Part shown: in pieces, positions 1 to 64,000 of the stretch
How positions within the stretch are numbered: the first letter of the stretch is position 1
How the letters are laid out: the number at the start of each line of letters is the position of its first letter
Assembly (NCBI GenBank): GCA_964405095.1
Contig: CAYOML010000003.1
Location: forward strand, 11,072-75,071
Direction of reading: 5' to 3'
Length of the DNA: 64,000 nucleotides
Origin: an uncultured Candidatus Saccharibacteria bacterium
GTDB taxonomy: Bacteria > Patescibacteriota > Saccharimonadia > Saccharimonadales > EFPC-124
The notes under the pieces: model-generated
Told to the model about the DNA's origin: nothing
What the model saw: the letters and a program-made list of their open reading frames with translations, nothing else
Databases searched by the model: none
Translations under genes and position numbers: made by a program

Positions 1-285
1 TCGCTAAGGCGGTTCGTCATCTTTGCCTCGCTAACACTCAACATCGGCTTCGTAGTGGTATTAATCGCCCTGGCGACCTCAACAGCGCTAGACGGCCTGT
101 TCATGTCAACCGCTCTCGACCGCTACTGTTCGACCGATAACGACAACAAGTTCAAAAGAGAAGACGCCAAGATCATAGCTATGCGAGCATATGTGTGTGA
201 CCGAACGGATGCCCATACTTACTTTATGGACGGTTATTACAAGTATCTCGACTCGCAAAGCGTCCCCTATACTAGGGCTAACTGA
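1..285 (+). CDS. hypothetical membrane protein, C-terminal part (ORF open to the window edge)
   Basis: Frame 1 has no stop from nt 1 to the TGA at 283-285. It begins with a hydrophobic stretch (FVIFASLTLNIGFVVVLIALA). No family recognised. Confidence 0.35.
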   Translation, partial: SLRRFVIFASLTLNIGFVVVLIALATSTALDGLFMSTALDRYCSTDNDNKFKREDAKIIAMRAYVCDRTDAHTYFMDGYYKYLDSQSVPYTRAN

Positions 286-351
286 AAAACTTGGCTCCGA
301 GAACCTAATTAACAGGGGTGGCGCGCAGTAGGGCCGCCCCAAGTTTTTCAG
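282..351 (+). repeat. family C element, short copy (C0); hairpin between convergent genes, likely bidirectional terminator
   Basis: 13-bp outer stem ctgaaaaacttgg/ccaagtttttcag with an A-run and a T-run. Inner GC hairpin GGGGTGGC..GCCGCCCC. The first ~30 nt are homologous to the left end of the 1397..1552 element. Confidence 0.7.
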
Positions 352-352
352 T

Positions 353-1381
353 TCACATCGACAAACTGGGTACAACTTCCAGAGTGTAAGGGTCGCTCGA
401 GGTTTGGTTTGTGGCGCGGTAGTAAGCCAGGCTGGCAATCATGGAGGCATTGTCGGTACAGAGGTTAATCGGTGGGTAGTCAATCGCGATGGGCAGCCGA
501 GCTTTGAGTTGGCCGCGCAATTCCTGGCTGGCCGCCACGCCACCGGCGATAACCACCGAGGCAGGGGAGTAGTCGTTGTAGGCGACAAGTGTTTTGTCGA
601 CTAGCGTCTCGGTTGCAATATGCGCGAAGCTAGCAGCAATATCGTTGCGCTGAGACGCGCTCAGAAGCTCGGCAAGCTGCGTTGAGGGAAAATCATGCGG
701 CTTATTGCATATTGCTTGTGCTTGGCGCAAAACAGCGGTTTTGAGCCCGCTAAAGCTAAAGTCATATTTACCGGACATGCGGGCCTTGGGGAAGGCGAAT
801 GCTTTAGGGTTGCCATCCTTGGCTGCTTTTTCGATGCTTGGTCCGCCAGGGTAGGGGAGACCGATGACTTTAGCGACTTTATCGAAGGCTTCGCCTACAG
901 CATCGTCTTGGGTTTGGCCCAGTAGTGTATAGTCGCCATGATCTTTAAATAGCACTAGTTGGCTGTGGCCGCCGCTGACTATTAGGGCCAACATCGGGAA
1001 CGCCGGGGTATTTTCCAACAAAAAGTTGGCGTAAACGTGGGCTTCGACGTGATGGATGGCGTATAGCGGTTTGCGCTTAACGACGGCCAACGTTCGGGCG
1101 GTTAAAGACCCGATAAGCAGTGAACCAATCAAACCCGGTGCGTAGGTAACACCAATAGCGTCGATGTTGTCCCAGGTAACTTTGGCGTCGAGCAAGGCCT
1201 TGTCGACAACTGGCAACATAACCTCGATATGGCTGCGCGCGGCCACCTCTGGCACTACGCCGCCAAACGCAATGTGGATGTCAATCTGGCTCTGCACGAC
1301 GTTACTTAAAATCTGTCGGCCGTCTTTAACGACCGCCGCTGCAGTTTCATCACAACTGGTTTCGATTCCGAGGATAATCAT
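353..1381 (-). CDS. tsaD: tRNA N6-adenosine threonylcarbamoyltransferase TsaD (Kae1/Gcp family)
   Basis: 342 aa. N-terminus MIILGIETSCDETAAAVV; HHVEAH metal site; full-length family architecture. Confidence 0.93.
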   Translation of the reverse strand: MIILGIETSCDETAAAVVKDGRQILSNVVQSQIDIHIAFGGVVPEVAARSHIEVMLPVVDKALLDAKVTWDNIDAIGVTYAPGLIGSLLIGSLTARTLAVVKRKPLYAIHHVEAHVYANFLLENTPAFPMLALIVSGGHSQLVLFKDHGDYTLLGQTQDDAVGEAFDKVAKVIGLPYPGGPSIEKAAKDGNPKAFAFPKARMSGKYDFSFSGLKTAVLRQAQAICNKPHDFPSTQLAELLSASQRNDIAASFAHIATETLVDKTLVAYNDYSPASVVIAGGVAASQELRGQLKARLPIAIDYPPINLCTDNASMIASLAYYRATNQTSSDPYTLEVVPSLSM

Positions 1382-1388
1382 TAGGGGT

Positions 1389-1394
1389 AGTGTA
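1389..1394 (-). promoter_or_regulatory. -10 box (TACACT) 7 nt upstream of the tsaD ATG; apparent leaderless promoter
   Basis: The minus strand reads TACACT-accccta-ATG, with no Shine-Dalgarno. Confidence 0.4.
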
Positions 1395-1396
1395 GC

Positions 1397-1552
1397 TTAA
1401 AAACTTGATTCTCAAAACCTAATACTTATGGCCGGGTCCTGCCGCCTGGTCCGCCCCTAAAGATTTTTTTATGGAAATACATAAAAAAACTTTGGGGCAG
1501 CCCCGCCAGGCGTCACCCCTTTGTTTATGGGTTTTGAGAATCAAGTTTTTAA
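1397..1552 (+). repeat. family C element, long copy (C1): ~156-nt imperfect palindrome
   Basis: Perfect 23-bp arms ttaaaaacttgattctcaaaacc / ggttttgagaatcaagtttttaa enclose a 110-nt GC-rich imperfect hairpin (CGCCTGG/CCAGGCG, CCCC..GGGG, T7/A7). Confidence 0.8.
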
Positions 1553-1599
1553 TAATCGACTTGCCAAGTCGCTGGCACCTGGAACTTCGATGTCAATGC

Positions 1600-1608
1600 T
1601 GCCATAAT
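1600..1608 (+). promoter_or_regulatory. extended -10 (TGcCATAAT) 7 nt upstream of the murE ATG; apparent leaderless promoter
   Basis: TGcCATAAT-cgatgct-ATG, with no SD. Confidence 0.45.
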
Positions 1609-1615
1609 CGATGCT

Positions 1616-2908
1616 ATGCAACAGGTAAAGTTGTTTGTTAAGAAGTTATTACCAAGTAGTGTTCGGCAACCAGTCATAAACCTATATCATCTGTTGGTGG
1701 CGGTGGCCGCCAATCTGCGTTACGGTTTTCCAGCGCGATCGGCGCGCGTGGTTATGGTCACTGGTACTAACGGCAAGACGACGACAGCAGCAATGATCTC
1801 CCAGATTCTCATCACTACTGGTCACAAGGTTGGAACTATCACAACCGCTTACTACACATATGGCACCGACGACAAAGAAATCAACACTTCTAATCGCACC
1901 ATCGACGATATTTTTAAACTCCAGGCTATGCTAGCCAAGATGAAACAGGCTGGCTGTGAGTATGTTGTAATGGAAGCAACATCACAGGCGCTTGACCAAA
2001 ATCGCCTGTGGGGAATCCCCTGCGACGTGGCGGTGATGACTAATCTGACCCAAGACCATCTCGACTACCACGCTACCATGGAGCGTTACGCGGCAGCCAA
2101 GGGCAAATTGTTTGTCAAACAGCCCAAGCTCATTGTGTTGAATCGCGACGACGCCTGGTTTGAATTCTTCAATAAGTTTGAGGCCGGGGAGCGCAAAGTG
2201 ACTTACGGCGCGCATGAAGGCGCCACCTGCCAGATAGCCGACGTCGAGCTGCACAAGGATGGCAGCGATGTGACACTGAAGATCGAGAACGAGCATGAGT
2301 TCAAGTTTCGAACCCGTTTACCTGGCCGTTTTAATGTTTATAACGCCACGGCTGCGGTGACCGTCGGTTATTACCTGATGCTCGAGCCTGAACAAATCTC
2401 GGCTGGCATCGAAGCCTTGGCCAGTGTACCAGGCCGCTTGGAGCGCATTGATGCTGGGCAAAAGTTTGAGGTAATCGTTGACTATGCTCACACGCCCGAC
2501 GCCCTGCAAAACCTGCTCGATACTCTCCAGCATCTCACCAAAAACAGATTATGGTTGGTATTTGGTGCCACTGGCAATCGCGACAAGGGGAAACGTCCAG
2601 TGATGGGCGAGATCGCCGCCAGGCTGGCCGATAAAATTGTGCTGACCGACGAAGAGCCATATGACGAAAACCCGGCAATTATTAGGCAAGAAGTTCGCGA
2701 GGGGATTATGAAGGCTGGTGCCGAGGATAAACTGCAGGAAGTTGGCGACCGCTATGAGGCGATTACGACCGCGATTAAGGCTGCCCGGCCGGGTGATACG
2801 GTGGTGATTACTGGTATGGGACACGAACAGTTTAGGATTGTAGCTGGCGAACGTCTGCCTTGGAGTGATGCACAGGTGGCGAGAGAGGTTTTGGCAGGTG
2901 GGAAATAG
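1616..2908 (+). CDS. murE: Mur ligase, MurE-like (UDP-MurNAc-L-Ala-D-Glu : diamino acid ligase)
   Basis: 430 aa. P-loop VTGTNGKTTT; MEATSQAL; DYAHTPDAL; GATGNRDKGKRP. These match the MurE family central and C-terminal domains. Confidence 0.85.
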   Translation: MQQVKLFVKKLLPSSVRQPVINLYHLLVAVAANLRYGFPARSARVVMVTGTNGKTTTAAMISQILITTGHKVGTITTAYYTYGTDDKEINTSNRTIDDIFKLQAMLAKMKQAGCEYVVMEATSQALDQNRLWGIPCDVAVMTNLTQDHLDYHATMERYAAAKGKLFVKQPKLIVLNRDDAWFEFFNKFEAGERKVTYGAHEGATCQIADVELHKDGSDVTLKIENEHEFKFRTRLPGRFNVYNATAAVTVGYYLMLEPEQISAGIEALASVPGRLERIDAGQKFEVIVDYAHTPDALQNLLDTLQHLTKNRLWLVFGATGNRDKGKRPVMGEIAARLADKIVLTDEEPYDENPAIIRQEVREGIMKAGAEDKLQEVGDRYEAITTAIKAARPGDTVVITGMGHEQFRIVAGERLPWSDAQVAREVLAGGK

Positions 2909-2940
2909 TCTTTGCCCATACCGCTGGTCCAACATCTTTA

Positions 2941-3058
2941 TTATCTCAGGCCGCCGCCATCGACAAAAGTCGATGCTCGGCATGCGGGAAGTATAGCCTT
3001 CGCTAACCAAGGGTGTTTAGATGCAGCTGACGTAAGTTTCATAGCACTCATTAACAAG
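2941..3058 (+). repeat. family A element, copy A1 (left arm missing)
   Basis: Core ctcaggccgccgccatcgacaaaagtcgatgctcggcatgcgggaagtatagccttcg. The right flank gctaaccaagggtgtttagatgcagctgacgtaagttt is homologous to 9388..9425. Confidence 0.85.
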
Positions 3059-3113
3059 TAGCCACGGGTAGTTAATCGGCTCGCGGGACTGGCAGACGGG
3101 TCTATCCATGTTC

Positions 3114-3121
3114 TGTAGAAT
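3114..3121 (+). promoter_or_regulatory. -10 box (tgTAGAAT) 6 nt upstream of the ATG at 3128; apparent leaderless promoter
   Basis: TAGAAT-agaacc-ATG, with no SD. Confidence 0.4.
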
Positions 3122-3127
3122 AGAACC

Positions 3128-4366
3128 ATGAGGGCAACACGTAGGTTGAAGCAAGTGGCTAAGGCGCATGTGGCAGCGGCGAGCAGCGGTTGGCCGGCAC
3201 GGCAGCTGGAGGTCGTGCTGATTGTCGGACAGGACGGCACCCAACTCAGCGTGTCGCTGTTAGGTGCCATCTTGGCAGCCAGTGGCCGACGGGCGGGCAT
3301 TATCACCCAAACCTATGTCGAGATTGCCGGTGAACGAGTCAACGGCAGTGATCAAGCCGACATCTTAAGCGACCCTTTTCGACTACAACGCTTACTAGCC
3401 CAGATGAAACACGCCGAGTGCAGCCACGTCATTATTGAGGTTCCGCCGACCATACCTGAACATAGTTTTGTTAGTCTGCACCCGGCCTTGCTGGCCATTC
3501 GCCGTTGCGGTGACAACCGGTTGGCGGGTGTCGATAACGTCCAGCGTGTCGCCCAGATCCGTCGGTTATTGGCGCTCAGCCCGCGAGCGGTGGTTTGCAA
3601 CCGTGACGACCCGGCATTTGATCAACTGAAAGATAGTTTGCGTAGCGGTTCTGGACTGATGACCTTCGGTACTCACGAGCGTGCCGAGTGCCGCATTCGC
3701 GGTGTTACGTTGCACTCAGCGGGCAGCGAGGTGAAGTTGGTTATCGATCACCATACAGAGTTGCAGCTCGGCTCATATTTAAGCGGTAAACAGGCAGTCT
3801 ACGACATGGTAACTGCCGCTGCGGCCGCCTATCTGCTGCACGTACCAATTACGGCTATCGAAGACGGCATCGCCACCTTCAAAATCCAGACTAGCCACCT
3901 GCAGCTTATCCAAACAGACCGGCCTTATCAGATGGTGATCGATGACGCGGTGACGCCCGAAGGCCTGGCCGAAAACCTCGAAACTTTGGTGCATTTTGCC
4001 AAAAACCGCGTGCTGGCAGTAATCGGCGCCAATTTGGCCCAGCCCGAGGCTTGGCGGCCGGTGATTGGCGAAGTGATCGCCGAGGCCGCTGACAGAATTG
4101 TGGTAACCGATGGTGATTATGCTGCGCATGAAAGCCCACAGCTAGTACGCCAGCATCTGCTGCAGGGAATTGTCGCGGCTGGTGCCGATGCTCGCTGCGA
4201 GGAAGTAGCCGATCGCCAGACGGCCATTGGCCGGGCGATGAGTATTGCCCGCCGAGGCGATATCGTGGCTATTCTTTGCAGCCCAAAACGGCCTTACCGC
4301 CAGCTAGGCTCGGAACGTGAGACTTGGGACGACCAGGCAGTTATTGATAGTTTGTTGCAGCAATAG
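3128..4366 (+). CDS. Mur ligase family paralog with degenerate catalytic motifs (probable pseudoenzyme)
   Basis: 412 aa and collinear with the upstream MurE. The P-loop is GQDGTQLS instead of GTNGKTT, IEVPP replaces MEATS, DDAVTPEGL replaces DYAHTPDAL, and GANLAQPEAWRP replaces GATGNRDKGKRP. Confidence 0.75.
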   Translation: MRATRRLKQVAKAHVAAASSGWPARQLEVVLIVGQDGTQLSVSLLGAILAASGRRAGIITQTYVEIAGERVNGSDQADILSDPFRLQRLLAQMKHAECSHVIIEVPPTIPEHSFVSLHPALLAIRRCGDNRLAGVDNVQRVAQIRRLLALSPRAVVCNRDDPAFDQLKDSLRSGSGLMTFGTHERAECRIRGVTLHSAGSEVKLVIDHHTELQLGSYLSGKQAVYDMVTAAAAAYLLHVPITAIEDGIATFKIQTSHLQLIQTDRPYQMVIDDAVTPEGLAENLETLVHFAKNRVLAVIGANLAQPEAWRPVIGEVIAEAADRIVVTDGDYAAHESPQLVRQHLLQGIVAAGADARCEEVADRQTAIGRAMSIARRGDIVAILCSPKRPYRQLGSERETWDDQAVIDSLLQQ

Positions 4367-4373
4367 GGTTTTG

Positions 4374-4409
4374 GCACCTCCGTGCCACTGGTGAGCAGCA
4401 CGGAGGTGC
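4374..4409. terminator. 12-bp GC hairpin between convergent genes (putative terminator, no clear U-tract)
   Basis: gcacctccgtgc-(12 nt)-gcacggaggtgc, between the murE paralog stop (4366) and the small ORF stop (4411). Confidence 0.3.
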
Positions 4410-4410
4410 A

Positions 4411-4521
4411 TCAACGCTGGTTCTTTCGGCGTCTTTGTGGCTTGATGGCGTCCCAAAATGTGGCCAGCACGGCAACTGTCATAACCACGACAATGATCGC
4501 ACCGCCCAAGAGGTCGGACAT
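4411..4521 (-). CDS. small hydrophobic peptide (36 aa), hypothetical
   Basis: MSDLLGGAIIVVVMTVAVLATFWDAIKPQRRRKNQR. A GAGGAGG Shine-Dalgarno lies 5-6 nt upstream of this internal ATG of ORF 4411..4593. One TM helix plus a basic tail. Confidence 0.4.
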   Translation of the reverse strand: MSDLLGGAIIVVVMTVAVLATFWDAIKPQRRRKNQR

Positions 4522-4598
4522 CGGCCACCTCCTCTCGACATGATCGTCCAGCGTAGTGATAACTATAAAACTATTACAGATTAAGGCAATCACTTGCG

Positions 4599-4713
4599 TC
4601 TAAACCACCCTTACCTATTACTTCTACGGCACATTCCGCGCGGGGCAGCCTTTGGCTGCTCCGGCTGCACTCGGCATCCAGACCGTAGAAGTAATAGGTA
4701 AGGGTGGTTTAGA
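4599..4713 (+). repeat. family B element, copy B1
   Basis: 31-bp perfect arms (tctaaaccacccttacctattacttctacgg / ccgtagaagtaataggtaagggtggtttaga) around a 53-nt core, cacattccgcgcggggcagcctttggctgctccggctgcactcggcatccaga. The core is near-identical to the reverse complement of 26933..26989. Confidence 0.85.
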
Positions 4714-5683
4714 ACTTGAGGATTGTGTAAGCGCTGCGATACACAGCGTAGAACAGCCGATTCACCGGCAATTCCCAAGTACCAAGATATGGCTTGTAGT
4801 CTCCACCGAATGATTGCTTGAACTTGGTGAACCCGGCCCAACGGTGGGTCGGCGGCGCATCGGCCGGAGCAACGCCAACAAAATCAAAGGCAGTTTGCCC
4901 CTTCTTTTTAGCGTCTAACATCATTTGGACTACTAGTGGCGAACCGGGGTGCAGTTTGCGGGCCTCAAAATCGGCGGCGGCGTGTGCGTAGTAGCGGGTT
5001 GTGGGGCTGTCAAAACAAAAGGCGGTGGCCACGGCTTTAGCTTCGAACTCGGCAACGTAAAGAGTGGCCGCGCCGCGGGATAATAAGATGTCGGCCATGG
5101 TTTGGTAATAGTGGTCGGTGTGCTGCAAGATACCGTTGTGCCGGGCAACGTCGCGCATTAGCTTGATAAACAGCGGCATGTCGGTTGGTTGGCGACTATC
5201 GCGCAGTTTAAGGCCCTTGTTTTGATAATTGCGGTAGAGATTGCGGTTGGTATCGGTCAGCTCGTTAAGCAACTCATCTTCTGATTTTTGCAAGTTTTGG
5301 GCCCAACTTAAACGCGGCTGGATATCTTTGAGAGCCGGTTTCAGGCCTAAGCTGAACAGATCGGTACCCTGCAGATGCACAATTGGCTCAAGGCGCACAA
5401 AGACCGCTTTTTGCTGGCGGGCTAACTGTTTTAGAGCCGCCAAAGCTTCACTAAAAGCTGCTTTGTCTTTGACAATCGGGCCGTACGGGCAATAGAGCCG
5501 CGTTGCTACCCTCGATACTTCCAAAATCGCTAACACCTGCCAGCCGGTCCCGCTGGCATAAAAGATTTTGTTGCCCAGTGCTGCCTGAAATGCTGCCCAG
5601 TGGCTGCTCTGCAAAAAGTGTCCACTGGCGCTAAAGAGCGTATCATCCCATTTCTTATCGGGTAGGCCGGCTGTCCATTGCAT
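4709..5683 (-). CDS. FemAB-family peptidoglycan interpeptide-bridge aminoacyltransferase
   Basis: 324 aa. FLQSSHWAAFQ near the N-terminus and the C-terminal GFTKFKQSFGG block are typical of the FemX/FemAB family. Confidence 0.8.
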   Translation of the reverse strand: MQWTAGLPDKKWDDTLFSASGHFLQSSHWAAFQAALGNKIFYASGTGWQVLAILEVSRVATRLYCPYGPIVKDKAAFSEALAALKQLARQQKAVFVRLEPIVHLQGTDLFSLGLKPALKDIQPRLSWAQNLQKSEDELLNELTDTNRNLYRNYQNKGLKLRDSRQPTDMPLFIKLMRDVARHNGILQHTDHYYQTMADILLSRGAATLYVAEFEAKAVATAFCFDSPTTRYYAHAAADFEARKLHPGSPLVVQMMLDAKKKGQTAFDFVGVAPADAPPTHRWAGFTKFKQSFGGDYKPYLGTWELPVNRLFYAVYRSAYTILKF

Positions 5684-5689
5684 GGTCTA

Positions 5690-5695
5690 AGTATA
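5690..5695 (-). promoter_or_regulatory. -10 box (TATACT) 6 nt upstream of the fem ATG; apparent leaderless promoter
   Basis: The minus strand reads TATACT-tagacc-ATG. Confidence 0.4.
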
Positions 5696-5769
5696 GTTTA
5701 TTATTGCAGTGGAACCTCAAGGTTTTTATAACCCCAAGTGGCTGTTTCAGGTTTTGCAGTTTGCCGTAT

Positions 5770-5805
5770 CCGACCCTGCGCATCGTAAAGACTGCGCGGG
5801 GTCGG
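5770..5805. terminator. 13-bp GC-rich hairpin downstream of the 5820..6164 gene (putative terminator)
   Basis: ccgaccctgcgca-(10 nt)-tgcgcggggtcgg. No U-tract. Confidence 0.3.
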
Positions 5806-5819
5806 GGAACGTTGGCAGA

Positions 5820-6164
5820 TCAGAGCCAGGACAAGGCATACGCAGCCCACCCAGCCACATGGGCAGCCAGAATGCCGAGGCTGCTCCAGTAGAGCCACAA
5901 ATGCACGCGAGATGCATGGCCGTTTCTAAAATCAAATGGGAGTGTACAACACATCACGCCGAGGCAGAAGGTGATCGTGTAGGCCACGAGACACCCGATT
6001 GCCAGTGGCATTGAAGTGTGTAAGTTAGACGTCCCAACCATGAATATCGCCGCACCCGCAACTACAAGGAGCGAACCAATCGGCAAAGCTAGCCACCAAA
6101 AGGCTTGACGGGTCATGTTTGCCATTGACCTCGTGCCCTTGACCGCTGTGATTGTCGCCGTCAT
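5820..6164 (-). CDS. hypothetical integral membrane protein
   Basis: 114 aa with three to four hydrophobic segments. No family recognised. Confidence 0.5.
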   Translation of the reverse strand: MTATITAVKGTRSMANMTRQAFWWLALPIGSLLVVAGAAIFMVGTSNLHTSMPLAIGCLVAYTITFCLGVMCCTLPFDFRNGHASRVHLWLYWSSLGILAAHVAGWAAYALSWL

Positions 6165-6371
6165 CGTAACACCTCACTCTCGGACGATGGTGACTTAGGA
6201 TTATCTACAAGCAAATAGCCCTAAACCACCATCGTCACTTTTGCCAACGTACCTACCTCTCGGTGAGAAGCAATATCTAAACTATAAAATATTGTGGTTA
6301 ATACATCAAGTATCTCTATGATGCGGTATAATGTGTGTAACCTATCAAACACTTGAGGAGGGTTACTCATT

Positions 6372-7706
6372 GTGAACTCAGCGATTTTTAAGTCTTACGA
6401 TATCCGCGGCAGAGTCGGCACCGAACTCACTAGTCGAGTTGCTAACGAAATAGCTAGAGCTTTTGCCGATTACTTACCAGAGACTGGGGTTGTGGCTGTT
6501 GGCCGCGATATGCGTCCCGATTCCGAACAACTGGCCACAGCATTTATAGAGGGTCTGCAAGCCCAGGGCCGTGATGTCATGGACGTCGGCATGGTGACAA
6601 GCGACATGGTCTACTTTGCAGTTGGCAAATATTCCTTGGCCGGCGGGGCAGTAATCACGGCCAGCCACAATACAGGTGCCGACAACGGGATTAAGCTATA
6701 TCGCGATCATGTAACGCCGGTTGGTTTAGGCTCGGGCCTCGAACAAGTCCGGGATGCTGTAATGGCTGGTAATTTTAAAGAGGAAACAGCCGTCCCGGGT
6801 AAGGTCACGCCGCGCGATATTACCGAAGATTGGGTAACTCATTGTCTGAGCTTTGTAAAAGGCTTGCAGCCGTTCCATATTGCGATTGATGCCGGCAACG
6901 GCATGGCCGGCGCCATTTTGCCATATATCCTGCTGCGCCTGCCGCTAAAAGTACAACAGATGTACTTTGAGCCGGACGGCACTTTTCCTAACCATGAAGC
7001 TAACCCACAAAAAGTTGAAAACTTGAAAGACTTGATGGGTCAGGTCAAAGAAAACGCCTACGACTTTGGCATTGCCTTTGACGGCGACGGTGACCGAGCG
7101 GTGTTTGTCGACGACATGGGCCGGCCAGTGCTAGGCAGCGATCTTATCAGTATTGTCGCCCACTATTATCTGCAAAAATATCCCGGCAGCAGTATTGTTT
7201 ATGATGTTCGGACATCACGCTCGACCCAAGAGCTGATTAAGCAGTGGGGTGGTGTACCCGTGCGTACCAAGGCTGGCCGCACATATATTGGCGCGAAACT
7301 GCGCGAAATTGGCGCGCCGTTTGGTGGTGAAACAACCGGCCACTTATTCTTTAAGGAGAATTACGATGCCGATAGTGGCCTGATCGCCGTCCTGGTGGCA
7401 ATGCAGGCTCTCAGTGACTCTCATCGCAAGCTCAGTGAGCTGGTTGATGAATATCACAAATACGTCATGGGCCCCGAAATCAACATGGATGTTGCCGACC
7501 CACAAAGTGCCCTAATCCGTCTGCGTGAAGCTTTTACCGATGGTGAACAAGATCAACTCGATGGGCTAACCGTTAATTACGCCGACCGCTGGTTTAACGT
7601 CCGCGCCAGCAACACCGAACCGGTAATGCGTTTGAACGCCGAAGCGCGCAGCCAGGGTGATTTGGATGCCTTAATACAACGCGTCCGTCACACGATCGAG
7701 GCGTAG
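6372..7706 (+). CDS. phosphomannomutase/phosphoglucomutase (alpha-D-phosphohexomutase)
   Basis: 444 aa with a GTG start after GAGGAGG (6355..6361). KSYDIRG; active-site TASHN; metal loop FDGDGDR. Confidence 0.85.
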   Translation: MNSAIFKSYDIRGRVGTELTSRVANEIARAFADYLPETGVVAVGRDMRPDSEQLATAFIEGLQAQGRDVMDVGMVTSDMVYFAVGKYSLAGGAVITASHNTGADNGIKLYRDHVTPVGLGSGLEQVRDAVMAGNFKEETAVPGKVTPRDITEDWVTHCLSFVKGLQPFHIAIDAGNGMAGAILPYILLRLPLKVQQMYFEPDGTFPNHEANPQKVENLKDLMGQVKENAYDFGIAFDGDGDRAVFVDDMGRPVLGSDLISIVAHYYLQKYPGSSIVYDVRTSRSTQELIKQWGGVPVRTKAGRTYIGAKLREIGAPFGGETTGHLFFKENYDADSGLIAVLVAMQALSDSHRKLSELVDEYHKYVMGPEINMDVADPQSALIRLREAFTDGEQDQLDGLTVNYADRWFNVRASNTEPVMRLNAEARSQGDLDALIQRVRHTIEA

Positions 7707-7717
7707 AAAGAACCAAG

Positions 7718-9271
7718 ATGACACTACAAGACACCCTGACCTATCAACCGGTCGAACTAGCCTTTGGCACATCTGGCCTGCGAGCGTTAGTGACCGACAT
7801 GACCGATCTGGAATGCTACATCAACGGGATTGGTTTCTTGCGTTTTTTGGAATCGGCAGATGGGCTGGAACCTGGCAATATTGTGTATCTCGCCGGTGAC
7901 TTAAGGCAAAGTACGCCGCGGATTTTGGCGGCCATGCAAAAAGCGATTAGTGACGCTGGTTACCGCACGGTGTATTGTGGGCTGATTCCCACACCGGCCC
8001 TTGCCTACATTGCCTTACAAAAACACTCGCCATGCATCATGGTAACCGGCAGTCACATCCCGGAAGACCGCAACGGAATTAAATTTTACAAGCGCGCCGG
8101 TGAAGTACTGAAAGAAGACGAGCTAGGTATTAAAGAGGCTGTGGCTACTTTCCGAGAGGCTGTGTATTCGAGCGACGCCAAGGTTAGTGATTTTGGCTCA
8201 AGTGGTGATCTTTTACAACCCCCGGCCTTGCCAACCGAAGACGGCGAGGCGCTGGCTATGTATCTCAAACACTATACCGACGTATTTAATGCTAAAACTC
8301 TGGCCGGCGTCAAAGTAGTGTTTTATCAGCACTCATCGGTTGGCCGTGATTCGCTGTCTGGTCTACTACAAGACCTTGGTGCCGAGGTAATACTCACCGG
8401 CCGGTCCGATAAATTTGTACCGATCGACAGTGAAAACGTAACACCCGACGATCAAGCCTACTTTAAGGTTCTCGCTCGCCAACACCCCGATGCCTTTGCG
8501 ATTGTTTCGACCGATGGTGACAGTGACCGGCCATTTGTGGTCGACGAGCAAGGCGTCTTTCACCGCGGCGATGTGCTTGGGGCGATTAACGCCGATTGGA
8601 TGAAGGCCGATTTTGCGGCTTATCCAGTTAGCTCCAGCGATGCAGTCGACCACCATCTGAGTGATCGTAAAGTTGCTTGGCAACATACCCGGATTGGCTC
8701 GCCATATGTTATATCAGTGATGCAAGAAGCCGTGCTGGCTGGCCACGAGCGTGTGGTTGGTTGGGAGGTTAATGGCGGGCTGCTACTGGGTAGCGATATA
8801 GAAATGCGCCATCATAAAATCCTGAAGGCTCTGCCTACCCGCGATGCGATTCTGCCGATTATTGGCGCGCTAGTCATGGCTCATAGTAACAAACAATCTA
8901 TGTCCCAACTATTTGGCAGTCTGGAGCAGCGCTTTACCCAGGCCGGTTTGATTGATAATTTCTCCGGCGATGTCTATAAGTTGATTGCCGCCCGCTTTGC
9001 AGCCGATACATCGGATGTGCGCCGAGATCTGGGGCAGTACTTTAGTTCAGCCCGTGGCTTCGGCGAGATCACCCAGATTAACTCTTTGGACGGAGTACGC
9101 ATCTACTTTGATAACGGCGATATTGCTCACTTGCGCCAGTCCAACAATGCCCCCCAACTACGTATGTACAGTGTGGCTAACACGCAGGAGCGCGCCGACG
9201 CGATTGTGTCGCTGGCGATAGCCGAAGAGGGTGGAATTTTCCGCGAGTTGCAGGGGGCTGTGAGTGCGTAG
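7718..9271 (+). CDS. alpha-D-phosphohexomutase family protein (second paralog)
   Basis: 517 aa. VTGSHIPEDRNGIKF active-site loop; STDGDSDRP metal loop. Confidence 0.8.
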   Translation: MTLQDTLTYQPVELAFGTSGLRALVTDMTDLECYINGIGFLRFLESADGLEPGNIVYLAGDLRQSTPRILAAMQKAISDAGYRTVYCGLIPTPALAYIALQKHSPCIMVTGSHIPEDRNGIKFYKRAGEVLKEDELGIKEAVATFREAVYSSDAKVSDFGSSGDLLQPPALPTEDGEALAMYLKHYTDVFNAKTLAGVKVVFYQHSSVGRDSLSGLLQDLGAEVILTGRSDKFVPIDSENVTPDDQAYFKVLARQHPDAFAIVSTDGDSDRPFVVDEQGVFHRGDVLGAINADWMKADFAAYPVSSSDAVDHHLSDRKVAWQHTRIGSPYVISVMQEAVLAGHERVVGWEVNGGLLLGSDIEMRHHKILKALPTRDAILPIIGALVMAHSNKQSMSQLFGSLEQRFTQAGLIDNFSGDVYKLIAARFAADTSDVRRDLGQYFSSARGFGEITQINSLDGVRIYFDNGDIAHLRQSNNAPQLRMYSVANTQERADAIVSLAIAEEGGIFRELQGAVSA

Positions 9272-9306
9272 ATCTATAGACCTGAATACTCTCTATTTCC
9301 CCCACC

Positions 9307-9443
9307 CTGCAATTAAGCACCCTTAGTTATCTCAGGCGGCCAACATCGACAAAAGTCGATGCTTGGCATGCGGGAAGCATAGCCTTTGCTAACTAAGGGT
9401 GTTTAATTGCAGCTGACGTAAGTTTGTGGCACTCGTTGCCAAG
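9307..9443 (+). repeat. family A element, copy A2 (complete)
   Basis: 23-nt arms ctgcaattaagcacccttagtta / taactaagggtgtttaattgcag (one G-T pair) enclose a 60-nt core. The right flank is shared with A1. Confidence 0.85.
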
Positions 9444-9495
9444 CGACCTAAACTCAGCTTCATTTGCAAACGGGTACTTCCTAAATACAGCGCTA

Positions 9496-9594
9496 GCCGC
9501 GAGTGGCGCGAAGGAAGGGGTGCCCCAGTCGCGCGCAGCCAGTACCCTGGCGAGCACGTCTGGGGAAGGAAGCCTAAGCGACGAGGCTCGCGGT
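9496..9594 (+). repeat. family D element, copy D1
   Basis: Closing stem GCCGCGAG/CTCGCGGT. Internal pairings CCCCAG/CTGGGG and GCCAG-tacc-CTGGC. Blocks ggggtgcccc..gcgcgcagcc..ggcgagca..ggggaaggaa..ctaagcgacgagg are shared with 42002..42143. Confidence 0.8.
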
Positions 9595-9689
9595 ATGGCA
9601 GACTAGAGGGTGTGCTGCTGTATGTACTGCCGCAGGCAGTTCATGGGCTCGCGGGGTTGCAAGGGGGAGCGAAATTCAGAGCAAATGAA

Positions 9690-9716
9690 TTAGCACTCTT
9701 GCATTGACAGTGCTAA
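9690..9716 (+). promoter_or_regulatory. CIRCE operator (HrcA binding site) of the groES-groEL operon
   Basis: TTAGCACTC-ttgcattga-CAGTGCTAA, against the consensus TTAGCACTC-N9-GAGTGCTAA. It overlaps the groES promoter. Confidence 0.85.
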
Positions 9717-9728
9717 TTTCGTTATAGT
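9699..9728 (+). promoter_or_regulatory. groES promoter candidate (TTGCAT-18 nt-TATAGT)
   Basis: -35-like TTGCAT 9699..9704; -10 TATAGT 9723..9728; AGGAGG SD at 9757..9762. Confidence 0.5.
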
Positions 9729-9770
9729 AAAAATACTTACAGAAGAACTGCTAACCAGGAGGTTATAAGA

Positions 9771-10040
9771 ATGAGCGTAAGCATCAAACCGCTTGCCGAC
9801 CGCATTGTGGCTGTCCGCGAGGAAGCCGAAACCAAGACCGCTTCTGGGCTCTACCTGCCCGACGCCGCCAAAGAAAAACCAGTTGTCGCCAAAGTTGTGG
9901 CCGTTGGTAAAGACGTCAAAGAAGTAAAAATAGGGGACCGCGTAGTTTACCGCGAATATGCGCCAACCGAACTCAAGACCGGTGGTCAAGAATATTTGAT
10001 TCTAAAAGAAGAAGACGTCCTGGCGACGCTCGCAAAATAG
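9771..10040 (+). CDS. groES: co-chaperonin GroES
   Basis: 89 aa. IKPLADRIV..ASGLYLPD..GKV.AVG, the typical Cpn10 pattern, directly upstream of groEL. Confidence 0.95.
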   Translation: MSVSIKPLADRIVAVREEAETKTASGLYLPDAAKEKPVVAKVVAVGKDVKEVKIGDRVVYREYAPTELKTGGQEYLILKEEDVLATLAK

Positions 10041-10052
10041 GAGGATTTTTAA

Positions 10053-11699
10053 ATGGCTAAAAAAGTTTTTTACGATGACGATGCCCGCCGCCGAGTGCTT
10101 GGCGGAGCAAAGACGTTATACGACGCTGTAAAAGTTACAATGGGTCCTAAAGGCCGAAACGTAATTATTAGTAAAACCTACGGTGGCCCGACCGTTACCC
10201 ACGATGGTGTAACTGTAGCTAAGGGTATCGAACTGCCCGAAGAAGACAACGAAGAACTAGGTTTTAAAGTTGGCGCCGAGCTTATCAAGCAAGCTGCCAA
10301 CAAAATGAACGACGTAGCCGGTGACGGTACGACCACTGTTACTGTGCTAACTTACACCATTTTGGCCGAAGCCAATCGCCTAATTGCTGCTGGCCACAAC
10401 CCAATGGAACTGCGCAAAGGTGTCGAAGCCGCTGGCACCGAAGTGCTGGCTAAACTGGCTAGCATGGCCGAGCAAATCGGTAGCAAGAAAGAACGCGTGG
10501 CCGAAGTCGCCACGATTAGCGCTGGTGACGCGGAAATTGGCAAATTAATAGCCGATGTGATCAGCAAGATCGGCAAAGACGGCGTTGTAACCGTTGAAGA
10601 GGGCCAAGGTCTGCACCTTGAGGCCGAAGTTGTCGAAGGCTTTACCATGGATCGCGGCTTTGTGAGCCCCTACATGGTAACCGACGCCGCACGCATGGAA
10701 GCTGTTTACGACAAGCCGGCCATCGTAATTACCGACGAAAAGATCAGCAGTGTGCAACAATTCTTGCCACTACTCGAAAAACTCGCTCAAGCTGGCAAAA
10801 AAGATCTAATCTTGGTTGCCGAAGATGTTGAAGGCGAAGTCATGGCTACATTAATCCTTAACAAACTTAAGGGTGTGTTTAACACAGTGGCCGTTAAGGC
10901 CCCTGCCTTCGGCGACCGTCGCAAAGACATGCTTCAGGACTTGGCGGTTTTGACTGGCGCCCAAGTTATTAGTAAAGACCAAGGCGTAACCTTTGAAGAC
11001 GCCGAGCTAAGTATGGTAGGTAGTGCCCGCAAGGTAATTGTTGGTAAAGACAACACTACTATCATTGAAGGTGCGGGTTCGGCTGCCGACGTGACCGCGC
11101 GAATTAAGCAAATCAAAGCCCAGGCCGAAGCCGCTAGTAGCGAGTATGATAAAGAAAACTACGAAAAACGGGCTGCAGCCTTAAGTGGTAAGGTTGCCGT
11201 CATTAAAGTCGGTGGCGCCACCGAAACCGAGATCGAAGAAAAGAAATTCCGTGTCGACGACGCTGTGGCTGCCACCAAAGCTGCTCTGGCCGAGGGTGTG
11301 GTAGCTGGTGGTGGTGTGACATTTGTTGATCTCAGCAAAACACTCAAAGTTACCGGTAACGACAGCGCAGCCGCTGGCCATCAGTTGCTTAAAAACGCTC
11401 TATTGCAGCCTTTCCGACAGTTGATGAGCAATGCTGGTATGAACGCCGACGAAAAGTTGCCACAAGTGGTTGCCAGTAGCAAACCAGGCTACGGCTTCGA
11501 CGTCAACAACGCCGACAAGCTGATCGACCTTAAAGTGGCAGGTATTGTTGACCCGGCGCGGGTAGCCAAAGAAGCTATCCAAAATGCCGTCAGTATTGCC
11601 GCTACAGCCATGACCATGGGTGCCCTGGTGGTTGATATTCCCAAAGAAGAATCAGCTCCAGGCGGTGGCGGTGGCATGCCTGGTATGGGCATGATGTAA
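10053..11699 (+). CDS. groEL: chaperonin GroEL
   Basis: 548 aa. AGDGTTTVTVL motif and a GGM-type C-terminal tail (GGGGGMPGMGMM). Confidence 0.97.
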   Translation: MAKKVFYDDDARRRVLGGAKTLYDAVKVTMGPKGRNVIISKTYGGPTVTHDGVTVAKGIELPEEDNEELGFKVGAELIKQAANKMNDVAGDGTTTVTVLTYTILAEANRLIAAGHNPMELRKGVEAAGTEVLAKLASMAEQIGSKKERVAEVATISAGDAEIGKLIADVISKIGKDGVVTVEEGQGLHLEAEVVEGFTMDRGFVSPYMVTDAARMEAVYDKPAIVITDEKISSVQQFLPLLEKLAQAGKKDLILVAEDVEGEVMATLILNKLKGVFNTVAVKAPAFGDRRKDMLQDLAVLTGAQVISKDQGVTFEDAELSMVGSARKVIVGKDNTTIIEGAGSAADVTARIKQIKAQAEAASSEYDKENYEKRAAALSGKVAVIKVGGATETEIEEKKFRVDDAVAATKAALAEGVVAGGGVTFVDLSKTLKVTGNDSAAAGHQLLKNALLQPFRQLMSNAGMNADEKLPQVVASSKPGYGFDVNNADKLIDLKVAGIVDPARVAKEAIQNAVSIAATAMTMGALVVDIPKEESAPGGGGGMPGMGMM

Positions 11700-11707
11700 T
11701 CCTGGCC

Positions 11708-11753
11708 AGCACAATATTAAAAGACCTCGCACGAGGTCTTTTAATATTGTGCT
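11708..11753 (+). terminator. intrinsic terminator-like hairpin after groEL
   Basis: ~21-bp inverted repeat agcacaatattaaaagacctcg / cgaggtcttttaatattgtgct, followed by tatt. Confidence 0.6.
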
Positions 11754-11831
11754 TATTATGGGTTATCCGGTGCGGACGCGTCATTTTCGGAAACATTATT
11801 TTTTGCTCGGTTCCAGTACAATAATATAAGC

Positions 11832-12179
11832 ATGACCTTTTACTCGCAGGTTAGTCACGAGGCCTTCGAAAAGATTAAATCCGGCAAGCGCATAATCGAA
11901 CCGCGTCTTAACGACGAGGCTCATAAGCAAGTTCGGCCGGGTGATCTTTTAGTTTTGACCGATCGCGAAACCAAAAAAGAGCTGGTTGCCAAAGTGGTGG
12001 GCGTGCTGCGCTACCCCAGTTTTGTCGAGATGTTCCACATTAATCACATTGGTCGATTTGGCAGTGATGACGAACTCGAGCTTCTAGGCGAGATGCATCA
12101 TTACTACACAACTGCACAAGAGATAGCCCATGGCGTATTGGGTATTAAGCTGCATGTTCTTAAATCTGGTAGAATTTAG
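11832..12179 (+). CDS. ASCH domain protein
   Basis: 115 aa. EKIKSGKRIIEPRLND..VRPGDLLVL pattern typical of the ASCH/PUA-like fold. Confidence 0.6.
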   Translation: MTFYSQVSHEAFEKIKSGKRIIEPRLNDEAHKQVRPGDLLVLTDRETKKELVAKVVGVLRYPSFVEMFHINHIGRFGSDDELELLGEMHHYYTTAQEIAHGVLGIKLHVLKSGRI

Positions 12180-12182
12180 GTA

Positions 12183-12704
12183 ATGGAAGTAAGGTTTTGC
12201 CGACGCTGTGGCGCTAAGTTGGAATCCAAGGGCCACGGCGCGTACCACTGCGCCAACGGCCACACGATATACCAAAAGGCTTCACCGGCAGCCGGCGCAT
12301 TGTTGCTTAACAATCGCCAAGAGGTACTGTTATCGGTACGCGGTATCGAGCCAGACAAAGATATGCTCGACACTCCTGGCGGTTTTTGCGATCCAGACGA
12401 GTCGCTACTTGAGGCTCTGAGCCGCGAGTTACAGGAAGAGGTAGGTCTTAAACCCAGCGATTACTCCGAGTTAAAGTACCTAACTGACGCAGTTAATATC
12501 TACGATTATCAAGGCGAAGCAACTAAAGCGAATCATGTAGTATTCTGGGGTTACTTGAAAGACGGTGCGGAAATTACAGTGGGAGATGATGTGACCGGCG
12601 TCGAATGGATACCTTTGAAAGATGTAGATATTAATCGCATATCTGTGAACGCAGAAAGCGATCGCAAAGCGATTAAAGCGCTGCAGAAAATATTCGGCTT
12701 GTAA
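12183..12704 (+). CDS. NUDIX hydrolase with N-terminal zinc ribbon (NudC-like architecture)
   Basis: 173 aa. CRRCG..HCANGH ribbon; Nudix box GGFCDPDESLLEALSRELQEEVGL. Confidence 0.75.
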   Translation: MEVRFCRRCGAKLESKGHGAYHCANGHTIYQKASPAAGALLLNNRQEVLLSVRGIEPDKDMLDTPGGFCDPDESLLEALSRELQEEVGLKPSDYSELKYLTDAVNIYDYQGEATKANHVVFWGYLKDGAEITVGDDVTGVEWIPLKDVDINRISVNAESDRKAIKALQKIFGL

Positions 12705-12707
12705 GCT

Positions 12708-13394
12708 CTATCGTTTGGCGCTAAAGTAGTCGACTTCTTTAATTATGTCCAGCAACGCCTGGGCGCGCTTAGTTTCGTCGTCAATATTTTTAGCGGCAGC
12801 GTGGGCCTCGTCGAGCAGGCTTTGGTCGTCGGTTGAGCGAATAATCAGCAGTAAGGTGTCAAATTTTTCCTCTGGTGCGAGCTTAAGTTTGCCAACCAGT
12901 GGCTTGAGCTCTTCCAGGGCCGAAGCCTTGATTTTATCCAGACCACTGTCACCAGTCGAAACAGGTTTGTAAGCAGTATCGTCGTGGCTGGGTTCATCGA
13001 CGGCTGGTTCGGCCGGGGGTTCCTCGTATTTGAGAGCTGATTCGGCTGGTTTTTTATCATCTTCCTCACCGCCTTGGCCCATGTGCTTGCCGTGGGTGTG
13101 GTGCACGCTTGGTAGCCCTGGCTCTGGCTCGGTTTCTTCTTTGTCTTCTTCGGCGGGTTGATTAACTGATGGGCTCGGCTGAATGCTAGCTGGTTCGGCT
13201 CCCGGAAGTGGTGGCGTGGGCATACCGGCCAGGGGGTCACCAAGTTGACCGGTTGGTGCCGGCATCATTGTTGGCGCAGGTTGGTCACCATCGCCAGGTG
13301 CGGGAGTTTCTTCAAATTGCAAGCCGCCATTTAATGTTTTGGCGAGTTCGTCATCGCCGTTCATCGGCGGATGCTGCTGCGTATCTTCGTCCAT
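12708..13394 (-). CDS. hypothetical acidic, proline-rich protein
   Basis: 228 aa. Low-complexity P/E/D-rich N-terminal two thirds and a helical C-terminal ~80 aa. No family recognised. Confidence 0.5.
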   Translation of the reverse strand: MDEDTQQHPPMNGDDELAKTLNGGLQFEETPAPGDGDQPAPTMMPAPTGQLGDPLAGMPTPPLPGAEPASIQPSPSVNQPAEEDKEETEPEPGLPSVHHTHGKHMGQGGEEDDKKPAESALKYEEPPAEPAVDEPSHDDTAYKPVSTGDSGLDKIKASALEELKPLVGKLKLAPEEKFDTLLLIIRSTDDQSLLDEAHAAAKNIDDETKRAQALLDIIKEVDYFSAKR

Positions 13395-13523
13395 GTCCCA
13401 CCTCTTCTTAAAAGCTTACGCTAAATCTTTATTACACTGTACCACACCGCCCGTGCGTGAGAAAATAGGAGTGTCGAAGGTTGCGTTGCAGCCACACCGG
13501 AGTCTACCAAATAAGGAGGAACC

Positions 13524-14555
13524 ATGCTCGACGATCTTAAGGTTATCAAACAGCGCGACCCACAAGGTTATCTAGCATTTGTGGCTAGTCAACCAGAGCA
13601 ACTTAAGTATAAATTTGGGATTACCACTGAACATTTTCCAAAACAGATCGACGAAGTCGTCTTTGCTGGCATGGGTGGTAGTTCGCTTGTGGCAGAGCTT
13701 GCCCGTACTTGGCCGAAGCTGAAAGAGCCGCTAGAAATCATTAAAGGTTACAAATTGCCTGAATTTGTCGATGAGAATACGTTGGTTATTTGCGCCAGTT
13801 ATTCGGGCAACACTGAAGAAACCCTAGAATGCTTGGCCCAAGCCCGCGCTAGTAAAGCTCAAATCGCGATCATTGCCCATGGCGGAAAGTTAGCCGCCGC
13901 TGCACGCGAGCATGGCGATGTGTACGCCGAGCTGCCTGAGTGTCAGCAACCACGTGTCGGTGTATTCTATGCCTACCGCGCAGTGATAGAAATCTTGTTT
14001 GCTGCCGGACTAGTTCCCAAAGCCGATATCAACGAACTGGGGGCGTTAGTGGAGCCGCTTGAAGCGGCAATTGCCGGCTGGAAAGCTGCCGTACCCGAAG
14101 CCCATAACCAAGCCAAGCAACTTGCCGAAGCAATGGTTGGCAAGACACCCATTATTTACGGCGGCCCACTGATGTTCCCGGCGGCCTACAAATGGAAGAT
14201 AGACGTCAACGAAAACGCCAAGAACACTGCTTGGTGCGGTGCCCTGCCAGAATTCAACCATAACGAATTCATCGGCTGGAGCAGCCACCCAATCGAGAAA
14301 CCGTTTGCTGTGATCGATCTAATTTCGAGTTTTGAGCACCCTCGCGTGTTGCGTCGCTTTGAAGTTAGTGATCGCTTGCTTTCCGGCATGCGCCCCAAGT
14401 CGCTCAACATCCAAGCCAAAGGCAAAAGCCCGCTAGAGCATCTCCTGTACCTGGTCTTACTTGGAGATTTTGCGACTACCTATCTGGCGTTGTTGAACGG
14501 TGTTAATCCATCGCCAGTCGATCTTGTAGAGAAGTTCAAAAAAGAACTTGGGTGA
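13524..14555 (+). CDS. bifunctional phosphoglucose/phosphomannose isomerase (SIS domain, PGI/PMI family)
   Basis: 343 aa. GMGGSSLVAE and CASYSGNTEET SIS motifs. AAGGAGG SD upstream. Confidence 0.8.
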   Translation: MLDDLKVIKQRDPQGYLAFVASQPEQLKYKFGITTEHFPKQIDEVVFAGMGGSSLVAELARTWPKLKEPLEIIKGYKLPEFVDENTLVICASYSGNTEETLECLAQARASKAQIAIIAHGGKLAAAAREHGDVYAELPECQQPRVGVFYAYRAVIEILFAAGLVPKADINELGALVEPLEAAIAGWKAAVPEAHNQAKQLAEAMVGKTPIIYGGPLMFPAAYKWKIDVNENAKNTAWCGALPEFNHNEFIGWSSHPIEKPFAVIDLISSFEHPRVLRRFEVSDRLLSGMRPKSLNIQAKGKSPLEHLLYLVLLGDFATTYLALLNGVNPSPVDLVEKFKKELG

Positions 14556-14564
14556 TATAAGAGA

Positions 14565-15002
14565 ATGAGTGTCATCCCAAAATTTGACCCAAAACAATTT
14601 GTTACCGAGCCATACGTTAAGCGTGTTGAAAAGCCTTGGGGTTACGAGCTGCACTGGGTACCAGAGGGGCTGCCGTACATGGGTAAGCTGCTGCATATCA
14701 ATGCTGGCGCGCGCTTGAGTCTGCAGGTACATGATGTCAAACAAGAAGCCTATTTCATAATCAGTGGTCGCGGCGCGCTGATATGGGAGGACGCAACAGG
14801 GAAGTTAATAGAAACCGAACTAAAGCCTGATGTTGGCTACAGGACAAGCGTTGGACAAAAACATCGCCTGAAAGGCATAACAGCTTGTGATATAGCTGAG
14901 GCTTCCACTCCAGAAGCCGGTACTACTTGGAGACTGGAAGATGACTACGCCCGGCCACACGAAACCCCCGAGCAGCGTAAGAAAGAACGCGGCGAGGCAT
15001 AG
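14565..15002 (+). CDS. cupin domain protein (type II phosphomannose isomerase C-terminal cupin-like)
   Basis: 145 aa. KPWGYELHW and SLQVHDVKQEAYFIISG cupin motifs. Confidence 0.6.
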   Translation: MSVIPKFDPKQFVTEPYVKRVEKPWGYELHWVPEGLPYMGKLLHINAGARLSLQVHDVKQEAYFIISGRGALIWEDATGKLIETELKPDVGYRTSVGQKHRLKGITACDIAEASTPEAGTTWRLEDDYARPHETPEQRKKERGEA

Positions 15003-15182
15003 CACCGTATGTGCCAGCCCGATCTGTACAACCACCCATAACGGTGTTATGCTAAGGGTTCAGGGGAAAATAGCAAGTTAACTGGCGGTGTGACCAAGCG
15101 CCCTCTGCGCCTCGGTCATAAGTTACACATCTTTACTTTGGTGTTGTGGCAGCTGCCAGATAATGTAAAGGTTATTTAGTTT

Positions 15183-16964
15183 ATGTGTGGAATATTTGGC
15201 TATATTGGTCATAAAAACACGGCCAGCGAAGTTGTTATTGAAGGGCTCAAGCGCCTAGACTATCGCGGTTACGACTCATGGGGAGTCGGGCTGGTAGCAA
15301 ACGACAAAATAGTCGTTGAAAAAGAAGCTGGTAAAATTACTGATGTTAAAGTCATGGCAAAGATGCCAAAAGGCAGTTGTGCGCTGGCACACACCCGTTG
15401 GGCAACCACCGGCGCAGTTACTCAGGTTAATGCTCATCCGCATTTAAGTAGTGATAAATCGTTTGCTTTGGTGCAGAACGGCATTGTCGAGAATTTCGAA
15501 GAGCTAAAGAAAGTTATGCTCAAAAAAAGTTATACCTTTAAGAGCGAGACCGATACCGAGGTCATTGTTCGCTTGGTCGAAGAAGCACTAAAGACTAAGG
15601 CAAACTTTGTCGAAGCCTTAAGAATGGCCTTTTTGCAGTTGCATGGTCGCAACACTGTAGCTGCTGTCACGAACAAAGGCGAGATTTTCGCTGCCCGCAA
15701 CGGTTCACCACTGGTAGTTGGGCTAAATTCTAAGACTAAAGAAGTCTTTCTGTCTTCGGATGTGCTGTCATTCGCGCCGCTAGCCGACAAAATGATAGTC
15801 GTCGACAACAATCAGATGGTCACCATCGGTAAAACGGGTGCGGTTAAGCTGTTTGACGCCCAAACCGGCAAGCCATCGAGCTACAAATTAGAGGACGTGA
15901 CCATTAAGGCCACTAAAATCGACAAAGAAGACTACGACCACTTTATGGCTAAGGAAATCCACGAAACGCCGTACACTGTCCGCCAGATTGTAATCCAAAG
16001 CCAAGCCAAGCTCGACCAGTTAGCCCAAGCAATCAAAACTGCCAAACACGTTTATGTAATCGGCTCGGGCACGGCCGGTGTTGCCGCAACCCAGATCGCC
16101 TTTTATCTGCGCATTTATGGCAATGTCAACGCTACCAGCCTGGTTGGCGCCGACTCCCGTAGCTATTACGATATTTTCCAAAGCGGCGATCTGATGATCG
16201 CTCCGTCACAAAGCGGCGAAACCGCCGATGTGATTGAAGTGCTCGAATACGCCAAGACCAAAGGCGTTAAAATCGCCTCGATCGTTAATATGCCTGGATC
16301 GATGATTAGCCGCATGTCGGATTACCCGTTCATGTGCAATGCCGGACCAGAAATTTGTGTTATGTCAACGAAAATCTTCAGCTCGCAAATCGCCTGGGGT
16401 TATCTGCTAGCCAAAGCCGTGCAAGGTAAATATCAAGTGGGGAAACAAAACCTGGAGCAAGCTGCCGAGGCCGTTCAAGCCTACCTAGATGACCATGCCA
16501 ATCACAATGCGATTAGTAAGTTGGCCGACATGCTGGCCAGCAAACAACACATTTTTTTGCTTGGCAAATACCAGGACTTAGCGGTGATTAACGAGGGCAT
16601 GGTCAAACTAATTGAGGCCACTTACCACCATGCTCACGCCGTCCCGGCCGGCGACCTCAAACACTACGCCATCACTTTGATGGAAGAGGGTGTGCCAGTG
16701 ATCGCCGTTGTCTCCAACGACATTGTTAAAGCCGATATAATGACCTCCATAAACGAAGTGCGCCTACGCGGGGCGGAGGTGATCGCCGTGGCTCATGAAA
16801 ATCATGACAACTACGATTACTTGTTACCAACTGCCGATACCGGCGAAACCGACGCTATAAGCAATGTAGTTCCTTTGCAGTTGCTGGCCTACTACATGGC
16901 TGTAAAACTTGGTAACAACGTCGACAAACCCCGCAATATTGCAAAGAGTGTGACCGTTAAGTAG
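15183..16964 (+). CDS. glmS: glutamine--fructose-6-phosphate aminotransferase
   Basis: 593 aa. N-terminal MCGIFGY nucleophile, two SIS domains, and a C-terminal KSVTVK-type end. Confidence 0.95.
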   Translation: MCGIFGYIGHKNTASEVVIEGLKRLDYRGYDSWGVGLVANDKIVVEKEAGKITDVKVMAKMPKGSCALAHTRWATTGAVTQVNAHPHLSSDKSFALVQNGIVENFEELKKVMLKKSYTFKSETDTEVIVRLVEEALKTKANFVEALRMAFLQLHGRNTVAAVTNKGEIFAARNGSPLVVGLNSKTKEVFLSSDVLSFAPLADKMIVVDNNQMVTIGKTGAVKLFDAQTGKPSSYKLEDVTIKATKIDKEDYDHFMAKEIHETPYTVRQIVIQSQAKLDQLAQAIKTAKHVYVIGSGTAGVAATQIAFYLRIYGNVNATSLVGADSRSYYDIFQSGDLMIAPSQSGETADVIEVLEYAKTKGVKIASIVNMPGSMISRMSDYPFMCNAGPEICVMSTKIFSSQIAWGYLLAKAVQGKYQVGKQNLEQAAEAVQAYLDDHANHNAISKLADMLASKQHIFLLGKYQDLAVINEGMVKLIEATYHHAHAVPAGDLKHYAITLMEEGVPVIAVVSNDIVKADIMTSINEVRLRGAEVIAVAHENHDNYDYLLPTADTGETDAISNVVPLQLLAYYMAVKLGNNVDKPRNIAKSVTVK

Positions 16965-16968
16965 TAAG

Positions 16969-18009
16969 TTAAGCTGCTAACTCCAGCGATCTAATCTGTA
17001 CTGTCGTGTCTTCTTGCCATTCATCTTTGAGGACACCTTCACGTGTACGGCGCCGCTGTCGCTCGTGACCGGTCGTAGCCAAAGCTTTCTCGCCGAGCTG
17101 GCGCAAACGTCGGCCGCGTTGTTCGACAAACTGTTGCTCTACCGCTGCGATAACTGCCTCATCTGAGGTCAGTCTGCCCATATCTAAGATACATACCTGT
17201 ACGGGCACGTTCTTGGAAGACCTTGAACGGCGGTAGTAAGTACCAGACTCTAGTGCGGCAGTGGCTTCTTCAGAAGTGAGAGTACCCCTAGCCTCAGCTT
17301 CGTTAACCGCTCGGCGAAAGGCATGGCCTGTCTTTACATCAACCCGTAACTCGAAGTTATCGCGGTTTACAACAACTGCGTCTGTACCGAAGGCGTCTTC
17401 GCGAGCAGTGGCCGGCCTGACGCTCCAGCCCTTGGGTTTTAGGGCGCGGTTTTTTACAGCCGCCAAAAAACGCTTTTCTTGTGCCATACCAGCCACGATC
17501 TTGCCGATCTGCTGCTCACTAAGCACCGGTTGCGAGAGTTCATCACCAAGTATACGAAGGCTGTGCTCGTATAGAGTTTTTTCGAAGCCCGGGATCATGT
17601 CCGGGGGTAAGATAGTCAGGACTCTTTTTACAGCATGGTTAAACTGGATCAGAGTCCTTTTGTTAGCGCGGGTTTCGTCGGTACGTCGTTGTTCTCGCGG
17701 TGTATTGTCAAGGCGCTCTTGGGCGAGCGCAGCATCAGGCATGCTGAGTAATAGTTTGGCGACCTCATGAGTAGCCAGGTTCTCGGGCGTGATAGTGTCT
17801 TGGTCGGCCTCTAAATCTGCGTCCAATAGGTCACGAGCTGTTTTTAGCCAGTCTATCGGTTTTCCCTCCTCGGTAACTAACTGCGCTCTGTCTAGTGCCT
17901 CGTCGGCTTCATAGAGCACTAAAACATCGACAAATTCCCAAAAAAGCTCGCGATTTTGTCGCTCGCCTTGCTCGTGCGTTTCTTGTAATTCAGTTTCGGT
18001 AGTGGCCAT
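16969..18009 (-). CDS. hypothetical protein with PD-(D/E)xK nuclease-like signature
   Basis: 346 aa. GTDAVVV..(9)..LRVDVKT (D..DxK) preceded by AQEKRF. Paralogous to the adjacent 305-aa ORF. Confidence 0.55.
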   Translation of the reverse strand: MATTETELQETHEQGERQNRELFWEFVDVLVLYEADEALDRAQLVTEEGKPIDWLKTARDLLDADLEADQDTITPENLATHEVAKLLLSMPDAALAQERLDNTPREQRRTDETRANKRTLIQFNHAVKRVLTILPPDMIPGFEKTLYEHSLRILGDELSQPVLSEQQIGKIVAGMAQEKRFLAAVKNRALKPKGWSVRPATAREDAFGTDAVVVNRDNFELRVDVKTGHAFRRAVNEAEARGTLTSEEATAALESGTYYRRSRSSKNVPVQVCILDMGRLTSDEAVIAAVEQQFVEQRGRRLRQLGEKALATTGHERQRRRTREGVLKDEWQEDTTVQIRSLELAA

Positions 18010-18142
18010 AAATATCTCTAAATCTAATGCATAACCATACCATTTTCAGTACGATTTAGCAAGGTCGTTTAAATAAAATGTGGACGGCGTGGAATCGAGG
18101 CCCATGCACCATTCCCAGTAGCCCTGCTGCCGAGTAGACAGA

Positions 18143-19060
18143 CTAGTTTCTTACGCCATGCCTGCCAAGTTTACGCAACCAGACTTCTTGTTGAGCTGTT
18201 TGCCCCTTCTCGGCGATAAGATTATCCATATACTCAACAAATGGTGCGGCGACAAGGTTCGGATTTGCGTACCTCAAGCCATCGCTACTTAACCCCCGTA
18301 CACTGTCGGCGTCAAACACACAATGCAGTCTCTTTTCGTTGTGGCGGTCATTCTTTAGTAGATACACATAGCCGTCAATCTGAGCAGCGGCATAATCCTC
18401 ATCGCTTATTCTGCCACTCCGCCAAAGATCGCCTATGGCGTGCGCATATGCTGCGTGTGCTTTTACGTCTATGCCCAGACTCAGTCCAGACTCTTCGTGG
18501 GTAATAGTAATATCGGTGCCGTCTAGGTCTCCAAGAACGCCGCTGCGTCCGGCTACATAGTCTTCGGGTAGAGCGGCATTCAGAGCTTGTTCAACGGCAA
18601 ACTCGCGGCTGACACCGTCGACGATGCTGTCGTAGTCGGGTCGGCTGAACATACTGCTGGCACCGAGCACACGCTCTGCAGTTGCGAAAAAAGTGCCTCG
18701 AAAGCTAACTAAAGCACTGGCTGGTAGTGCCTCAAAGCAATCAACGAGGCTACCGTGGAACTGAATCATTCTGGCTGCTAACCCGCGGTTAGTTGGAGAG
18801 CCTGGCCTAGAGCTCTTTTGTTTGTTTATTTCTAGCTGGGTTCTGGCTGCTGCTGGCACGCTTAATATGGCCGCGGCAATAGCTGCGGCCGGTGTGTCTG
18901 CTCGCCCTCGATAGTCCCCAGATGCCCGCAACTGGCTTTCTATTGGATGCGTCACCATCGCCGCCGCGGTTTGCCAAACCTGCCGAACTACTCCCTCCTG
19001 CTCAGCGCGCCGCGAGACTGTGGGTGGGCGATTGAAGGTGGTGGGCTGTTGGTCGAGCAT
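18143..19060 (-). CDS. hypothetical protein with PD-(D/E)xK nuclease-like signature (paralog of 16969..18009)
   Basis: 305 aa. GTDITIT..(8)..LGIDVKA preceded by SREFAVE. Collinear blocks IQF, LP and G.(I/L)(S/T).E(E/D) are shared with the neighbour. Confidence 0.55.
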   Translation of the reverse strand: MLDQQPTTFNRPPTVSRRAEQEGVVRQVWQTAAAMVTHPIESQLRASGDYRGRADTPAAAIAAAILSVPAAARTQLEINKQKSSRPGSPTNRGLAARMIQFHGSLVDCFEALPASALVSFRGTFFATAERVLGASSMFSRPDYDSIVDGVSREFAVEQALNAALPEDYVAGRSGVLGDLDGTDITITHEESGLSLGIDVKAHAAYAHAIGDLWRSGRISDEDYAAAQIDGYVYLLKNDRHNEKRLHCVFDADSVRGLSSDGLRYANPNLVAAPFVEYMDNLIAEKGQTAQQEVWLRKLGRHGVRN

Positions 19061-19131
19061 GTGTTTTTGTGTTCTGTTTACGTCTTATTAAGACTAACAC
19101 TTTAGTGTAGGTCTGTCAACTTTATGACTAC

Positions 19132-20358
19132 CTATTGAAAATGCCTGAGCGCGTCAATTGGGTCTTTACGGGCAGCTTTAATTGCTGGCCAAGCACCAAA
19201 CAGTATACCAACTCCCAGCGACACACCCATGGCTAGAGTCACGATCCACCAGTTGAAGCCAGGCATAAAGCCAAGGAAAGTACCGGCAAAAAAAGCCAGG
19301 ACATAGCCAAAAATAATGCCAAAGAAGCCACCAACCAGTGTCATCAGCAGCGATTCGATCATAAACTGCGACAAAACCTGATGGTTGGTGGCGCCGACGG
19401 CTTTGCGGATGCCAATCTCACGGGTGCGTTCGGTGACACTAACTAGCATGATGTTCATAATGCCGACACCGCCCACTAAGATGGAAATCGAAGCCACGGC
19501 ACTTATAAACAAGGCAACTGTTCTGAACAGTTGGTCAGTAAGCCGCAGAGCTTCTTCTGGCCTCAATACACTAAAATCTTCCTCACCGTTGTGGTTGGAA
19601 AGCAGCCGAGCGTTAATGTCCTTGGCGACAGCATCGGTGTGCTGGGCACTGGTGGCCTGAACGGTGATTTGCTGGATCTGCACAATGCCTTGGTTGAAGG
19701 CCTTGCCGGCTTCTAAAGGTACAAAAGCGGCGCGGTTCAGGTCGATAATGTTACTAACGGCGATCGACGAGTGAAAATGGTTGAGAATGCCGATAACAAT
19801 ATAATCTTGGCCGCGAATTTTTATTTTTTGACCAATAGCGACGTCCGAGCCGAATAATTCGAGCGCTAAATCCTGCCCAAGCACCACCGTTTCCCTGGCA
19901 GTTTGCGAGCTGATAAATTGACCGGCGCGCAGGCCAAAATTGAGCACCTGCTCGGCGTCGTTGGTTGTCGCTATAATAGTGCCGCTGGCTGGTTTATTGC
20001 CAACAATGCTGCCGGTTACAAACATAAAAGGGGCGGCGCTGTTTACATCCGGCGACTTTTTAACTGTGTTTAAATCGCGTTCGGTGATTGTCGAAGCGCT
20101 AAAGGTTGGCAAGACACCAGAAGTGAACAACGAACCAGCCGCATCGAAGACCACTTTGCCGGGTCGGACAGTGATAATCGTGTCGCCCAGGCCTTTAATC
20201 TGGTCGCTGACCATGTTCTTGGCGCCTTCGCCAAGCCCCAGTACCGCGGTTACTGACGACACGCCGATCATTATGCCCAAGATTGTGAGTGCGGTCCGCA
20301 CGCGTGTTGCCCGAAGGTCAGCATAGGCAATCTTAAGGTCAACCAACCAGCGCAGCAT
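19132..20358 (-). CDS. ABC transporter permease, MacB/FtsX-like
   Basis: 408 aa. N-terminal TM, large periplasmic-type domain, and a C-terminal FtsX 3-TM bundle (REIGIRKAVGA). Confidence 0.85.
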   Translation of the reverse strand: MLRWLVDLKIAYADLRATRVRTALTILGIMIGVSSVTAVLGLGEGAKNMVSDQIKGLGDTIITVRPGKVVFDAAGSLFTSGVLPTFSASTITERDLNTVKKSPDVNSAAPFMFVTGSIVGNKPASGTIIATTNDAEQVLNFGLRAGQFISSQTARETVVLGQDLALELFGSDVAIGQKIKIRGQDYIVIGILNHFHSSIAVSNIIDLNRAAFVPLEAGKAFNQGIVQIQQITVQATSAQHTDAVAKDINARLLSNHNGEEDFSVLRPEEALRLTDQLFRTVALFISAVASISILVGGVGIMNIMLVSVTERTREIGIRKAVGATNHQVLSQFMIESLLMTLVGGFFGIIFGYVLAFFAGTFLGFMPGFNWWIVTLAMGVSLGVGILFGAWPAIKAARKDPIDALRHFQ

Positions 20359-21251
20359 TATTTACGAGCCTTCCGTTTGCGCCTACGAGCGTTGTGGCGC
20401 TTTTTAGCCGCTTTTTTGGGTGTCAGGCTCTCAGTCATTGCTTCGGTGGCGTCGGCGTATTGCTCATTAGCCTTGGCCGCGGCTTCAAGAGCTTTGCGGA
20501 AGGTGTTGAGTGGTCGTTTGGCTTGATCATCAACTTCTTTAATCGGATGTTTGGTGTCGCTGGCGACGGCGCCGTCGATCATTTGAATTATGCGGTCGGC
20601 ATAAATGGCGACATCGGGGTTGTGGGTGACCATAATTATGGTGTTGCCCTGGCGGTGTAAATCGGCCAGCTCCTGCATAATAATCTCACTCGATTTGGTG
20701 TCGAGATTGCCAGTTGGTTCGTCGGCTAGCACAATGGCCGGCTTATTAACCAGTGCTCTGGCAATTGCCACGCGTTGCAACTGGCCGCCGCTTAACTGGT
20801 AAGGCATATAGTACTCGCGATTATTTAGGCCGAAAGTTTTTAATAACTTGCTAGCCATAGTCAGGCGTTTGGTGCGCAGCATACCTTTGTACATAAGTGG
20901 TAGGGCAACATTTTCGATAACGGTTGTGCGGCTGAGCAAGTTAAAGTTTTGAAATACCATGCCGATGTGGTCGCGGCGTAGTTTGGCGCGACGCCGTTGG
21001 CTCAGGTCGGACACTGCCTTGCCCTCCAGATAATATTCGCCGTGAGTTGGAGTATCGAGCAACCCCAATATGTTCATAAGGGTAGTTTTGCCCGAACCAC
21101 TCGGTCCCATAACCGCCACAAATTCACCCTTTTCAATCGTCAACGTCACTTCATCGAGCGCAACCGTAGTAACGTCACCAACGCCGAACATTTTACCCAG
21201 GCCAAATATCTCGATAACCGGCTGCATTATCCTAATTATAGAATTATGCAA
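20358..21251 (-). CDS. ABC transporter ATP-binding protein (MacB/LolD type) with polybasic C-terminal tail
   Basis: 297 aa. Walker A GPSGSGKTT; signature LSGGQLQR; Walker B LADEPT. Tail KKAAKKRHNARRRKRKARK. The start may instead be the internal ATG at 21227. Confidence 0.9.
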   Translation of the reverse strand: MHNSIIRIMQPVIEIFGLGKMFGVGDVTTVALDEVTLTIEKGEFVAVMGPSGSGKTTLMNILGLLDTPTHGEYYLEGKAVSDLSQRRRAKLRRDHIGMVFQNFNLLSRTTVIENVALPLMYKGMLRTKRLTMASKLLKTFGLNNREYYMPYQLSGGQLQRVAIARALVNKPAIVLADEPTGNLDTKSSEIIMQELADLHRQGNTIIMVTHNPDVAIYADRIIQMIDGAVASDTKHPIKEVDDQAKRPLNTFRKALEAAAKANEQYADATEAMTESLTPKKAAKKRHNARRRKRKARK

Positions 21252-21320
21252 GTCGAGCCGCCAGGTTCTTTTTCACAACGGGCGAACTTTAGGGGTAATC
21301 TGTTAAAATAACTGTGTTAC

Positions 21321-21410
<90 letters not shown>

Positions 21411-21512
21411 GGGAACAAGTTGAGGTCGGCCGTTCTTGCCAGCTGAGGTGCTATCCTGACCGTAGTAGAAAAGTTAACATCGTTTTCCACACTTTCTATT
21501 CAGCATAATATA

Positions 21513-21521
21513 TGTTATAAT
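21513..21521 (+). promoter_or_regulatory. extended -10 (TGtTATAAT) 9 nt upstream of the ATG at 21531
   Basis: TGtTATAAT-agatttgtt-ATG, with no SD. Confidence 0.4.
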
Positions 21522-21530
21522 AGATTTGTT

Positions 21531-22379
21531 ATGCACTCAGACGCAGTTTTATCAACTGACCAAGAATACTACGGCAGACACCGAGCTGAATATGACCCCA
21601 AAACAGATGTCGACTTTATTATCGCTGAGCAGTTATTTCATGAATTGCAGGCTGGCAACCACATACTTGAAGGTGCTACTGTAAGACGGCTTCATGCACC
21701 GGCCGATACAGAATCTTATAAAGACTTTGACGATCACCACTTCTTTGATAGATATGATTCGGGGGTCATACCCAACGATCACCGTCCGGCTGTACTAACA
21801 GAAGAGATGATTGACTCCGCCATGCGTGATGGCTATGTCCAGGGAGTTTTCGATGGAGATAAGCTGATAGGCACGCTATGGCTAGAGGCAGACGAAGAAA
21901 AGAAGGATCTACACGTCACAAACGTGTGTGTGAGTGAAGACATGCGTGGCCAAGGAATTGGTAAATATTTTATGGCAACTGCCGCGGCAATAGCTAGGAA
22001 TCGCGGCATGAACAGTCTATCGCTCGATGTTGACCCCTTGAACATCATTGCAATGGGCTTATATCTAGACCTTGGCTACACCATTGATAACTATAAGCGT
22101 GACGACGATGAAGATGTGATCAAGTTTGGCTTGCAAGGTTTTGTGGGCATGGTCAAGAAGTTGAATGGGCGACCTATTAGCTTTAGTACGTTTACAAGGT
22201 CAACAACCGCAGGCCAGAGTGATGTCGTTGAAGATTTATTGGCAAGAGGTTATGTCGGGGTGGGCACAGTGGGGCAGCGCAACACTGGTGAGGAAGCTAG
22301 TAAAAACGGGCTGTTGTTTGCCAGGCCGCGTAGCCGATTTGCGATTGCGGTTCTTCGGATACTTGGCAACGATATCTAG
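21531..22379 (+). CDS. GNAT-family N-acetyltransferase domain protein
   Basis: 282 aa. Acetyl-CoA motif VCVSEDMRGQGIGKYFMATAAAIARNRG in the central region. The flanking ~110-aa N-terminal and ~70-aa C-terminal regions are unrecognised. Confidence 0.6.
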   Translation: MHSDAVLSTDQEYYGRHRAEYDPKTDVDFIIAEQLFHELQAGNHILEGATVRRLHAPADTESYKDFDDHHFFDRYDSGVIPNDHRPAVLTEEMIDSAMRDGYVQGVFDGDKLIGTLWLEADEEKKDLHVTNVCVSEDMRGQGIGKYFMATAAAIARNRGMNSLSLDVDPLNIIAMGLYLDLGYTIDNYKRDDDEDVIKFGLQGFVGMVKKLNGRPISFSTFTRSTTAGQSDVVEDLLARGYVGVGTVGQRNTGEEASKNGLLFARPRSRFAIAVLRILGNDI

Positions 22380-22453
22380 CATTACCTCCGGTGCCACGTT
22401 GACACTACCTTGAGTGTAGTACTACAATACATGTAGCAAAATAAAGCTACTAT

Positions 22454-23470
22454 ATGATAACAGATGTAATAAACCCACCCCAATCTGGTGAGCGCCTGTC
22501 CAAGCACCCACATACCATTTATTTTATTAATCGTCACTCCACAAACTCTCAGCTATATTACGACGAGTGTTTTAACCGATATCTTGATCATGCAGAAGAC
22601 GCAACCTGGATCGACACTACAGTTGACGGCCAATGCACAGATCAGCTATTAGCCGAAGTCGCCAGTCACGACCAGCCAGAACTGATAATCGGGGGTGGTG
22701 ACGGCACGCTCCATATGGCGGTTGAAGCATTGATTGCTGGCTTTATGCCCGAGGAGCTGGCTCGTATCGACCCGGTAATAAATGTGATAGGTATTGGTAA
22801 CGAGAACGATGTGGCCAAGATGCTTCATGGCACATCCTACGATAATATCGATCACGTCCAGAATGGTAATATTCAGCGCGTGCGGCTCTTAATGCTCGAG
22901 AGGCAGGTGAAGCATGAGCTGCCTGGAGGGAATTTTGATAGTTGGCAACATGCACACGCGATAGTCTATTCCTTTGGCGCGGGGGCAACAGCTGAAGGTG
23001 CAAGGTTAGCTAACGAACCCGGGTACCCACCACAAAACGCCCGCGATCCGGAATCCTACTTTGGCAGATTAGAGCACAAGGCCGCCTTATATGTGGCAAA
23101 ACTCCAGCTTGGGCGGCGGGCGATGCGTGCTACATATGAAGGCCGAAACGGTCATAAGAACGATCTCACTGTAGCCAATGGTAGTCGCATGGCAGGTATT
23201 TTCCGTTTCCCGTCACGCTTGAATCAGAGTGGTTTCTTTGTTTCTGAAACTAACGATAGCTTTCTAGGCCGCGTAATTAGCCTCAGTGACCGATTTGTCG
23301 GTATTGGTTACAGCGGTGTCTTACTGGATGGAATCTACTATTTCGACCTCACTGAAGATACCTTGGTTAATGTTGACGGCGAGACATATACTTTGCAGCC
23401 GGGTGCCTACAGGCTACAAGAAGGCCCGGTAGCTCTTGCCTTTCGTGGTGCATACGAAGGAGCAGGCTGA
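22454..23470 (+). CDS. diacylglycerol/lipid kinase catalytic-domain protein (YegS/BmrU-like)
   Basis: 338 aa. LIIGGGDGTLHMAVEAL, the DAGK_cat GGDGT motif. Confidence 0.65.
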   Translation: MITDVINPPQSGERLSKHPHTIYFINRHSTNSQLYYDECFNRYLDHAEDATWIDTTVDGQCTDQLLAEVASHDQPELIIGGGDGTLHMAVEALIAGFMPEELARIDPVINVIGIGNENDVAKMLHGTSYDNIDHVQNGNIQRVRLLMLERQVKHELPGGNFDSWQHAHAIVYSFGAGATAEGARLANEPGYPPQNARDPESYFGRLEHKAALYVAKLQLGRRAMRATYEGRNGHKNDLTVANGSRMAGIFRFPSRLNQSGFFVSETNDSFLGRVISLSDRFVGIGYSGVLLDGIYYFDLTEDTLVNVDGETYTLQPGAYRLQEGPVALAFRGAYEGAG

Positions 23471-23488
23471 TAAAACCTCATTCGTTGC

Positions 23489-23497
23489 TGCTATACT
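23489..23497 (+). promoter_or_regulatory. extended -10 (TGcTATACT) 8 nt upstream of the ATG at 23506
   Basis: TGcTATACT-aaacctgt-ATG. The string tatactaaacct recurs upstream of pyrG. Confidence 0.4.
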
Positions 23498-23505
23498 AAA
23501 CCTGT

Positions 23506-24183
23506 ATGATGCTGCGGGCGGATGCGATTACTAAAATCTATGGTAAGGCCGAGAATGCCTTTGTGGCGCTCGACCGCGTTACGCTAACTATAAAACGCGG
23601 CGAAACCGTGGCGATTGTTGGTAAGTCGGGGTCGGGCAAATCGACACTTATGCACGTACTAGCTGCGCTCGACCGCGTAAATTCGGGCAGTATTTTGTTC
23701 GACGATAAGCCGTACGAAGAGCTGAGCGCTGTCAAACTCGATCACCTGCGCAGCAAAAGTTTTGGCTTTATTTTCCAGCAGTTTTTCTTGAATGGGCGCG
23801 AAACTGTGCTCGAAAACGTGATGTTGCCGCTCAAAATTGCCGGTGCTGGTCACCGGGCTCGCAGGCAGCGTGCGCTCGATGCGCTGGCCGAAGTCGACTT
23901 AAGCGACAAAGTTAACAACCGCGCCGCTGATCTGTCGGGTGGCCAAAAACAACGTGTGGCGACCGCCCGCGCTCTGGTTAACGACCCAGAAGTTATTTTT
24001 GCCGACGAACCAACCGGCAACCTGGACAGCGAAAACGGCAAAAAAGTAATTGATCTGCTGTTCAGACTCAACAAACAAAAGGGGATTACGCTGATTATTG
24101 TGACTCACGACCACGACATCGCGGCCATGTGCAAGCGCCGTTTCGTCATGATTGATGGTCATCTGCAGGAGGCGAAAAAATGA
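23506..24183 (+). CDS. ABC transporter ATP-binding protein (MacB/LolD type)
   Basis: 225 aa. GKSGSGKST; LSGGQKQR; [10 protein letters not shown]. Confidence 0.9.
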
Positions 24184-25448
24184 AGTTTTTAGATCTTCTT
24201 GCCAGCGCCAATCGCAACCTGACTCGCAGCAAACTGCGCACTTTGCTGACAATTTTAGCGATTTTTGTCGGTGGTTTTACTTTGACACTCACCACAGCTC
24301 TCAATACTGGTGCCAGCGAGTACCTGCAGCGCCAACTCGGCAACGTGAGTGTACCGGGGATTTTTGAAGTGTTGCCCAAGACCGACCTCAACCCGCTCGG
24401 TACCGACGAATTAAAAGAATACAATCCCGATAAAAAACAGGTCAGCATTCAATCAATCCTTAGCGCTTCGATGACCGAAAATGACGTCATCAAAATAAAG
24501 AAAGTTGAAGGCGTCGAGTCGGTCACACCATATTATTTACTAGCACCCGAATATATAACCCGTGTGGACGGTGGCAAAAAATACCAGCTCAGCCAATTGT
24601 CGCAGCACTTTGGCCTAAAGCTGGATTTGGCCGCTGGGCGCTTGCCAACCGAGGCCGACAACAACGTGGTGATATTGCCCGAAGGCTACCTAAAGCCAAT
24701 GAACCTGACCGCCAATAGCGCCGTAAGCACCAGGCTTCTCATTGGCTACCGCGATCTTCTAGGTCATCTAACCGAAAAGAGCTTTACGGTGGTTGGTGTC
24801 ATGCGCAAGAGTTTTATAACTGCCGGCCAGGTATTTATCGACATTAATTCCGCCCAAAGCATTGCTAAAGCCCAGGGCCAAGGCGCGCGTTTCTTGGCTT
24901 TATTCGCCACTTTTAAGGGTGTGACCGACCAAACCGACGAATCGGTGTTAAAACAGCGCCTACAATCTGGGGGCGACTACACCGCCATTTCGCTAAAAGA
25001 GCGCATTGGCACAGTTATAACTGTTGTTACGGCCATAACTACCGGTTTGAGCGTGGTTGGCATAATTGCTCTGCTGGCGGCCAGCTTTGGCATTATTAAT
25101 ACTTTGCTGATGAGTGTTTACGAACGCACCAAAGAAGTCGGTCTGATGAAAGCTCTAGGCATGCGGCGGGCCAAGGTCTTTGGGCTGTTTGCCATCGAGG
25201 CGATGCTTGTTGGTTTTTGGGGATCGCTCGTGGCAGTTGGCGCGGCGTGGTTGGCCAGTATTTTTGTAAATAACTGGGCGTCGGCAACCTTTCTTAAAGA
25301 TTTCGAAGGCTTTGTACTTCTGGTGGTTAACCCGTTTGGGGCTGTGTTTGTAATTGCGCTAATTATGCTGATTGCCTTCCTGGCTGGCACATTGCCAGCG
25401 ATTAAAGCATCAAGACTCGATCCAATCGAGGCATTAAGGAGTGAATGA
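24180..25448 (+). CDS. ABC transporter permease, FtsX/MacB-like
   Basis: 422 aa. Overlaps the upstream ATPase stop. C-terminal FtsX domain (ERTKEVGLMKALGM). Confidence 0.85.
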   Translation: MKFLDLLASANRNLTRSKLRTLLTILAIFVGGFTLTLTTALNTGASEYLQRQLGNVSVPGIFEVLPKTDLNPLGTDELKEYNPDKKQVSIQSILSASMTENDVIKIKKVEGVESVTPYYLLAPEYITRVDGGKKYQLSQLSQHFGLKLDLAAGRLPTEADNNVVILPEGYLKPMNLTANSAVSTRLLIGYRDLLGHLTEKSFTVVGVMRKSFITAGQVFIDINSAQSIAKAQGQGARFLALFATFKGVTDQTDESVLKQRLQSGGDYTAISLKERIGTVITVVTAITTGLSVVGIIALLAASFGIINTLLMSVYERTKEVGLMKALGMRRAKVFGLFAIEAMLVGFWGSLVAVGAAWLASIFVNNWASATFLKDFEGFVLLVVNPFGAVFVIALIMLIAFLAGTLPAIKASRLDPIEALRSE

Positions 25449-26167
25449 TGGTCATAGACGTACGTGATCTTAAAGTAGTCCGCCAAGGCAAAGAAATACT
25501 CACAGATATCACCTGTGGCGTACCAAAAGGGCGGATTGTCGGGCTGATAGGGCCCAGCGGTTCGGGCAAGACTACTCTGATGAGGGCAATTATTGGCGCC
25601 CAGAAATTTCAGGCTGGGACTGTGTCGGTGCTCGATCAACCAGCTGGCAGCAGTAAACTACGCCACCAGCTTGGCTATATGGCACAGAGCCCGAGTGTGT
25701 ATAGCAATCTTACAGTTATCGAGAATATGCGCTATTTCAGTCGTCTGCTCGGTTTACCAAAAGGGGAGGCCGATAGGGTAATAGGTGTTGTAGAGCTTAC
25801 ACCACAACGTAAACAATTAGTTAGCACGCTATCTGGTGGCCAGCTGACACGAGTCAGCCTGGCGGTCGCCTTGCTTGGCACACCGCCGCTATTGGTGCTG
25901 GACGAACCAACGGTTGGGCTAGACCCGTTATTGCGCCAAAAACTTTGGGCCTTGTTTGGTCGGTTGGCCACAGCCGGCAGTACACTGTTGGTGTCGAGCC
26001 ACATGATGGAAGAAGCATCACATTGCGGCGAATTACTTTTACTACGCAACGGTGAGTTAATAGCCCAGGGCAGCACCATGAGCCTACTGCAGCAATCCAA
26101 AACCGATAGCCTCGAGAATGCTTTTATAAGCTTGGCCGAAAAACAGGAGGAAGAAGAACATGTTTAA
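25445..26167 (+). CDS. ABC transporter ATP-binding protein (ABC-2/DrrA type)
   Basis: 240 aa. GPSGSGKTT; LSGGQLTR; VLDEPTVGLD. Confidence 0.9.
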   Translation: MMVIDVRDLKVVRQGKEILTDITCGVPKGRIVGLIGPSGSGKTTLMRAIIGAQKFQAGTVSVLDQPAGSSKLRHQLGYMAQSPSVYSNLTVIENMRYFSRLLGLPKGEADRVIGVVELTPQRKQLVSTLSGGQLTRVSLAVALLGTPPLLVLDEPTVGLDPLLRQKLWALFGRLATAGSTLLVSSHMMEEASHCGELLLLRNGELIAQGSTMSLLQQSKTDSLENAFISLAEKQEEEEHV

Positions 26168-26894
26168 AGGCACACTTTCTACTGCCGTTCGAGTTCTGCA
26201 GCAACTGCGCCATGACCATCGAACATTAGCCTTGCTTTGGCTGGTACCAACTTTGCTGCTTTTCTTGCTCCGATATGTGTTCGACAAACAAGATATGGTA
26301 TTCAACGCCGTCGGACCTTCGTTAATTGCTCTGTTTCCGTTTCTGACGATGTTCCTGGTTACCTCGGTAGCCACACAACGAGAGAGATCTGATGGTACTC
26401 TGGAGCGCTTGTTGCGTTTGCCACTAAGCAAGGCTGGTTATGTGTTTGGCTATGCTATAGCTTTTAGCCTTATGGCCATTATTCAGGCGGCCATCGTCAC
26501 CACGGTGAGTTTTAATTGGCTTGGCTTAAGCATCGACGGTTCTGCCTGGCTACTATTTGTGATGACACTGCTAGTGGCGGTGTTGGGTGTGTCGTTGGGT
26601 CTTGCTGCGAGCGCCCTAGCCAAAACCGAATTTCAGGCTGTGCAGTTTATGCCGCTAGTAGTTATGCCACAGTTTTTACTTTGCGGTTTGTTGGTGGCCC
26701 GCGATCAAATGGCCGAGGTGTTAAGAGTAATCTCAGATTATCTGCCGTTGTCTTATGTGGTTGAGGGACTTAGAGAGTTGCAGCATCATACTGATGTTAC
26801 GCAGACATTTATAAATGATATATTGTTGTTGTTAATTTTTGTGGCAGGTGCACTTTTACTGGGTGCGCTGACATTACGTCGCAGAACTTCATAG
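26160..26894 (+). CDS. ABC-2 type transporter permease
   Basis: 244 aa with six predicted TM segments. Overlaps the upstream ATPase. Confidence 0.8.
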   Translation: MFKGTLSTAVRVLQQLRHDHRTLALLWLVPTLLLFLLRYVFDKQDMVFNAVGPSLIALFPFLTMFLVTSVATQRERSDGTLERLLRLPLSKAGYVFGYAIAFSLMAIIQAAIVTTVSFNWLGLSIDGSAWLLFVMTLLVAVLGVSLGLAASALAKTEFQAVQFMPLVVMPQFLLCGLLVARDQMAEVLRVISDYLPLSYVVEGLRELQHHTDVTQTFINDILLLLIFVAGALLLGALTLRRRTS

Positions 26895-26897
26895 CGA

Positions 26898-27024
26898 TTG
26901 ACTGAACCACCCCCAGCTTATTACCGCAACGGTCTGGATGCCGAGTGCAGCCGGAGCAGCCCATCAAGGGCTGCCCCGTGCGGAATGTGCCGTTGAAGTA
27001 ATAAGCTGGGGGTGGTTCAGTCAA
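26898..27024 (-). repeat. family B element, copy B2 (inverted relative to B1)
   Basis: 35-bp arms (ttgactgaaccacccccagcttattaccgcaacgg / ccgttgaagtaataagctgggggtggttcagtcaa, two non-Watson-Crick positions). The 57-nt core is the reverse complement of the B1 core, apart from one substitution and a longer hairpin tip. Confidence 0.85.
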
Positions 27025-27055
27025 CACATGTAGGCTTCCCACCAATTTTATTACC

Positions 27056-27064
27056 TGATATACT
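27056..27064 (+). promoter_or_regulatory. extended -10 (TGaTATACT) 8 nt upstream of the pyrG ATG
   Basis: TGaTATACT-aaacctac-ATG, with no SD. Confidence 0.45.
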
Positions 27065-27072
27065 AAACCTAC

Positions 27073-28677
27073 ATGGAGCGGAAAGATAAAACTCGCTACG
27101 TGTTTGTTACTGGTGGTGTAATTTCGGGACTCGGAAAAGGTATCACCGCGGCGTCACTAGGCGCCGTTTTGCATGCCAAAGGACTGGCGGTTACGATGCA
27201 AAAACTCGACGTCTACCTGAACTTTGATGCCGGAACGCTTAACCCAGCCGAACACGGCGAGTGTTTTGTGACCAAAGATGGCGCCGAAACCGACCTTGAC
27301 CTCGGCCACTACGAACGCTTCTTAGACGTCGAGATGACCCAAGCCAGTTCGACGATGAGTGGTCGTCTGTTCCAACGGCTGATCGATGACGAACGCAATG
27401 GCCGCTACCTAGGCAAAACCATCCAGATGGTGCCACATTTTACTAACGTCATACAAGAGGATATTATTGCCGCTGGCAAAGGTAGCGACATCCACATTGT
27501 AGAAATTGGCGGCACGGTGGGAGACATGGAAGGTGTGGCCTTTCTGGAAGCCATCCGCGAAATGGCCATAAAATATCCCGGGCTATGTGCCTTCGCCCAT
27601 GTTGTGTATCTGCCGTATTTAAGTACCAGCCAGGAATATAAAAGCAAGCCGGTCCAAAATGCTCTGCGCGATCTACGTAGCATTGGCATTATCCCTGACT
27701 TGGTTTTGGTGCGCTGCGATGGCAAGCCGCCAAAAAGTGCCGTAGCCAAAATTAGTTTGTTTGGTGGCGTAGCGCCCGAGGCTGTCGTTGTGCTGGCCAA
27801 CGCCCGGACCGTCTACGAGGTTCCGCTCACATTGGCCGAACATGGAGTCGGTGAATTACTGGCGCAAAAACTCAAATTGCACCGCAACAAGCCCAACATG
27901 CAAAAATGGCGGGGGATTGTTAAAGCAGCAACGACTAAATATCCGCGAACCGTCAAAATCGGCGTAGTCGCAAAATATTTGGATAACGAAGATACATATT
28001 TTTCGGTCATGGAAGCTCTGCACAGTGCGGCCTGGGCCAACAAAGTCAATTTGGAATACGACTGGGTAGATGCCGAAAAAATCGAAACCGATGGTATCGA
28101 AGCATTAAAAAAATACGATGGTCTGCTAGTACCGGGCGGTTTTGGCAATCGCGGTCTGGAGGGTATGATAAGCACAGCGCACTATGCAATCGATAACAAA
28201 GTGCCGTATCTAGGTATTTGCTTGGGCATGCAAATGGCAGTTATTGCCGCTACGCGCCGAGCTGGACTTAAAAATGCTACTAGTTCCGAAATTGACCCCA
28301 ACGCCAAGCATCCAGTCATATACATCATGAACGACCAACGCGGCAAAGAATCTACCGGTGGCACCATGCGCCTGGGTGACTATCCGGCGGTATTGAAAAA
28401 GGGAAGTCTGGCCGAAAAAGTTTATGGCAGCACCAAAATTGTAGAACGCCATCGTCACCGCTACGAAGTCAACCAAAAATACGTCAAGTATTACGCCGAT
28501 GCTGGAATTGTGCTCAGTGGTCTGTCGCCAGATGGCAAACTGGTAGAAATGTCTGAGCTGGAAGATCACCCGTATTTTATTGGTACCCAAGCCCATCCCG
28601 AATTTTTGTCGCGACCCGACAGGCCACACCCCTTGTATGACGGCCTTATCAAAGCCGCCGTTAAATCAATGTCTTAA
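27073..28677 (+). CDS. pyrG: CTP synthase
   Basis: 534 aa. YVFVTGGVISGLGKG N-terminus; GICLGMQ glutaminase Cys; HRHRYEVN. Confidence 0.96.
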   Translation: MERKDKTRYVFVTGGVISGLGKGITAASLGAVLHAKGLAVTMQKLDVYLNFDAGTLNPAEHGECFVTKDGAETDLDLGHYERFLDVEMTQASSTMSGRLFQRLIDDERNGRYLGKTIQMVPHFTNVIQEDIIAAGKGSDIHIVEIGGTVGDMEGVAFLEAIREMAIKYPGLCAFAHVVYLPYLSTSQEYKSKPVQNALRDLRSIGIIPDLVLVRCDGKPPKSAVAKISLFGGVAPEAVVVLANARTVYEVPLTLAEHGVGELLAQKLKLHRNKPNMQKWRGIVKAATTKYPRTVKIGVVAKYLDNEDTYFSVMEALHSAAWANKVNLEYDWVDAEKIETDGIEALKKYDGLLVPGGFGNRGLEGMISTAHYAIDNKVPYLGICLGMQMAVIAATRRAGLKNATSSEIDPNAKHPVIYIMNDQRGKESTGGTMRLGDYPAVLKKGSLAEKVYGSTKIVERHRHRYEVNQKYVKYYADAGIVLSGLSPDGKLVEMSELEDHPYFIGTQAHPEFLSRPDRPHPLYDGLIKAAVKSMS

Positions 28678-29642
28678 ACCCGGTGCTTTGCGGCGAGTTC
28701 GGTTGTAGATAATACCGATGTCAAATAGTCTTCTAGTAAATAGGTTGTTACGCCTTTGTTGTGGGTTTCATTGCGTATTAGATTATCAACCGACAGCAAT
28801 ATGCCAGCAACTCGCTGGTCATCGAGTTGGGCGATCGCTCTAAAACTGCGTAACGTGTCAATACCGTGCATGGTCATATAGCATTGTAGTGTTGCCCGGT
28901 CTAGCAGTGTCTCGGCCGGTTGATCACTTTGTTCGTAACTGCCAACCAGCCTTTCAAAATAGGATAGGCCTCGTGCCAGATTTATGGCCATATCTTTAGC
29001 ACTTTGGCCCACTAACTCACCAACACCATCAACCACGCTCATATGTGCTGCGCCGGTTACAACTCCAAGGTGCTGCGCTTTGGTTGAGGTACCAATAGCT
29101 AACACCTCCCTCTGTAACTCTTTGTCGCGCTCCGGCTGCGCAATATGCGCGGCTTTAGCTAATTGTGCAATCAAGCGCTTGTTGGTAGCGACCGGTTGTA
29201 GTTCCCTCACCGAGGCCTCGTATGCAGCTTTGGCTTGTTGCAGTGCCACAACTGATTCGAAGTCGTGATGAATAGCATCCATATCTATCAGCTGTATCTG
29301 TTTGCCCGAACCGCGTAGGGCATAAATAAGTTCGATTATCTCATTGTTACCAACACCGTAATTAGCGCGCAATGATTCAAGCAAATCCGGGTTTGTCTTG
29401 GGGTTTATTAATATACTGAACAGGCCGGCTTTAAAGCTTTTGTCTACCTCGCTGGCAAAGCCCGGTGATTTAATGGCTACGACATCACAAGTCTTTAAGA
29501 TTGCGGCAATGCTTGGCATACTTTTTGGATCGTGAGACGTGAATACGAAGGTAATAGTTTTGTTACCTAAACGCCGCTGTTCGGTAACATAAAAGATCTC
29601 GTTTGGTATCGGCTTGGGTGTCTTCTTAAATATATTGATCAC
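28674..29642 (-). CDS. hypothetical protein, weak TraB/GumN/Tiki-like pattern
   Basis: 322 aa. ITFVFTSHDPKS..CDVVAIKS resembles the family pattern LLGTAHVS..PDxVAVE, and LGVVTGAAHMSVV resembles the second GxGH motif. By eye only. Confidence 0.5.
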   Translation of the reverse strand: MINIFKKTPKPIPNEIFYVTEQRRLGNKTITFVFTSHDPKSMPSIAAILKTCDVVAIKSPGFASEVDKSFKAGLFSILINPKTNPDLLESLRANYGVGNNEIIELIYALRGSGKQIQLIDMDAIHHDFESVVALQQAKAAYEASVRELQPVATNKRLIAQLAKAAHIAQPERDKELQREVLAIGTSTKAQHLGVVTGAAHMSVVDGVGELVGQSAKDMAINLARGLSYFERLVGSYEQSDQPAETLLDRATLQCYMTMHGIDTLRSFRAIAQLDDQRVAGILLSVDNLIRNETHNKGVTTYLLEDYLTSVLSTTELAAKHRV

Positions 29643-29733
29643 GTTTTTTATAATGCTAATGTTTACTCTATATTCTAGAGTAAGGTGTCAATGCCGCCAA
29701 ATCCTTTAGAGTAGGGAGCTTGAGCTCAACACA

Positions 29734-31095
29734 TCAATGCCTGCCTGCAGCCGCAAGCGTAACACGGCCAAGGGGAGACCCTTGCTCTCTCGCTCTGCTA
29801 AGGTTTCTGTTGAGCGTACTTTGCCGGGCTTCAGTCAACCTTCTGTTGACCTGAACATATTCGTAGTTTCCAATGCTTCTACCATGTTTCACTAAATTGT
29901 GTGCGGCGCGAACAGAATGCTCGTCATAACTTTGCATTAACTCGTCGACCAGATGGAAGTAATCCGGCGACAAATACATTAACCGTAAGGGATCAGCCCG
30001 GTAAACTTGGACAACTTCTGCAAAAAGTTCATTGCGACCCTCGTCGCTATGTTCCTTGTGAGCATGGTCGGCATATGGCGTAATAGATATCCTATGCCGC
30101 GCTATGAGTTTTTCCCATCTTCGTAACCACTCTAGCGGGGCATTAAAGTGGGCTATATGTGCTAGCTCGTGGTCTATGACTTCCTCTAGTAATTCATAAA
30201 ATACGTCATTGTCTTCCCGCCTATACATTAGGGCATTCCTCATGGCCTCGTCATGTATATTTGGCACATATAGCTTCATCCTGCGCCCATCGTTTATTAC
30301 TGTCCCCGTTAGAGGGACGCGCTTGCCTCTTTCAGTGAAATATCCTCTTGTGCCTTCAAGCTCTACGCTCATCAAACCGCGCATCAATGTGGCCGGATAG
30401 CTATGTATAGCAGTATTAAACATCTGGGCAAATTCTCTTGGTTGTATGTGGTGTGGCTCTAAAGTCTCACTACCGTCAATTGAAACATTATAGTGGCGGG
30501 AATGGTGCAGACCAGCAATTTGTTCGTCGTAATCTCTAACCACATCATCAGCTACCTGCCAGAGAGCTTCCTCGATTTGCCAAGGAGGTGCACCTGTGGG
30601 GGAGTGGTGACGAGCCATGTTGTCAATCATCAGTATCTTTTTGAGCGGGTCGACAGGCATACGGGACGTAGCTCTTGCATATCTAGGGCCTCTCATGTAG
30701 AGATGTGAGCCGGCTGTGTGCTCTAGCCACTCGTTTATGTAACGGTCGATGTTTGGTTCTTGGGCCCGACCAACACTGCGCGTGTGGGTAGGCCTGAACT
30801 GGTCACTCGTATAGCCGAGACGCATCAGATCAGGATACATGGCATCAAGATCATCGATTGCCAACCTGCTTGTACTATCGTCAGTGTCATCTAAAAGTAC
30901 ACGATTTACGAAGACTGGCACAGCTGTCAGCCAATCTCTATAGTCGTAATCAGCCGTCGCTGGCGGTCGTACGTAATCTGCTATCAAGCTTTTCCAGTTG
31001 GTGTGGTTTAACAGGTAACTCTGTCGTCCCCGTAAGGATTCCTGGGTGATATTGCCAGTGGTTTCTCTGTATCGAGAGTGAATTACATCTGTCAT
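29734..31095 (-). CDS. hypothetical protein with HExxH zinc-metallopeptidase motif (MtfA / lethal-factor-like spacing)
   Basis: 453 aa. IDHELAHIAHF, followed ~35 aa later by NELFAEVV, which is gluzincin-like (compare HExxH..ExFAE in MtfA/LF). Confidence 0.55.
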   Translation of the reverse strand: MTDVIHSRYRETTGNITQESLRGRQSYLLNHTNWKSLIADYVRPPATADYDYRDWLTAVPVFVNRVLLDDTDDSTSRLAIDDLDAMYPDLMRLGYTSDQFRPTHTRSVGRAQEPNIDRYINEWLEHTAGSHLYMRGPRYARATSRMPVDPLKKILMIDNMARHHSPTGAPPWQIEEALWQVADDVVRDYDEQIAGLHHSRHYNVSIDGSETLEPHHIQPREFAQMFNTAIHSYPATLMRGLMSVELEGTRGYFTERGKRVPLTGTVINDGRRMKLYVPNIHDEAMRNALMYRREDNDVFYELLEEVIDHELAHIAHFNAPLEWLRRWEKLIARHRISITPYADHAHKEHSDEGRNELFAEVVQVYRADPLRLMYLSPDYFHLVDELMQSYDEHSVRAAHNLVKHGRSIGNYEYVQVNRRLTEARQSTLNRNLSRAREQGSPLGRVTLAAAGRH

Positions 31096-31182
31096 GTTTG
31101 TTTTTGTGCAATTACTAGAGCTATATTAGCATAAAACAGATATAAAAGCAAACGTAGCAGAATACAGACCTCAACAGAGGTG

Positions 31183-31191
31183 TGCTACAAT
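31183..31191 (+). promoter_or_regulatory. extended -10 (TGcTACAAT) 10 nt upstream of the argS ATG at 31202
   Basis: TGcTACAAT-aactttgatt-ATG. This leaves at most a few nt of 5' UTR. Confidence 0.4.
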
Positions 31192-31201
31192 AACTTTGAT
31201 T

Positions 31202-32878
31202 ATGCACAATATTTCCAATGCGTTTAAAATCGCTATAAAAAAGGTATTCAACCAAGACGATGTTAAGGTTGAATTAACTCGGCCCGATGAACAGTTTGGC
31301 GATTATACTACAAACATTGCTTTGCGGCTTGCCGGTAAGTTAGGCAGGAACCCGCGTGAGGTTGCCCAGAATTTGGTGGACGAAGTCCAATCGCATCTTG
31401 GTGATGAGATAGACAAGGTAATGATTGCTGGCCCTGGGTTTATAAACATTACACTAAGTGATGCGGCTCTGTCGGCCCAAGTTACTGCGGCACCAACGAC
31501 CAAACAGCAGATTTATAAAGGCAAGGTGGTGGTTGCCGAATACGGCGACCCAAACCCGTTTAAAATTCTGCACGCCGGGCATTTGTATACCGATGTGGTT
31601 GGTGATGCTGTGGCCAATCTTATGGAAGCTAGTGGTGGGAAGGTGCATCGTGTTAATTTTGGTGGTGACGTTGGGTTACATGTTGGCAAGTCGATGTGGG
31701 CGATTGTAAAAACTCTGGGTGGCGAACACTCCGAGAAGTTAAAAGACGTCCCTGAAGCCGAGCGGGCCAACTGGATGACAGAACGCTACGTTGAAGGCAG
31801 CACTGCTTACGAAGAAGACGACAACGCCAAAGAAGAGGTCATTAATCTAAACAAGCGTGTCTACAAACTGCACGACGACGCCGACCACGATTCGCCGTTT
31901 GCCAAGATTTATTGGACTTGTCGTCAGTGGAGCTACGATTATTTTACTTATTTTTACGATCGTCTAGGCAGCCATTTCGAAAAATATTACCCCGAGAGTG
32001 AAAACGCCCAACTTGGGCTGGACACCGTGCGCGAACAGCTCAAAAAAGGTGTCTACGAAGAAAGCGATGGGGCGGTAGTATTCAAGGCCGAAAAGTATGG
32101 CCTGCATACCCGTGTGTTCATAACCCGCGAAGGGTTGCCAACCTACGAGGCGAAAGATGTCGGATTAATCATGGCTAAGTGGCAAGATTTTCGGTTTGAT
32201 GTGTCATTAATCATCACCTCCAACGAACAGATGGAATATATGAAAGTAGTCGTAAAAAGTATCGAGCAGTTTATGCCCGAGCTTGCCAGCCGCACGGTGC
32301 ACTTAACGCATGGGATGGTGAAACTGGCCGGCGGCGTGAAAATGAGTTCGCGCAAGGGTAATATTTTGCGTGCCACAGATATTTTGGATGCTGCGGCTGA
32401 ATCTAACAAAAAAACCCGCGGCCAGGATGATCCTCAAACAACTCTAGCGGCCGTTAAATACGCCATGCTCAAGCAACGAATTGGCGGTGATATTGTTTAT
32501 GACCCGGCCGAATCGGTTAGCTTGGAAGGAAATAGTGGACCGTATTTGCAATACGCTCATGCCCGGGCGCGGAGTGTTTTAGCTAAATCCAAAGTCAAAC
32601 CCACTCTGCCCAACAAACTCGAAGCCGGCGAGCGCAGCTTAGCGCGCAAAATTAGCGAATACCCAGAGGTAGTCGAAAAAGCCGTCGCCGAATTAATGCC
32701 GCACCACATCTGCACCTACTTATACGAACTGGCTCAAACTTTTAACCGTTTTTACGAAAAAAACCGCGTAATCGGCGATGTGCGTGAGGCTGAGCGGTTG
32801 CGACTGGTGCAATTCTACGCCGATGTTCTAAAAGACGGCTTGAGATTGCTCAACATCACCGCGCCAGAGCGGATATAA
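31202..32878 (+). CDS. argS: arginine--tRNA ligase
   Basis: ~558 aa. HAGHLY (HIGH-type) motif, the DALR anticodon-binding C-terminus, and KMSSRKG (KMSKS-like). ATG 31202 is preferred over the TTG at 31196. Confidence 0.94.
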
Positions 32879-32885
32879 TAACAAT

Positions 32886-33284
32886 ATGCCAAACAAACAA
32901 ACAACCGATGCCGAGTGGAAGAAATTATTAACCCCCGAGCAGTACCATGTGCTACGCGAAAAGGGAACCGAGCTGCCGTTTACTGGCAAATACGAGAACG
33001 AAAATGGCGAAGGAAAGTACGTGTGTGGTGCTTGCGGGCAGGAGTTGTTTGATTCTGGTACCAAATTTGATGCCCACTGTGGCTGGCCAAGTTTTTACGA
33101 CGCCAAAAAGGGTGCTATCGAGTTTCACAAAGACAGCACGCTTGGTATGGAACGCACCGAAGTCACTTGTGCCAATTGTGGTAGTCACTTAGGCCACATT
33201 TTTGACGATGCGCCCGATCAACCGACTGGTCAGCGTTACTGTATAAACTCGGTATCTCTCGATTTTAAATCCTCCGCTAAATAA
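32886..33284 (+). CDS. msrB: peptide-methionine (R)-S-oxide reductase
   Basis: 132 aa. Two CxxC pairs (CGACG, CANCG) and the RYCINS catalytic motif. Confidence 0.93.
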
Positions 33285-33297
33285 ATAAAGCTTACGC

Positions 33298-33326
33298 TTG
33301 ACCTCTGGTAGCCAGGCTGTCATGAT
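33298..33326 (+). promoter_or_regulatory. promoter TTGACC-17 nt-CATGAT, 6 nt upstream of the ATG at 33333 (leaderless)
   Basis: Canonical spacing. The -10 ends 6 nt before the start codon. Confidence 0.4.
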
Positions 33327-33332
33327 TGCGCC

Positions 33333-34634
33333 ATGGATTTTAAAAGAGGTCGCGGTGAACGCGATAGCGATCTGCAGGATATGATCGGCCGTTTGCGTCA
33401 CGGTGCAGGTACGGTTGAAGACTTAGAATTTGCGCTGGCAACGCTTGGCTCGGCGTCGGCGATCACAGCTATTCGTGGCATAGCTAGGGTTACTGGACGG
33501 ACGCCAGATCGTGCAGCTGCCAGGCGACGCGATGAAATTGGAGCGGCATTGCTCCACCATGCCGAATTAAAATACGACAGGGTATACGGCACAATTTCGA
33601 TGGCGCCGCGTTTGATAGCAATGGCCGACATCATGCACGGCAGGGGCTTTTTTGGCACGCTTGATTTGGCATCGGCCGACAAAACTAGAGACGGAGCTAT
33701 AGCTGGGTTCCTGGGCATGGTAACGGCGGTGTCCAAAGAGGGCATAATGGCTAGAGGCAATGATCGCACCGGCCTGCCACCACACGTCACCGAAGTTATT
33801 TTTGGCCTGCGCCAGTTTGTTGATGACCGGGAGGAGGTAAAAGATGGCAGCTACTATCCACATCGTGATCCAAGGGTTTGGGAGTGGCTTGGGCAACCTG
33901 ATGGTTTGGCTGAAAGACAAGCCAGTCTTAACCGTCAAATGTATGAACGTTCGATTCGCCAGCCAATCTATGATACGTGGTACGGCGATGTATTAGTTCG
34001 GCCGGCAAGCCTACCGGACAGATTTAACGAGGGGCTTGCAACTGATCCACCCGATTTAGACATGGTTGGTACTATGTTTGCCGCGGCTTCACAATATGTA
34101 AATTACCGGGAATCGACACGCCCAGATGGTCCGATTACCCGTATTGCTACCGATCCCCGTATATCCGACTTGCTTGAAGATTATGTGGCCGATGGTCTGC
34201 CTTTACTGGTTGACTCTCAGCCACCACTATGGCTGGCACAACTGGCGGTTGATCAACTGCGCGATGCACGGAGAAAACCCAAGCACCGCAAAACCACCCC
34301 AATCTTTACGGATAGAGGAGCACCTACCGAGGAAGACTTGGCGCGTGTTGCTATTGCGGTTGGTCATGGTGTTGAAGCTTGCCTTGGCCCTGGCGCTAGC
34401 GGCTACCGGCGTAACACTGATGAGTTTTTGTTAGCAGCCGAGTACTGGTTGCGCCGTATTGCCGCCAACAATTATCTGTTAGGTGATCGTTCTAAAGGAG
34501 CGCTAAACGACTTGAGCGACAAACGTATTCGCCGATTGTTTAGCGATGGTCTTGTTGATAAAAAGCGAGCGTCAAGTCGGTTCCAACTACCTTTATGGAT
34601 CGAAGCCGACCTGGAGCGGTTGCGTGGGCGGTAG
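33333..34634 (+). CDS. hypothetical protein (orphan)
   Basis: 433 aa, Arg/Asp-rich, with no recognisable motif. The long uninterrupted ORF has its own promoter-like signal. Confidence 0.5.
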   Translation: MDFKRGRGERDSDLQDMIGRLRHGAGTVEDLEFALATLGSASAITAIRGIARVTGRTPDRAAARRRDEIGAALLHHAELKYDRVYGTISMAPRLIAMADIMHGRGFFGTLDLASADKTRDGAIAGFLGMVTAVSKEGIMARGNDRTGLPPHVTEVIFGLRQFVDDREEVKDGSYYPHRDPRVWEWLGQPDGLAERQASLNRQMYERSIRQPIYDTWYGDVLVRPASLPDRFNEGLATDPPDLDMVGTMFAAASQYVNYRESTRPDGPITRIATDPRISDLLEDYVADGLPLLVDSQPPLWLAQLAVDQLRDARRKPKHRKTTPIFTDRGAPTEEDLARVAIAVGHGVEACLGPGASGYRRNTDEFLLAAEYWLRRIAANNYLLGDRSKGALNDLSDKRIRRLFSDGLVDKKRASSRFQLPLWIEADLERLRGR

Positions 34635-34655
34635 ACGGCAAGGTAGAGTAGTGGT

Positions 34656-35210
34656 ATGAGAGATATGAAAAAAATAACACCCACGAAATTGTTGTGGCTG
34701 GATATGGAAATGACCGGGCTAGATCCGGCCAAAGACCGCATTGTAGAAGTGGCAGTCATTATAACCGACTGGGATTTCAATGAATTAGCTACTTTTGAAG
34801 CAGTTATTAAGCAGTCGCCGCCAGTGCTAGCCAGGGCTAATGAATTTGCGCGTATCCAGCATAAGGCCTCCGGGCTCACCGAGCGCATTGCTGAGGGTAT
34901 GCCAGAAACCGACGCCGAGGCCGCTGTGTGTCAGTTAGTAAAGGCCCATTTTGGTTCTGAGCCGGCATTGCTAGCTGGTAATTCTATCCACCAAGACCGG
35001 CAGTTTATCCGCCACTGGTGGCCCAAACTCGAGAAACTACTGCACTACCGCATGCTGGATGTCAGTGCCTGGAAGGTAGTGTTACAGGGCAAATACGACA
35101 TAGTCTACGATAAGAAAGAGGCCCACCGGGCATTAAGTGATACCCGCGAAAGCATCGCCGAGCTACAGTTCTATCTGGGTAAACACGTATGGTCACGCAC
35201 AAGCAACTAG
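34656..35210 (+). CDS. orn: oligoribonuclease
   Basis: 184 aa. LLWLDMEMTGLDPAKDRIVEVAVIITD and GNSIHQDRQF, which are DEDDh exonuclease motifs. Confidence 0.88.
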   Translation: MRDMKKITPTKLLWLDMEMTGLDPAKDRIVEVAVIITDWDFNELATFEAVIKQSPPVLARANEFARIQHKASGLTERIAEGMPETDAEAAVCQLVKAHFGSEPALLAGNSIHQDRQFIRHWWPKLEKLLHYRMLDVSAWKVVLQGKYDIVYDKKEAHRALSDTRESIAELQFYLGKHVWSRTSN

Positions 35211-35509
35211 AGACTTTTATTTTGGCATTGCCTGGTGCCCGTCTGGACTATCCTTTTGGCAAAGACGTGGCAGTTTATAAGGCCGGTGAAAAGATGTTTG
35301 CCCTTATCACCGAGGGCTCGGATCCGGTGCGCATCAGCCTTAAATGTGAACCAAAATTAGCCGAATACTTGCGTGAGAAGTACGAAACGGTATTACCTGG
35401 CTACCACCTGAACAAAAAACACTGGAACACGATCATCTGCAGCGGGCAGCTGGAAGAACAGGAAATAAAAGACTTAATAATCCATGCTCACCATCTGGTG
35501 GCGACTTAG
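35189..35509 (+). CDS. MmcQ/YjbR family DNA-binding protein
   Basis: 106 aa. LDYPFG..V.K..GKMFAL....PGYHLNKKHWNTI pattern. Confidence 0.75.
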   Translation: MVTHKQLETFILALPGARLDYPFGKDVAVYKAGEKMFALITEGSDPVRISLKCEPKLAEYLREKYETVLPGYHLNKKHWNTIICSGQLEEQEIKDLIIHAHHLVAT

Positions 35510-36087
35510 GGTTGGAGTGAGGCAAGTTGTTTGTCGGCACTCTCGATTGCTGTGACCGTATTTCGAAGGGCCGTTTTAAGATCCTCATCGCCAACTTCAC
35601 CTAAGACTTTCTTGGTCTGTAACAAAGTGGATGCCAATTTGCTACGGACGATACTTATTAGTGTGCTGTCGAATTTGCCAACATGCTCGGCAGTTTTTAG
35701 ATCGTCGGTAATTGTTTTGTCGGCCTCGGCGGCGGCAATATCGGTTGGTATTGCCTTTAGGCCGTAAACACTCTCCATATAACTTGTAAGCGTCACCGAA
35801 CTGCTGATCAGCAACAGATTAGTATCGGCATTAGCCTTGCGCAGCTCACCACCTTTAATTAGATCTTTATTTTTCTCGAGTAGGGTTTGCAGAGCAGTTT
35901 GGCGGGCTACTAGTGTGGCTAAGTCGCGGGTCGGGCCGGCATTGATGCTGTTAATAATGGCGGTGGCGACAATTAAAACGACAATAAGCATCACTACCCC
36001 TAGGCCAATCATCAGGAATTTGCGGTTGAATCGCAGGCCACCAGATTTGTTATATTCAGCGGCGGCGCCGTAATATTTAGGCTCCAT
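35506..36087 (-). CDS. hypothetical membrane-anchored protein
   Basis: 193 aa with a single N-terminal TM helix (FLMIGLGVVMLIVVLIVATAII) and a helical ectodomain. Confidence 0.5.
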   Translation of the reverse strand: MEPKYYGAAAEYNKSGGLRFNRKFLMIGLGVVMLIVVLIVATAIINSINAGPTRDLATLVARQTALQTLLEKNKDLIKGGELRKANADTNLLLISSSVTLTSYMESVYGLKAIPTDIAAAEADKTITDDLKTAEHVGKFDSTLISIVRSKLASTLLQTKKVLGEVGDEDLKTALRNTVTAIESADKQLASLQP

Positions 36088-36156
36088 ACCTTAGTATTTA
36101 AGCATAAGTGGCCTGTGCGAGAAAACGAGCTTGGCGTTTTATATCTGTTAGCTCAG

Positions 36157-36165
36157 TGGTAGAAT
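36157..36165 (+). promoter_or_regulatory. extended -10 (TGgTAGAAT) 7 nt upstream of the dnaG ATG at 36173
   Basis: TGgTAGAAT-gagggca-ATG. The first in-frame ATG (36164) lies inside the -10 box. Confidence 0.45.
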
Positions 36166-36172
36166 GAGGGCA

Positions 36173-37897
36173 ATGGAAGCCAAGGAGGAAATCCGCTCGC
36201 GACTCAATATCGAGGACGTCATCGGGCAATACGTCCAGCTTAAACGTGCCGGGCGTAATTTTAAGGGCTTGTCGCCGTTCAGTCACGAAAAGACTGCCAG
36301 TTTTATGGTCAGCCCCGAAAAACACATCTGGCATGACTTTAGCAGTGGCAAAGGCGGAGATGTGTTTGGTTTTGTTATGGAGGTCGAGGGTATCGATTTT
36401 AAGGCGGCCATAGAAATGCTGGCGCGCCGCGCTGGGGTCGACTTAGGCCAGTTCCGAACGGCTGGTGATGGTGCTATCGCCAAGAAAAAAGATCGCTTGT
36501 TTGCCGCCAGCGACCTAGCTGCCAAATACTACCAACAAAGCCTGCTCACCAACAAAACAGCGCTAGAATACGTGTTTAAAAAGCGGCGACTGAACAAGCA
36601 AGTTGTGCAAGATTTTAGGATTGGCTACTCGCCAAATAGCGACCGCGCACTAATGAATGCCCTGTTAAAACGCGAATTTACTGAGCGTGAGCTACGCGAT
36701 GCCGGCCTGGTAGTCACGCGCCGTTCTGGCCCTGGTGATATGTTTCGTGGCCGCATGATGGTACCGCTCATGGACCCACAAGGCCGGGTGGTGGGCTTTA
36801 CCGCCCGTCAGATTGTAGATGACCCTAGCGGACCAAAATATATCAATACGCCGCAAACAATTCTGTATGATAAGAGCCGCCATGTGTTTGGCCTGCACCT
36901 AGCCAAAGAGGCAATCCGCCAAAGTAATTATGTAGTTGTAGTCGAGGGTCAACTAGACGTTGTCAGCAGCCACCAAGCTGGCGTAAATAACGTGGTAGCG
37001 ACTGCCGGTACGGCTTTAACCGAACATCATTTAAGAAGTCTTAGCCGTTTTACCCAAGATGTGCGTCTGTCTTTTGATGCCGACAAGGCTGGTATTGCCG
37101 CCACCGAGCGGGCGATTAGTTTGGCGAGTAACTTAGGCATAACCCTCAGCATTATTCGTTTGCCCGATGGTGCCAAAGACGCCGACGAACTCGTCCAACA
37201 GGATGTAAAACTATGGCAAAAAGCCATTGCCCAGCCGCAAGACGTCGTCGAATGGCTGTTAGGCGAATACGCCAAGCGCTATGATCTTGCTAGCGCTGAT
37301 GGCAAACGTCGTGCCACAGACCTAGCACTGGGTGTTATCCGACCGGTAGTCGACCCAGTTTTGCAGGAGCACTACATGGGTGTGATTGCCGCCCGGGTTG
37401 GTGCTTCACTCGAGGCGCTGGGTGCCAAACTAAACCTCCAACCGGCATCGGCTGCACCGGAACGCAAGGCTATGATTGCCAATCTGCCCCAGAAAGCCGA
37501 CATCGCTAATTATCAGGATCATTTGCTAGCTTTGGCGCTGGCTCATCCTCAATTTCGCGATAGTCTGCTAAAACTGGAGCCAGGTGAGTTCAGTGGCATC
37601 GAGCGGCAGGCTATAGCTGTTCACCTCAAAACCGACTCGCCCCTGTTGCAATCTGATGAGGTTCGTGTCAAGATAGGTGAGTTAGAGCTGATCGCCGAGG
37701 CAAAGTACCCGGCCGTATCAGACGAGCTGTATTTTATGGCAGCCGACATTGTCAAAAGAATCAAAAAAGAACACAAACAGCATTTGCGTGCCGAGCTTGC
37801 GCGCCAGTTTGCGACAAGCACCGACCCCGAAGAACGCACTGCGCTTAACACCCAAATCAAGCAACTCAACCAAGATATAGAAGCACTTAAGCACTAG
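36173..37897 (+). CDS. dnaG: DNA primase
   Basis: ~574 aa. Zinc-ribbon region ([32 protein letters not shown]) and TOPRIM ([17 protein letters not shown]). Confidence 0.93.
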
Positions 37898-37905
37898 GAG
37901 GCAAA

Positions 37906-38949
37906 GTGGCACGAACTAAAACAGCAACCACCACACCACCGGCGGATGATCTTGACGAGTCGGCAGAAGCCGATGACGATACAACTTCTCTAGACGGCGA
38001 CCTACCAACTGACGATGCGACAACTACTGATGATGCCGTCGAACCAAATCCCGACGAATTCGAAGAAGAGGAAGAGTGGAAAGAAGACGAGGCTGTAGCC
38101 TCGAGCTACTTAGATGACATTTCTGACGACTCGGTGCGTTTGTACCTGCGCGAAATTGGCAAAATTCCGCTTTTGACGCCTGTCGAAGAATTGGCGCTGG
38201 CTCAGCGCGTCCGCCAAGGTGACAAAGACGCCAAAGATAAGATGGCCGAGGCCAACATGCGTTTAGTAGTGAGTATCGCCAAGCGTTACAGTGGTCGCGG
38301 CTTGGATTTTTTGGATCTGATCCAGGAAGGTAACACCGGTCTGCTACGCGCTGTCGAAAAATTTGATCCCGACAAGGGCTTTAAATTCAGTACCTACGCG
38401 ACCTGGTGGATCCGTCAGGCCATTACCCGTGCGATTGCCGACCAAGCCCGTACCATCCGTATTCCGGTGCACATGGTAGAAACCATCAACAAGCTGCTGC
38501 GCACCCAGCGCCGCATGACGCAGGAGCTCAACCGCGAGCCGTCAATCGAAGAACTGGCGGCCGAAATGGAGATGGAACCAGAGAAGATCGAATACGTCAT
38601 GAAGATCAAACAGGACATTACCTCGCTTGACGCAAATGTGCGCGATGATGATGACGACTCGGTGCTCGGCGATTTTATCGAGGACGAAGAAGCCCAAAGC
38701 CCTGAAGAATCGGCCGCTATTCAGCTTTTGAAGGAGCAAGTTAAAGAAATGCTCAGCGTTCTGACTGAACGCGAGCAAAAAATCCTGAAAATGCGCTTTG
38801 GTCTGGAAGACGGCAAAAGCCACACGCTCGAGGAAGTTGGCCAGGAATTTAGTGTAACCCGCGAGCGCATTCGACAGATTGAAGCCAAAGCACTTAGCAA
38901 ACTGCGCAAGCACAAAGACGCTAAGAAACTTTACGAATACTTGCAGTAA
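37906..38949 (+). CDS. rpoD: RNA polymerase sigma factor, sigma-70 primary type
   Basis: 347 aa with a GTG start after AGGAGG. Acidic N-terminus; region 2 [31 protein letters not shown]; region 4 [18 protein letters not shown]. Confidence 0.92.
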
Positions 38950-38950
38950 A

Positions 38951-39532
38951 CTAGAATTTGATATCAGCTAAGGCTTCGTCGAGCTGGATAAACAGTTCGC
39001 CGTAACCTTTGTTGTTGACCAGGGTGTAGTCAGCATTAGCGATCGGACCACCCTTTTCCATATTCTCGATTTCGGCGTAGTCGCGGCTGTTTGCCTCTTC
39101 GGTCGTTAGTGGGCGGACCGGACGACGGCCTAGGCGTTCGTGACGCAAACTGCGCTGCGCAGCCACAGCCACAATAACCGCCTGGCCGGCATACTTGTCT
39201 TTGAACACTTTATACTCCGGCCACATGTACAATCCATCCACCACGATCCGCTTGTGACCTTGATCTATGAGTTTGTCGATTTTTTTGGCAATACGATAAG
39301 CATACGAGTCGCGGCCCTCAGTACGGCGTAGCTCCTCACGCACAACTCGCTCATTGGCTTCATTAATCTCTTGACCACGGCGCTTGACTTCGTCGACGGT
39401 AATACCGCCGAAATACAACACTGGCGGCAGGTTGGGGTGCTTTTCCATAACGTGATCCACACAGGAACTCTTGCCCGAGCCTGGCATACCCACAAACGTC
39501 AGAATGATTGGTTGTTTTGCATCAATAGTCAT
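38951..39532 (-). CDS. P-loop nucleotide kinase-like protein (dephospho-CoA kinase / adenylate kinase-like fold)
   Basis: 193 aa. Walker A FVGMPGSGKSS. Substrate unknown. Confidence 0.65.
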   Translation of the reverse strand: MTIDAKQPIILTFVGMPGSGKSSCVDHVMEKHPNLPPVLYFGGITVDEVKRRGQEINEANERVVREELRRTEGRDSYAYRIAKKIDKLIDQGHKRIVVDGLYMWPEYKVFKDKYAGQAVIVAVAAQRSLRHERLGRRPVRPLTTEEANSRDYAEIENMEKGGPIANADYTLVNNKGYGELFIQLDEALADIKF

Positions 39533-39597
39533 CAGGCACGATTATACAGAAGCAACGTCTGTTGGCAAAATCGTCTAATTCTGATTTAGTTTAGATA

Positions 39598-40884
39598 GTG
39601 AGTGAACATATTGAGGTGGCTGGTACCATTGCAAATACGGTGGGCGATACTTCGTCACCCGAAACAGCCGGTGATGAACTTGCTATGCGCAGAAAAGCCC
39701 GTAAACGTGGCGGGCCGGCGGTTAAAGCCCGGGTCGCCAGAGCACCTCGAAAGACTACAGGGAAAAAAGCTGGCGAGCGCGCACTTTTGAGCGTTGTCGG
39801 GGGTGAAGAAGGGTTGAGCCTGGATGAGATTCTAGCAGAAGTTGACGAATTTGGGTTTGATGCAGACGAACCTGAAGACAATGTACTAGACAGGCTAGGG
39901 GCTAGCAGTGATGAAGAGGGTGAAGACTTGTCGGACTTGGCCGATCTGGATGACGAAAGAGCCGATGCCTCGGTTACTGACCCTGTGCGCGCCTACATTA
40001 TCCGGGCCGGTAGGGTATCACTACTGGATGCTGCTCAAGAAGTTGACTTATCCAAGCGCATAGAAGCTGGCTTGTATGCGACAGAACTTTTACGTAGTTT
40101 TAATGAAGACGGCATTCCGCTTAACGGTTATACAGTCAAGGAACTTGAGTTTGTAGCTAAAGATGGCAGCCGCGCCAAAGATCACATGCTGGAAGCCAAC
40201 CTACGCCTTGTTATGAGTATTGCTAAACGTTACGTTCGCCACGGCGCGCATATGCAATTTTTGGATCTCATCCAAGAAGGTAACATTGGTATGGTTCGTG
40301 CTGTAGAAAAATTTAATTACAAACGGGGCTACAAGTTCAGCACGTACGCCACCTGGTGGATCCGCCAGGCTATCACTCGGGCGATTGGCGACCAGGCCCG
40401 TACTATTCGCATTCCGTTACATATGGTTGAGAATCTCAATCGGATGAGTACCGTTCAACGCGCTCTAACACATAGTCTTGGGCATGAACCAAGTGATCTC
40501 GAACTGGCCGAAGCATTAGATATAGATGAGAAGACCTTGGCAAAATGGCTCTCTTATGAGCGAGAGCCCGTCTCGCTTGACACGCCAGTGGGGGATGACA
40601 AAGAAAGCAGTCTCGGCAATTTTGTTAGCGATGATGATGCCGTTGACCCAGAAGAAGCTGCGGGGTATCAGCTGCAGGCTGCACAAATAGCAGAAGCACT
40701 TAATATTTTAACCGGCAGAGAACAGCTAGTGATGCGTTATCGCCTTGGGTTTTACGGTCGAGAGTATAGCCTCCAAGAGATTGCCCAGGAACTTGAGCTG
40801 AGTCGCGAGCGCATTCGTCAGATAGAGACAAAGGCTAAGGATAAACTTAGAGACTCGCCCCTTCTCGCCTCGTTTAGAAGCTAG
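39598..40884 (+). CDS. second sigma-70 family sigma factor (primary-like, regions 1.2-4 present)
   Basis: 428 aa. DPVRAYI (region 1.2); [42 protein letters not shown]; region 4 [18 protein letters not shown]. The GTG start is uncertain. Confidence 0.85.
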
Positions 40885-40906
40885 CCAAGTACCACCCCGA
40901 ATGCAC

Positions 40907-40912
40907 TATACT
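40907..40912 (+). promoter_or_regulatory. -10 box (TATACT) 6 nt upstream of the polA ATG at 40919
   Basis: TATACT-tatacc-ATG. The ORF-track start at 40901 lies upstream of and partly within the promoter. Confidence 0.45.
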
Positions 40913-40918
40913 TATACC

Positions 40919-43618
40919 ATGAGCAAACGCCTGGTTATTATAGATGGCAAAAGCGTATTTTACCGTGGCTACTATGCTATGCCCAGTTTAAGTACCAAAG
41001 ACGGCACACCCACTGGCGGGGTTTATGGTTTTGCAGTCATGGCACTAGAAGTAGTGAAGAAGTTAAAGCCGGATTATGTTTGCGTGGCGTGGGACAAACG
41101 CCACACCAATATTCGCTCCCGCGTGGCGTTATATCCTCAGTACAAAGCCAATCGCAAGCCGGCACCGCCAGATTTTTATGAGCAAATCCCGATTTTGTAC
41201 GACTTGTTGCATGCCTTAGGTTGGCCACTTTACGAAGCCGACGACTACGAAGCCGACGACCTAATGGGTGCCTTTGCCAAGCAAGCCGGCGAAAAGGACA
41301 TAGAAAGTTACCTTGTAACTAGCGACCTAGACGTTTTACAGCTCGTAAACCCACATACCCACATTTACACCCTTAAAAAAGGCCTCAGCCACATAGAACT
41401 ATTCAATGTGGCTAGCTTTGAAGAAAAATACGGCGTCAGTGCTCACCAATGGGTGGATGTTAAAGCGCTGAAAGGTGATTCGTCCGACAATATTCCAGGC
41501 GTAGCCGGCGTCGGCGAAAAAACCGCTTTGGAGCTCATAAAACAATATGGTTCGCTCGACGGAGTTTACGAAAACATCGAACTTATTAAAAACACTCTCA
41601 AAGATAAACTCGTCAAAGATAAAGACATGGCCTACCTAAGTAAAAAACTTGTCACCCTGATGGTAGACGCACCCATAAAAATTGACCTCGCACACGCCAA
41701 ACTCCACGACGGTGTCACCCCTGAATTTGTGGCCATATTACGCAAACTCGAATTCCGTAACCTTCTTCGCCAGGCCGAAGCCGGCATGACCAAATCCGAA
41801 CTAGAAGCCGCTGAAGAACACATCGAAGAGCACGAAATGCCCGAAATCAAAAAGAAAAAATTCGACCAAGCCGACTACAAACCCACCCAAACCCGCGTAA
41901 TAGCCCTCAGCCCCGACAGCAGTACACTATGGGTCAGCCCAATTCAAGGCTACTATAGTATATTGCCGTTAACTGAGAGCACTGGTTCTACGTCAGCCGG
42001 GGGTGACCCGGAGGGAGGGGCGCCCCGGTCACGCGCAGCCGTACTCGGCGAGCATGTCCGGGGAGGGAAACCTGAGGGGCAGGACCCGCGGGGTGGTCTG
42101 CACAACAATGAAGGCGGTCTAAGCGACGAGGCACGTGGTCACCTTGAAACGGTAATGAACGGTCCTCTCATCGGCCACGACCTCAAAAGTATCTTCAGAT
42201 ATCTGCTCGGCCTTGGCGTAAAAACCGAACCCAAAGTCGAACACGACACCCGCATCGCCGCCTTCATCCTAAATTCATTGGAACGCTCCCGCGAACTCGG
42301 CGACCTCCGCGGCCGTACCCTCGACATGGCCAACCCCGCTGAAGTTCTCCCATCCACCTGGGAAGCTTACAAAGACCAAAAACTCCAATTCGATCAACTC
42401 CCCAAACTTCAAATGCTTGCCACCGACATGGACTTCCCCAGCATCTACCTTCTCGCCAAAATGGAGCACCGCGGTATTCGCCTCGACAGCACATATCTTA
42501 ACAACATGGGCAAAAAATTCGAGGTCCAATTAAAAGAATTTGAACAAAAAATTTACGAACTGGCTGGGCAAGAATTTAACATTGCCTCGCCAACCCAGCT
42601 TGGTGAAATCTTGTACGTAAAACTCGGCTTGCCAACCGGCGGCGTCAAAAAAGGCAAAACCGGCTATTCTACTGGCGCCAAAGAGTTAGAGAAATTAAAG
42701 CCGTTGCATCCACTGCCAGCGCTGGTTTTGCAGTACCGCGAATACGCTAAACTCAAAAGCACCTACATCGACACCCTCCCAAAACTTGTCGATGCCCAAG
42801 GCAAATTGCATACCACCTACGATCTGGACGTTGCCGCAACTGGCCGTCTCAGCAGTCGCGACCCTAACCTGCAAAACATCCCTACCCGTACCGAAATTGG
42901 TCAAGCCATCCGCACAGCCTTTCTGCCGGGTCCAGGTAACGTGTTTGTAAGCGCTGACTACAACCAGTTTGAGTTGCGTCTTTCGGCCGTGATGGCCGAG
43001 GATAAAGAGCTAATCGAAAGCTTTAACAAACACGAAGACGTCCACACCAAAACTGCCGCCCAGTTATATGGCATTCCTACCGCCACTGTCACTAAAGAAC
43101 AGCGCCGTCATGCCAAAACCGTCAATTTTGGGATTTTGTATGGCATGAGCCCACATGGCTTGCAAGCCGCGACCGGCATGAGTTTTGCCGAAGCGCGGGA
43201 TTTTATCAAAAAGTATTTTGAGCTGCGAGCGCCGATCCGCGACTACATCGACAATATAGTTAAAAAAGCCCTACACGACGGCTATGTAGAAACCATCTTT
43301 GGCCGTCGTCGTCCAACCCCAGACTTAAAAAGCAGCAACTTCGCCGTCCGCGAAGCCGCCAAACGCGCCGCCATGAACATGCCAATCCAGGGAACCGAAG
43401 CCGATATTATGAAGTTGGCAATGCTGGCGGTGGAAGAAAAGTTGAGTGGGCTAGGCGAGCAGCTGCTGCAAATCCACGACAGCATTTTAGTAGAATGCCC
43501 CGAGGCAAACGCCGAAAAAGTCAGCAAAATCTTAAAAGAAACCATGGAATCTATCCACCCTCTGCCGGTCGAGCTAAAAGTCGACGTCAGCACTGGAAAA
43601 AACTGGGGTGCACTCTAG
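40919..43618 (+). CDS. polA: DNA polymerase I
   Basis: ~899 aa. 5' nuclease (LVIIDGKSVFYRGYYA, SDNIPGVAGVGEKTA); pol motifs DYNQFELRL (A), RRHAKTVNFGILYG (B) and QIHDSILVE (C). Contains the family D repeat at 42002..42143 in-frame. Confidence 0.95.
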   Translation: MSKRLVIIDGKSVFYRGYYAMPSLSTKDGTPTGGVYGFAVMALEVVKKLKPDYVCVAWDKRHTNIRSRVALYPQYKANRKPAPPDFYEQIPILYDLLHALGWPLYEADDYEADDLMGAFAKQAGEKDIESYLVTSDLDVLQLVNPHTHIYTLKKGLSHIELFNVASFEEKYGVSAHQWVDVKALKGDSSDNIPGVAGVGEKTALELIKQYGSLDGVYENIELIKNTLKDKLVKDKDMAYLSKKLVTLMVDAPIKIDLAHAKLHDGVTPEFVAILRKLEFRNLLRQAEAGMTKSELEAAEEHIEEHEMPEIKKKKFDQADYKPTQTRVIALSPDSSTLWVSPIQGYYSILPLTESTGSTSAGGDPEGGAPRSRAAVLGEHVRGGKPEGQDPRGGLHNNEGGLSDEARGHLETVMNGPLIGHDLKSIFRYLLGLGVKTEPKVEHDTRIAAFILNSLERSRELGDLRGRTLDMANPAEVLPSTWEAYKDQKLQFDQLPKLQMLATDMDFPSIYLLAKMEHRGIRLDSTYLNNMGKKFEVQLKEFEQKIYELAGQEFNIASPTQLGEILYVKLGLPTGGVKKGKTGYSTGAKELEKLKPLHPLPALVLQYREYAKLKSTYIDTLPKLVDAQGKLHTTYDLDVAATGRLSSRDPNLQNIPTRTEIGQAIRTAFLPGPGNVFVSADYNQFELRLSAVMAEDKELIESFNKHEDVHTKTAAQLYGIPTATVTKEQRRHAKTVNFGILYGMSPHGLQAATGMSFAEARDFIKKYFELRAPIRDYIDNIVKKALHDGYVETIFGRRRPTPDLKSSNFAVREAAKRAAMNMPIQGTEADIMKLAMLAVEEKLSGLGEQLLQIHDSILVECPEANAEKVSKILKETMESIHPLPVELKVDVSTGKNWGAL
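42002..42143 (+). repeat. family D element, copy D2, inside the polA reading frame
   Basis: Closing stem GGTGACC/GGTCACC. CCCCGG/CCGGGG and GCCG-tact-CGGC. The core is homologous to 9496..9594, with an extra ~47-nt insert. Confidence 0.8.
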
Positions 43619-43681
43619 TGGGTAAGGGGGCACGACGGCTGCGACAGACAATTAAGATTAGTATGAGCTGAGCTAAAGTAT

Positions 43682-43687
43682 TAGAAT
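43682..43687 (+). promoter_or_regulatory. -10 box (TAGAAT) 6 nt upstream of the ATG at 43694
   Basis: TAGAAT-caacgt-ATG. Confidence 0.4.
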
Positions 43688-43693
43688 CAACGT

Positions 43694-44107
43694 ATGGACC
43701 CTAAGCAGTCGCCCACAAAAAGCATAGTTATCGTAGAAGACGACCCTGCCTTAGGCGAAATTTATAAGACACGCCTGGAGCTACAAGGCTACAACTGCTT
43801 TGTTGCATATAACGGAATTATCGCGCTCTATTTTATTCAAAAAAACATACCGGATTTGGTTCTGCTGGATCTGATGATACCCGATATTTCTGGTGCCGAG
43901 GTTCTGGCAACAATGCGCCGCACATCCTGGGGTAAAAATATTCCGGTTTACGTTATATCGAACCTCAACGAATCTCAGGCACCTGCAGGATTGCGAGATT
44001 TGGGAATTGCGGGCTACTCCGTAAAAGCAAATCTGGCCAATGACGAAATAGATAGAATCGTTAATAATATCTTGCGGCCAGACGCCGAAAAGAGTGGGCA
44101 AGCTTAG
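43694..44107 (+). CDS. response regulator, stand-alone receiver domain (CheY-like)
   Basis: 137 aa. VIVEDD; phospho-acceptor context LVLLDLMIPDISG; no output domain and no adjacent histidine kinase. Confidence 0.85.
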   Translation: MDPKQSPTKSIVIVEDDPALGEIYKTRLELQGYNCFVAYNGIIALYFIQKNIPDLVLLDLMIPDISGAEVLATMRRTSWGKNIPVYVISNLNESQAPAGLRDLGIAGYSVKANLANDEIDRIVNNILRPDAEKSGQA

Positions 44108-44135
44108 CCGCTGCCCCCAGATTCGCTAAGACCTT

Positions 44136-44144
44136 TGTTAGAAT
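44136..44144 (+). promoter_or_regulatory. extended -10 (TGtTAGAAT) 6 nt upstream of the ATG at 44151
   Basis: TGtTAGAAT-aattct-ATG. Confidence 0.45.
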
Positions 44145-44150
44145 AATTCT

Positions 44151-44795
44151 ATGCCTGCCTATAAAGCTGTCATCTTCGACCTCGACGACACGCTGGTTAA
44201 AACCTGGGTCGTCAAATGGCAGCAGCACAAATTTGTGGCCAAAAAATATTTTGGTGTCGACTTGACCGATGACGCGTTGGCCGAACATTGGGGCAAGCCA
44301 TTTGATGCCATGGTGACCGAGTTATACAAGCAAAACGGCACGCACGAAGAGCGCCGGGTACATTTTTCTAAGCACGAATTAGATTACCCCAAGCAGTATC
44401 AAGACGACACACTGGCTACGCTTGAAACCCTGTGTCGAGCCAATTTGGTTATGGGTATAGTGACATCGATGCACAAAGAGGGCGCGTTTATTGATCTTAA
44501 CAACTTAAAAATGCCTACGGAATATTTTGCCTTTATACAGGGTTCTGACGAATCTGAATATCACAAGCCAGACCCGCGTGTGTTTGATCCAGCCAAAAAA
44601 CATCTGGCAGAGCAGGACATAACCGACGGTATCGTGTACGTTGGCGATGCACTCAGCGACTACCAAGCATCGCGTGATGCCGGGCTGAGTTTTATAGGTG
44701 TGACTACAGGTTTTGTTGATGAACAAACGTTTCGCGGTGCCGGGGCTGCGCATATTATCTCTGGTCTGGCAGAATTGCCAAAGCTTGTGCTATGA
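44151..44795 (+). CDS. HAD-superfamily hydrolase
   Basis: 214 aa. Motif I VIFDLDDTLV; motif II VTS; motif IV VGDALSD. Confidence 0.8.
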   Translation: MPAYKAVIFDLDDTLVKTWVVKWQQHKFVAKKYFGVDLTDDALAEHWGKPFDAMVTELYKQNGTHEERRVHFSKHELDYPKQYQDDTLATLETLCRANLVMGIVTSMHKEGAFIDLNNLKMPTEYFAFIQGSDESEYHKPDPRVFDPAKKHLAEQDITDGIVYVGDALSDYQASRDAGLSFIGVTTGFVDEQTFRGAGAAHIISGLAELPKLVL

Positions 44796-44862
44796 ATTAT
44801 GACAAGAAAGAACCAAAATTTTGCAACCTTATGGTTGTGGCAATCGGTGATTTAATAGGGAC

Positions 44863-45354
44863 ATGTTGAAAGAGCGTATTGCCCGTGCCAAAGAACTGCT
44901 TAAAACCGTTCGTCATGCAGCTATGGCTACAGTTAACGAAGATGGCTCGCCACACAATACCCCATATTTTTTGATGTTCGATGACATACTGGAGCATTTT
45001 TATTGGGGTTCGCACCCCGATTCGCAGCATTCTAAAAATATCGCCCGTACTGGCCAGGCTTTTGTGGTTATTTACGATGCCATTGGGCCCGGGGGCGGGC
45101 TTTATGTGCAACTGGCGAACGGTCACGCTACTGAAAATGACGAGCTTGTAACAGCTCTGGTAGTACATAACAAAATGCGTGCCCGCGATGGCAAAGAGCC
45201 GCTTGAACCCAACTATTACCAATGTGGCCCGCAGAAAATGTATGTTGCCGATGTGGTTAAACTTTGGGTGAATGCCAGTGAACGCGATTCACGGGGTCTT
45301 ATCGTGCAGGATCGCCGCTACGAAATTAAACGGAGTGATTTAATCACTGGCTAG
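44863..45354 (+). CDS. pyridoxamine 5'-phosphate oxidase family (split-barrel FMN-binding) protein
   Basis: 163 aa. AMATVNEDGSPHNTPYF pattern. Confidence 0.65.
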   Translation: MLKERIARAKELLKTVRHAAMATVNEDGSPHNTPYFLMFDDILEHFYWGSHPDSQHSKNIARTGQAFVVIYDAIGPGGGLYVQLANGHATENDELVTALVVHNKMRARDGKEPLEPNYYQCGPQKMYVADVVKLWVNASERDSRGLIVQDRRYEIKRSDLITG

Positions 45355-45413
45355 GCTTGGCAGAGACGGCACTTGCATTTGTGGCAAGTTTACAGCGATA
45401 ATAGGCTAAGTAC

Positions 45414-45692
45414 ATGGAAAAAAGAATTGCAGCTGTTTTTTACGTAGCATTAGGCATTATTACCATTGGTTTTACATGGCTGTTTGATGCCAACCAAAAT
45501 CAGCCGGCCGTGGCGACAGAAGTTAAATCACCAGTTATTAACCTGAATGCCAGCGATTTTGACGAAAGCAAAAACCTAAAAGACGCCGTAGACCGTCTGT
45601 CTAAGTCAGTAGAAAAACCTACTACTAACGGTAGCATCGACCAACTCCAGCCTGCGCTCAAAAACCAGGATTCTGCTAAACTACCACAATGA
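45414..45692 (+). CDS. hypothetical small membrane-anchored protein
   Basis: 92 aa with an N-terminal TM helix (IAAVFYVALGIITIGFTWLF). Its stop overlaps the alr start. Confidence 0.45.
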   Translation: MEKRIAAVFYVALGIITIGFTWLFDANQNQPAVATEVKSPVINLNASDFDESKNLKDAVDRLSKSVEKPTTNGSIDQLQPALKNQDSAKLPQ

Positions 45693-46840
45693 TCCGTCAT
45701 AATCTTGACGCCTTTTTGCGTCGTTTCGAACGCCAGTTTGTAGGGCATAACCGCATAGAGATTTCACGCACGGCGCTGCTACACAATATTGGTTTATTCA
45801 AGAAAATGACCAACTTGCAGATTATCCCGGTGCTCAAGGCCAACGCCTACGGCCATGGAATAGCCTCAGTCGCCACGGCCTTAAAACACGCTCATGTGCC
45901 ATATGTTGCGGTTGATGGCTATTTTGAGGCCATAAAAGTACGCCAAGTGAGCAAACTGCCAGTATTGATAATGGGTACCATCCGCCCGGAAAATTTTGCC
46001 AAATTACGCTACGATAATTTTGCGTTCTTGGTGCAAGATGCCACCACTATTCGCGCCTTGGGCGAAACTGGCAAGCGGGTCAAAGTCCACCTAGATTGCA
46101 ACACAGGCATGAATCGTTACGGTGCCCGACCCGACGAAGTTGGCTGGCTGACGCAACTCATTTTAAGTTACAAAAACCTACAACTAGAAGGTGTAATGAG
46201 CCACTTGGCCGACAGCGACGGTGATTATCAACATACAATCACCGAAGCCGTAAGAATCTTTGATAACTGTGTCGAGGCGGTGCGCCAAGCCGGTGGTCAG
46301 CCAAGCCTGATACATATTGCTCAAAGTGCTGGCGCCGTGAAAGCTCACTCTAAATATGCCAACGCCTTACGGCTGGGCATCTCGCTTTATGGTATAAATC
46401 CATTTTCCTCTAAGCATAAAATGTACGAAAGACTGGCCGGTTTACATCCAGCACTTAAGTTTGTCAGCACCATCACTAAAATAAACCAACTTCAAAAAGG
46501 TGATAAAGTTGGCTACAACTATACGTTCACGGCGCCAAGAGCTATGAGGCTAGGCGTCATTCCGGTAGGGTATTACGAGGGCGTGAACTGCGAACTTAGT
46601 AATCTTGGCTGCGTAAAAATTGGCAAAAAATTTGCGCCCATCGTCGGGCGGATAAACATGAATCACACCATGATCAGCCTAGATGGGATCAATGCTAAAG
46701 TGGGTACCGAAGTGCTAGTGTACAGCAACGACCCGAGTGATCCCAACTCAGTGCAACAAATCAGCGAAACAGACCATTTATTTAGCTACAGTTTACTGAC
46801 ATCGCTAGCCGCAGACACCAAACGCGTTTTGATAGACTAA
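45689..46840 (+). CDS. alr: alanine racemase
   Basis: 383 aa. PLP-lysine motif VLKANAYGHG and C-terminal beta domain. Confidence 0.92.
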   Translation: MIRHNLDAFLRRFERQFVGHNRIEISRTALLHNIGLFKKMTNLQIIPVLKANAYGHGIASVATALKHAHVPYVAVDGYFEAIKVRQVSKLPVLIMGTIRPENFAKLRYDNFAFLVQDATTIRALGETGKRVKVHLDCNTGMNRYGARPDEVGWLTQLILSYKNLQLEGVMSHLADSDGDYQHTITEAVRIFDNCVEAVRQAGGQPSLIHIAQSAGAVKAHSKYANALRLGISLYGINPFSSKHKMYERLAGLHPALKFVSTITKINQLQKGDKVGYNYTFTAPRAMRLGVIPVGYYEGVNCELSNLGCVKIGKKFAPIVGRINMNHTMISLDGINAKVGTEVLVYSNDPSDPNSVQQISETDHLFSYSLLTSLAADTKRVLID

Positions 46841-46844
46841 AGAT

Positions 46845-47294
46845 ATGAAACCAGGCAAAGATTATATTGGTGTAGGCATTGGGTTACTGATTTTTAACGA
46901 AAAGGGACAGGCACTTTTTACAAAACGCGGCCCAGCCTCTAAAAACGAACGCGGTCACTGGGAAATCCCAGGCGGCAGTGTGGAATATGGTGAAACACTA
47001 GCCGATACGGCAATTCGCGAAGCCAAAGAGGAATTAGGCGTCGACGTTGAGTTGGTTAAACAGCTTGAGGCGATTGATCACTTTATTCCAAAGGATGGTC
47101 ATCATTGGGTGGCGATTCCGTTTGTGGCGCGCATTAAGCCGGGGCAGAAGCCGCGAATTATGGAACCAACCAAGTGTGAGGAGCAGGCTTGGTTTGCGCT
47201 TGATAACCCGCCATATCCACTGTCTACGGTCACCCAACCCACAATCGATGCCTATCGTCGCTCTACGGCACAGGTTGATAAAATAGAGGTATAA
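46845..47294 (+). CDS. NUDIX hydrolase
   Basis: 149 aa. Nudix box GGSVEYGETLADTAIREAKEELGV. Confidence 0.85.
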   Translation: MKPGKDYIGVGIGLLIFNEKGQALFTKRGPASKNERGHWEIPGGSVEYGETLADTAIREAKEELGVDVELVKQLEAIDHFIPKDGHHWVAIPFVARIKPGQKPRIMEPTKCEEQAWFALDNPPYPLSTVTQPTIDAYRRSTAQVDKIEV

Positions 47295-47306
47295 CCTGGA
47301 GGTTAC

Positions 47307-48125
47307 ATGACAGTCCCCACGATTTCGTTGAACAATGGCACCAGAATCCCGCAAGTTGGCTTGGGTACTTGGCAAGTGCGTGACCAAAATGAGTGCGAGC
47401 AGGCTGTTTTGGCAGCGCTCGAGGTCGGCTATCGCCATATCGACACGGCGCAGATTTATCAAAACGAAGAATTTGTGGGTGCGGCGGTGGCTAAAAGCGG
47501 GCTCAAGCGCGAAGACATATTTATAACCACCAAGATTTGGAATGGTAACCAGTGGCCAAGTAAAGTCGAGCCAAGTCTTGATGAGTCACTTCGCAAACTA
47601 CAAACTAATTATGTTGACTTGCTGCTTTTACACTGGCCGATTACCGGGCTGCGTGGCCCGGCCTGGCGCAAATTGGAACAAGTATTGGCGAAGGGCAAAG
47701 CTAGGGCTATTGGTGTTAGTAACTACACCATCAGGCATCTTAAAGAGTTACTTAAACATGCTACCGTAAAGCCCGTGTTAAATCAGGTCGAACTACATGT
47801 TTTTTTGCAACAACCCGAGCTAGTAGAGTTTTGTAAGCAAAACGATATCGTTGTCGAAGCCTATTCGCCACTGGCGCATGGCACAAATCTTGATGATCCG
47901 GTGCTCACGGAACTTGCCAAGAAGCACGCTAAAAATGTCCCACAAATCATGTTGCGCTGGTGTATACAGAATGGTTTGGTACCTATTCCAAAATCTACGC
48001 ACAAGGAACGGCTCGGGGAGAACATAGCGCTTTTCGACTTCGAACTCGACGCCAGCGACATGGCCAAGATAAAGGCGCTAGACCGCAACCTCCGCACCTG
48101 CGGCGACCCAACTCTTATGCCATAG
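47307..48125 (+). CDS. aldo/keto reductase (2,5-diketo-D-gluconate reductase-like)
   Basis: 272 aa. GLGTWQ; GYRHIDTAQIYQNE; LHWP; IPKS. Confidence 0.9.
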   Translation: MTVPTISLNNGTRIPQVGLGTWQVRDQNECEQAVLAALEVGYRHIDTAQIYQNEEFVGAAVAKSGLKREDIFITTKIWNGNQWPSKVEPSLDESLRKLQTNYVDLLLLHWPITGLRGPAWRKLEQVLAKGKARAIGVSNYTIRHLKELLKHATVKPVLNQVELHVFLQQPELVEFCKQNDIVVEAYSPLAHGTNLDDPVLTELAKKHAKNVPQIMLRWCIQNGLVPIPKSTHKERLGENIALFDFELDASDMAKIKALDRNLRTCGDPTLMP

Positions 48126-48146
48126 CGCCATGTTATACTGACGCTC

Positions 48147-48707
48147 ATGAAGGAAAATATCATTGCTTCTGGCAAAATGTTTGAGTTAGTGCAACTGCCG
48201 CAGCCGGATGGACGGGTATTTGAACTAGCACGTCGGGCACCTGGGGTAAGAGTAATAATTGCCGATAAGCCTAATAAAAAGGTATTGCTGACTAAAGAGT
48301 TACGACGTGAACTGACCACTGTGGATTTTCGCCTTCCAGGTGGCAAAGTTTTTGATACGCTCGATGAGTACGAAGCGTTCCGACAGAGTGGCAAAGACAT
48401 ACTCGAGCCCGCACACTCCAAGGCCAAGGCTGAGGCAGCCGAAGAAGCTGGCATGGCGATTGACGACGTAAAACTGTTCAAAAAATCGACTCTTGGCGCC
48501 ACGGTCGAATGGGATTTATACGTATTCGAAGCTACAAAATGGCACAAACATAAAGACGGCCAAAGGCTAGAAGCTGGTGAACAAGTCGAGCATGTTGGTT
48601 GGTACGCCTATGCCGAGGTTGAAAAGATGATTCTGGAGGGCCACATGCAGGAAGATCGCATTGCCCTCGTGCTACTAAAGTGGCTGCACCAACAACATGC
48701 CGAGTAA
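48147..48707 (+). CDS. NUDIX domain protein (Nudix box with insertion)
   Basis: 186 aa. LPGGKV..(insert)..AKAEAAEEAGM; ADP-ribose pyrophosphatase-like layout. Confidence 0.65.
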   Translation: MKENIIASGKMFELVQLPQPDGRVFELARRAPGVRVIIADKPNKKVLLTKELRRELTTVDFRLPGGKVFDTLDEYEAFRQSGKDILEPAHSKAKAEAAEEAGMAIDDVKLFKKSTLGATVEWDLYVFEATKWHKHKDGQRLEAGEQVEHVGWYAYAEVEKMILEGHMQEDRIALVLLKWLHQQHAE

Positions 48708-49122
48708 CTACGATACCGAAGCGGCTGGCGTTATATTGATTGACCCGGAGGGTAATGTGATTGCCCAGCTTCGTGATAACAAGCCAACCATCAATGAGCC
48801 TGGGTTAGCTTCGTTCTTTGGTGGTGCAATGGAACTCGGTGAATCACCCCTGCAAGGAGCATTACGCGAGCTTAGGGAAGAAACAAATCTGGATCTTGCA
48901 CCCAACGATCTACAACCCTTCACATCTGGCGTAGTATTACGTACTGTTGATGGTCAGCGTGAGCTACGTCACATATTCATTGCCAAAAACATCAACCCAA
49001 ATGGTCTGACGGTTTACGAGGGGCAGGGGATATATATTGTAAAAGATCGTAATGACCCATTAATTACACCCACCATGAAAGCCACGTTTGATAAGTGGTT
49101 CGACGAACGTGATGCCAACTAG
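48697..49122 (+). CDS. NUDIX hydrolase
   Basis: 141 aa. Nudix box GGAMELGESPLQGALRELREETNL. Confidence 0.8.
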   Translation: MPSNYDTEAAGVILIDPEGNVIAQLRDNKPTINEPGLASFFGGAMELGESPLQGALRELREETNLDLAPNDLQPFTSGVVLRTVDGQRELRHIFIAKNINPNGLTVYEGQGIYIVKDRNDPLITPTMKATFDKWFDERDAN

Positions 49123-49179
49123 CCGAGTAGTTTACGATTAATACGTGATATTTGCGGTTATATTTGATTTCTCATCAAA

Positions 49180-49201
49180 CTTATGCTATTATTAGCATAA
49201 G
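49180..49201. promoter_or_regulatory. perfect 9-bp palindrome (cttatgcta-ttat-tagcataag), possible operator or hairpin
   Basis: Located 26 nt upstream of the ATG at 49227, in an AT-rich spacer. Function unknown. Confidence 0.25.
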
Positions 49202-49226
49202 AAAAAATGTATACGGTAAAATAAAC

Positions 49227-49559
49227 ATGTCAGCAGAAGATTCTCCAAGACACCCAGAGCGCGATTCCGACGGCGAAACGAACCTTGATAGCCTGGCATC
49301 ACAATTGATGATAAGAGTACAAGAAGTAGTAGCTGTGCACCCCGTGCAAGATGTTAATGGTGCGGAGGTCCCATTTGGCTATGTCGTAGAACAGGTCACC
49401 ACGGCATTGGGGCAGGAATCCGATAATCAGTTTGATTGGGCAGAGTGTATAACATCTCCAGATGTGCGTGAAGCCGTAGTGGCGTTCATGAATGAGGTCC
49501 GCGCTAAGACTCCCGATCTAGATACTCACGATCTGGACCTCAAATTTCATAACGCTTAA
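49227..49559 (+). CDS. hypothetical acidic protein
   Basis: 110 aa from the internal ATG (MSAEDSPRHPERDS..). The upstream TTG-initiated part of ORF 49152..49559 is AT-rich and looks non-coding. Confidence 0.45.
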   Translation: MSAEDSPRHPERDSDGETNLDSLASQLMIRVQEVVAVHPVQDVNGAEVPFGYVVEQVTTALGQESDNQFDWAECITSPDVREAVVAFMNEVRAKTPDLDTHDLDLKFHNA

Positions 49560-49616
49560 GATACTACTCGCCTGACAGTGCGCTCACTACGCAGGTGGTT
49601 TAGAATAAGTACAGGT

Positions 49617-50066
49617 ATGGTCCGCGCTATAATTTTTGATTGCTTTGGAGTAATGTACCAGTCACCATCTGGGGACTATGTATCCGATCCCTCGCGGGAC
49701 AAGATTGCTCTTGGTCTGGTGCGTAACGAGGAACTTCTGGCCTACAGCCAAGAACTGCGAGCAAAATACAAAATTGGTGTGCTGTCTAATTGCCGGGCCG
49801 GTTTGTTTGAAGATTTTTTTAACGATATTGAGCGTCAGCAATTGTTTGACACAGTGGTTGTATCTAGCGAGGTGGGTATGGCCAAACCCCAACCCGAGAT
49901 ATTTTATTTGGTTTGTAAGCGACTTGGTATAAAACCCAACGAGGCAATATTGGTCGACGATACCCCTATGCATTGTGAGGCTGCTGCGAGCATCGGTATG
50001 CACGGTTTGGTGTATCAATCCAACCAGCAGATAAAACACGAGATCGATGATATAACAAACCGCTAA
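49617..50066 (+). CDS. HAD-superfamily hydrolase
   Basis: 149 aa from MVRAIIFDCFGV (motif I DxF variant), with LVDDTPMH (motif IV). Confidence 0.7.
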   Translation: MVRAIIFDCFGVMYQSPSGDYVSDPSRDKIALGLVRNEELLAYSQELRAKYKIGVLSNCRAGLFEDFFNDIERQQLFDTVVVSSEVGMAKPQPEIFYLVCKRLGIKPNEAILVDDTPMHCEAAASIGMHGLVYQSNQQIKHEIDDITNR

Positions 50067-50084
50067 CAACGGCCTACTCTAGGC

Positions 50085-50090
50085 TATACT
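50085..50090 (+). promoter_or_regulatory. -10 box (TATACT) 6 nt upstream of the fpg ATG
   Basis: TATACT-aacggt-ATG. Confidence 0.45.
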
Positions 50091-50096
50091 AACGGT

Positions 50097-50972
50097 ATGC
50101 CCGAACTACCCGAGGTTGAAACAATTCGTAGTGGCCTGGCGAAGCTTTTGCCTGGCCGAGTTGTTATAAGCGAGACTCACGATTGGCCCAAGGGCTTCCC
50201 AAACTCACCCGAGGATGTGAAGCATTTTTTGATTGGTTCTGAAGTCCTGAGAGTGCGTCGCAGGGCGAAAGTACTCGTTGTCGATCTGTCCAGCCTGTAT
50301 AGTTTAGTTGTTCATTTAAAGATGACTGGGCAGTTGGTGTTCCATGGTGGTGAGGTTCGCTTTGGTGCTGGGCACCCCAGCGATAGTCTAATTGGCGACT
50401 TACCCGACAAGTCAACGCGCGTTACTTTAACCTTTAAAGACGATGGCCGATTATTTTTTAACGACCAACGTAAGTTTGGGTGGATGCGGCTTCTGCCTAC
50501 AGCCGAGGTCGAAGAACTGGATTTCTTTAAAAAAGTTGGCCCCGAACCACTGGCTGCCGATTTTACCGCCGAAGACTTTGCCACACGTCTGAAGCGGCGC
50601 GCAAAATCTGGTATCAAAGCAGTTTTGATTGACCAAACTATAGTCGCAGGTGTTGGCAACATTTACGCCGACGAAAGTCTGTGGGCGGCCAAAATCCACC
50701 CCGAACTGCGGGTACAAGATATCTCGAGTGCGAAAATGAACGTACTTTATCAGGAACTACGCAGGATCCTGCAGCTTGCTATCAAAAAAGGCGGTTCAAC
50801 AGATAGAAATTACGTCAACCACGAAGGTAAAAAGGGCAGCTACTTAACCTTTGCGAATGTCTTTAGACGTGAGGGCCGGCCCTGTCCGCGTTGTGGCACA
50901 ACAATAATCAAGTTGCGCGTTGCTGGCCGCGGTACACACATTTGCCCGTATTGCCAAAAGGTAAAATCATGA
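50097..50972 (+). CDS. mutM: formamidopyrimidine-DNA glycosylase
   Basis: 291 aa. N-terminal MPELPEVE and the C-terminal zinc finger CPRCG..CPYCQ. Confidence 0.93.
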
Positions 50973-51403
50973 AAATTAGAGTAATCAACAAATCTAAACA
51001 CCCGTTGCCGAACCATGAAACGTCTTATGCTGCAGCCATAGATATTAGGGCCGATCTAGATCAGCCTATCAAGCTAAAACCAATGCAGCGTGCACTTATC
51101 CCAACTGGTCTTTATGTGGCGTTGCCCCAGGGTTATGAAGCGCAAATTAGGCCGCGTAGCGGACTGGCGCTTAAACATGGTATTAGCATAGTTAATGCTC
51201 CAGGCACAATCGACGCCGACTACCGCGGCGAGTGGGGGATACTGCTAATTAACCTCGGTGCCGAAGATTTTGTAGTTAACGACGGCGATCGCATTGCCCA
51301 AGCGGTTATCGCCAAACACGAAACTGTGCAGTGGCAGGAAGTAGAAGATCTAGATGAGACGGATCGCAAAGGCGGCGGTTTTGGCAGCACCGGCAGCAAC
51401 TAA
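50969..51403 (+). CDS. dut: dUTP diphosphatase
   Basis: 144 aa from MKIRVINKS, with an ATGA overlap with the fpg stop. AAIDIRA; [10 protein letters not shown]; RKGGFGSTG. Confidence 0.92.
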
Positions 51404-51420
51404 CTGCTAAAATAAAACTA

Positions 51421-52341
51421 ATGATACTAACACTGGCAGGGGACAACACATTTGCAATTTTTCAGACCGAACACAATCTGGTGGATCAGTTTGTGACTAA
51501 ATTTGGCGTGCACGGTGTCGAACGAGTGGACGGCGAAAACTACGACCCCGCGCAGCTTTCGCAGTTGTTGCAAGGTGCGTCGCTGTTTGCTGCCGAGCGT
51601 TTAATTGTATTAAAAAACGCGGCTTCTAACAAGCCGCTCTGGGAGGCATTGGCCGACTGGGCCGAAAAGGTACCGGCCGAAACAACATTAGTTGTAGTCG
51701 AACCTCAGCCAGATAAACGAACCCGAACCTATAAAGTACTCAAGGGCAAGACCGATTTTAAGGAGTTCACGCTGCCCGGCGATACCGAACTTGCCAGATG
51801 GGCGCAAGCTAGGGCCAAAGATCTCGGCGCCTCGTTAAGTGCTACAGACGCCATGTATTTAGTTGAGCGCACAGGGCGAGACCAGTGGCGGATGAGCCAT
51901 GAGCTAGAAAAACTTGCCAACTTCCAGCCCGACATTACCAAACAAGCAATTGATACCCTGGTAGAGCCGAGCCCGGAGGGTACGGCTTTTGAACTACTGG
52001 ACGCCGCTCTGGCTGGTAATACTTTAGGCGTTACAACGCTCATCCGAAACCTAAAAGCCGAAGAAGACCCCTATAAACTATTTGGCCTACTAGCCAGCCA
52101 GGTGCATACCTTGGCGGTAGTTAGTGTGGCTGGCACGCGTAGTTCTGACCAGATAGCCAAAGATGCTGGGCTGCATCCTTTTGTGGTGCGTAAAACTCAG
52201 TCGGTCGCTAAACGCCTTGGCCCAGCTAAAATACGCCAGATCACAAAAGACGTTGCTCTTTGCGATTATCAGCTTAAAAGCACTGGCGCTGATCCCTGGC
52301 AACTGATTGCCACGTGCCTGCAAAAAATTGCAGCCGACTAA
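51421..52341 (+). CDS. holA: DNA polymerase III subunit delta
   Basis: 306 aa. LFAAERLIVLKNA and a C-terminal helical domain typical of HolA. Confidence 0.75.
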   Translation: MILTLAGDNTFAIFQTEHNLVDQFVTKFGVHGVERVDGENYDPAQLSQLLQGASLFAAERLIVLKNAASNKPLWEALADWAEKVPAETTLVVVEPQPDKRTRTYKVLKGKTDFKEFTLPGDTELARWAQARAKDLGASLSATDAMYLVERTGRDQWRMSHELEKLANFQPDITKQAIDTLVEPSPEGTAFELLDAALAGNTLGVTTLIRNLKAEEDPYKLFGLLASQVHTLAVVSVAGTRSSDQIAKDAGLHPFVVRKTQSVAKRLGPAKIRQITKDVALCDYQLKSTGADPWQLIATCLQKIAAD

Positions 52342-52355
52342 TCATACTTTGCCAT

Positions 52356-52383
52356 AAAAAAAACAGCCCCCTTTGCGGGGCTG
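52356..52383 (-). terminator. intrinsic terminator of rpsT (also faces the holA 3' end)
   Basis: Stem cagcccc/ggggctg with a 6-nt loop. On the minus strand it is followed by an 8-nt T-run. Confidence 0.75.
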
Positions 52384-52388
52384 ACTTG

Positions 52389-52751
52389 TTATTCGGCGGT
52401 TTTTTTGGTGCCGGGCTTTTTGGCAGGTGCCTTCTTGGCCGGAGCTTTCTTTGTGGCTGCTGGTTTAGTAGCTTTTGGAACAGCTTTCTTGGCGGTTGCC
52501 ACAACTTTAACCCCAGCCTCTTTGGCAGCTTTAGCTAGTTGAGCTTTCTTACGGGCAGCCGTGTTCTTGGGCATCAAGTTTTTCTTAACAGCCTTGTCGA
52601 TTTCGGACTGGGCTTTACTAAGATTAACCCCGGTCATTTTAGCGGTAAAGGCTTTAACCGCGGACTTCAAACCGCGTTTGGTCTGTTGATTGCGCGCCTT
52701 GGCTTTGGTAGCCTGGTGCATGCGTTTGATAGCTGACTTGATAATTGGCAT
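52389..52751 (-). CDS. rpsT: 30S ribosomal protein S20 with Lys/Ala-rich C-terminal extension
   Basis: 120 aa. MPIIKSAIKRMHQATKAKARN S20 N-terminus, then a tail AKKAVPKATKPAATKKAPAKKAPAKKPGTKKTAE. Confidence 0.9.
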   Translation of the reverse strand: MPIIKSAIKRMHQATKAKARNQQTKRGLKSAVKAFTAKMTGVNLSKAQSEIDKAVKKNLMPKNTAARKKAQLAKAAKEAGVKVVATAKKAVPKATKPAATKKAPAKKAPAKKPGTKKTAE

Positions 52752-52828
52752 AAAAACTCTCGTTAATTGATCTTTAATTCAAGTGGTGACTATAGCTGAT
52801 TTAGTTAGATCTGTAAAGAGGTGTGAAA

Positions 52829-52934
52829 CCGAAACGAGACATAAGCGATTGTCTCAGGCCGCCGACATCGACAAAAGTCGATGCTCGGCATGCGGGAAGC
52901 ATAGCCTTCGTCAATCACTTATGTCTCGTTTCGG
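52829..52934 (+). repeat. family A element, copy A3 (complete)
   Basis: 23-nt arms ccgaaacgagacataagcgattg / caatcacttatgtctcgtttcgg (one C-A mismatch) enclose a 60-nt core that is near-identical to A1 and A2. Confidence 0.85.
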
Positions 52935-53071
52935 CTGGCGCAAACACTATGCCAGTATGGAGAACTCTAGTACCAAACTGTTAGAATTGTGGATAACTTT
53001 CTTGCAGAGGTTAACTGCTTATGCTACAGTAAACCCAAAGTCTACTAAAAAACAAAAAGGCTAAAAACACC

Positions 53072-55078
53072 ATGCAGCCAGACACGTCGAATGCCAAGCA
53101 GCTCATTATTGAGCGAGTTCGTCAGGCGACGAGTATTTTGATTGCGGTCAGTACCGATCCGTCGGTTGATGCTTTATCTGGGGCACTTGCTCTGGCGCTA
53201 ATGCTCAATAAAATGGATAAGCACGCAACAGCGGTGTTTAGCGGTAAAATGCCGCCGGCCATGGAATTTTTGGGTGCCAGTAAAACCTTCGAGAGCACAG
53301 TTAATTCGCTCCGCGACTTTATAATTTCGCTTGACAAAGAAAAAGCCGACCGTCTGCGTTACAAAGTCGAGAATGACGTAGTACGTATTTTTATCACACC
53401 GTACAAAACAACCATCACCGAAAAAGACCTGCAATTTAGCCAAGGAGATTTTAACGTCGAACTCATAATTGCACTTGGTGTCGAGAAGCGTGAAGACCTC
53501 GACAAAGCGATTGTCGCTCACGGCCGCATTCTGCATGATGCAACGGTAGTTACAATCAATCCTGGCACTCAAACTAGCAATCTCGGCGTTGCCGACTGGC
53601 ATGACACTGCTGCTAGTAGCTTATGTGAAATGCTACTTAGCATGTCCGAGTCGTTCCAGCAGCCAGGCCTACTGGACGCACAAATTGCTACGTCTTTGCT
53701 GACTGGTATTGTTGCTGCCACCGAACGCTTTAGTAACCAAAAGACCAACCCTAAAGTCATGACGATGGCCGCCCAACTAATGGCGGCTGGAGCTAACCAA
53801 CAGCTAATTGCTACTAATCTTGGTAAGGTGCAGACGTTGACGGCCCCAGGGGAAGTCGCTGCTACCGGCGATCTAGTACCAGGCGCCGAATCTGTCAAAG
53901 TGCTCGAGCCTGAGGCGCCTCCTGCTAAAGATGGCGAACTTGATATAACACATAAGAAAAAGACGCCTACTGCCCAGCCAGAACCTCAAACTAAAGCAGA
54001 AGAAGAGCTGGCGGCCGCCTTACCGCAAATTAACGCTGGACCAACGTTTGAAAAACTCAAAACGGCTCTTAATGAAGAATCGAAGGCCGAAGAACCGAAG
54101 ATTGCGCCATTCCTGCAACCAACCAAAGAAACCGAAACTCCAGGCAGCGCAGCAGTGGATATGACGGCACCCGATGAAGACAACTCGGTTACAGAAGGCC
54201 AGCCTTATTTAGCGGGCTCCGGCTCATGGCGTGAGAAACGTCTCGGGGCACCAGAGTTGGGTGGCACACTTAACGCGACGGCCGAGCAGGCAGAAGAAGA
54301 AACCAAGAAATCAGAGGATGAAGATCGCAATAAGATGTTGTTAACGCATCCTGACAAGCCAGGTGGTAACACACCAGCCACATCGCTACCACCGACGCTT
54401 ACACCAGTTAACGAACCGCCGGCCGTACCCGTTGTATTAACACCCGGGTTGCCTACCGAAGCTGAGACACCAGCCATGCCGCCGCTACCGGTAGTAGAAC
54501 CTGGCGACACAGCTCCTTTTCCTCCGTTACCGCCAGCCATGCCGCCGACCCAGCCAACAATAGCACCTGCGCCGGAACCGATCGTTCCAACACCACAACC
54601 ACTTGCGCCAACACTCACACCTGAGCCGCCTGTTATACCAACGCCCGTGCCACCAACCACACCTCCCCTGATACCAGAACCCACACCAATTGAACCACCA
54701 GCTCTGTCACCTGATCTTGACGCTGCTCGTCAAGCAGTCGATGCTGCCCTTGGTTCGCAACCCTTTAATCCTGCTAATGAACCAATGACATCTATCGGGG
54801 CAATGCCACTGGGTGGACCATTAAACCCGCCAGTATCAACAGGGCCACTTCCGACTATATCTACTGGCACTACTCCGGAACCGCTGCCACCATTGCCGCC
54901 AGTGTTGCCACCATCACCCTTGCCAGATTTGGGCGGTCCTTTGCCACTCCCACCTAGCCTCACAGACGTACCTCCGACTCCTCCTGGTTTAGTGCCACCC
55001 CCGCCAGTTGTACCACCGCCCGAACCCACACCACCAGCATCAAACGATCCCGGACAGTTCAAAATTCCTGGTCAGTAG
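53072..55078 (+). CDS. DHH-fold domain protein with degenerate catalytic motifs, fused to a long proline-rich C-terminal region
   Basis: 668 aa. The N-terminal ~250 aa are collinear with NrnA-type DHH domains, but motif I is STDPSVDALSG (family pattern HxxPDGDAxGS) and motif III is TINPG (family pattern IDHH). The C-terminal ~330 aa are P/T/E-rich. Confidence 0.6.
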   Translation: MQPDTSNAKQLIIERVRQATSILIAVSTDPSVDALSGALALALMLNKMDKHATAVFSGKMPPAMEFLGASKTFESTVNSLRDFIISLDKEKADRLRYKVENDVVRIFITPYKTTITEKDLQFSQGDFNVELIIALGVEKREDLDKAIVAHGRILHDATVVTINPGTQTSNLGVADWHDTAASSLCEMLLSMSESFQQPGLLDAQIATSLLTGIVAATERFSNQKTNPKVMTMAAQLMAAGANQQLIATNLGKVQTLTAPGEVAATGDLVPGAESVKVLEPEAPPAKDGELDITHKKKTPTAQPEPQTKAEEELAAALPQINAGPTFEKLKTALNEESKAEEPKIAPFLQPTKETETPGSAAVDMTAPDEDNSVTEGQPYLAGSGSWREKRLGAPELGGTLNATAEQAEEETKKSEDEDRNKMLLTHPDKPGGNTPATSLPPTLTPVNEPPAVPVVLTPGLPTEAETPAMPPLPVVEPGDTAPFPPLPPAMPPTQPTIAPAPEPIVPTPQPLAPTLTPEPPVIPTPVPPTTPPLIPEPTPIEPPALSPDLDAARQAVDAALGSQPFNPANEPMTSIGAMPLGGPLNPPVSTGPLPTISTGTTPEPLPPLPPVLPPSPLPDLGGPLPLPPSLTDVPPTPPGLVPPPPVVPPPEPTPPASNDPGQFKIPGQ

Positions 55079-55092
55079 AGTAGAGTTAGGGG

Positions 55093-55767
55093 ATGCAAAA
55101 TCCCTCTGGCTTGGTATTAATCGACAAACCCTCTGGTATATCTAGTTTTGGCGTGGTTGCTCGTGTGCGTCGTCAACTCAGTCAGGTTGCCGGTAAGAAA
55201 GTCAAAGTCGGCCACACTGGCACGCTTGACCCATTTGCTACTGGCCTGATGATTATTGTGGTTGGTGATTACTGCAAACGTGCTGGCGAGTTCAGTAAGC
55301 TAGATAAAACCTACGAAGCCACAATGCACCTAGGCCAAACCAGTAGCACTGGTGACCCTGAGGGTACAATAACAGATGTATCGAGTCGCCAGCCGAGCCG
55401 CGACGAGTTAGGCAAGGCATTAAGAAAATTCCACGGTGTTATACAACAAACACCACCAGTCTACAGCGCTATAAAAATCGGCGGACAGCGAGCCTACAAG
55501 TTGGCCCGCGCCGGCAAATATGTTGAAATGCCAACCCGGACAGTTACTGTTTCGCGCCTTGAACTGTTAGATTATACTTATCCAGATATAAAGATCGTTT
55601 GTGATGTATCGAGTGGTACCTACATTCGCACATTAGTCGAAGATATTGGTCAAAAACTAGGCACTGGCGCCTATACAACCACTCTACGCCGTACCACAAT
55701 TGGCAAGTGGCGCATTCAAGAAGCTATAACTCTCGAAGACCAGCACTACACACTGATAAACCCATGA
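55093..55767 (+). CDS. truB: tRNA pseudouridine(55) synthase
   Basis: 224 aa. GLVLIDKPSGISS; catalytic GHTGTLDP. Confidence 0.93.
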   Translation: MQNPSGLVLIDKPSGISSFGVVARVRRQLSQVAGKKVKVGHTGTLDPFATGLMIIVVGDYCKRAGEFSKLDKTYEATMHLGQTSSTGDPEGTITDVSSRQPSRDELGKALRKFHGVIQQTPPVYSAIKIGGQRAYKLARAGKYVEMPTRTVTVSRLELLDYTYPDIKIVCDVSSGTYIRTLVEDIGQKLGTGAYTTTLRRTTIGKWRIQEAITLEDQHYTLINP

Positions 55768-56315
55768 CTAATTCTAATCCTCGATCTGGCGAAAGCCGCG
55801 AACACGTACCTGCAATGCAGACATCTGTTGCAACTTTGCACACCAACGCTCAGCATCTAATCGACGCACTAGGCCCATCGGAGCCATGGCCAACTGATGG
55901 CCCGCATGATAGGCGTTTTGACTTCTCGCCGCGAGCTATAGCGGCCGCAGGTTTTGAACCGTACGACAAATTATGGCTTACAGATGTGATGCCGTTTGAA
56001 GACCCAGATGACGATGCAAGTCTGATAGGTGCGCGGGTTACCGTGTGGCTCGACAGTGATGATGGGGAATCACACTATACACGCGATACATCTTTGGTAC
56101 AGGGCGCTGACGGAGCCATAAAGGCTGATAAACCAGATGAGCGTGCTGTGCCTTCCGACCCAACCCAAAGAGCCCTTACAGATCCAACACTGGATCTACT
56201 GAACGCTATTTTGGGTACTGAGGGTACCCGTGGGCCTACTTTCTTCAGCCAAGCCGAATGCGATAAATGGTTACGCCTTATTCAGGTCGAGCTTGAGCTG
56301 CAAGGAATGGCCTGA
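55764..56315 (+). CDS. hypothetical protein
   Basis: 183 aa from MTNSNPRS, with an ATGA overlap with the truB stop. Asp-rich; no family recognised. Confidence 0.45.
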   Translation: MTNSNPRSGESREHVPAMQTSVATLHTNAQHLIDALGPSEPWPTDGPHDRRFDFSPRAIAAAGFEPYDKLWLTDVMPFEDPDDDASLIGARVTVWLDSDDGESHYTRDTSLVQGADGAIKADKPDERAVPSDPTQRALTDPTLDLLNAILGTEGTRGPTFFSQAECDKWLRLIQVELELQGMA

Positions 56316-56339
56316 ACCAAAGCGGCATTCTCCACAACC

Positions 56340-57086
56340 TTATTTTTTAGTTGGGGGGTGATACTTTGCGAACAATTTTCGGTGTTTGGTAACGGTTTTG
56401 GGCCAAATACGCAGTCGCCACAAACTATTGCTTGGCGGTTCGAAAAAGGTGCGTCTGGCTACGCTGGCGGTTAACTGTGTACTATATAAAACCTCACCGT
56501 ATTTGGCGACGTGCAACGCCAGATCCATATCTTCATGTACTGCCCGGCTGTTGAGGCAGACCTCTTTTTTAACACGTTGCCAAGCCTTTTTGGTAATTAG
56601 CATATTCGCACCAAATAAGGCGTGGTGGCCCAGCATTAATTTAGAGACTTTAAAGTAGCCGTGTTTTACAACCAACCTGCCTATAAGTTTTCTGCCGAGA
56701 CCGGGCGGTAAATCGTGGATATGTGATGGTGGGCCAGATAGGGCAGTGATTGTTTTGGCGTGTTGATCCATAAGTTTGTGGGCAATGGCTATCCAGTCGG
56801 GCGGCAATTGGGTGTCGGCGTCGAGCCGGGCAATAAGTTCGCTGGTTGCTTCGTTGAAGCCGCGGTTACGAGCTGGCGCTATGCCTTGCGCAGATTCGCG
56901 CAGCAACCTTACAAACGGAAATGAGGCGGCGATGACGGCCGTTTTGTCGGTTGAGTTATTATCAACCACAATAACTTCATCCGGTGCGACCGTTTGACGG
57001 GCAATCGATTCCAAACAGCCACCGATGTATTTTTCCTCGTTGTAGGCGGGAATTACAATCGCGAGTCCGGGTTTTGATGCTGCCAT
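56340..57086 (-). CDS. glycosyltransferase family 2
   Basis: 248 aa. VIPAYNEEKYI; VIVVDNNSTDKT; DAD motif (ARLDADT). Confidence 0.85.
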   Translation of the reverse strand: MAASKPGLAIVIPAYNEEKYIGGCLESIARQTVAPDEVIVVDNNSTDKTAVIAASFPFVRLLRESAQGIAPARNRGFNEATSELIARLDADTQLPPDWIAIAHKLMDQHAKTITALSGPPSHIHDLPPGLGRKLIGRLVVKHGYFKVSKLMLGHHALFGANMLITKKAWQRVKKEVCLNSRAVHEDMDLALHVAKYGEVLYSTQLTASVARRTFFEPPSNSLWRLRIWPKTVTKHRKLFAKYHPPTKK

Positions 57087-57153
57087 ATATAAGTGCAGTA
57101 TACCAAAATCTGTATCTTGTACGATCTGTCATAATCTGCTAAGATAAGCCACG

Positions 57154-57420
57154 ATGATTACTAAAGAGACCAAAGCCAAGGTGATCGAGAGTGTGCAAAC
57201 GCACAAAACTGATGTCGGCTCTACAGAAACGCAGGTTGCAGTTTTAACCGCGCGTATTAAAGAGGTTACCGAACACCTGCAGGCTCACAAGCATGATAAC
57301 CACGGTCGCCGTGGGCTGTTGCAAATGGTTGGCCGGCGCAAACGCCTGCTCAAGTATCTGTCAACGAAGAATTACGAGGCCTACCAAGGCTTGATCGCGA
57401 AGCTAGGGCTGCGCAAGTAA
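57154..57420 (+). CDS. rpsO: 30S ribosomal protein S15
   Basis: 88 aa. TDVGSTETQVAVLTARI..HL..HKHDNHGRRGLL. Confidence 0.95.
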   Translation: MITKETKAKVIESVQTHKTDVGSTETQVAVLTARIKEVTEHLQAHKHDNHGRRGLLQMVGRRKRLLKYLSTKNYEAYQGLIAKLGLRK

Positions 57421-57478
57421 GCGGCCCTCGTTCTTTAATTAAGGTATAATTTTTGTAGCACCCATTTATAACTAATAT

Positions 57479-57535
57479 GCGTGTGGTGGATTGGTTTGCG
57501 CAAAGGTAATTTGCACAAAGTAACCCGTTACACGC
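57479..57535 (+). promoter_or_regulatory. pnp 5' leader hairpin (candidate processing or autoregulation site)
   Basis: gcgtgt/acacgc closes an inner stem tttgcgcaaa-ggtaa-tttgcacaaa. A TATAAT at 57445..57450 would give a ~100-nt leader. Confidence 0.35.
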
Positions 57536-57556
57536 CCACATGGGTGCCAGAAAGGA

Positions 57557-59677
57557 ATGATCATGGGAGATATTATTAACCCTTTTGGTAAGGATATTAT
57601 TAAGGTAGAAACCGAATTTTGCGGCCGCCTTTTGAGTTTGGAGGTTAACCGAGTAGGCTTCCGTACCAACGCCAGTGTTTTGGTACGCTATGGTGACACG
57701 GTGGTGCTTGGTACTGCTATGGTGGGCAACAAACCGGTTCCCTCCGACTACTTTCCCCTGAGCATCGATTACGAAGAGCGTTTTTATGCCGCCGGCAAGA
57801 TTAGCGGCAGCCGTTTTATTAAGCGCGAAGGCCGCCCCAGCGACGACGCCATCTTAATCGGCCGTCTAATCGACCGCCCAATCCGCCCATTGTGGCCAAA
57901 AGGCTACCGCCACGAAGCTCAAGGTATTGCCACGGTTCTTAGCATGGACCCAGCCTTCCGCCCCGACATGGTGGCGATGATCGCCGTAAGTGCCGCCTTT
58001 ATGTTAACTGGCGCGCCATTTGAAGGCCCGGTAGCTGGTGTGCGTGTTGGCCTGGTTGGCGGCAAACCGCAAGCCTTTATGTCGATGGCCGATCTTAACG
58101 ACAACGATCTTGATTTGGTTGTAGCCGGTACTGACAAGGCGATTATGATGGTTGAAGCCGGCGCCAAAGAGGTGAGCGAAGAACTCGTTACCGAGGCCCT
58201 TAAATATGCTCACGACGCTATCCAACCGGCTATTAAGCTGCAGCAAGAATTAGTTAAAAAAGTTGGTGTTAAACCTCAAGAATACGAACTTAGTCTGCCA
58301 AGCGAAGACATCCAAAAAGAAGTCAACGCCCATTTGGCAGGCAAAATGGGTGCCAAACTGCGCACCAACTACCCCGAGCGCCACGAAAAAATGCATGTAC
58401 TGCGCGAAGACGTACTGGCTTACTTTAAAGACAAGCTCGGCGAAGAAGCCTTTGAGCTAGCCAAAGCCGATTACGAAGAAGCTTGGGACAAAGCTGCCAA
58501 CCAGGACGTTCGCCAGGGAATTTTGGATGACGGCTTGCGCCCTGATGGTCGCAAAGTCACCGAAATCCGCCAGCTCAGTTCCCAAGTCGGTTTCTTACCT
58601 CGCGCCCACGGCTCCAGCCTATTTACCCGTGGTATTACCCAGGGTATGAACATTGTTACTTTGGCACCACTAAGTCGTTCTCAAATGATCGACACCATGG
58701 AGCGCGACGAAGAAAAACGCTACATGCACCACTACAACGCCCCTGGCTATACAATTGGTGAAATCCGCCGTTTGGGCAGCCCAGGCCGGCGTGAAATTGG
58801 TCATAGTTATCTGGCCGAGCGCGCTTTACAAGCGGTTATCCCAAGCGCCGAAGATTTCCCGTACGCCATCCGCAGCGTTACCGAAATCATGAGCCAGCAC
58901 GGTAGCACCAGCATGGCTGCTACTTGCAGCAGTTGTTTGGCGCTGATGGACGCCGGTGTGCCATTGACCGCTCCGGTTAGCGGCATTGCCATGGGTCTGA
59001 TGAAAGATGGCGACAAAGTGGTAATTTTAAGCGATATCGCCGATGCTGAAGACTTTGCCGGCGACATGGACTTTAAAGTCACCGGTACTGCCAAAGGCAT
59101 CACGGCTTTGCAAATGGATATGAAAGTCCATGGGCTTGGAATCGACGTGCTCAAACAGGCCCTTATGCAAGGCAAAGAGGGTCGCGCTAAGATTTTAGAG
59201 CACATGCTAAGCGTGCTGCCAGAACCTCGTAAAGAACTCAGCCCGTACGCTCCGCGCATCGAAAAACTGATGATCAAGCCCGAGAAGATCCGCGAAGTCA
59301 TTGGCAAGGGCGGGGAAGTGATTAACAAGATCATTGCCGAAACTGGCGCCGAGATCGACATTAACGATGACGGCCTGGTAACCATTGCCGCCATCGACGG
59401 CGAAGCCATTAAAGCCGCTATGAAGATGATCCAGGATATTGTCGCCGAGCCCGAAGTCGGTAAAATCTACGACGGCGTTGTGGTAAAAATCATGGAATTC
59501 GGCGCATTTGTGAACATAATGCCTGGTAAAGATGGTTTGGTGCACATTAGCCAAATCAGCGACAAGCGAATCGAAAAAGTCACAGACGTGCTTAATGAGG
59601 GTGACGAAGTTAAGGTCAAACTAACCGCCATCGACGACCAAGGCCGTCTGAATCTGAGCATGAAAGACGCCAAGTAA
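57557..59677 (+). CDS. pnp: polyribonucleotide nucleotidyltransferase (PNPase)
   Basis: 706 aa with two RNase PH domains, KH and S1 (GKIYDGVVVKIMEFGAFV). Lies downstream of rpsO, as in most bacteria. Confidence 0.96.
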   Translation: MIMGDIINPFGKDIIKVETEFCGRLLSLEVNRVGFRTNASVLVRYGDTVVLGTAMVGNKPVPSDYFPLSIDYEERFYAAGKISGSRFIKREGRPSDDAILIGRLIDRPIRPLWPKGYRHEAQGIATVLSMDPAFRPDMVAMIAVSAAFMLTGAPFEGPVAGVRVGLVGGKPQAFMSMADLNDNDLDLVVAGTDKAIMMVEAGAKEVSEELVTEALKYAHDAIQPAIKLQQELVKKVGVKPQEYELSLPSEDIQKEVNAHLAGKMGAKLRTNYPERHEKMHVLREDVLAYFKDKLGEEAFELAKADYEEAWDKAANQDVRQGILDDGLRPDGRKVTEIRQLSSQVGFLPRAHGSSLFTRGITQGMNIVTLAPLSRSQMIDTMERDEEKRYMHHYNAPGYTIGEIRRLGSPGRREIGHSYLAERALQAVIPSAEDFPYAIRSVTEIMSQHGSTSMAATCSSCLALMDAGVPLTAPVSGIAMGLMKDGDKVVILSDIADAEDFAGDMDFKVTGTAKGITALQMDMKVHGLGIDVLKQALMQGKEGRAKILEHMLSVLPEPRKELSPYAPRIEKLMIKPEKIREVIGKGGEVINKIIAETGAEIDINDDGLVTIAAIDGEAIKAAMKMIQDIVAEPEVGKIYDGVVVKIMEFGAFVNIMPGKDGLVHISQISDKRIEKVTDVLNEGDEVKVKLTAIDDQGRLNLSMKDAK

Positions 59678-59791
59678 GCAACTAGACTAAGCTTACCGGA
59701 ATGGATGGCGTTAACATGCAATACTATTGTACTATCTGCCATATTATGATATCATCTCATAATCATAGGCAAATGAGAGGAACAATATCGT

Positions 59792-60388
59792 ATGCCAACA
59801 CCCGCAAATAGATCACAATCGGACTCCGCACCAACCCCGGCGCCAGCCGAAGCGTCACAATCACAAGAAGATAGGGACAGGGAAGATATACTTCCCGTCA
59901 AGCTGTTTCTAGATGGTGTTGAGCTTGGTGCAGCTGCGGTTTACGCCGCGATTTCCGTCGGCCAGTCAGTGACTGATAGATTGCGTCCAGCCCGGGCAGC
60001 GGCGCACCACGAGGCTGCAGCCGCTCACAATACTGCCGCCAACAACCTGACAACTGATATTACTGAGCTATATCCGAAACTCGAACAACCGGGGATAGGT
60101 GGCGCCTTTAAAGCTCACTTTAGTGTGGTGCGTTCTATACGAGGCGCCGCTGCCGAAAGAACCAGGCAGCGGGCTGGGGCAGCCGAGGAGACAGCCACAG
60201 CCGAACGTGTAGGTAGACTACGTGCGCCAACCAGTCGGGCCGCAGCCCGGTTGGCCCTCCGAAGCATCCGTGGCCGCCATAGCAGTCAGCCGTCCGTACC
60301 GCAGCCAGCAATCTCCCAGAGCCGTCCCACACCACCAGCACGGGGTTCTTCGCGGCCAGCTCCCAGACCGGCGACCCGGGCTAGATAA
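59792..60388 (+). CDS. hypothetical Ala/Arg/Pro-rich protein (coding status uncertain)
   Basis: 198 aa. GAGAGGA SD-like sequence upstream. Low-complexity, GC-rich. Confidence 0.35.
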   Translation: MPTPANRSQSDSAPTPAPAEASQSQEDRDREDILPVKLFLDGVELGAAAVYAAISVGQSVTDRLRPARAAAHHEAAAAHNTAANNLTTDITELYPKLEQPGIGGAFKAHFSVVRSIRGAAAERTRQRAGAAEETATAERVGRLRAPTSRAAARLALRSIRGRHSSQPSVPQPAISQSRPTPPARGSSRPAPRPATRAR

Positions 60389-60560
60389 ATAAATCATCCT
60401 CGTCGCCCGCTTGCTTAGGGGCAGTATCTTCTGTCTGAGTTCTTTTGGTGGTGTCCTATTAACGCTTTAGAGCGTGACAAATCACTCGTGGCGTGCTATA
60501 ATGCATGTAATATCATCGTAAAACCGATGCCGCCTCGTTGTTACACTACTATCTTTGTTC

Positions 60561-61139
60561 ATGAATCAACAAGACAAACAAAAGCATCTCGACCAGATAA
60601 AAGCAGATATTCTTAAAAATAATGTCTGCGAACATTTGGCCAAGACCGCCAAGAACCTTGTGATGGGCGAGGGGAACCTCGATGCCGATATTGTGTTTAT
60701 CGGTGAGGCGCCAGGTAAAAATGAAGACGAGCAGGGGCGGCCGTTTGTGGGAGCCGCTGGCAAGTTTTTAGACGAGATGCTGGCCGAAGCTGGGCTAAAA
60801 CGCAAGGAAGTGTACATTACCAACATTGTTAAATACCGCCCGCCAAATAACCGCGACCCCGAACCAGATGAAAAAGAGGCATTTTGGCCGTACTTACTGC
60901 GCCAACTTAAAGTGATCAACCCCAAATTGGTGGTCACCTTAGGCCGGCACAGTATGGAGTACTTTTTACCCAGCCAAAAGATCAGCCAGATCCACGGCCA
61001 GCCTAAACGCAACGGTGACCTGGTGGTCATGCCGCTGTTTCACCCAGCCGCCGCGTTATATAACGGCGGTATGCGCCAAACGCTTATAGAGGATTTTATG
61101 AAATTACCAATTGTACTCAAGAAACTTGAAAGGAAATAA
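60561..61139 (+). CDS. uracil-DNA glycosylase, family 4
   Basis: 192 aa from MNQQDK. GEGNLDADIVFIGEAPG and HPAAALY motifs. Confidence 0.85.
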   Translation: MNQQDKQKHLDQIKADILKNNVCEHLAKTAKNLVMGEGNLDADIVFIGEAPGKNEDEQGRPFVGAAGKFLDEMLAEAGLKRKEVYITNIVKYRPPNNRDPEPDEKEAFWPYLLRQLKVINPKLVVTLGRHSMEYFLPSQKISQIHGQPKRNGDLVVMPLFHPAAALYNGGMRQTLIEDFMKLPIVLKKLERK

Positions 61140-61149
61140 TTAACAAAGA

Positions 61150-63279
61150 ATGAATAAATTTAATAACCAACCACGCGGTGAAAACCGCGAACAGAACCAA
61201 AATCAAAACCAAAAACAAAACCGCCGCCCAGGCAATCAGCCAGGCGAACGACGTCCGCAGATACAGAAATCGGATAACACGGTACTGGCTAAAACCCAGA
61301 CTCGCCGCGGTGAAGTGCAGCGGGCAACGAGGCGCACTAGTGAAAATGTAAACTTACAAGCTAGCCAGCATGTTATTGACGTGCCAGTTAACAAATCGTT
61401 GTTTAATGGCTATGGCGGTCAGCAATTTACGCTGAATATGCAAAAAACGATTCCCAGGCGCGAGGGTAAAACACTGCGCGTCATACCAATTGGCGGTGTC
61501 GGCGAAATGGGCATTGGCAAAAACATGACGGCCATTGAATACGATAACGACATCATAGTTATAGATATGGGCTTTATGTTCCCTGGTTCCGATTACCCTG
61601 GCATTAACTATATTGTGCCGGATATCAGCTGGCTGGAAGAGCGCAAGGACCGTATTCGCGGCATCATATTTACCCACGGTCACCTCGACCACATTGGCGC
61701 CGTACGGCACTTGCTGCATAAAATTCCGGCTCCGGTTTACGGCGGTAAATTTACGCTGGCGATGGTGGAGCGCATGATGGAAGAGTCTGATACTAACTAT
61801 CGGCCTATCTATAACATCATGAACCCTGAAGCGCACGACCGAGTGCAGCTTGGTAGTAGTTTTGGCATCGAACTGGTACGCGTTAACCACTCCATCCCCG
61901 ATGCTACAGCCGTGATAATCCGCACTCCTGTTGGCGTGCTGTTAAACACCGGTGACTGGCGCTTTGAAGACAATCCGGTTGACGGCATCAAATTTGACCT
62001 GCCGCGCCTGGAACAGATTGCTCGCGAAGAAAAAATCTTACTGATGATGAATGAAAGCACCAACTGCGAAGATGCAGGCAGCCACCAACACGGTGAGTTC
62101 GATATCAAAACCAGCATTGGCCAAATTATGGACCATCACCAAAACAGCCGGTTAATAATCAGCTGTTTTAGTAGTCAGATTCACCGTATCCAGGTAATTT
62201 TGGAAGAAGCCAAGGTTCATGGTCGTAAGGTTGCTATTGCCGGCTACAGCATGATCCAGAACATGGAAGTCGCGCTGCGCAGCGGCGTGGTCAAGATCCC
62301 GCAAGATGTAATTGTGCGCATGGAAGACCTGATCAAACTGCCTGATGGCAAAGCTGTGGTTGTGGCCACTGGTAGCCAGGGCGAGTTCAGCGCCGTGCTA
62401 AATCGTATGGCTAACGGCTCGCATAAGTTCCTGAAGGTTAAACACACAGATGTAATTGTCTTTAGTTCAAGTGTGATTCCTGGCAACGACAAATACATCG
62501 TGCGCACTGTTGATAATCTGATGCGCGAAGGCTCAGACGTCATCCAAGACCGCAAAACCCATCTTGATGGTTGTGGCCGTATCCACCTGAGTGGCCATGC
62601 GTATTATGATGACCACGTAAAATTGGTTAACGCTATCAAACCCAAATACTACATGCCAATCCACGGCGAGTTCCACATGCTAGTGCACAACGCTGAACTG
62701 GCCGAAAAAGAAGCCGGTATGCGACGCGAAAACATCTTTGTCTGTGACGCTGGTGACATAATTGAGCTTGACGCAAACGGTTTGGCCCGTAAAGCCGGCC
62801 GCATCCCAGTCGGTGGCATCATGTATGATGATGCCGGCGAAGAGGTGAGCGAGGTGGTTCTAAAAGACCGCATCCACATGGCCAACGAAGGTATGTTTAT
62901 TGTGGTATTAACAGTTAGTCGCCAGACCGGGCGTCTGCTAACCAGCCCCGATATTGTCAGCCGCGGTTTCATTTACCTGCGCGATAGCGAAGAGTTAATG
63001 AATACCATCCGCAGCTACCTCAAGCAAAAAGTGGCTCGCGGCTTTATTGGCCGTAAAGTCGACCTTGATGCCCTCAAAAAAGAGCTAAAAGACGAACTAA
63101 CTCACGTGTTATATGACCTAACCCATCGCACGCCAATCGTCATTCCGGTGGTAAACGAGATCAACACCACAGCCAGCGGTCAAATTCAGCCTCAGCCCGA
63201 AACCGCCGCTCCAGCCACGCCATTTGTGCCGAACCTGCCTACCCCCGCCCGTAAAGAGCATATTGGTAGCGGCTATTAA
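61150..63279 (+). CDS. rnj: ribonuclease J with ~100-aa Q/N/R-rich N-terminal extension
   Basis: 709 aa. Metallo-beta-lactamase THGHLDHIG; beta-CASP; HLSGHA. Confidence 0.92.
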   Translation: MNKFNNQPRGENREQNQNQNQKQNRRPGNQPGERRPQIQKSDNTVLAKTQTRRGEVQRATRRTSENVNLQASQHVIDVPVNKSLFNGYGGQQFTLNMQKTIPRREGKTLRVIPIGGVGEMGIGKNMTAIEYDNDIIVIDMGFMFPGSDYPGINYIVPDISWLEERKDRIRGIIFTHGHLDHIGAVRHLLHKIPAPVYGGKFTLAMVERMMEESDTNYRPIYNIMNPEAHDRVQLGSSFGIELVRVNHSIPDATAVIIRTPVGVLLNTGDWRFEDNPVDGIKFDLPRLEQIAREEKILLMMNESTNCEDAGSHQHGEFDIKTSIGQIMDHHQNSRLIISCFSSQIHRIQVILEEAKVHGRKVAIAGYSMIQNMEVALRSGVVKIPQDVIVRMEDLIKLPDGKAVVVATGSQGEFSAVLNRMANGSHKFLKVKHTDVIVFSSSVIPGNDKYIVRTVDNLMREGSDVIQDRKTHLDGCGRIHLSGHAYYDDHVKLVNAIKPKYYMPIHGEFHMLVHNAELAEKEAGMRRENIFVCDAGDIIELDANGLARKAGRIPVGGIMYDDAGEEVSEVVLKDRIHMANEGMFIVVLTVSRQTGRLLTSPDIVSRGFIYLRDSEELMNTIRSYLKQKVARGFIGRKVDLDALKKELKDELTHVLYDLTHRTPIVIPVVNEINTTASGQIQPQPETAAPATPFVPNLPTPARKEHIGSGY

Positions 63280-63294
63280 GGTATAGTGGTGGCA

Positions 63295-64000
63295 GTGAGT
63301 CTAAAGCAACCTGTCATCACTGCGCGCAGCCTGACACTTGGGTACTTCCTATATACTGCTCTGGGACTTTTTGTCGCCGTATTCTTCTACGGGGCTGTAG
63401 CCGATGTCTATTTAGGAGGAAGCTCAGGAGTAATCTTTAGCCCCATATTTTTTCTCCTTGTGCCCGCAACCGGTATTCTAAGCAGTTTATTTGGCAGTAT
63501 TTGGCTAAGCAGGATACTTAAGGCACGTCAGCAGAAGCTGGCTGGCTATGCCGCCGAGCATAGCTATAAGTTTGATCCAAATACTACTCGTGCACAGGCC
63601 TTCAAAGTCGGCAGCCTCGACCAGATGCATAATGCCATAAACTCCAAGGCCAGCAATATTGTGGCCGGGGACGATTGGCTGTTCTATGACTTTTCTTACG
63701 AAGTCCAAAATCGAAATCGCCGCTTCAGCGGGCCAGATAAAGTCTATTATGGCGTAATGGTCACAAAGCTATCCAGAATGCTGCCACACTTGCTGTTTGA
63801 CTCACTTAGGTCTCGCAAGCGCCAGTTTAGGTTTGAATTTGTGCGCAGCCAGCGGTTGTCACTTGAAGGCGATTTTGACAAGCACTTTGTAACCTATGTT
63901 CCTGGAGATTACGAGGTCGACTCACTGAGCTTTATATCTCCCGATGTCATGTTGGCCTTACGCGACGCTGATCACTACGACATCGAGATTGTGGGCGACG
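63295..64000 (+). CDS. hypothetical membrane protein, N-terminal part (ORF runs off the window)
   Basis: The GTG at 63295 opens a stop-free frame to nt 64000. Two N-terminal TM helices, then a soluble region. It is absent from the ORF track because it has no stop. Confidence 0.45.
   Translation, partial: MSLKQPVITARSLTLGYFLYTALGLFVAVFFYGAVADVYLGGSSGVIFSPIFFLLVPATGILSSLFGSIWLSRILKARQQKLAGYAAEHSYKFDPNTTRAQAFKVGSLDQMHNAINSKASNIVAGDDWLFYDFSYEVQNRNRRFSGPDKVYYGVMVTKLSRMLPHLLFDSLRSRKRQFRFEFVRSQRLSLEGDFDKHFVTYVPGDYEVDSLSFISPDVMLALRDADHYDIEIVGD

Follow-up and report, generated by a model that had tools for sequence, protein, structure and literature searches.

A probable MITE-like palindromic element at the 3' end of a fem gene in a Saccharimonadales genome

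The question raised by this locus is how a gene of peptidoglycan synthesis came to end inside a long and perfect palindrome. In the window (the whole stretch of 64,000 nucleotides analysed here), fem encodes a FemAB-family peptidoglycan bridge transferase (4709–5683, minus strand; Pfam FemAB, E = 4e-31), and its stop codon (4709–4711, TAA on the minus strand) together with two of the three bases of its last codon lies within the right arm of an inverted repeat of 115 bp, B1 (4599–4713). An earlier note, made from the letters of this DNA, had described perfect 31-bp arms around a 53-nt core and had placed the end of fem in the right arm, and both descriptions are accurate: the left arm (4599–4629, TCTAAACCACCCTTACCTATTACTTCTACGG) is complementary to the right arm (4683–4713) at 31 of 31 positions, with the core at 4630–4682 enclosed between them. 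The answer that we favor, and consider probable, is that B1 is a copy of a lineage-specific, non-coding, non-autonomous MITE-like palindromic element of 115–127 bp with terminal inverted repeats (TIRs) of 31–35 bp, mobilised in trans. On this reading the family is new, while the element is of an ordinary kind in an unusual host.

As an RNA, B1 is predicted to fold with −77.4 kcal/mol and a z-score of −12.2 against shuffled sequences, which is far above chance, and the opposite strand folds almost equally well, the B1-plus orientation being slightly better (by 2–6 kcal/mol). The predicted fold of the core consists of hairpin 1 (12 bp with one bulge and a TTT loop) followed directly by hairpin 2 (3 bp with a 5-nt loop), and these two together with the outer stem make a predicted three-way junction. 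The core also contains GCAGCC followed by two copies of GGCTGC, from which two mutually exclusive hairpins had been proposed. The alternative pairing, of GCAGCC with the second GGCTGC, does exist and is longer than the earlier note gave, but the two folds are unequal: the alternative reaches −18.9 kcal/mol against −24.0 kcal/mol for the main fold in B1, and −19.1 against −29.1 kcal/mol in the second copy, B2, a cost of approximately 5 and 10 kcal/mol, respectively. Neither copy has coding capacity, with stop codons in the arms and no ORF common to both, and the GC content of the element is 54–58% compared to 50% for the window.

To see how fem acquired this end, it is useful to compare the window with locus L037 of a relative, whose Fem is about 69% identical. 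There the fem stop is followed by 52 nt and then by a homologue of the small ORF that also follows fem in the window, with no element between. When B1 is taken out, the window flanks are colinear with L037 across the fem end, a TATAGT box, the GAGAGGAGG ribosome-binding site (RBS) and the start of the ORF, and relative to this empty site the window carries exactly 7 extra nt. The 7-bp target sequence is present on both sides of B1, with a fem-side copy flush with the arm (4714–4720, ACTTGAG; CTCAAGT on the fem strand) and a distal copy (4592–4598, ACTTGCG; CGCAAGT on the fem strand), which are identical at six of seven positions and both align to the single CGCAAAG of L037. The 18 nt past B1 (4581–4598, minus strand; CGCAAGTGATTGCCTTAA) are a remnant of the pre-insertion fem 3' end and align with CGCAAAGCCTTGCGTTAG of L037, which reads R K A L R and stop. 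As judged from this alignment, B1 is shown to have inserted at the fem 3' end with a flush 7-bp target-site duplication, and it is by this insertion that the element came to supply the fem stop.

The sequence of events at the gene end can be outlined from the same comparison. A cut-and-paste or copy-in reaction placed B1 at the 3' end of fem and duplicated 7 bp of the target; the duplication copy beside fem, joined to the first bases of the element, now reads AAG TTC TAA, and the original fem end was displaced and survives downstream as non-coding DNA. The reading frame in the window is AAG T|TC TAA, in which the element contributes the last two bases of the final codon as well as the stop, and Fem ends in ..AYTILKF before the stop. 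In the element-free relatives, a comparison that the earlier note had suggested, the protein ends in ..AYK.RKALR or ..KKLLSK. In L008, whose Fem has 81% identity, the stops of fem and of a convergent Mur ligase gene are 2 nt apart, and neither the element nor the small ORF is found.

The small ORF (4411–4521, minus strand) encodes a hydrophobic protein of 36 aa (MSDLLGGAIIVVVMTVAVLATFWDAIKPQRRRKNQR) behind a GGAGG RBS, and is a native neighbor of fem that lies outside the element. Its promoter-like site, TTGCCT-16-TATAGT (4562–4589, minus strand), is situated 9 nt beyond B1, with the TTGCCT of the displaced fem end serving as the −35-like hexamer; the TATAGT and the GAGAGGAGG RBS are conserved in L037. 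The homologue in L037, P0362, is 70% identical, occupies the same place after fem, and is the only small homologue among 1.8 billion cluster representatives. We had considered the ORF as a possible part of B1, for example as a type I toxin cassette, and this is ruled out as L037 has the ORF without the element. The stop codon of the small ORF falls inside a hairpin at 4365–4418 that is shared with the convergent Mur ligase gene. Only 6 nt separate a TAGAAT box from the ATG of the Mur ligase gene at 3128 (3116–3130); the box is conserved in L008 (about 2886–2900, minus strand), and its presence in both genomes suggests that the mRNA may be leaderless.

The second copy, B2 (26898–27024, 127 bp), lies 22 kb away and is inverted relative to B1. 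Its arms of 35 nt (26898–26932 and 26990–27024) are 94% complementary and enclose 57 nt (26933–26989) that are the reverse complement of the B1 core, so the recurrence of the core in inverted form that had been reported is correct; relative to B1, the B2 core carries 2 substitutions and has 4 nt more in its apical loop. The covariation claimed for the arms also holds up: in the outer stems five pairs have changed on both sides (compensatory double changes), there is in addition a paired indel of G-C and a single G-U half change, and no pair is broken apart from B2's own C.U. Common to both copies are the arm terminus CTRAACCACCC and an inner TTATTAC..ACGG, while the outermost bases differ (TCTAAA.../...TTTAGA in B1 and TTGACT.../...AGTCAA in B2, with no TA dinucleotide at the termini). 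With paired changes counted once, approximately 8 events fall in approximately 33 positions of the arms and 2 substitutions in the 53 positions of the core, a roughly fivefold better conservation of the core. A G.T pair in the inner stem is present in both copies, as the earlier note had stated, and B2 adds one G.U and one C.U in its outer stem in the same orientation. The G.T does not, however, mark a functional strand: it is a single inherited site, the wobbles of two copies of another family (A2 and A3, described below) lie on opposite strands, and it fails as a marker because any transition that affects a single arm will appear as G.T when one strand is read and as A.C when the other is.

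Both copies sit between a stop codon and the next promoter-like site, which for the next same-direction gene is found 9–11 nt past the end of each copy. B2 begins 3 nt past the stop of an ABC-2 permease gene (26892–26894), and 11 nt separate its end from the −35-like hexamer of pyrG (27036). When read along the upstream gene the polarity of the two is identical (2/2), in agreement with the orientation given previously.

A stable hairpin at a gene end might be taken for an ordinary intrinsic terminator that evolved in place, and a perfect palindrome might also be an assembly artefact, as assemblers can create foldbacks. We regard either origin of B1 as hardly credible. Intrinsic terminators consist of a short GC-rich hairpin and a U-tract, but no U-tract follows B1 or B2 on either strand (at most 1–3 T in the 8 nt past the stem), and a terminator scan returned nothing at the two copies; a 31-bp stem around a conserved 53-nt core that is repeated 22 kb away, with insertion and target duplication at B1, is also not what a terminator evolved in place would look like. 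As to an artefact, the copies have diverged with compensatory changes, and an independent Logan assembly (SRR9179563) has a contig that reaches 30 nt into the B1 arm and breaks there, as is expected of a real inverted repeat.

The distribution of the element among relatives points in the same direction as the fem locus. None of the orthologous sites recovered (L008, L030, L031, L034, L036 and L037) carries B1 or B2. At the B2 site, L031 has a plain spacer of 65 nt between the ABC-2 permease gene and pyrG, L030 has an EamA gene there, L036 has a 108-aa ORF with a short hairpin, and in L034 a GGDEF-domain gene lies directly upstream of pyrG, all without B2. This spacer (26895–27072 in the window, compared to 1664–2612 in L030, 306–370 in L031 and 7473–7978 in L036) is a hotspot where gene content changes among close relatives. 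The B1/B2 covariation is real, yet in view of these absences it is no demonstration of a conserved RNA gene.

A covariance model built from B1 and B2, as the earlier note had proposed, was run over approximately 154 kb (the window and ten loci of this and related genomes) and recovered B1 and B2 only, and low-stringency blastn agrees, with no further copy. Searches of larger collections were also negative within their scope. The exact pattern CACATTCCGCN{20,40}CACTCGGCATCC gave 6 matches in the GTDB species genomes, all of them chance or coding and in unrelated phyla; the exact motif TGCACTCGGCATCCAGACC gave 20 matches in JGI metagenomes, none with flanking similarity; three scans of viral contigs (IMG/VR) for B and A core motifs gave 0 matches; and the only blastn match among phage and plasmid records was a chance one of 29 nt, in a virion protein gene of a Ralstonia phage. 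In Rfam 15 no model matches B at the gathering threshold, the sole match in the window being a tRNA, and even at E ≤ 10 nothing is added except generic long-hairpin miRNA models, which score far below threshold. The earlier note had named two findings that together would speak against its reading, namely 3'-end mapping to a generic terminator hairpin and the lack of conserved copies beyond these two; the second is what we find in the data searched.

Where the nearest homologues of the window proteins bear a source name, it is Candidatus Saccharimonadales. In Pfam scans that covered about 60 ORFs of the 64-kb window, none gave a match to a transposase, integrase or reverse transcriptase. The ORFs recognised are housekeeping only, including Mur ligases, Fem, PGM, GroES/EL, ABC transporters, PyrG, ArgS, DnaG, sigma factors, Pol I and PNPase. 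Two of these are paralogous sigma-70 genes (37906–38949 and 39598–40884) with one oppositely oriented gene between them, which share DNA stretches of 71–78% identity; L031 has three in a row.

A further family of long-stem elements in the window, family A, follows the same design as B, that is, an outer stem, a 12-bp hairpin and then a 4-bp hairpin with a GGGAA loop. Its members are A1 (2936–3039, plus strand), a partial copy with a degenerate left arm, A2 (9307–9412, plus strand) and A3 (52829–52934, plus strand), and all three are on the strand of the adjoining genes. A2 and A3 share 89% identity over the inner 64 nt, while their outer 21-bp stems match at only 8/21 and 10/21 positions, making them essentially unrelated in sequence and yet fully paired. 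Between these two copies, compensatory change affects 12 pairs of the outer stem and one of hairpin 1; each copy has a single wobble. The arm terminus of A2, TAAGCACCCTTA, resembles the B1 arm, whose outer end TCTAAACCACCCTT nearly equals the TCTAAA-CACCCTT of the A1/A2 arm (shuffle p 0.001–0.009, uncorrected for about 55 comparisons), and on the basis of this likeness families A and B may share a mobilising enzyme. An octamer, CTCGGCAT, is also found in both the A and B cores; it was considered as a link between the families and is treated as probably coincidental, as its structural roles differ. CTGRCGYAA occurs just past the right arm in all three family A copies.

Other hairpins and repeats of the window deserve mention in their own right. 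Family C consists of two related long hairpins (1397–1552 and 280–353) that flank tsaD (353–1381, minus strand) and have perfect outer arms of 23 bp and 15 bp with a common AAAAACTTG; the Logan contig L029 ends inside the larger of the two. In total, 5–7 long-stem elements are present in the 64-kb window, compared to 1 (a different element, in L008) in approximately 72 kb of relatives. For B2, A2, A3, C1 and C2 a search for target duplications gave only off-boundary matches of the kind expected by chance. A 22-bp imperfect hairpin at 6183–6236 carries in its arms CTAAACCACC, a 10-mer of the B1 arm terminus in inside-out polarity, which may have arisen by chance (about 0.1 expected) or may mark a junction where element ends meet. 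Between A2 and groES lies a GC-rich conserved intergenic motif, ..GCCGCGAGTGGCGCGAAGGAAGGGGTGCCCC..GGGGAAGGAAGCCTAAGCGACGAGGCTCGCGG..GGCTCGCGGGGTTG.. (9490–9670, plus strand), with shorter versions at 3060–3100 and 16047–16067 and part of it at 42040–42140; in L008 it is found at about 2930–3060 (minus strand), between a different hairpin and a Mur ligase gene. The motif has no Rfam match, and its fold z-score is only −1.2.

The near-identical 64-nt unit that A2 and A3 carry inside unrelated outer stems, both of 21 bp, brings up the idea that the mobile unit is the conserved inner module only, which would insert into the tips of pre-existing palindromes, the outer stems being host sequence. 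A candidate for such a palindrome lies immediately after groEL (11708–11753), where a perfect hairpin of 21 bp, closed by a 4-nt loop and with no clear U-tract, stands on its own, which means that long perfect gene-end hairpins occur in this genome without a repeat core. We nevertheless think it quite improbable that only the inner module moves, since at both empty sites of B1 the whole hairpin is missing, arms included, and the duplication is flush with the arm ends. The arms of B1 and B2 are also clearly homologous, and no solo palindrome is found in relatives at any orthologous site. For the A2 site, this comparison is affected by the synteny downstream of the PGM gene, which is broken in the nearest relative (L032).

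It is also important to consider that B might be primarily a structured RNA, either a multi-copy small RNA or a cis-acting 3'-UTR module, with copies that are kept by selection rather than being selfish and a three-way-junction core presented on a long helix of arbitrary sequence. We consider this unlikely. In its favor, the core is nearly invariant while the outer stem keeps its pairing through five compensatory pairs and a paired indel, and the pattern is stronger still in family A, with its 12 compensatory outer pairs, the additional one in hairpin 1 and the 89% identity of the inner 64 nt. The constant polarity relative to the upstream gene in the two B copies, the placement of all three A copies on the strand of the adjoining genes and the 2–6 kcal/mol advantage of the B1-plus orientation also speak for such an RNA. 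Set against this, the copies are absent at all of the relatives' orthologous sites and the target duplication means that at least B1 came by insertion. No antisense promoter-like site was seen pointing into B1 or B2, no terminator follows either copy, Rfam has no match, the wobble pairs disagree on strand across the families, and exact-motif scans of public genome, metagenome and viral collections yielded no copy. An RNA function of this type would be compatible with a MITE origin, through exaptation.

More doubtful is a reading in which families A and B together form an undescribed class of CPR element, a conserved three-way-junction module on a free-sequence helix of 21–35 bp that is itself selected. 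A 12-bp hairpin and a 3–4-bp hairpin would here be displayed on two to three turns of helix, and the arms would covary because the helix, and not a transposase-binding sequence, is under selection. One possibility would then be a processed small RNA, or an RNA that binds protein, which spreads in the manner of a mobile element; alternatively, the module could pass from one palindromic scaffold to another or insert into such scaffolds.

As a hairpin that follows directly on a stop codon with constant polarity, B might also be a site for a single-strand or site-specific recombinase, such as an integron attC-like site, a REP/RAYT repeat or an IS200/IS605-type end. AAC...GTT occurs near the outer ends, and ACTGAAC/GTTCAGT of B2 fits the RYYYAAC/GTTRRRY boxes at 6/7 positions. 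In B1, however, the boxes fit at only 5/7, and its stem is perfect, without the bulged, extrahelical bases that attC needs; the conserved center and variable arms are moreover the reverse of attC, and the neighbors are housekeeping genes with no cassette array or integrase. Neither Y1 HUH transposases nor integron recombination is known to leave a 7-bp target duplication. The REP reading is likewise at odds with an element of 115 nt without a terminal GTAG or CGTC tag (PMC3733652); the B termini are TCTA and TTGA, and the only CGTAG lies within the B1 arm, without conservation in B2. Taken as a recombinase site of any of these types, B seems to us very improbable.

REP sequences are intergenic palindromes of 20–40 bp with stems of 6–13 bp and a terminal GTAG or CGTC tag, which show complementary stem changes between subfamilies and an occasional G.T, and which have been proposed to protect mRNA 3' ends (PMC3733652). 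The mechanism proposed for their movement is of the single-strand HUH type and does not duplicate the target, in contrast to the untagged B elements of 115–127 bp and the 7-bp duplication at B1. Closer in size are the Correia/NEMIS elements, MITEs of Neisseria that are non-coding and approximately 100–155 bp long, with long TIRs and target-site duplication; they are often found just 3' of genes and co-transcribed, and the end-to-end hairpin is a proposed RNase III substrate that affects neighboring mRNAs (PMC2229807). B resembles them in size, long TIRs, target duplication and gene-end position without any sequence similarity. In Correia elements both the target and the termini are TA and the body is A+T-rich, whereas B1 has a 7-bp duplication and B has no TA ends and 54–58% GC. 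In Correia the TIRs are the conserved part, while in B it is the center that is conserved and the mid-arms that drift with compensation.

Two other groups share individual features with B. Rickettsia palindromic elements (RPE) are 105–146 bp long, form predicted long stem-loops, and can land in genes and alter the protein end (PMC2229807). B1 and RPE are thus both palindromic and both change a protein end, but their sequences are unrelated, B1 has no CGTC tag (PMC3733652), and RPE are in frame and translated through, whereas B1 ends the ORF after one added codon. The YPAL/RU-2 and ERIC repeats of enterobacteria are imperfect palindromes of 127–168 bp in transcribed intergenic regions, without TA termini and not A+T-rich, and YPAL shows target duplications of 3–26 bp as well as empty/filled polymorphism between close relatives (PMC2229807). 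The inverted repeats of YPAL are internal and those of B terminal (31–35 bp), and both the sequences and the host phylum are unrelated.

Returning to the MITE-like reading, B is shorter than 200 bp and without coding capacity, has TIRs, shows a target-site duplication relative to the empty site (for B1), and is dispersed in two copies 22 kb apart that are absent at the orthologous sites of relatives, all of which is expected of a MITE. It lacks the TA termini and A+T-rich body that are true of most families, although not of all. The reading is also weakened in that only two copies are known, the 64-kb window holds no transposase, and B2 has no recognisable duplication, so that B2 may be an old insertion or an insertion plus deletion. 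In addition, arms that diverge faster than the core while staying paired through compensation are the reverse of what simple TIR recognition would give. The likeliest account of the core conservation is a role of the core as a protein-binding or RNA module, one that spread or a tolerated function requires. Mobilisation in trans would depend on a transposase encoded elsewhere that recognises the arm termini CTRAACCACCC, which A1 and A2 nearly share.

What the element might do at the end of a transcript can also be outlined. Situated between the stop codon and the next promoter, the B copies would be co-transcribed with the upstream gene, and the resulting hairpin of approximately 115 nt, which should be very stable, could serve as a 3'-end barrier or a processing site rather than as a U-tract terminator. 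Exonucleases of the PNPase type, which would be blocked, or RNase III, which would cleave, are candidate partners. We infer this role at mRNA 3' ends from the position of the copies, the analogy to Correia and REP and the PNPase gene in the window; the fact that PNPase is encoded there makes a 3' hairpin barrier at least mechanistically meaningful.

CPR bacteria have small genomes, in which little selfish DNA is expected; we found no description in the literature of small mobile repeats in Saccharimonadales or other CPR. The fem locus provides a clean pair of filled and empty sites for a small mobile element in a CPR bacterium. The hairpin elements of the window also have practical consequences, as they break short-read assemblies (two Logan contigs end inside them) and mark positions where gene order differs among close relatives. 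The pattern of conserved core and free arms in families A and B is a feature that simple TIR recognition does not explain. At the fem locus itself, B1 has rewritten the end of a gene in an essential pathway, that of peptidoglycan cross-bridge synthesis, and the displaced end of that gene appears to have been reused as the −35 region of the next promoter.

Follow-up and report, generated by a model that had tools for sequence, protein, structure and literature searches.

The spacer between PGM and groES

What fills the unusually long gap upstream of groES on this Candidatus Saccharibacteria contig, and does it have anything to do with control of groESL? In the 64,000-nt stretch of DNA that we analyzed (hereafter the window), the upstream neighbor encodes a 517-amino-acid protein of the phosphoglucomutase/phosphomannomutase family (7718–9271, forward strand; Pfam PGM_PMM_I-III; hereafter PGM), homologues of which carry the name phosphomannomutase in Saccharimonadales. 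Its stop codon ends at 9271, and groES (Cpn10; 9771–10040, forward strand; Pfam Cpn10, E = 7e-25) and, downstream of it, groEL (10053–11699 in the ORF list) follow. The intervening spacer, 9272–9770, measures 499 nt. A reading of the sequence without database searches (hereafter the sequence-only reading) had described it as far longer than other spacers, and this held once two apparently larger gaps in a crude gene map were corrected to genes (a dUTPase at 50969–51420 and an ORF at 55764–56315): it is the longest spacer in the window, the runners-up being 342 nt (4367–4708) and 320 nt (52752–53071). Hairpin elements are present in both of these and in every long spacer of the window.

The extra length of the PGM-groES spacer consists of repeated hairpin modules, not unique sequence, as had been proposed. 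The spacer contains one copy each of two repeat families (A2 of family A and D1 of family D), a decayed D remnant and a CIRCE operator; some ~115 nt of unique, unconserved filler separate and follow the modules. A2, D1, the operator and a small hairpin downstream of D1 all lie where they had first been placed or within a few bases of it. Two spacer ORFs, 9424–9606 and 9426–9707, had been dismissed as mere translations of the repeats. Neither these nor a third on the reverse strand (9393–9557) gave a Pfam match, and for annotation 9424–9606 and 9426–9707 should stay uncalled.

The CIRCE operator is an HrcA-type inverted repeat, TTAGCACTC-TTGCATTGA-CAGTGCTAA, at 9690–9716 on the forward strand. 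It has one mismatch to the consensus tested (a 9-nt inverted repeat, TTAGCACTC and GAGTGCTAA, with N9 between) and is the sole match in 64 kb, where 0.01 matches are expected by chance. It starts 81 nt ahead of the groES ATG; in four relatives (L012, L014, L029 and L031) CIRCE lies at −60 to −81 before groES, and three others (L018, L020 and L068) carry a variant form ahead of the gene. Because a simple scan of 9150–9850 gave no canonical promoter-like or terminator-like sites, we took the groESL promoter from an alignment with relatives. The putative promoter (9699–9728, forward strand) has a candidate −35 element, TTGCAT (9699–9704) or TTGACA (9704–9709), within CIRCE and a candidate −10 element, TATAGT, at 9723–9728; at the equivalent place in the alignment, relatives carry TTGAC(A/G) or TTGCAA, a gap of 17–18 nt, and TACAAT or CATATT. 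A Shine-Dalgarno sequence, AGGAGG (9757–9762, forward strand), stands 8 nt ahead of the groES ATG. The last ~80–120 nt of the spacer would thus comprise conserved groESL control sequence, with CIRCE overlapping the promoter and the Shine-Dalgarno sequence following.

This control region is ordinary and independent of the repeat modules, and CIRCE itself is nothing unusual: it has the same inverted repeat, promoter overlap and conservation in relatives as the CIRCE/HrcA operators of groESL and dnaK operons. For groESL itself, no change is implied. Since the predicted promoter lies in or just after CIRCE, A2 and D1 would be upstream of it, outside the groESL leader; judged from the alignment, they are separated from the promoter by 90 nt or more and belong to the tail of the PGM transcription unit. 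The suggestion that the heat-shock leader had been colonized by hairpin modules therefore stands in one part only: repeated modules do fill the spacer, but they lie upstream of the predicted promoter and so would not be leader. Likewise, a leader, riboswitch or RNA thermometer sits between transcription start and start codon, and A2 and D1 fall outside that interval as set by the predicted start.

Hairpin families A and D

A direct-repeat search of the window yielded three copies of family A (2936–3039, 9322–9425 and 52844–52947), 76–89% identical. A covariance model of the family scored the three copies at 86–121 bits and found nothing further in 690 kb. A2 is a 106-nt hairpin (9307–9412, forward strand; 120.7 bits; ΔG −69 kcal/mol, z −8.3), a fold stability reached by none of 200 shuffles. 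Its 23-bp outer stem, with one G-U pair, surrounds a conserved three-way-junction core (CTCAGGC..CATCGAC-AAAA-GTCGATG..ATGC-GGGAA-GCAT..GCCTT). A3 (52829–52934, forward strand; 121 bits; ΔG −68.6 kcal/mol, z −9.9), with no D downstream, has an A2-type core inside an unrelated 23-bp outer stem with one C/A mismatch. The core is more than 90% conserved between copies, and the arms of A2 and A3 are unrelated yet each almost perfectly paired. A1 (2924–3026, forward strand; 86 bits; z −0.85) belongs to the same subfamily as A2 and has lost the long stem through indel decay of its 5′ arm. A local alignment of 2909–3128 with the spacer extended the A1/A2 likeness from 9292 to 9443, taking in a common 5′ flank, TCTATTTCCCCCACC (9292–9306, forward strand), and a common 3′ tail, CTGACGTAAGTTT..GGCACTCGTTGCCAAG (9413–9443, forward strand); A3 has only CTGRCGYAA in common with that tail. 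Covariance model, BLAST and pattern scans found family A solely in this genome, and a degenerate A-core pattern had no matches in genome, metagenome and viral contig collections. Neither a second copy of the hairpin arms nor a target complementary to them turned up in the window or among the compared loci. A2 also differs from an intrinsic terminator, a GC-rich stem-loop followed by a U tract, in that CTGACGTAAG comes after it.

Family D is more widely spread, with seven copies in six contigs scoring 47–109 bits with its covariance model (R1). D1 is an irregular hairpin of ~107 nt and 69% GC (9492–9598/9606, forward strand; 109 bits). It is bounded by CTAG at 9493–9496 and 9603–9606, and a copy in another contig (L071) likewise has CTAG on both sides; CTAG is self-complementary, so these flanks may just lengthen the stem. 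Downstream of D1 lies a decayed, internally deleted remnant (9624–9670, forward strand) in which only the outer stem region is left. It contains the CTGCC-GCA-GGCAG hairpin (9627–9639) and a second GGCTCGCGG, aligns to the tail of the A1 locus (3058–3087), and matches only P1 of the R1 model, at an insignificant 3.5 bits taken alone. Another remnant lies 3′ of A1 (3058–3101, forward strand; ..GGCTCGCGGGACTGGCAGACGGGT) and aligns to 9585–9611 and to 9624–9655 with a score reached by none of 500 shuffles. The order A then D-tail at a second locus, as reported by the sequence-only reading, is therefore real. That the modules travel together is true of these two loci, where D-type sequence follows A, but not elsewhere: D occurs without A in polA and in L071, L075, L076, L078 and L079, and A without D at 52829–52934.

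The remaining copies of D fall into two settings. In L071 (47.5 bits) and L078 (68.5 bits) the element is intergenic and has no polA flanks. In the window and in L075, L076 and L079 it lies in frame in the inter-domain linker of polA; the window's copy, D2 (41992–42096, forward strand; ORF 40901–43618; R1 95.6 bits), is followed by the native GEGGLSDEARG segment. Family D and the polA linker insert are thus one and the same GC-rich hairpin of ~100 nt.

Relatives lack the modules at the equivalent site. Where PGM adjoins groES, their spacers are 134–184 nt long, with CIRCE in the same place and neither module. In the closest relative (P0002; PGM 81% and polA 85% identical; a 66,775-nt contig of JGI sample 3300041967), PGM and groES are 416 nt apart, and two others (P0003, 80% identical, and P0008) show no PGM-groES synteny. 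BLAST and the covariance models found no A or D beyond the copies named in about 690 kb of relatives. A 22-kb relative (L080; polA 80% identical) with gene order mostly as in the window contains neither family and no long hairpin; A3 is missing from its rpsT spacer, although the flanking promoters align, and a 79-amino-acid ORF occupies the A3 site instead. At 58–81% identity at the protein level, these relatives, which lack the elements, yielded no clean empty site with defined ends. No target-site duplication was visible for A or for a further hairpin family, B.

From these observations, we favor, at somewhat better than even odds (roughly 0.55), the view that A and D are small non-autonomous palindromic repeats, MITE/REP-like or similar to Rickettsia palindromic elements, gathered in permissive spacers. 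The ~380 nt preceding the groESL control sequence would then be lineage-specific DNA made up of A2, D1, the decayed D remnant and the ~115 nt of filler. Such elements would persist where insertion is harmless, namely in the few long spacers of a compact genome, and D would also be tolerated in the DNA polymerase I inter-domain linker, translated in whichever frame it happens to occupy. Observed directly are the repetition, the hairpin folds, the absence from equivalent sites in relatives, and the occurrence of D both in frame in polA and between genes in several genomes, with compensatory base-pair changes. Spread would have occurred by some copying or recombination process, and in this spacer the elements would not contribute to groESL control, except perhaps by terminating or insulating the PGM transcript. 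Decayed copies, such as the A1 arm and the D remnants, are what is expected of non-essential repeats. Some features fit less simply. The unrelated, near-perfect arms of A2 and A3, with no common terminal inverted repeat, are not predicted by a simple transposon model; the >90% conservation of the A core and the nearness of D1 to its family consensus could mean functional selection; and the uniform sense orientation of the D copies would also fit an RNA-level role.

Alternative explanations

The most serious alternative, though an unlikely one, is that A, D or both are functional structured RNAs, the groES stack being a cluster of RNA genes or of 3′-UTR elements of the PGM operon. D would be a selected hairpin, acting in cis or independently, in polA mRNA and intergenic transcripts, and A a small RNA whose long stem bears a three-way-junction head. 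The conservation of D points in this direction. In the D alignment, 89% of cells in the hairpin are paired, versus 32–42% with the partners slid, and 10 of the 29 pairs have changed on both sides; neither value was reached by any of 500 shuffles. Compensatory changes thus keep the hairpin paired. The internal-loop strands, CGCGCAGC and GCGAGCAYGUC, are near-invariant across six or seven copies, including one in a metagenome-assembled genome (MAG) labelled Aminicenantes, all seven copies are sense to local transcription, and D1 is closer to each other copy than those are to one another. The conserved A core on arms that differ but remain paired can be read in the same way.

Against a functional RNA, G-U pairs (9 cells) show no clear excess over A-C combinations (6 cells) in D and the sense and antisense folds are similar, so that a palindrome maintained at the DNA level fits equally well. 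Nor did we find a match to any known RNA family. At gathering thresholds, Rfam 15 gave a single match in the whole window, a tRNA at 21321–21407, and relaxing the cutoff to E = 10 for the spacer, the polA copy and L078 returned only noise, the best matches in the spacer scoring 11–16 bits against thresholds of 37–86. A2 and D1 are without flanking promoter-like or terminator-like sites, decay of the A1 arm and of the D remnants is tolerated, and the corresponding sites of close relatives are free of the elements. Recent templated copying also accounts more typically for a perfect stem of 23–35 bp than does long-term selection on an RNA.

Several named structures were considered and rejected. 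SRP RNA, suggested by a GGGGAAGGAAGC stretch, gave no Rfam SRP match and has the wrong apical loop; HDV-like and twister ribozymes gave no model match; an integron attC site would have its conserved and variable parts reversed and the GTTRRRY motif is absent; and a retron non-coding RNA has no reverse transcriptase nearby.

Other hairpins bear on a second and more speculative alternative, an element class not previously described. Family B (4599–4713 and 26898–27024) has a conserved center and differing long arms that are near-perfectly paired, a D-like element lies within a 23-bp stem at 1397–1552, and another contig (L048) has two hairpins with a common core and unrelated arms; L078 contains a similar nested hairpin. 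The outer arms might alternatively have been terminators before the cores arrived; simple long palindromes number only two in the window, and one compared contig (L004) has zero spacer where the window carries a B hairpin. Conceivably, a short GC-rich core inserts into, or is copied within, a hairpin loop to give nested "onion" palindromes (A, B, 1397–1552, L048 and L078), with outer arms that would be unique to each site and still perfectly paired, while D would have repeatedly entered the polA linker and crossed phyla; or else D might be a functional RNA or DNA hairpin found from Saccharimonadales to an Aminicenantes-labelled genome. We regard this proposal as improbable.

The identity of D with the polA insert raises a third possibility, in our view doubtful: that D1 is a ~110-nt fragment of the polA linker captured by illegitimate recombination or DNA uptake, not itself mobile, and that A is an unrelated local repeat. 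At the nucleotide level, D1 is 83% (L075) to about 90% (L079) identical to the polA linker, whereas the polA genes as a whole share just 67% identity and are least conserved in the linker, a contrast that speaks for a repeat element. The likeness to L075 polA overruns the hairpin by a few bases (GGTATxGC). In the frame of ORF 9424–9606, D1 translates as AASGAKEGVPQSRAASTLASTSGEGSLSDEARG, a peptide 81% identical to residues 365–388 in the polA linker of P0173 and similar to the P0166 linker. A search with this peptide returned no word-index candidate and, in a set of 1.84 billion representatives, no match with an E-value of 0.001 or below, a result that says little because the 41-residue, low-complexity query is too short.

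Moreover, most Saccharimonadales polA proteins natively carry the GEGxLSDEAR motif that D encodes in its 3′ half, and D may for this reason derive from polA rather than have invaded it. Describing D as a mobile hairpin module, as the sequence-only reading did, is accordingly too simple, since the same sequence is a polA linker insert whose 3′ half encodes GEG(G/S)LSDEARG. In favor of a repeat element, the polA proteins vary in this segment. A polA 85% identical to that of the window (P0122; 874 amino acids) is without the extra ~22–31 residues present in the window and in P0121, and short polAs (842–850 amino acids) are missing the entire ~30-amino-acid segment. After indels, the polA copies of D are read in different frames, and therefore the peptide is not what is conserved.

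Capture of D1 from polA is nonetheless at odds with several observations. In the window and P0121, D is upstream of, and additional to, the native GEGGLSDEARG segment. D1 retains the apical hairpin lost in L075 and L079 and has neither the 2-nt deletion nor the partial duplication seen in the window's own polA, so it was not copied from any polA compared. The intergenic copies in L071 and L078 have no polA flanks, and D remnants occur at two more places in the window.

Regulation of groESL by the modules, whether as an extended leader, as a thermosensing RNA or as upstream sites modulating the CIRCE/HrcA-controlled promoter, is very unlikely. The modules do lie directly ahead of CIRCE, and hairpins of great stability could in principle sense temperature, but at −54 to −69 kcal/mol these would stay folded over the physiological range, and with the promoter predicted in or after CIRCE the modules would be outside the groESL transcript barring read-through. 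Relatives manage with their short, module-free spacers, and the same modules stand beside unrelated genes (Mur ligases, rpsT and polA).

Least credible is the proposal of the sequence-only reading that a single composite ncRNA gene, about 350 nt long, spans 9300–9690. The strong structure of the region and the presence of D-type sequence after A at two loci speak for it, but such a gene is unsupported because A and D also occur separately, and in addition both are decayed at the A1 locus, the ~115 nt between and after them are unconserved, no Rfam match or promoter- or terminator-like site was found, and the arrangement is missing from relatives.

Relation to known repeat systems

If A and D are small palindromic repeats, as we favor, which known class do they resemble? 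REPs measure 20–40 nt, carry a conserved GTAG-type head, number from tens to hundreds per genome, and are mobilized by RAYT transposases (IS200/IS605-like HUH enzymes). Like REP/BIME sequences and REPINs, our elements are GC-rich palindromes that lie outside genes, at their ends, and may act as hairpins in single-stranded DNA, and REP-like, loop-directed insertion into single strands would explain conserved cores nested in unrelated stems. Unlike REPs and REPINs, A and D are 100–110 nt long, have no GTAG-type head and are few; across the window, elements measure 100–155 nt and number at most three copies per 64 kb. Among the few window proteins screened, we found no transposase, RAYT, reverse transcriptase or integrase linked to the elements. 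In scans of sequence collections, 9285–9690 was unmatched among plasmids and phages, and a D pattern had no matches in viral contigs and two in genome contigs, a chance coding match (L077) and the L078 element.

The defining marks of a MITE are terminal inverted repeats that its family conserves, together with target-site duplications. Families A and B instead conserve their centers, with arms that differ between copies yet pair almost perfectly; the arms of A2 and A3 are unrelated, as are those of the two L048 hairpins, and long terminal repeats are missing in four of the seven D copies. A parent IS element or transposase was likewise not found among the few window proteins screened. The elements nonetheless share with MITEs and other small repeats (Correia/NEMIS, ERIC, BOX, RUP and SPRITE) that they are short, non-coding, hairpin-forming, multi-copy and intergenic, often by gene ends (PMC10969869). 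Differing families also pile up or nest in one spacer, as the pneumococcal BOX, RUP and SPRITE elements do when they cluster and nest within spacers (PMC10969869).

Family D most closely recalls the Rickettsia palindromic elements (RPEs), which insert in frame within ORFs (PMC10969869). D is a ~100-nt hairpin repeat found in several related genomes, both intergenically (9492–9598, L071 and L078) and in frame in a housekeeping ORF (polA of the window, L075, L076 and L079), there yielding a surface or linker peptide; in this it qualifies as an in-frame palindromic repeat. Unlike RPEs, D is hosted by Saccharimonadales (CPR) and not Rickettsia, and it probably does not belong to families RPE-1 to RPE-10, having no match in Rfam or in public plasmid and phage records. 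It also occupies a single host gene, polA, versus 44 reported insertions in unrelated genes of R. conorii (PMC10969869), its polA copies are frame-variable and encode no conserved element-specific peptide, and its 3′ half coincides with a native polA motif.

More broadly, several small palindromic repeat families persist in a CPR genome streamlined to about 1 Mb, and a conserved core with site-specific, perfectly paired arms is not predicted by standard MITE models. D, translated within the essential DNA polymerase I gene in several lineages, parallels RPEs in an unrelated reduced-genome group and offers a handle on how elements spread without visible transposases; inserts of 20–30 residues, variable in frame, are to be expected in Saccharimonadales PolA. 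Palindromic repeats account for nearly all long spacers in the window and break short-read assemblies there: in Logan, contigs assembled from this sample stop at 4718 and near 1460, in both cases at hairpins.

The spacer between the PGM-like gene and groES

The window has a GC content of 50% and comes from a Saccharimonadales genome (Saccharibacteria/TM7, CPR); the best named homologues of its PGM-like (phosphoglucomutase/phosphomannomutase-family) protein (7718-9271) belong to Candidatus Saccharimonadales MAGs, and identical copies are recorded in NCBI and in the Logan assembly of SRR9179563. The PGM-like gene is separated by 499 nt from groES (Cpn10; 9771-10040), which is followed by groEL (10053-11699). 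The sequence-only reading had singled out this spacer for its length, and it is indeed the longest in the window, since two apparently larger gaps in a crude gene map are in fact coding (a dUTPase gene at 50969-51420 and an ORF at 55764-56315). The next two spacers, of 342 and 320 nt, likewise hold long hairpins. Where the PGM gene directly adjoins groES in relatives (L018-L021 and L068), the spacer measures 134-184 nt, so the window has roughly 330 nt extra, made up of small hairpin repeats stacked one after another. Every element that had been listed in the spacer was recovered: a copy of hairpin family A (A2), a copy of family D (D1, 9492-9606), a CTGCC-GCA-GGCAG hairpin (9627-9639) and the CIRCE operator. 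The ORFs within the spacer gave no Pfam match, and its remaining ~115 nt (9272-9291, 9444-9491 and 9671-9689) had no match anywhere. The closest relative found (P0002/P0122, a 66,775-nt contig of JGI sample 3300041967; PGM 81% and PolA 85% identical) has a PGM-groES spacer of 416 nt and a PolA without the extra D insert described below.

The groESL control region itself is ordinary. CIRCE (9690-9716) has no second match in the window; it departs from the motif at one position, and chance would give 0.01 matches. When the last 175 nt before groES were aligned with seven relatives, CIRCE was kept in all seven, a -35-like hexamer (TTGACA, TTGACG or TTGCAA) fell within its right half, and a -10-like hexamer (TACAAT, CATATT or TATAGT) lay 8-12 nt past this region; in the window, the putative hexamers are at 9699-9709 and 9723-9728. 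Because a simple promoter scan called no canonical promoter, we infer the groESL promoter from this conservation, which would place the transcription start near 9735. With this placement the promoter would be downstream of both A2 and D1, which would belong to the tail of the PGM transcription unit and thus lie outside the heat-shock leader that they had been proposed to have colonised.

Family D within polA and between genes

The main new point is that family D is linked to a translated insert in the PolA linker. D1 aligns with 41992-42140, within the polA ORF (40901-43618), between the 5'-3' exonuclease and 3'-5'-exonuclease-like domains. An alignment of PolA orthologues revealed three length classes: short (842-850 aa, linker ~30 aa), common (874-878 aa, linker ~60 aa, ..LPLLKDxSVVAYGEGGMSDEAR..) and long (895-899 aa). 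Among the long proteins, the window's PolA and P0121 have a further 22-31 residues directly before GEGGLSDEARG, which are missing from P0122, a PolA 85% identical to the window protein; P0166 (895 aa) owes its length to a separate 20-aa insertion. The exact window PolA was absent from the protein collection, where the best match was 87% identical. In P0166 and P0173 the linker reads ..AASGAxGGxxQSRAAxASTSGEGxLSDEARG.., and D1, in the frame of ORF 9424-9606, encodes AASGAKEGVPQSRAASTLASTSGEGSLSDEARG, which is 81% identical to P0173 over 26 residues.

At the nucleotide level, D1 is about 90% identical to the polA linker of L079, 83% to that of L075, 77% to the window's own polA copy and 73% to the polA copy of L076; no D signal was found in the common-type linker of L080. 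Taken as a whole, the polA genes of the window and L075 share only 67% identity, with conservation lowest in the linker. Following small indels, the polA copies of D stand in differing reading frames, so by this comparison it is the nucleotide sequence of D that is conserved, not a peptide. Compared with D1, L075 and L079, the window copy lacks 2 nt, which shifts its frame; a ~46-nt segment downstream that resembles a diverged duplicate of the GEGGLSDEARG-coding part restores it (41992-42145). Evidently the PolA linker tolerates frame-shifted translation.

A covariance model built from five copies also located D between genes. In L071, a Saccharimonadales contig, a copy (2381-2475, 47.5 bits) lies between convergent genes, 5 nt past the stop of a FemAB-like gene. 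In L078, a copy on the minus strand (858-1015, 68.5 bits) occupies the spacer between divergent genes, upstream of a rarA-like gene, and an 18-bp perfect AT-rich stem encloses it. L078 comes from a MAG labelled Candidatus Aminicenantes, a label we took as given; if the binning is correct, D crosses phyla. By consensus, D folds as a single long and irregular hairpin. In it, 89% of cells are paired, versus 32-42% with partners slid by 1-3 columns, both sides have changed in 10 of 29 pairs, and none of 500 shuffles reached the pairing or covariation values, statistics that are supportive rather than decisive since the alignment behind them, of only six rows, had been fitted to the model. Counts of G-U (9 cells) versus A-C (6 cells) and a comparison of sense and antisense energies do not discriminate RNA from DNA.

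Both intergenic Saccharimonadales copies carry CTAG on each side (9493-9496/9603-9606 in the window, 2471-2468/2385-2382 in L071), which could be a duplicated target or, equally, the self-complementary end of the stem. IS630-type elements use CTAG/TA. The L071 copy lies, on the opposite strand, just downstream of a Mur ligase gene whose orthologue in the window is followed at the same site (2909-3127) by the family A copy A1 and a D remnant; this may be either a shared hot spot or coincidence.

To judge from the alignments, two stretches look like D copies without the centre, one at 9624-9670 and one in the tail of the A1 locus (3058-3101). The latter aligns to 9624-9655 and 9585-9611 with scores unreached by any shuffle, and the model aligns only the outer stem of these putative remnants. 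The proposal that A and D travel together thus holds in that their order recurs at the A1 locus, but both parts are decayed there, and A and D occur alone elsewhere.

Families A and B and other hairpins

A direct-repeat search placed the three copies of family A at 2936-3039, 9322-9425 and 52844-52947. A2 (9307-9412) and A3 (52829-52934) share a fold in which a 23-bp outer stem closes a three-way junction bearing two small hairpins, CAUCGAC-AAAA-GUCGAUG and AUGC-GGGAA-GCAU (-69 kcal/mol; z = -8.3 and -9.9; no shuffle as stable). Over a core of ~60 nt the two copies are more than 90% identical, but the arms of one bear no sequence relation to those of the other. Within each copy the arms are complementary except at a single site, occupied by a G-U pair in A2 and by a C/A mismatch in A3. 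A1 groups with A2 as one subfamily, having in common with it the arms, 15 nt of 5' flank and a ~30-nt 3' tail; indels have hit the 5' arm of A1, and its long stem is lost. A covariance model for family A found no further copies in 690 kb, including 68 metagenomic loci of relatives, and a degenerate core pattern had no matches in genome, metagenome and viral collections. L080, a 22-kb relative whose polA is 80% identical and whose genes mostly stand in the order seen in the window, aligns at both promoter-bearing ends of the rpsT spacer (19871-20312 versus 52752-53071 in the window); between rpsT and a 668-aa gene it has a 79-aa ORF, a predicted membrane protein, where the window has A3 and about 70 nt. 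Family A is therefore, as far as seen, specific to the window's lineage.

The two family B hairpins (4599-4713 and 26898-27024, in opposite orientations) have a conserved GC-rich core of ~55 nt flanked by arms of 31 and 35 nt, with a complementarity of 100% and 94%. Each adjoins the stop codon of the gene to which it is sense, and arm substitutions and indels between the copies are mirrored in the partner arm. In L048, a distant Saccharimonadales relative, hairpins at 7734-7836 and 18940-19040 have a ~47-nt core in common, with one compensatory change in the apical stem, inside perfect 27-28-bp outer stems completely unrelated to each other. The motif AGTGCARCCRGA is common to this core and family B, which makes their homology plausible.

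A 156-nt minus-strand hairpin (1397-1552), 15 nt upstream of the tsaD start, is closed by perfect AT-rich arms of 23 bp. Inside them, a GC-rich part is similar to the base of the D hairpin (GGGGTGACGC..GGGGCTGCCCC ... GGCGGCAGGACCCGG) and an AT-rich palindrome replaces the D centre, giving a nested 'onion' palindrome; it scores only 10 bits with the D model (E 0.15 in 1.7 kb). L033 has long perfect-stem hairpins at 3656-3721, 5948-6109 and 7704-7828 (arms 16-20 nt, 26-126 nt between), with cores unrelated to A, B or D. Two Logan contigs from the same organism (L001 and L074, SRR9179563) end at ~4718, the edge of a family B hairpin, and ~1460, midway through the 1397-1552 hairpin, which fits an interruption of short-read assembly by repeats or hairpins.

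Nature of the repeats

Most likely, families A and D consist of small non-autonomous palindromic repeats persisting where they are harmless. They are repeated, decayed copies are tolerated, and the equivalent sites of related genomes lack them; in this compact genome every long spacer contains them; short-read contigs break at them; and one family sits in frame within a tolerant protein linker. Like D in polA, Rickettsia palindromic elements sit in frame in proteins, and the pneumococcal BOX, RUP and SPRITE repeats cluster in spacers as A and D do (PMC10969869). Unlike in a textbook MITE, however, the arms vary between members of a family, no transposase was linked to the elements among the few window proteins screened, and no target duplication is evident, the CTAG at D1 and the L071 copy being self-complementary and hence ambiguous. 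Perfect but site-specific arms suggest that a core may have been inserted into the loop of a pre-existing hairpin or, alternatively, that the arms may have arisen through templated copying, such as template switching that corrects a palindrome; simple long palindromes number only two in the window.

A functional RNA would account for base changes that compensate each other, for loop strands that do not vary and for copies that all lie in the sense orientation. We consider it unlikely beside small palindromic repeats, and loop-targeting cores or a conserved functional hairpin no more than a possibility. Of the sequence-only reading, then, the observation stands, and the interpretation, a composite ncRNA gene of ~350 nt or a colonised leader, is supported in part. 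The idea that D1 is a captured polA fragment and nothing more loses weight, since intergenic copies exist in L071 and L078 and D1 matches no polA allele seen.

Searches with Rfam found no SRP RNA, RNase P, tmRNA or 6S RNA within the 64-kb window, the sole match being a tRNA with a long variable arm (21321-21407, 55 bits). A 12-bp terminator-like hairpin follows the Mur ligase gene (4374-4409), and 9 nt past the groEL stop lies a perfect 22-bp palindrome with a 2-nt loop (11708-11753), terminator-like, of unusual length and without a T tract.

Follow-up and report, generated by a model that had tools for sequence, protein, structure and literature searches.

A GC-rich hairpin module carried in-frame within polA of a Saccharimonadales bacterium and its likeness to palindromic repeats inside genes

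Rickettsia palindromic elements (RPEs), described by Ogata et al. (2000), are palindromic, hairpin-forming repeats of ~100-150 nt that lie between genes or in-frame within them. According to a later account (PMC10969869), RPEs number in the tens per genome and occupy many unrelated ORFs, each family specifying a conserved peptide in a fixed frame. REP sequences are shorter extragenic palindromes of 20-40 nt with a GTAG or CGTC tag and high copy number (PMC3733652). Intragenic ERIC and RU elements have been reported as well, indicating that such repeats can carry open frames (PMC3184786, PMC3733652).

The element analysed here, termed module D, resembles RPEs in that it too is found between genes as well as in-frame within a housekeeping gene, in a bacterium whose genome is reduced. 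The insert likewise falls in a surface loop, likewise is a source of new peptide segments, and is a palindromic hairpin unit, as judged from the folds of nine copies and the pairing of 89.7% described below. Landing in a surface loop is what makes an in-frame palindromic insert tolerable. Module D differs from RPEs in having only three copies per 64 kb, a single ORF host (polA) among those found, a peptide that is not conserved, and frame shifts within the element. Furthermore, its copies are old and divergent and show compensatory changes, occupying an orthologous site across genera or families and occurring in another phylum. With MITEs, REPs and BIMEs it shares the form of a short, non-coding, GC-rich imperfect palindrome at scattered, unrelated loci; however, no cognate transposase or RAYT was identified among the window ORFs, which were screened in part, and copy number is very low. 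At 87-99 nt it is also longer and more elaborate than REP or BIME units, carries no GTAG/CGTC tag at its ends, and has one intragenic copy. Given the low copy number and the lack of another in-frame host among those found, it is therefore neither a typical RPE nor a typical MITE. The parallel with RPEs drawn in the original prediction holds for the tolerance of a palindromic module in-frame; it does not extend to the range of ORF hosts found or to conservation of the peptide, nor, within the 64 kb of the window and ~160 kb from relatives, to copy number. Module D, of which no description was found in the literature searched, is on this comparison probably an undescribed, low-copy cousin of the palindromic repeats within Rickettsia genes.

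Copies of module D in the window

The window, i.e. the whole 64-kb stretch of DNA analysed, comes from a Saccharimonadales (CPR) bacterium. Homologues of its polA product carry the Pfam domains 5_3_exonuc_N, 5_3_exonuc and DNA_pol_A. The ORF list shows the polA frame crossing, without interruption, a GC-rich block that is homologous to an interval upstream of groES. When the groES-side copy was compared with the window by blastn, the best match was 41996-42076 (79.5% over 83 nt, E = 6e-14), in agreement with the homology first proposed from the sequence blocks, all of which are present in the sequence; a second match fell at 42110-42139 (83% over 30 nt, E = 0.001). The polA and groES-side copies are also the only places in the window that match a degenerate core pattern of 24 nt, for which 0 matches are expected. 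With covariance models (CM) exactly three copies of module D are found (Table 1), the third, near tsaD, having been absent from the original list. The GC content of the module is 0.70-0.80 as against ~0.50 for the genome.

Table 1. Features of the window associated with module D
Feature	Position	Strand	Evidence
polA (DNA polymerase I, 905 aa), host gene	40901..43618	+	ORF
Complete module D copy in polA, 95 nt, codons 366-398	41998..42092	+	CM R1 79.4 bits, E 5e-15; R2 76 bits
Orphan second 3' half of the module (GAAGGCGGTCTAAGCGACGAGGCACGTGG), encoding EGGLSDEARG	42110..42139	+	Repeat search, 83% over 30 nt; blastn
Span of 7-bp inverted repeat GGTGACC/GGTCACC, not the homologous closing stem	42002..42143	+	Sequence; fold z = -0.30
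Intergenic module D copy (groES side)	9496..9594	+	CM 85 bits; fold z = -3.0 and -3.7
Third, divergent module D copy	1429..1521	-	R1 22 bits, E 0.014; R2 42 bits (not independent, R2 having been built with this copy included); fold z = -3.2
Extended hairpin enclosing the core of the third copy, perfect 23-nt inverted repeat TTAAAAACTTGATTCTCAAAACC / GGTTTTGAGAATCAAGTTTTTAA	1397..1552	-	Sequence

The polA element had been given as 42002-42143; the covariance model assigns it instead the 95 nt of Table 1, and the MFE fold of those 95 nt has the same architecture as the model. Downstream of the complete copy lies an orphan second 3' half. It matches the corresponding part of the groES-side copy as well as the 'GEGGxSDEAR' linker found in a clade of 874-880-aa PolA proteins. 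Orthologue DNA in two relatives (L003, L015) supports this assignment. The motif ctaagcgacgagg at 42119, at first counted as part of the element, belongs to the orphan half and not to the complete element.

The groES-side copy begins 225 nt past the stop of a phosphomannomutase-like gene (7718-9271, by Pfam) and ends 176 nt short of groES (9771), with the CIRCE operator downstream of it. In the closest accessible relative of the gene upstream of this copy, synteny differs. The third copy precedes tsaD (353-1381, minus strand; Pfam TsaD) by 48 nt and has the layout GGGG-UGA-CGCCUGG ... CCAGGCG-GCAGGAC-CCC with an AU-rich P2. Consensus scans found no own-strand promoter upstream of either intergenic copy of the window and no terminator. 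A target-site duplication has a single candidate, CATAA, flanking the 1429-1521 core, with none evident at the groES-side copy or in polA. A second family in the window, of 104 nt, has an 'invariant core plus covarying outer stem' design, as does module D.

Conserved fold and shifting codon phase

Module D is a GC-rich imperfect palindrome of ~90-100 nt that forms a small family of dispersed copies. Its layout runs P1, UGG/UGA, P1b, purine-rich joiners, a P2 hairpin (CGCGCAGC...GCGAGCA), P1b', (A/G)CAGGAC and P1', and the unpaired motifs UGG, CGCGCAGC, GCGAGCA and ACAGGAC are conserved. In the polA copy, P1 (CCGGGGG/CCCGCGG) is followed by UGA, P1b (CCC/GGG), purine-rich joiners, P2 (CCCCGG..CGCGCAGC-hairpin-GCGAGCA..CCGGGG) and GCAGGAC. 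This arrangement, P1 and then UGA-CCC...GGG-GCAGGAC, corresponds to that of six orthologous copies, which close with P1 beside UGG/ACAGGAC. The closing stem initially put forward, GGTGACC/GGTCACC (42002-08 / 42137-43), is a real 7-bp inverted repeat, but the MFE fold of the full interval does without it. The repeat spans the duplicated 3' half and overlaps the conserved UGA/P1b.

Three compensatory differences between the polA and groES-side copies, listed in the original prediction, are present in the sequence and are reproduced by independent MFE folds: CCCCGG/CCGGGG versus CCCCAG/CTGGGG, A42031-T42055 versus G9531-C9557, and GCCG-tact-CGGC versus GCCAG-tacc-CTGGC. In MFE folds, nine copies all take the form of one and the same long, irregular hairpin, and the divergent polA copies of L019 and L003 have fold z-scores of -8.8 and -4.6, respectively. 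Across 10 copies, 89.7% of cells are paired versus 27-43% in slid controls, and 12 of the 21 base pairs are altered on both sides. The covariation score, from an alignment of only 10 sequences fitted to the model, is 0.394, compared with 0.04-0.07 for slid partners, and is reached by none of 500 shuffles. P1b appears as CGC/GCG, CGCGGC/GCCGCG, CGGGCA/UGCCCG, CAGCCCGC/GCGGGCUG, CGGGACGGCA/UGCCGUCCCG and CGCCUGG/CCAGGCG. The closing stem P1 also varies and covaries among copies (GCCGCGAG, CCGGGGG, GCGGG, GGGG), because of which module D, in contrast to MITEs, has no conserved terminal inverted repeats.

The peptide does not follow the fold. The codon phase of CGCAG, GAGCA and CAGGAC is not the same among polA copies, with frameshifts compensated downstream, and the encoded peptides are unrelated in the 3' half. 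Because the codon phase of these landmarks differs between lineages, it is the nucleic-acid structure that is conserved and not the peptide; the original prediction had likewise held the fold, and not the sequence, to be conserved. Orientation, and the codon phase at the 5' GGUGRC landmark, are common to all polA copies. In the window polA the length of the hairpin loop shifts the frame by -2 nt, and +47 nt downstream restore it. All seven polA copies are in-frame despite their differing internal phases, a count that is partly an ascertainment effect, the orthologues having been found as full-length proteins, and most frames of the GC-rich block are open anyway. Restoration of the frame after internal length changes is expected only if the block is translated; from frame maintenance alone, then, we infer translation through the module.

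At the protein level the insert is flanked by strand 351-356 and helix 409-419, both in the degenerate exo-like domain of PolA, and the orphan half overlaps the start of that helix. The AF2 model has a mean pLDDT of 84 and is confident apart from residues 360-405, where pLDDT is below 50 (23-31). These residues are modelled as a disordered surface loop, which would be a permissive site, and the location of the insert in a loop of this domain had been correctly anticipated. A sequence search of the PDB with the 200-aa region around the insert gave no match. By phmmer, the low-complexity peptides of the element reach only 26-37 bits.

An ordinary lineage-specific, low-complexity PolA linker, like the groES-side copy by chance or composition, would also be Gly/Arg/Glu-rich and predicted disordered, as the translated segment is, and the PolA linker varies widely in length among orthologues at this very spot. 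However, the blastn match within the window, the covariance-model matches in six other polA genes (47-90 bits) and at two non-coding loci, the covarying stems, and the shifting codon phase of a peptide that is not conserved refute this explanation, which is to be regarded as next to impossible. Distant PolA orthologues were found to lack the segment, and further copies of the core exist elsewhere, so the refuting condition set in the original prediction leaves that prediction standing.

A stable GC-rich hairpin inside an ORF could in principle be excised from the RNA in the manner of an intron, or bypassed by the ribosome, leaving a protein that lacks the block. Mobile GC-cluster or 'byp' hairpins of yeast mitochondria are short GC-rich modules that invade protein-coding genes of a compact genome and are skipped by the ribosome. 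These hairpins interrupt the frame, whereas in polA the frame is actively preserved, which indicates read-through. The searches made yielded no direct evidence of excision or bypass, models of group I/II introns and ribozymes had no match to the module, and AF2 accommodates the block as a loop. To our knowledge 95 nt is also too short for known self-splicing introns. Together with the restored frame, these observations give no support to the RNA-level excision once suggested for this block and make excision or bypass very improbable.

Distribution and history of the polA insert

At least six further Saccharimonadales lineages (L001, L002, L003, L017, L018 and L019) have module D in the same loop of PolA. 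Most PolA orthologues lack it or contain decayed remnants; remnants are seen in L016 and in the 874-880-aa PolA clade. In the latter, the linker tested as a decayed module with the covariance model scored a non-significant 2.7 bits, its demonstrable relation to the module being limited to the 3' 30 nt. Near polA of L016, at a distance of 7 kb, lies an IS1595-type transposase, with no link to the module. Scans of ~160 kb from relatives with the covariance model found no copy apart from those in polA. Outside Saccharimonadales, a homologue lies in a divergent intergenic region of an Aminicenantes MAG (L004), where a RarA-like AAA ATPase gene follows it after ~85 nt.

This last locus came from a search of 185,579 species representatives with the core pattern, in which no Saccharimonadales genome was found. 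Of 10 matches to the P2 core pattern in the genome collection, nine are chance occurrences in GC-rich genomes and only that in Aminicenantes is homologous. A metagenome scan with the 3' block returned a single chance match within an unrelated ORF, and two scans of viral contigs returned 0 and 14 matches, the 14 likewise due to chance with none confirmed by the covariance model. Plasmid and phage collections searched by blastn gave no match. A profile of the translated element, of limited sensitivity as it represents one frame and one subtype and was run against cluster representatives, found among 1.84 billion representative proteins only two spurious eukaryote-like repeat proteins.

No two copies of module D are near-identical. 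Identity of the groES-side copy is 79-82% with the polA copies of genomes in which PolA itself is only 70-72% identical, versus 69% with the polA copy of its own genome. The window polA copy is 75% identical to that of L002 versus 59% to its positional orthologue in L003, and is therefore a mosaic. The insert-less sister L020 reads GCGAAG-GGGCCGCCGCC-GAGGCGCTC; judged by its sequence this empty site looks like a deletion footprint, and comparison with the filled site of L002 shows a footprint-like junction, not a duplication.

We favour, at a probability of roughly 45%, the reading that a hairpin repeat module was inserted in-frame long ago, is translated, and is kept at the nucleic-acid level. 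The module would have been inserted once, in-frame, in an ancestor of the Saccharimonadales group, into a permissive loop of the vestigial exonuclease domain, and then inherited. The polA mRNA would retain it, and ribosomes would read through to give a disordered Gly/Arg/Ala-rich loop with neither splicing nor bypass. Later events may have included hairpin-prone deletion in many lineages, decay to an ordinary linker elsewhere (the 874-880-aa PolA clade), partial duplication or nesting in the window genome (42110-42139), and sequence exchange between copies, producing mosaics. Upkeep of the hairpin could act through copy-to-copy conversion, arm-to-arm templated correction, or selection on the fold. 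The polA copy does not resemble a recent hop; it has the look of an ancient, inherited insertion with repeated later loss or decay.

In a neighbour-joining tree, itself crude and lacking support values, each insert-bearing PolA is a single taxon surrounded by insert-less relatives, and this holds for all three major clades. The scatter counts against the favoured reading, in which one insertion with many losses is an inference. It could also reflect recombinational spread or recurrent, site-specific insertion ('homing'), in which the module or module-bearing polA alleles entered the same loop several times independently, including into an older remnant here. The window polA, where a complete module is accompanied by an orphan 3' half of another subtype, would suit such a history, as would the orientation and phase common to all copies at the 5' GGUGRC. 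However, a single ancestral insertion would give the shared phase and loop just as readily, the empty L020 site resembles a deletion footprint, hairpins are prone to deletion (palindrome instability), and no endonuclease, recombinase or reverse transcriptase partner is known. Homing is accordingly considered improbable.

Palindromic DNA or functional RNA

Module D may instead be an undescribed functional structured RNA, either a cis-acting mRNA or leader element or an sRNA, with the fold under selection. The polA copy would then be in dual use, being translated and also serving as an RNA structure of the polA transcript that might control stability or translation, bind a protein or be processed to an sRNA. 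Like riboswitch-like RNAs, module D has invariant joining nucleotides, covariation in every helix, leader-side copies co-directional with their genes, and conservation across phyla. All three intergenic copies (two in the window, one in Aminicenantes) lie upstream of, and co-directional with, a gene. Conserved unpaired motifs and covarying stems shared with Aminicenantes are the signature of a functional RNA and count against the repeat-module reading. Copies are few and diverged in sequence, yet the fold is kept, as in L019 and L003. When L001 is compared with L002, conservation of the element exceeds that of synonymous sites, with 28 of 32 third codon positions identical versus 57-60% elsewhere in polA (binomial p = 4e-4); under the repeat-module reading, too, this fits upkeep of the nucleic acid and not of the peptide. 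The 104-nt family of the window, being of the same design, is a further point in favour.

Other observations weigh against an RNA function. Riboswitch-like RNAs differ in that one module D copy lies inside an ORF, an atypical location for riboregulators, and in that the associated genes share no pathway: the contexts, namely the polA ORF, the spacer between the phosphomannomutase-like gene and groES, and the tsaD and rarA leaders, are unrelated. No expression platform was seen. Rfam 15 had no match in the window at gathering score, and at E <= 10 nothing meaningful was found for the polA and groES-side copies and four related loci. SRP RNA, RNase P CR-I/CR-V, HDV-like, group II domain 5 and k-turn motifs were compared by eye; their topology or conserved positions do not fit, and Rfam lends them no support. 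The element is dispensable, having been deleted or decayed in most PolA lineages, and the lack of an own-strand promoter or terminator in the consensus scans of the intergenic window copies also speaks against an sRNA or leader. Nor is there a strand-specific signal: G-U pairs and A-C mismatches number four each, and the reverse strand folds equally well (z -3.65 versus -3.72). Equal G-U and A-C counts and antisense folding, together with high GC content and the perfect inverted repeats of 23 nt and 18 nt that enclose the 1429-1521 and Aminicenantes copies, respectively, suggest the flavour of a DNA palindrome. A functional RNA is a serious rival, though held as less probable than the repeat module. 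Its fuller form, a structured RNA whose fold is under purifying selection in two phyla or more, long kept as a dual-coding domain in the essential polA ORF of Saccharimonadales and with the 104-nt family as a second such class, is unlikely. Possible roles of such a domain include autoregulation of polA, or an sRNA or protein-binding module released from the mRNA.

Were the fold selected as RNA, module D would be an undescribed RNA class and a rare overlap of protein and RNA-structure coding. If it is selfish palindromic DNA, as in the preferred repeat-module reading, the occurrence of repeats inside genes seen in Rickettsia extends to an entirely different reduced-genome lineage, and one insertion variously inherited, decaying to a normal linker (the GEGGxSDEAR clade) or deleted offers a natural series for the gain of a protein loop. 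With the covariance model built here, the question can be put to a direct test in complete genomes and transcriptomes. Saccharibacteria and other CPR genomes are ~1 Mb in size and thought to be streamlined; yet in the window genome two or more families of GC-rich modules with elaborate folds are present, of which one sits within an essential replication gene.

Structure and limits of module D in polA

Homologues of the window's polA encode Saccharimonadales DNA polymerase I, with 5'-nuclease and pol A Pfam domains, which places the window in a Saccharibacteria/CPR genome of ~50% GC; the gene reads through a block of ~77% GC. By blastn against the whole window, 41996-42076 matches the intergenic copy on the groES side at 79.5% over 83 nt (E=6e-14) and 42110-42139 matches it at 83% over 30 nt (E=0.001). 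In the whole window, a 24-nt degenerate core pattern matches just polA and that intergenic copy, with 0 matches expected. Since, in addition, the shared blocks and inner compensatory changes named in the original prediction are all present, the similarity is real and far beyond chance.

Module D in the orthologues compared is comprised, in order, of stem P1, UGG, stem P1b, a purine-rich joiner, stem P2, a second joiner, the 3' arm P1b', (A/G)CAGGAC, and P1'. UGG is replaced by UGA in two copies, (A/G)CAGGAC reads ACGAGGC in one subtype, and P2 carries CGCGCAGC, a variable apical hairpin, and GCGAGCA. The original prediction described the in-frame block and its homology correctly; it erred on the boundaries and the outer stem, and it overlooked a third copy. 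A covariance model built from nine copies gives 41998-42092 in place of 42002-42143. The originally predicted closing stem GGTGACC/GGTCACC overlaps the conserved UGA/P1b, spans extra sequence, and is unused by the MFE fold of the predicted span, whose stability is no better than that of shuffles (z=-0.30). The homologous closing stem is CCGGGGG/CCCGCGG, and the 95-nt unit alone folds into the family architecture (MFE).

Coordinates of module D copies and associated features (window positions, except the L004 homologue)
Feature	Position	Strand	Basis or remark
polA	40901-43618	+	single ORF, 905 aa
Module D, polA copy	41998-42092	+	covariance model, 79 bits
Orphan 3' half of module, ctaagcgacgagg block at 42119	42110-42139	+	repeat and blastn match
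Module D, intergenic copy	9496-9594	+	covariance model, 85 bits
Module D, third copy	1429-1521	-	covariance model; 48 nt upstream of tsaD
Perfect 23-nt inverted repeat around third copy	1397-1552	-	sequence
Module D homologue, L004, MAG JALHTW010000344.1 binned as Aminicenantes	890-980	-	57-59 bits
Second structured repeat family, ~104 nt	2936-3039; 9322-9425; 52844-52947	all +	

The ctaagcgacgagg block, formerly counted within the element, belongs to a second, orphan 3' half; thus, the polA locus combines a complete module with a second piece, remnant or duplicate, of another subtype. The orphan half resembles the 3' end of the intergenic copy, the orthologous stretch of L003 (a relative's polA), and the 'GEGGxSDEAR' linker of a large clade of 874-880-aa PolAs. 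The idea that this linker, 36-42 aa in that clade, is a decayed module throughout gains no significant support, with only 2.7 bits from the covariance model.

PolA orthologues are 842-910 aa long, a variation located exactly at the module site. Six of the nine polA loci examined at the DNA level (L001, L002, L003, L017, L018, and L019) carry a recognisable module D in the same loop. The same module recurs in independently produced assemblies (ENA, Logan, NCBI, and JGI), so an artefact is ruled out. A confident AlphaFold2 model (mean pLDDT 84) supports the predicted placement in a loop of the degenerate exo-like region: residues 360-405, among them the module at 366-398, form an unstructured, low-confidence loop (pLDDT 23-31) that follows strand 351-356 and precedes helix 409-419.

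Conservation of the fold and history of the insert

Pair statistics derive from a ten-copy alignment, its copies related and the alignment fitted to the covariance model. Standard pairs occupy 89.7% of cells versus 27-43% with partners slid 1-3 columns, and the covariation score is 0.394 versus 0.04-0.07 in slid controls, a value reached by 0 of 500 shuffles. Single-sequence MFE folds give the same helices independently of the alignment. P1b differs in sequence in nearly every copy. Landmark codon phase in the polA copies varies by lineage and is restored downstream; thus, the encoded peptides are unrelated past the first few residues. Together with the 12 of 21 pairs changed on both sides, this bears out the proposal that fold, not sequence, is conserved. 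Between L001 and L002, 28 of 32 third codon positions are identical in the element versus 57-60% elsewhere in polA (p=4e-4). Set against these data, a plain PolA linker is very unlikely. Whenever internal length changes, the frame is repaired; translation is therefore the simplest reading of the block, and excision or bypass is given scarcely any weight.

Wherever the DNA was verified, the polA copies sit in one loop and one orientation, and the 5' GGUGRC landmark keeps a single codon phase. An NJ tree of 121 PolAs, computed with the linker masked, places insert-bearing proteins in each of its three major clades, nested among others whose linkers are 6-13 aa long. These short-linker proteins, and the insert-less L020 (polA of protein P0056, sister of L002), provide orthologues without the segment, the check that the original prediction called for. 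The L020 site, at ~11040-11100, reads GGCGAAG-GGGCCGCCGCC-GAGGCGCTC; its resemblance to two joined module ends points to an internal deletion at a once-occupied site. In the polA of L016 only the 5' 35 nt of the module is left.

The window polA copy is 75% identical to that of L002 and only 59% to its positional orthologue in L003, while the proteins of the window and L003 share 87% identity. At its ends the groES-side copy is of the L001/L002 type (79-82% identity), but its apical hairpin is of the type found in the polA copies of L003 and of the window genome. This mosaic pattern suggests sequence exchange between copies. A single old polA insertion, lost or decayed repeatedly since, is consistent with the shared placement of the copies, the L020 site, and the L016 remnant; spread of alleles by recombination is an alternative, and recurrent insertion ('homing') appears improbable.

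Distribution and nature of module D

Further copies, sought as a test of the original prediction, are recognised by the covariance model: a third in the window, those in the polA of six relatives, and one in a MAG binned as Aminicenantes. With filters off, the window holds exactly three. The third retains GGGG-UGA-[CGCCUGG]...[CCAGGCG]-GCAGGAC-CCC with an AU-rich P2 (fold z=-3.2). CATAA flanks its core on both sides, which may be a 5-bp target duplication or chance, and the structure delimited by the surrounding repeat closes with a U-run, 16 nt ahead of the start codon of tsaD.

A core-pattern scan of one genome per species (185,579 species) gave nine chance matches and one homologue, L004, which sits between divergently oriented genes, ~85 nt upstream of one for a RarA-like AAA ATPase. 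It lies inside a perfect 18-nt inverted repeat (AAGTAATTCTTTTTCCGG / CCGGAAAAAGAATTACTT), different from the 23-nt repeat of the window; a weak hairpin with a U6 tract follows. An isolated P2-core match in a Myxococcales MAG (L013, SECP01000006.1, 5923-5957(+), CGGGCGCGCGCAGCC-CGAC-UGGGCGAGCACGUCCG; 25 bits, E 0.003-0.011), preceded by GGGAGGGG and with a tRNA gene ~75 nt away, could represent chance similarity between GC-rich sequences or part of a homologue. No module D was found outside polA in ~160 kb flanking the gene in relatives, nor in JGI metagenome contigs scanned with the 3' block, IMG/VR, or plasmid and phage collections. No Rfam family matches and no description was found in the Saccharibacteria literature searched; the module appears undescribed.

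Overall, the original interpretation is partly supported. The most fitting category for module D is that of structured repeats within genes, and there is a substantial chance that it is a new RNA class. At a probability of roughly 0.45, we read it as a palindromic repeat akin to RPEs, REPs, and MITEs, present in few copies and maintained as DNA. Consistent with this are dispersal to non-homologous loci within and between genomes, reaching another phylum, a GC content far above the host's, the mosaic copies, the orphan half, traces of deletion and decay, and perfect inverted repeats around the third and L004 copies. However, copy number is very low with no near-identical copies, conserved termini of the MITE kind are lacking, no transposase was identified, and there is no clear target duplication. 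A limited-sensitivity profile search of 1.84 billion representative proteins found no ORF host beyond polA. The parallel with Rickettsia palindromic elements holds in one respect only: a housekeeping protein accommodates a hairpin repeat, in frame, in one of its surface loops. RPEs have many ORF hosts and a conserved peptide (PMC10969869). REPs are 20-40 nt with a GTAG/CGTC tag (PMC3184786, PMC3733652), unlike module D.

A new functional structured RNA, a tentative reading not exclusive of the palindromic repeat, would fit the invariant unpaired motifs, covariation in every helix, conservation across phyla at low copy number, the position of each intergenic copy upstream of and co-directional with a gene, and a second family nearby of the same design. 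Yet the module is dispensable in most lineages, its gene contexts are unrelated, one copy lies in an ORF, and consensus scans at the intergenic copies found no own-strand promoter and no terminator. Strand signal is likewise lacking, both strands folding equally and G-U not exceeding A-C (4 vs 4), which counts in favour of the repeat reading.

Neighbouring genes and the second repeat family

The second family has an almost invariant core, UCUCAGGCCGCC.ACAUCGACAAAAGUCGAUGCU.GGCAUGCGGGAAG.AUAGCCUU, enclosed by a 17-bp outer stem varying by copy, with 11 pairs changed on both sides. One copy precedes a Mur-ligase paralogue, another precedes module D/groES, and the third precedes an ORF without Pfam match (53072-55078). 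The family has no Rfam match; a riboswitch-like RNA and another mobile hairpin are both conceivable.

Shortly before groES (9771), a CIRCE-like operator at 9690-9716 (TTAGCACTC-N9-CAGTGCTAA) overlaps a TTGACA hexamer; the intergenic module D thus likely lies upstream of the groES promoter, outside the 5' UTR. Tandem phosphoglucomutase/phosphomannomutase-family paralogues occupy 6372-7706 and 7718-9271 (+). In L021, the closest accessible relative of the latter gene (80% identity), a minus-strand gene and not groES lies downstream, which means that gene order near the intergenic copy is not conserved. Directly upstream of polA are two sigma-70 (RpoD-like) paralogues (37906-38949 and 39598-40884, +), sharing ~78% identity over 187 nt, and the sigma-polA synteny is also present in relatives.

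Follow-up and report, generated by a model that had tools for sequence, protein, structure and literature searches.

A hairpin of about 106 nt with a nearly invariant tip occurs three times between genes of an uncultivated soil Saccharimonadales bacterium (Saccharibacteria/TM7, Patescibacteria; CPR), within the 64-kb stretch of DNA analysed here (the window). We tentatively interpret these copies (A1, A2, and A3; family A) as a small, lineage-restricted, hairpin-type family of intergenic repeats that would be copied as whole hairpins, with the tip as the part that is read, most likely via single-stranded DNA. In kind, the family would belong to the group that includes MITEs, REPINs, and bcr1, and it is most likely new. 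We observe directly the fold and its covariation, a stem that is free beneath a conserved tip, the dispersal over all types of intergenic region, and the existence of sister families.

Copies and fold of family A

All three copies lie in the same orientation, as an earlier note on this DNA had it, on the + strand, and a 34-nt pattern from the core has three matches in the window against zero expected. A1 is flanked on either side by Mur-ligase paralogues, A2 by a phosphomannomutase (PMM) gene on one side and groES on the other, and A3, as the note had also placed it, by rpsT (-) and a DHH-like gene (+). The cores (59–60 nt) differ pairwise at three to six of 60 positions (A1 versus A3, 3; A2 versus A3, 5; A1 versus A2, 6). 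In A2 and A3, 23-nt arms with one mismatch per copy enclose exactly 60 nt; this geometry and the near-invariance of the core had both been claimed and are reproduced here. A1 had been called incomplete. The description holds for its left arm, which is degenerate and has no significant similarity to the left arm of A2, but not for its right arm and 3' flank, which are homologous to those of A2 (Table 1).

Table 1 Features of families A, B, and D, neighbouring promoters, and unitig ends (window coordinates unless a contig is named)
Feature	Position	Strand	Remarks
A1 left-arm position, degenerate	2921..2943	+	12/23 positions still pair with the right arm (manual count from pair table)
A1 core (60 nt)	2944..3003	+	private changes 14A>C (pair broken), 49C>T (G.T)
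A1 right arm	3004..3026	+	20/23 identical to A2 right arm
A1 3' tail (32 nt, CAAG end)	3027..3058	+	homologous to A2 tail
A2 left arm (23 nt)	9307..9329	+	pairs with 9390-9412, single G.T mismatch
A2 core (60 nt)	9330..9389	+	differs from A3 at core positions 9, 13, 35, 58, 60
A2 right arm (23 nt)	9390..9412	+	partner of 9307-9329
A2 3' tail (31 nt, CAAG end), common to A1	9413..9443	+	local alignment with 3027-3058, p<0.0005
A3 left arm (23 nt)	52829..52851	+	pairs with 52912-52934, single C.A mismatch
A3 core (60 nt)	52852..52911	+	core alone folds with z about -4.7 to -4.9
A3 closing stem P0	52856-52859/52904-52907	+	
A3 hairpin P1	52861-52889	+	12 bp, one bulge, AAAA loop
A3 hairpin P2	52890-52902	+	4 bp, GGGAA loop
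A3 right arm (23 nt)	52912..52934	+	followed by CTGGCGCAA; 7/9 positions match A1/A2 CTGACGTAA
rpsT promoter, predicted	52789-52817	-	TTTACA-17-TATAGT, 10/12, strong sigma-70-type
Promoter-like site	52958-52987	+	TGGAGA-18-TAGAAT, with TG
B1	26898..27024	+	35-bp arms, 57-nt GC-rich core
B2	4599..4713	-	31-bp perfect arms, 53-nt core; arm carries TCTAAAC(C)ACCCTT
D1	L046 7734-7836	-	contig Ga0136846_1215021, another Saccharimonadales genome
D2	L046 18937-19043	+	contig Ga0136846_1215021
Further hairpin (156 nt)	1397-1552		23-bp perfect outer arms, 110-nt imperfect inner palindrome; single window copy
Logan unitig end L075	2962		in A1 core
Logan unitig end L001	4628/4684		in B2
Logan unitig end L074	52895		in A3 core
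Logan unitig end L073	1460		in 1397-1552

A2 and A3 are predicted to fold into a 23-bp stem capped by a three-way junction, in which P0, P1, and P2 form a Y. The hairpins have z of -10 to -12.5 versus shuffles, and either strand is predicted to adopt the same Y under RNA as well as DNA parameters. Of the five core differences between A2 and A3, two compensate each other within P1 (positions 13 and 35; G13>A and C35>U in A2) and three, at 9, 58, and 60, are unpaired; no pair is broken. Both the compensatory change and the C49>U change of A1, which yields a G-U pair in P2, had been pointed out before and are borne out. In the arms, 12 of the 23 pairs are changed on both sides, making 13 with the pair in P1, and 90% of cells are paired. 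None of 500 shuffles reaches this level, and slid controls are 22–40% paired.

Divergence between A2 and A3 is concentrated in the stem. The core differs at 5/60 positions versus 12/23 for the arm (Fisher p = 4e-5), the reverse of the conservation in a MITE, as the earlier note had recognised, and only 3 of the 22 unpaired tip nucleotides differ (manual count). The fold of family A is under constraint; the sequence of the tip is conserved and that of the stem is free. These inferences come from three copies, one of them degenerate, each statistic being one or two comparisons.

Arms, flanks, and sister families

The arms had been described as unrelated between copies, and a core landing in the loops of pre-existing hairpins had been offered as one alternative. 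Our comparisons do not bear out the first description and speak against the second. With the core setting the register, the left arms of A2 and A3 are identical at 9 positions and differ by 9 transitions and 5 transversions. Their identity is weak (9/23, p = 0.09), but 18 of 23 positions retain the purine/pyrimidine class (p = 0.003 by shuffling; 0.005 versus every 23-mer in the window). Between the right arms, 11–12 of 23 positions match, and CTGRCGYAA directly follows the right arm in both copies. For A1 and A2, homology covers the right arm (20/23) and 31–32 nt of 3' flank (p<0.0005). Because register, length, and purine/pyrimidine class are kept between A2 and A3, and the arms of the sister families are homologous at different loci (below), the arms travel with the core.

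A second block common to A1 and A2, GGCTCGCGG(G/T)A(C)TGGCAGAC, lies downstream of their tails (3077–3097 and 9584–9603); therefore, the duplication that relates them may have exceeded the hairpin. A motif of 13–14 nt, TCTAAAC(C)ACCCTT, is common to the arms of A1 and A2 and a family B arm (p = 0.001–0.008 per test). Trees for core and arm disagree, the A1 core being nearest to A3 (3 differences) and the A1 arm nearest to A2 (3 versus 11 differences; p about 0.08–0.10). Judged from these alignments, the histories of core and arm may differ, and cores could move or be converted independently of arms. No empty copy of any arm is present in the window, and no direct repeat flanking the family A core is visible by eye. 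A 3' tail as a feature of the whole class is supported for A1/A2 and weakly for D1/D2 (p = 0.018), and unsupported for A2/A3 and B1/B2.

Two further families share the design of family A: a conserved GC-rich tip on long, near-perfect arms that are homologous between copies and far more diverged than the tip. Family B has two copies in the window. Its arms match at 18 of 31 positions ungapped (p = 2e-4), and each difference is compensated on the opposite arm. The TAA stop codon of a FemAB-like gene (4709–4711) lies within the arm of B2, which fits placement of a whole hairpin at the gene end. Family D was found by a long-inverted-repeat scan of all loci analysed and consists of two copies on one contig of another genome. 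Its 47-nt cores are 91% identical and unrelated to the A core. They contain a compensatory pair (CCAGC-GUAA-GCUGG versus CCGGC-GCAA-GCCGG) alongside GNRA loops (GCAA, GUAA) kept on one strand. The arms of family D are perfect, 27–28 bp long, and about 54% identical (15/28, p = 0.002); as in family B, every change is compensated. The copies adjoin glmS/PMM and follow a glycosyltransferase gene; D1 runs antisense to the genes on either side. Core identity between copies is about 91–94% in B and D (manual counts, consistent with blastn identities). Since the arms of both families are homologous between loci and their changes compensated, the whole hairpin is the inherited unit.

In total, at least five tip-bearing hairpins of the A/B design occur in the window, and about 570 kb of other Saccharimonadales DNA yielded no further short repeat family of the same design. 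The copies occupy co-directional, convergent, and divergent intergenic regions. A1, A2, B1, B2, and D2 start 0–35 nt after the stop codon of a co-oriented gene, and five of six informative copies are co-oriented with the upstream gene. The further hairpin at 1397–1552, present once in the window, is located where tsaD and a Mur ligase gene diverge.

Plainer hairpins are also present. One at the 3' end of tsaD (277–356) has 21-nt arms with two mismatches and a 38-nt GC-rich loop. After groEL, a 22-bp perfect palindrome with a 2-nt loop (11,708–11,753) has a short GC stem and complementary A/T tracts; it is a canonical bidirectional intrinsic terminator. Long palindromes with loops of 0–6 nt are common in related contigs (e.g., L004 7125–7163, after PMM). 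The plain long palindromes of the window genome are ordinary bidirectional terminators, unlike the arms of family A.

Likely nature of the element

Two observations bear on whether the element acts as DNA or RNA. Of 190 arm pairs, 186 are Watson-Crick, with one G.T on the reference strand and two A.C. A3 sits 11 nt upstream of the predicted rpsT -35 element and 23 nt upstream of a promoter-like site on the + strand; it lies between two predicted divergent promoters and is therefore probably outside both mRNAs. Taken together, the nearly pure Watson-Crick arms and the position of A3 lean toward a DNA-level element of the MITE/REPIN/bcr1 type. Strand cues conflict, as the earlier note had observed, with the arm mismatches of A2 and A3 favouring opposite strands. 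Its view that A3 is not a simple terminator also stands, a T-run being absent.

We infer action at the DNA level, a trans-acting factor, and mobility itself. The copied unit would be the whole hairpin including its arms, not the 60-nt core alone. The element would work as a single-stranded fold: once the strands separate, pairing of the arms would give a stem of 23 bp or more, displaying the 60-nt tip as a Y-shaped junction of three stems (P0, P1, and P2). The acting molecule would most likely be single-stranded DNA arising in replication, repair, or uptake; a transcript is the less likely candidate. Sequence specificity would reside in the tip, recognised by a trans-acting factor responsible for copying or moving the element, and the stem would be a mere clamp that may drift freely provided both sides change together. 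Several points count against this explanation: no target-site duplication is seen by eye, the scanned ORFs contain no mobility gene, the co-orientation of five of six copies fits a 3'-UTR RNA, family D has GNRA loops on one strand, the identity of the A2 and A3 arms has p = 0.09, and the trees conflict.

Known elements resemble family A in part. The bcr1 element of the Bacillus cereus group (MITE-like, about 155 bp) is likewise dispersed and intergenic, with a long stem, two independent stem-loops, and compensatory changes that preserve a cruciform-like fold (Delihas 2011, PMC3184786). Family A matches this fold, with P0, P1, and P2 on a 23-bp stem and 13 pairs changed on both sides. However, bcr1 is known to be transcribed and terminates in 5-bp direct repeats, whereas family A has no visible flanking duplication, shares no sequence similarity with bcr1, and has arms that diverge far more than the tip. 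REPINs, the RAYT-mobilised doublets of REP sequences, are also intergenic hairpins of about 100 nt, in which compensatory changes preserving long hairpins are common; they are thought to act as single-stranded DNA, and their excised intermediate is asymmetric and tailed (PMC3116915). In a REPIN the ends are invariant (REP 16-mers) and the middle is variable, whereas in family A the middle is invariant and the ends are variable. REP sequences are defined by invariant palindrome ends of 20–40 bp with a GTAG or CGTC tag and a variable spacer (PMC3733652, PMC3116915); in family A no GTAG adjoins the stem; on the minus strand, A1 and A2 have CGTC at a distance of 2 nt from it, where A3 has CGCC. 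Classical MITEs (Correia, ERIC) are, like family A, small, non-coding, intergenic, and multi-copy, with terminal inverted repeats and a stem-loop fold. The inverted repeats of A2 and A3 are complementary at 22 of 23 positions, but they are not conserved between copies (9–11/23, versus 55/60 in the core), and no target-site duplication is seen by eye. Thus, family A differs from bcr1, REPINs, and MITEs in that its centre is constrained and its ends are free.

Hairpin ends read by HUH enzymes, such as the T-shaped parvovirus ITR with its D sequence and the stem-loop origins of circular single-stranded DNA replicons, resemble family A in the long stem, the two capping hairpins, and, for A1 and A2, the tail. 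What matters for function in these origins and ends is the folded tip; the sequence of the stem is comparatively free. Unlike them, family A comes without a visible Rep/HUH gene or paired replicon ends, its copies standing singly among housekeeping genes; the analogy may serve as a lead to how the element works, and only as that.

A structured RNA is a serious rival to the DNA-level reading, although we regard it as possible rather than likely. The Y-shaped tip would then be a small functional RNA or a cis-acting 3'-UTR or leader module, and the stem of at least 23 bp a sequence-free double-stranded handle; the stem could be an RNase III processing stem, like those of rRNA precursors, that releases or stabilises the tip. 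RNase III needs roughly two helical turns, and 23 bp, the minimum over all arms, is at or above that length. The covariation in arms and P1, the conserved unpaired tip nucleotides, the compensatory pair and GNRA tetraloops of family D, and the position of A1, A2, B1, B2, and D2 just after co-oriented genes all suit an RNA. Natural RNA helices usually hold several percent G.U, yet G.U is almost absent from the 190 arm pairs, and the arm mismatches would be G-U on opposite strands in A2 and A3. The setting of A3 between divergent promoters and of D1 antisense to both neighbours, the absence of both a T-run terminator and a conserved promoter, the lack of an Rfam family (generic miRNA-precursor matches fall far below gathering scores), and the lack of anything comparable in 655 kb of relatives also argue against it.

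Mobility of the core alone appears quite unlikely. Here, the 60-nt core would insert at the apex of existing long hairpins, in the way IS1397 enters REP loops, or its insertion would create an inverted target duplication of fixed length, and the arms would be local. Insertion of IS1397 or ISKpn1 into loops would likewise leave a conserved insert between arms of local origin, and targeting of palindromic units by IS1397 is cited in PMC3116915. In keeping with such a process, the arms of A3 have no recognisable identity to those of A1 and A2 while the cores are only 3–5 nt apart, the A1 core is closer to A3 and its arm closer to A2, long perfect hairpins with 0–6 nt loops are common after genes in the lineage, and the A1/A2 arm motif recurs in family B arms around a different core. 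However, IS1397 and ISKpn1 are full insertion sequences with a transposase and 3–4 bp duplications, whereas the arms of family A are inherited with the core. Arms of pre-existing hairpins would be local, unrelated, and of arbitrary length; those of A2 and A3 agree in length (23), register, and purine/pyrimidine class (18/23, p~0.003), and those of B1/B2 and D1/D2 are homologous at unrelated loci. In addition, the window contains no empty arm copy, no direct repeat is visible by eye at the core edges, and its plain hairpins are bidirectional terminators with A/T tracts and a short GC stem, unlike the arms.

We consider it very unlikely that the copies have no function and are leftovers of segmental duplication, their palindromes perfected by template switching (quasi-palindrome correction) and their cores by gene conversion. 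A1 and A2 do look like an evenly decaying local duplication (core 6/60, arm 3/23, tail about 5/31) and have the second block downstream in common, and templated correction is expected to give purely Watson-Crick arms. In contrast, between A2 and A3 the unpaired tip positions are far better kept than the arms, two genomes show this design with unrelated cores, and A3 lies 43 kb from A2 in an unrelated context. A segment of 60 bp is also short as a gene-conversion substrate.

A broader extension of the preferred reading, of whole hairpins copied through single-stranded DNA, appears unlikely. Saccharimonadales would carry an undescribed class of "apex-read" hairpins, comprising families A, B, and D and perhaps the hairpin at 1397–1552, in which a short, GC-rich, structured tip alone is sequence-specific and the long perfect stem is regenerated or corrected from one arm at each copying via a single-stranded intermediate. 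This could proceed by fold-back copying, or through recognition by an HUH-type or other structure-specific enzyme, and would explain how arms can diverge several-fold faster than the tip while always remaining perfect.

CPR/Saccharibacteria have small genomes, thought to contain few repeats and little mobile DNA. In the window, most of the larger intergenic gaps contain a long hairpin whose tip is conserved and structured. Should the design hold genome-wide, it would represent a repeat class whose recognition logic is reversed relative to MITEs and REPINs, with the tip read and the stem free, and would point to a novel structure-specific enzyme or RNA-binding factor in an uncultivated lineage. 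If there are only three copies of a decaying duplication, the consequence is small.

Searches and genomic neighbourhood

At gathering thresholds, Rfam 15 identifies a single tRNA in the whole window and assigns family A to no known family, a check that the earlier note had proposed. In an E-value scan, A3 matches mir-210 at 26 bits (gathering score 50) as a generic long hairpin; B1, D2, and the region between A2 and groES give only sub-threshold matches to miRNA precursors. The classes covered include hammerhead, twister, pistol, hatchet, HDV-like, Y RNA, 6S, and SRP, and the suggestion that the element might be self-cleaving finds no support in the Rfam models.

The exact core pattern has no match in genome, metagenome, and viral contig collections, nor do patterns from the second half of the A, B, and D cores in viral contigs. 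Genome contigs anchored on the phosphoglucomutase-like gene yielded no relative, and predicted proteins reading through a copy (four core open reading frames concatenated) no candidate. Searches of 68 related loci and Logan contigs (655 kb) with blastn (word 7) and a covariance model, R1, recovered the three window copies only; with filters off, R1 adds only family B and plain hairpins in the window. Matches by blastn in L049 and L046 lie within coding sequence and are attributed to chance, as is a Rhizobium plasmid match (79%, E = 0.1) inside a sugar-binding-protein gene. Plasmid and phage collections contain no relative of the family A core.

The full hairpins coincide with no terminator-like site, and no T-run follows the right arms. 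No target-site duplication is visible by eye at the outer ends of the A2, A3, and B1 arms; B2 has ACTTG near both ends, out of register. Transposase, HUH, and recombinase genes are absent from L046 and from the 10 window ORFs scanned (of about 65), the latter also being free of a RAYT gene, and no reverse transcriptase, transposase, or recombinase gene is adjacent.

Several other candidates were rejected. A retron non-coding RNA does not agree with the downstream genes, which are a Mur ligase paralogue, groES, and the DHH-like gene. An inverton does not agree with the single orientation of all three A cores relative to the shared 3' flank, and a 60-bp segment is very short for recombinase synapsis. 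CAAG/GAAC, as in an IS91-type target, is found 31 nt past the hairpin in A1/A2 and A3; B and D deviate, and we treat it as chance. A minus-strand promoter inside the element reaches only 8–9/12. A Shine-Dalgarno-like motif with a mini-ORF (MQLT) is present in A1 and A2 and missing from A3, and a TAGATCT motif 5' of A2 and A3 is, in A3, the -35 region of the rpsT promoter.

The window has a G+C content of 50% and densely packed genes. Its PMM (7718–9271) is 100% identical to a protein from Logan run SRR9179563; the named relatives of this protein belong to Candidatus Saccharimonadales. From the same run, four Logan unitigs that were assembled independently are identical to the window, and one contains the complete A2; the sequence is therefore no assembly artefact. 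Other unitigs break off inside the A1 and A3 cores, where these share 34 identical bases (core positions 15–48), and further unitigs end inside the long palindromes of B2 and 1397–1552. Because these features end unitigs, short-read assemblies of the window genome are fragmented there, and such palindromes, by ending de Bruijn-graph unitigs, would contribute to the fragmentation of CPR assemblies.

The nearest relatives of the PMM are about 80% identical (P0002 and P0003; in P0003 a different gene abuts PMM), and those of the DHH-like gene at most 75%. These distances, the smallest available, are too great for an empty-site comparison. In the closest relative with a long contig (JGI sample 3300041967; PMM 81% identical), the PMM–groES spacer is 417 nt, and the contig also encodes a UvrD-like helicase that carries Hint/intein domains.

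About 250 nt of GC-rich DNA (9440–9690) separate A2 from the groES operator; they have no Rfam match and a folding z of only -1.5. The operator itself (9690–9716) is CIRCE-like, TTAGCACTC-N9-CAGTGCTAA, located upstream of groES (9771), where an HrcA site is expected. Elsewhere in the window, the neighbouring genes 37,906–38,949 and 39,598–40,884 have stretches that are 71–79% identical (38,303–38,489/40,253–40,439 and 38,827–38,891/40,771–40,835); they resemble tandem paralogues and, at a guess from sequence, may encode sigma-70-type factors.
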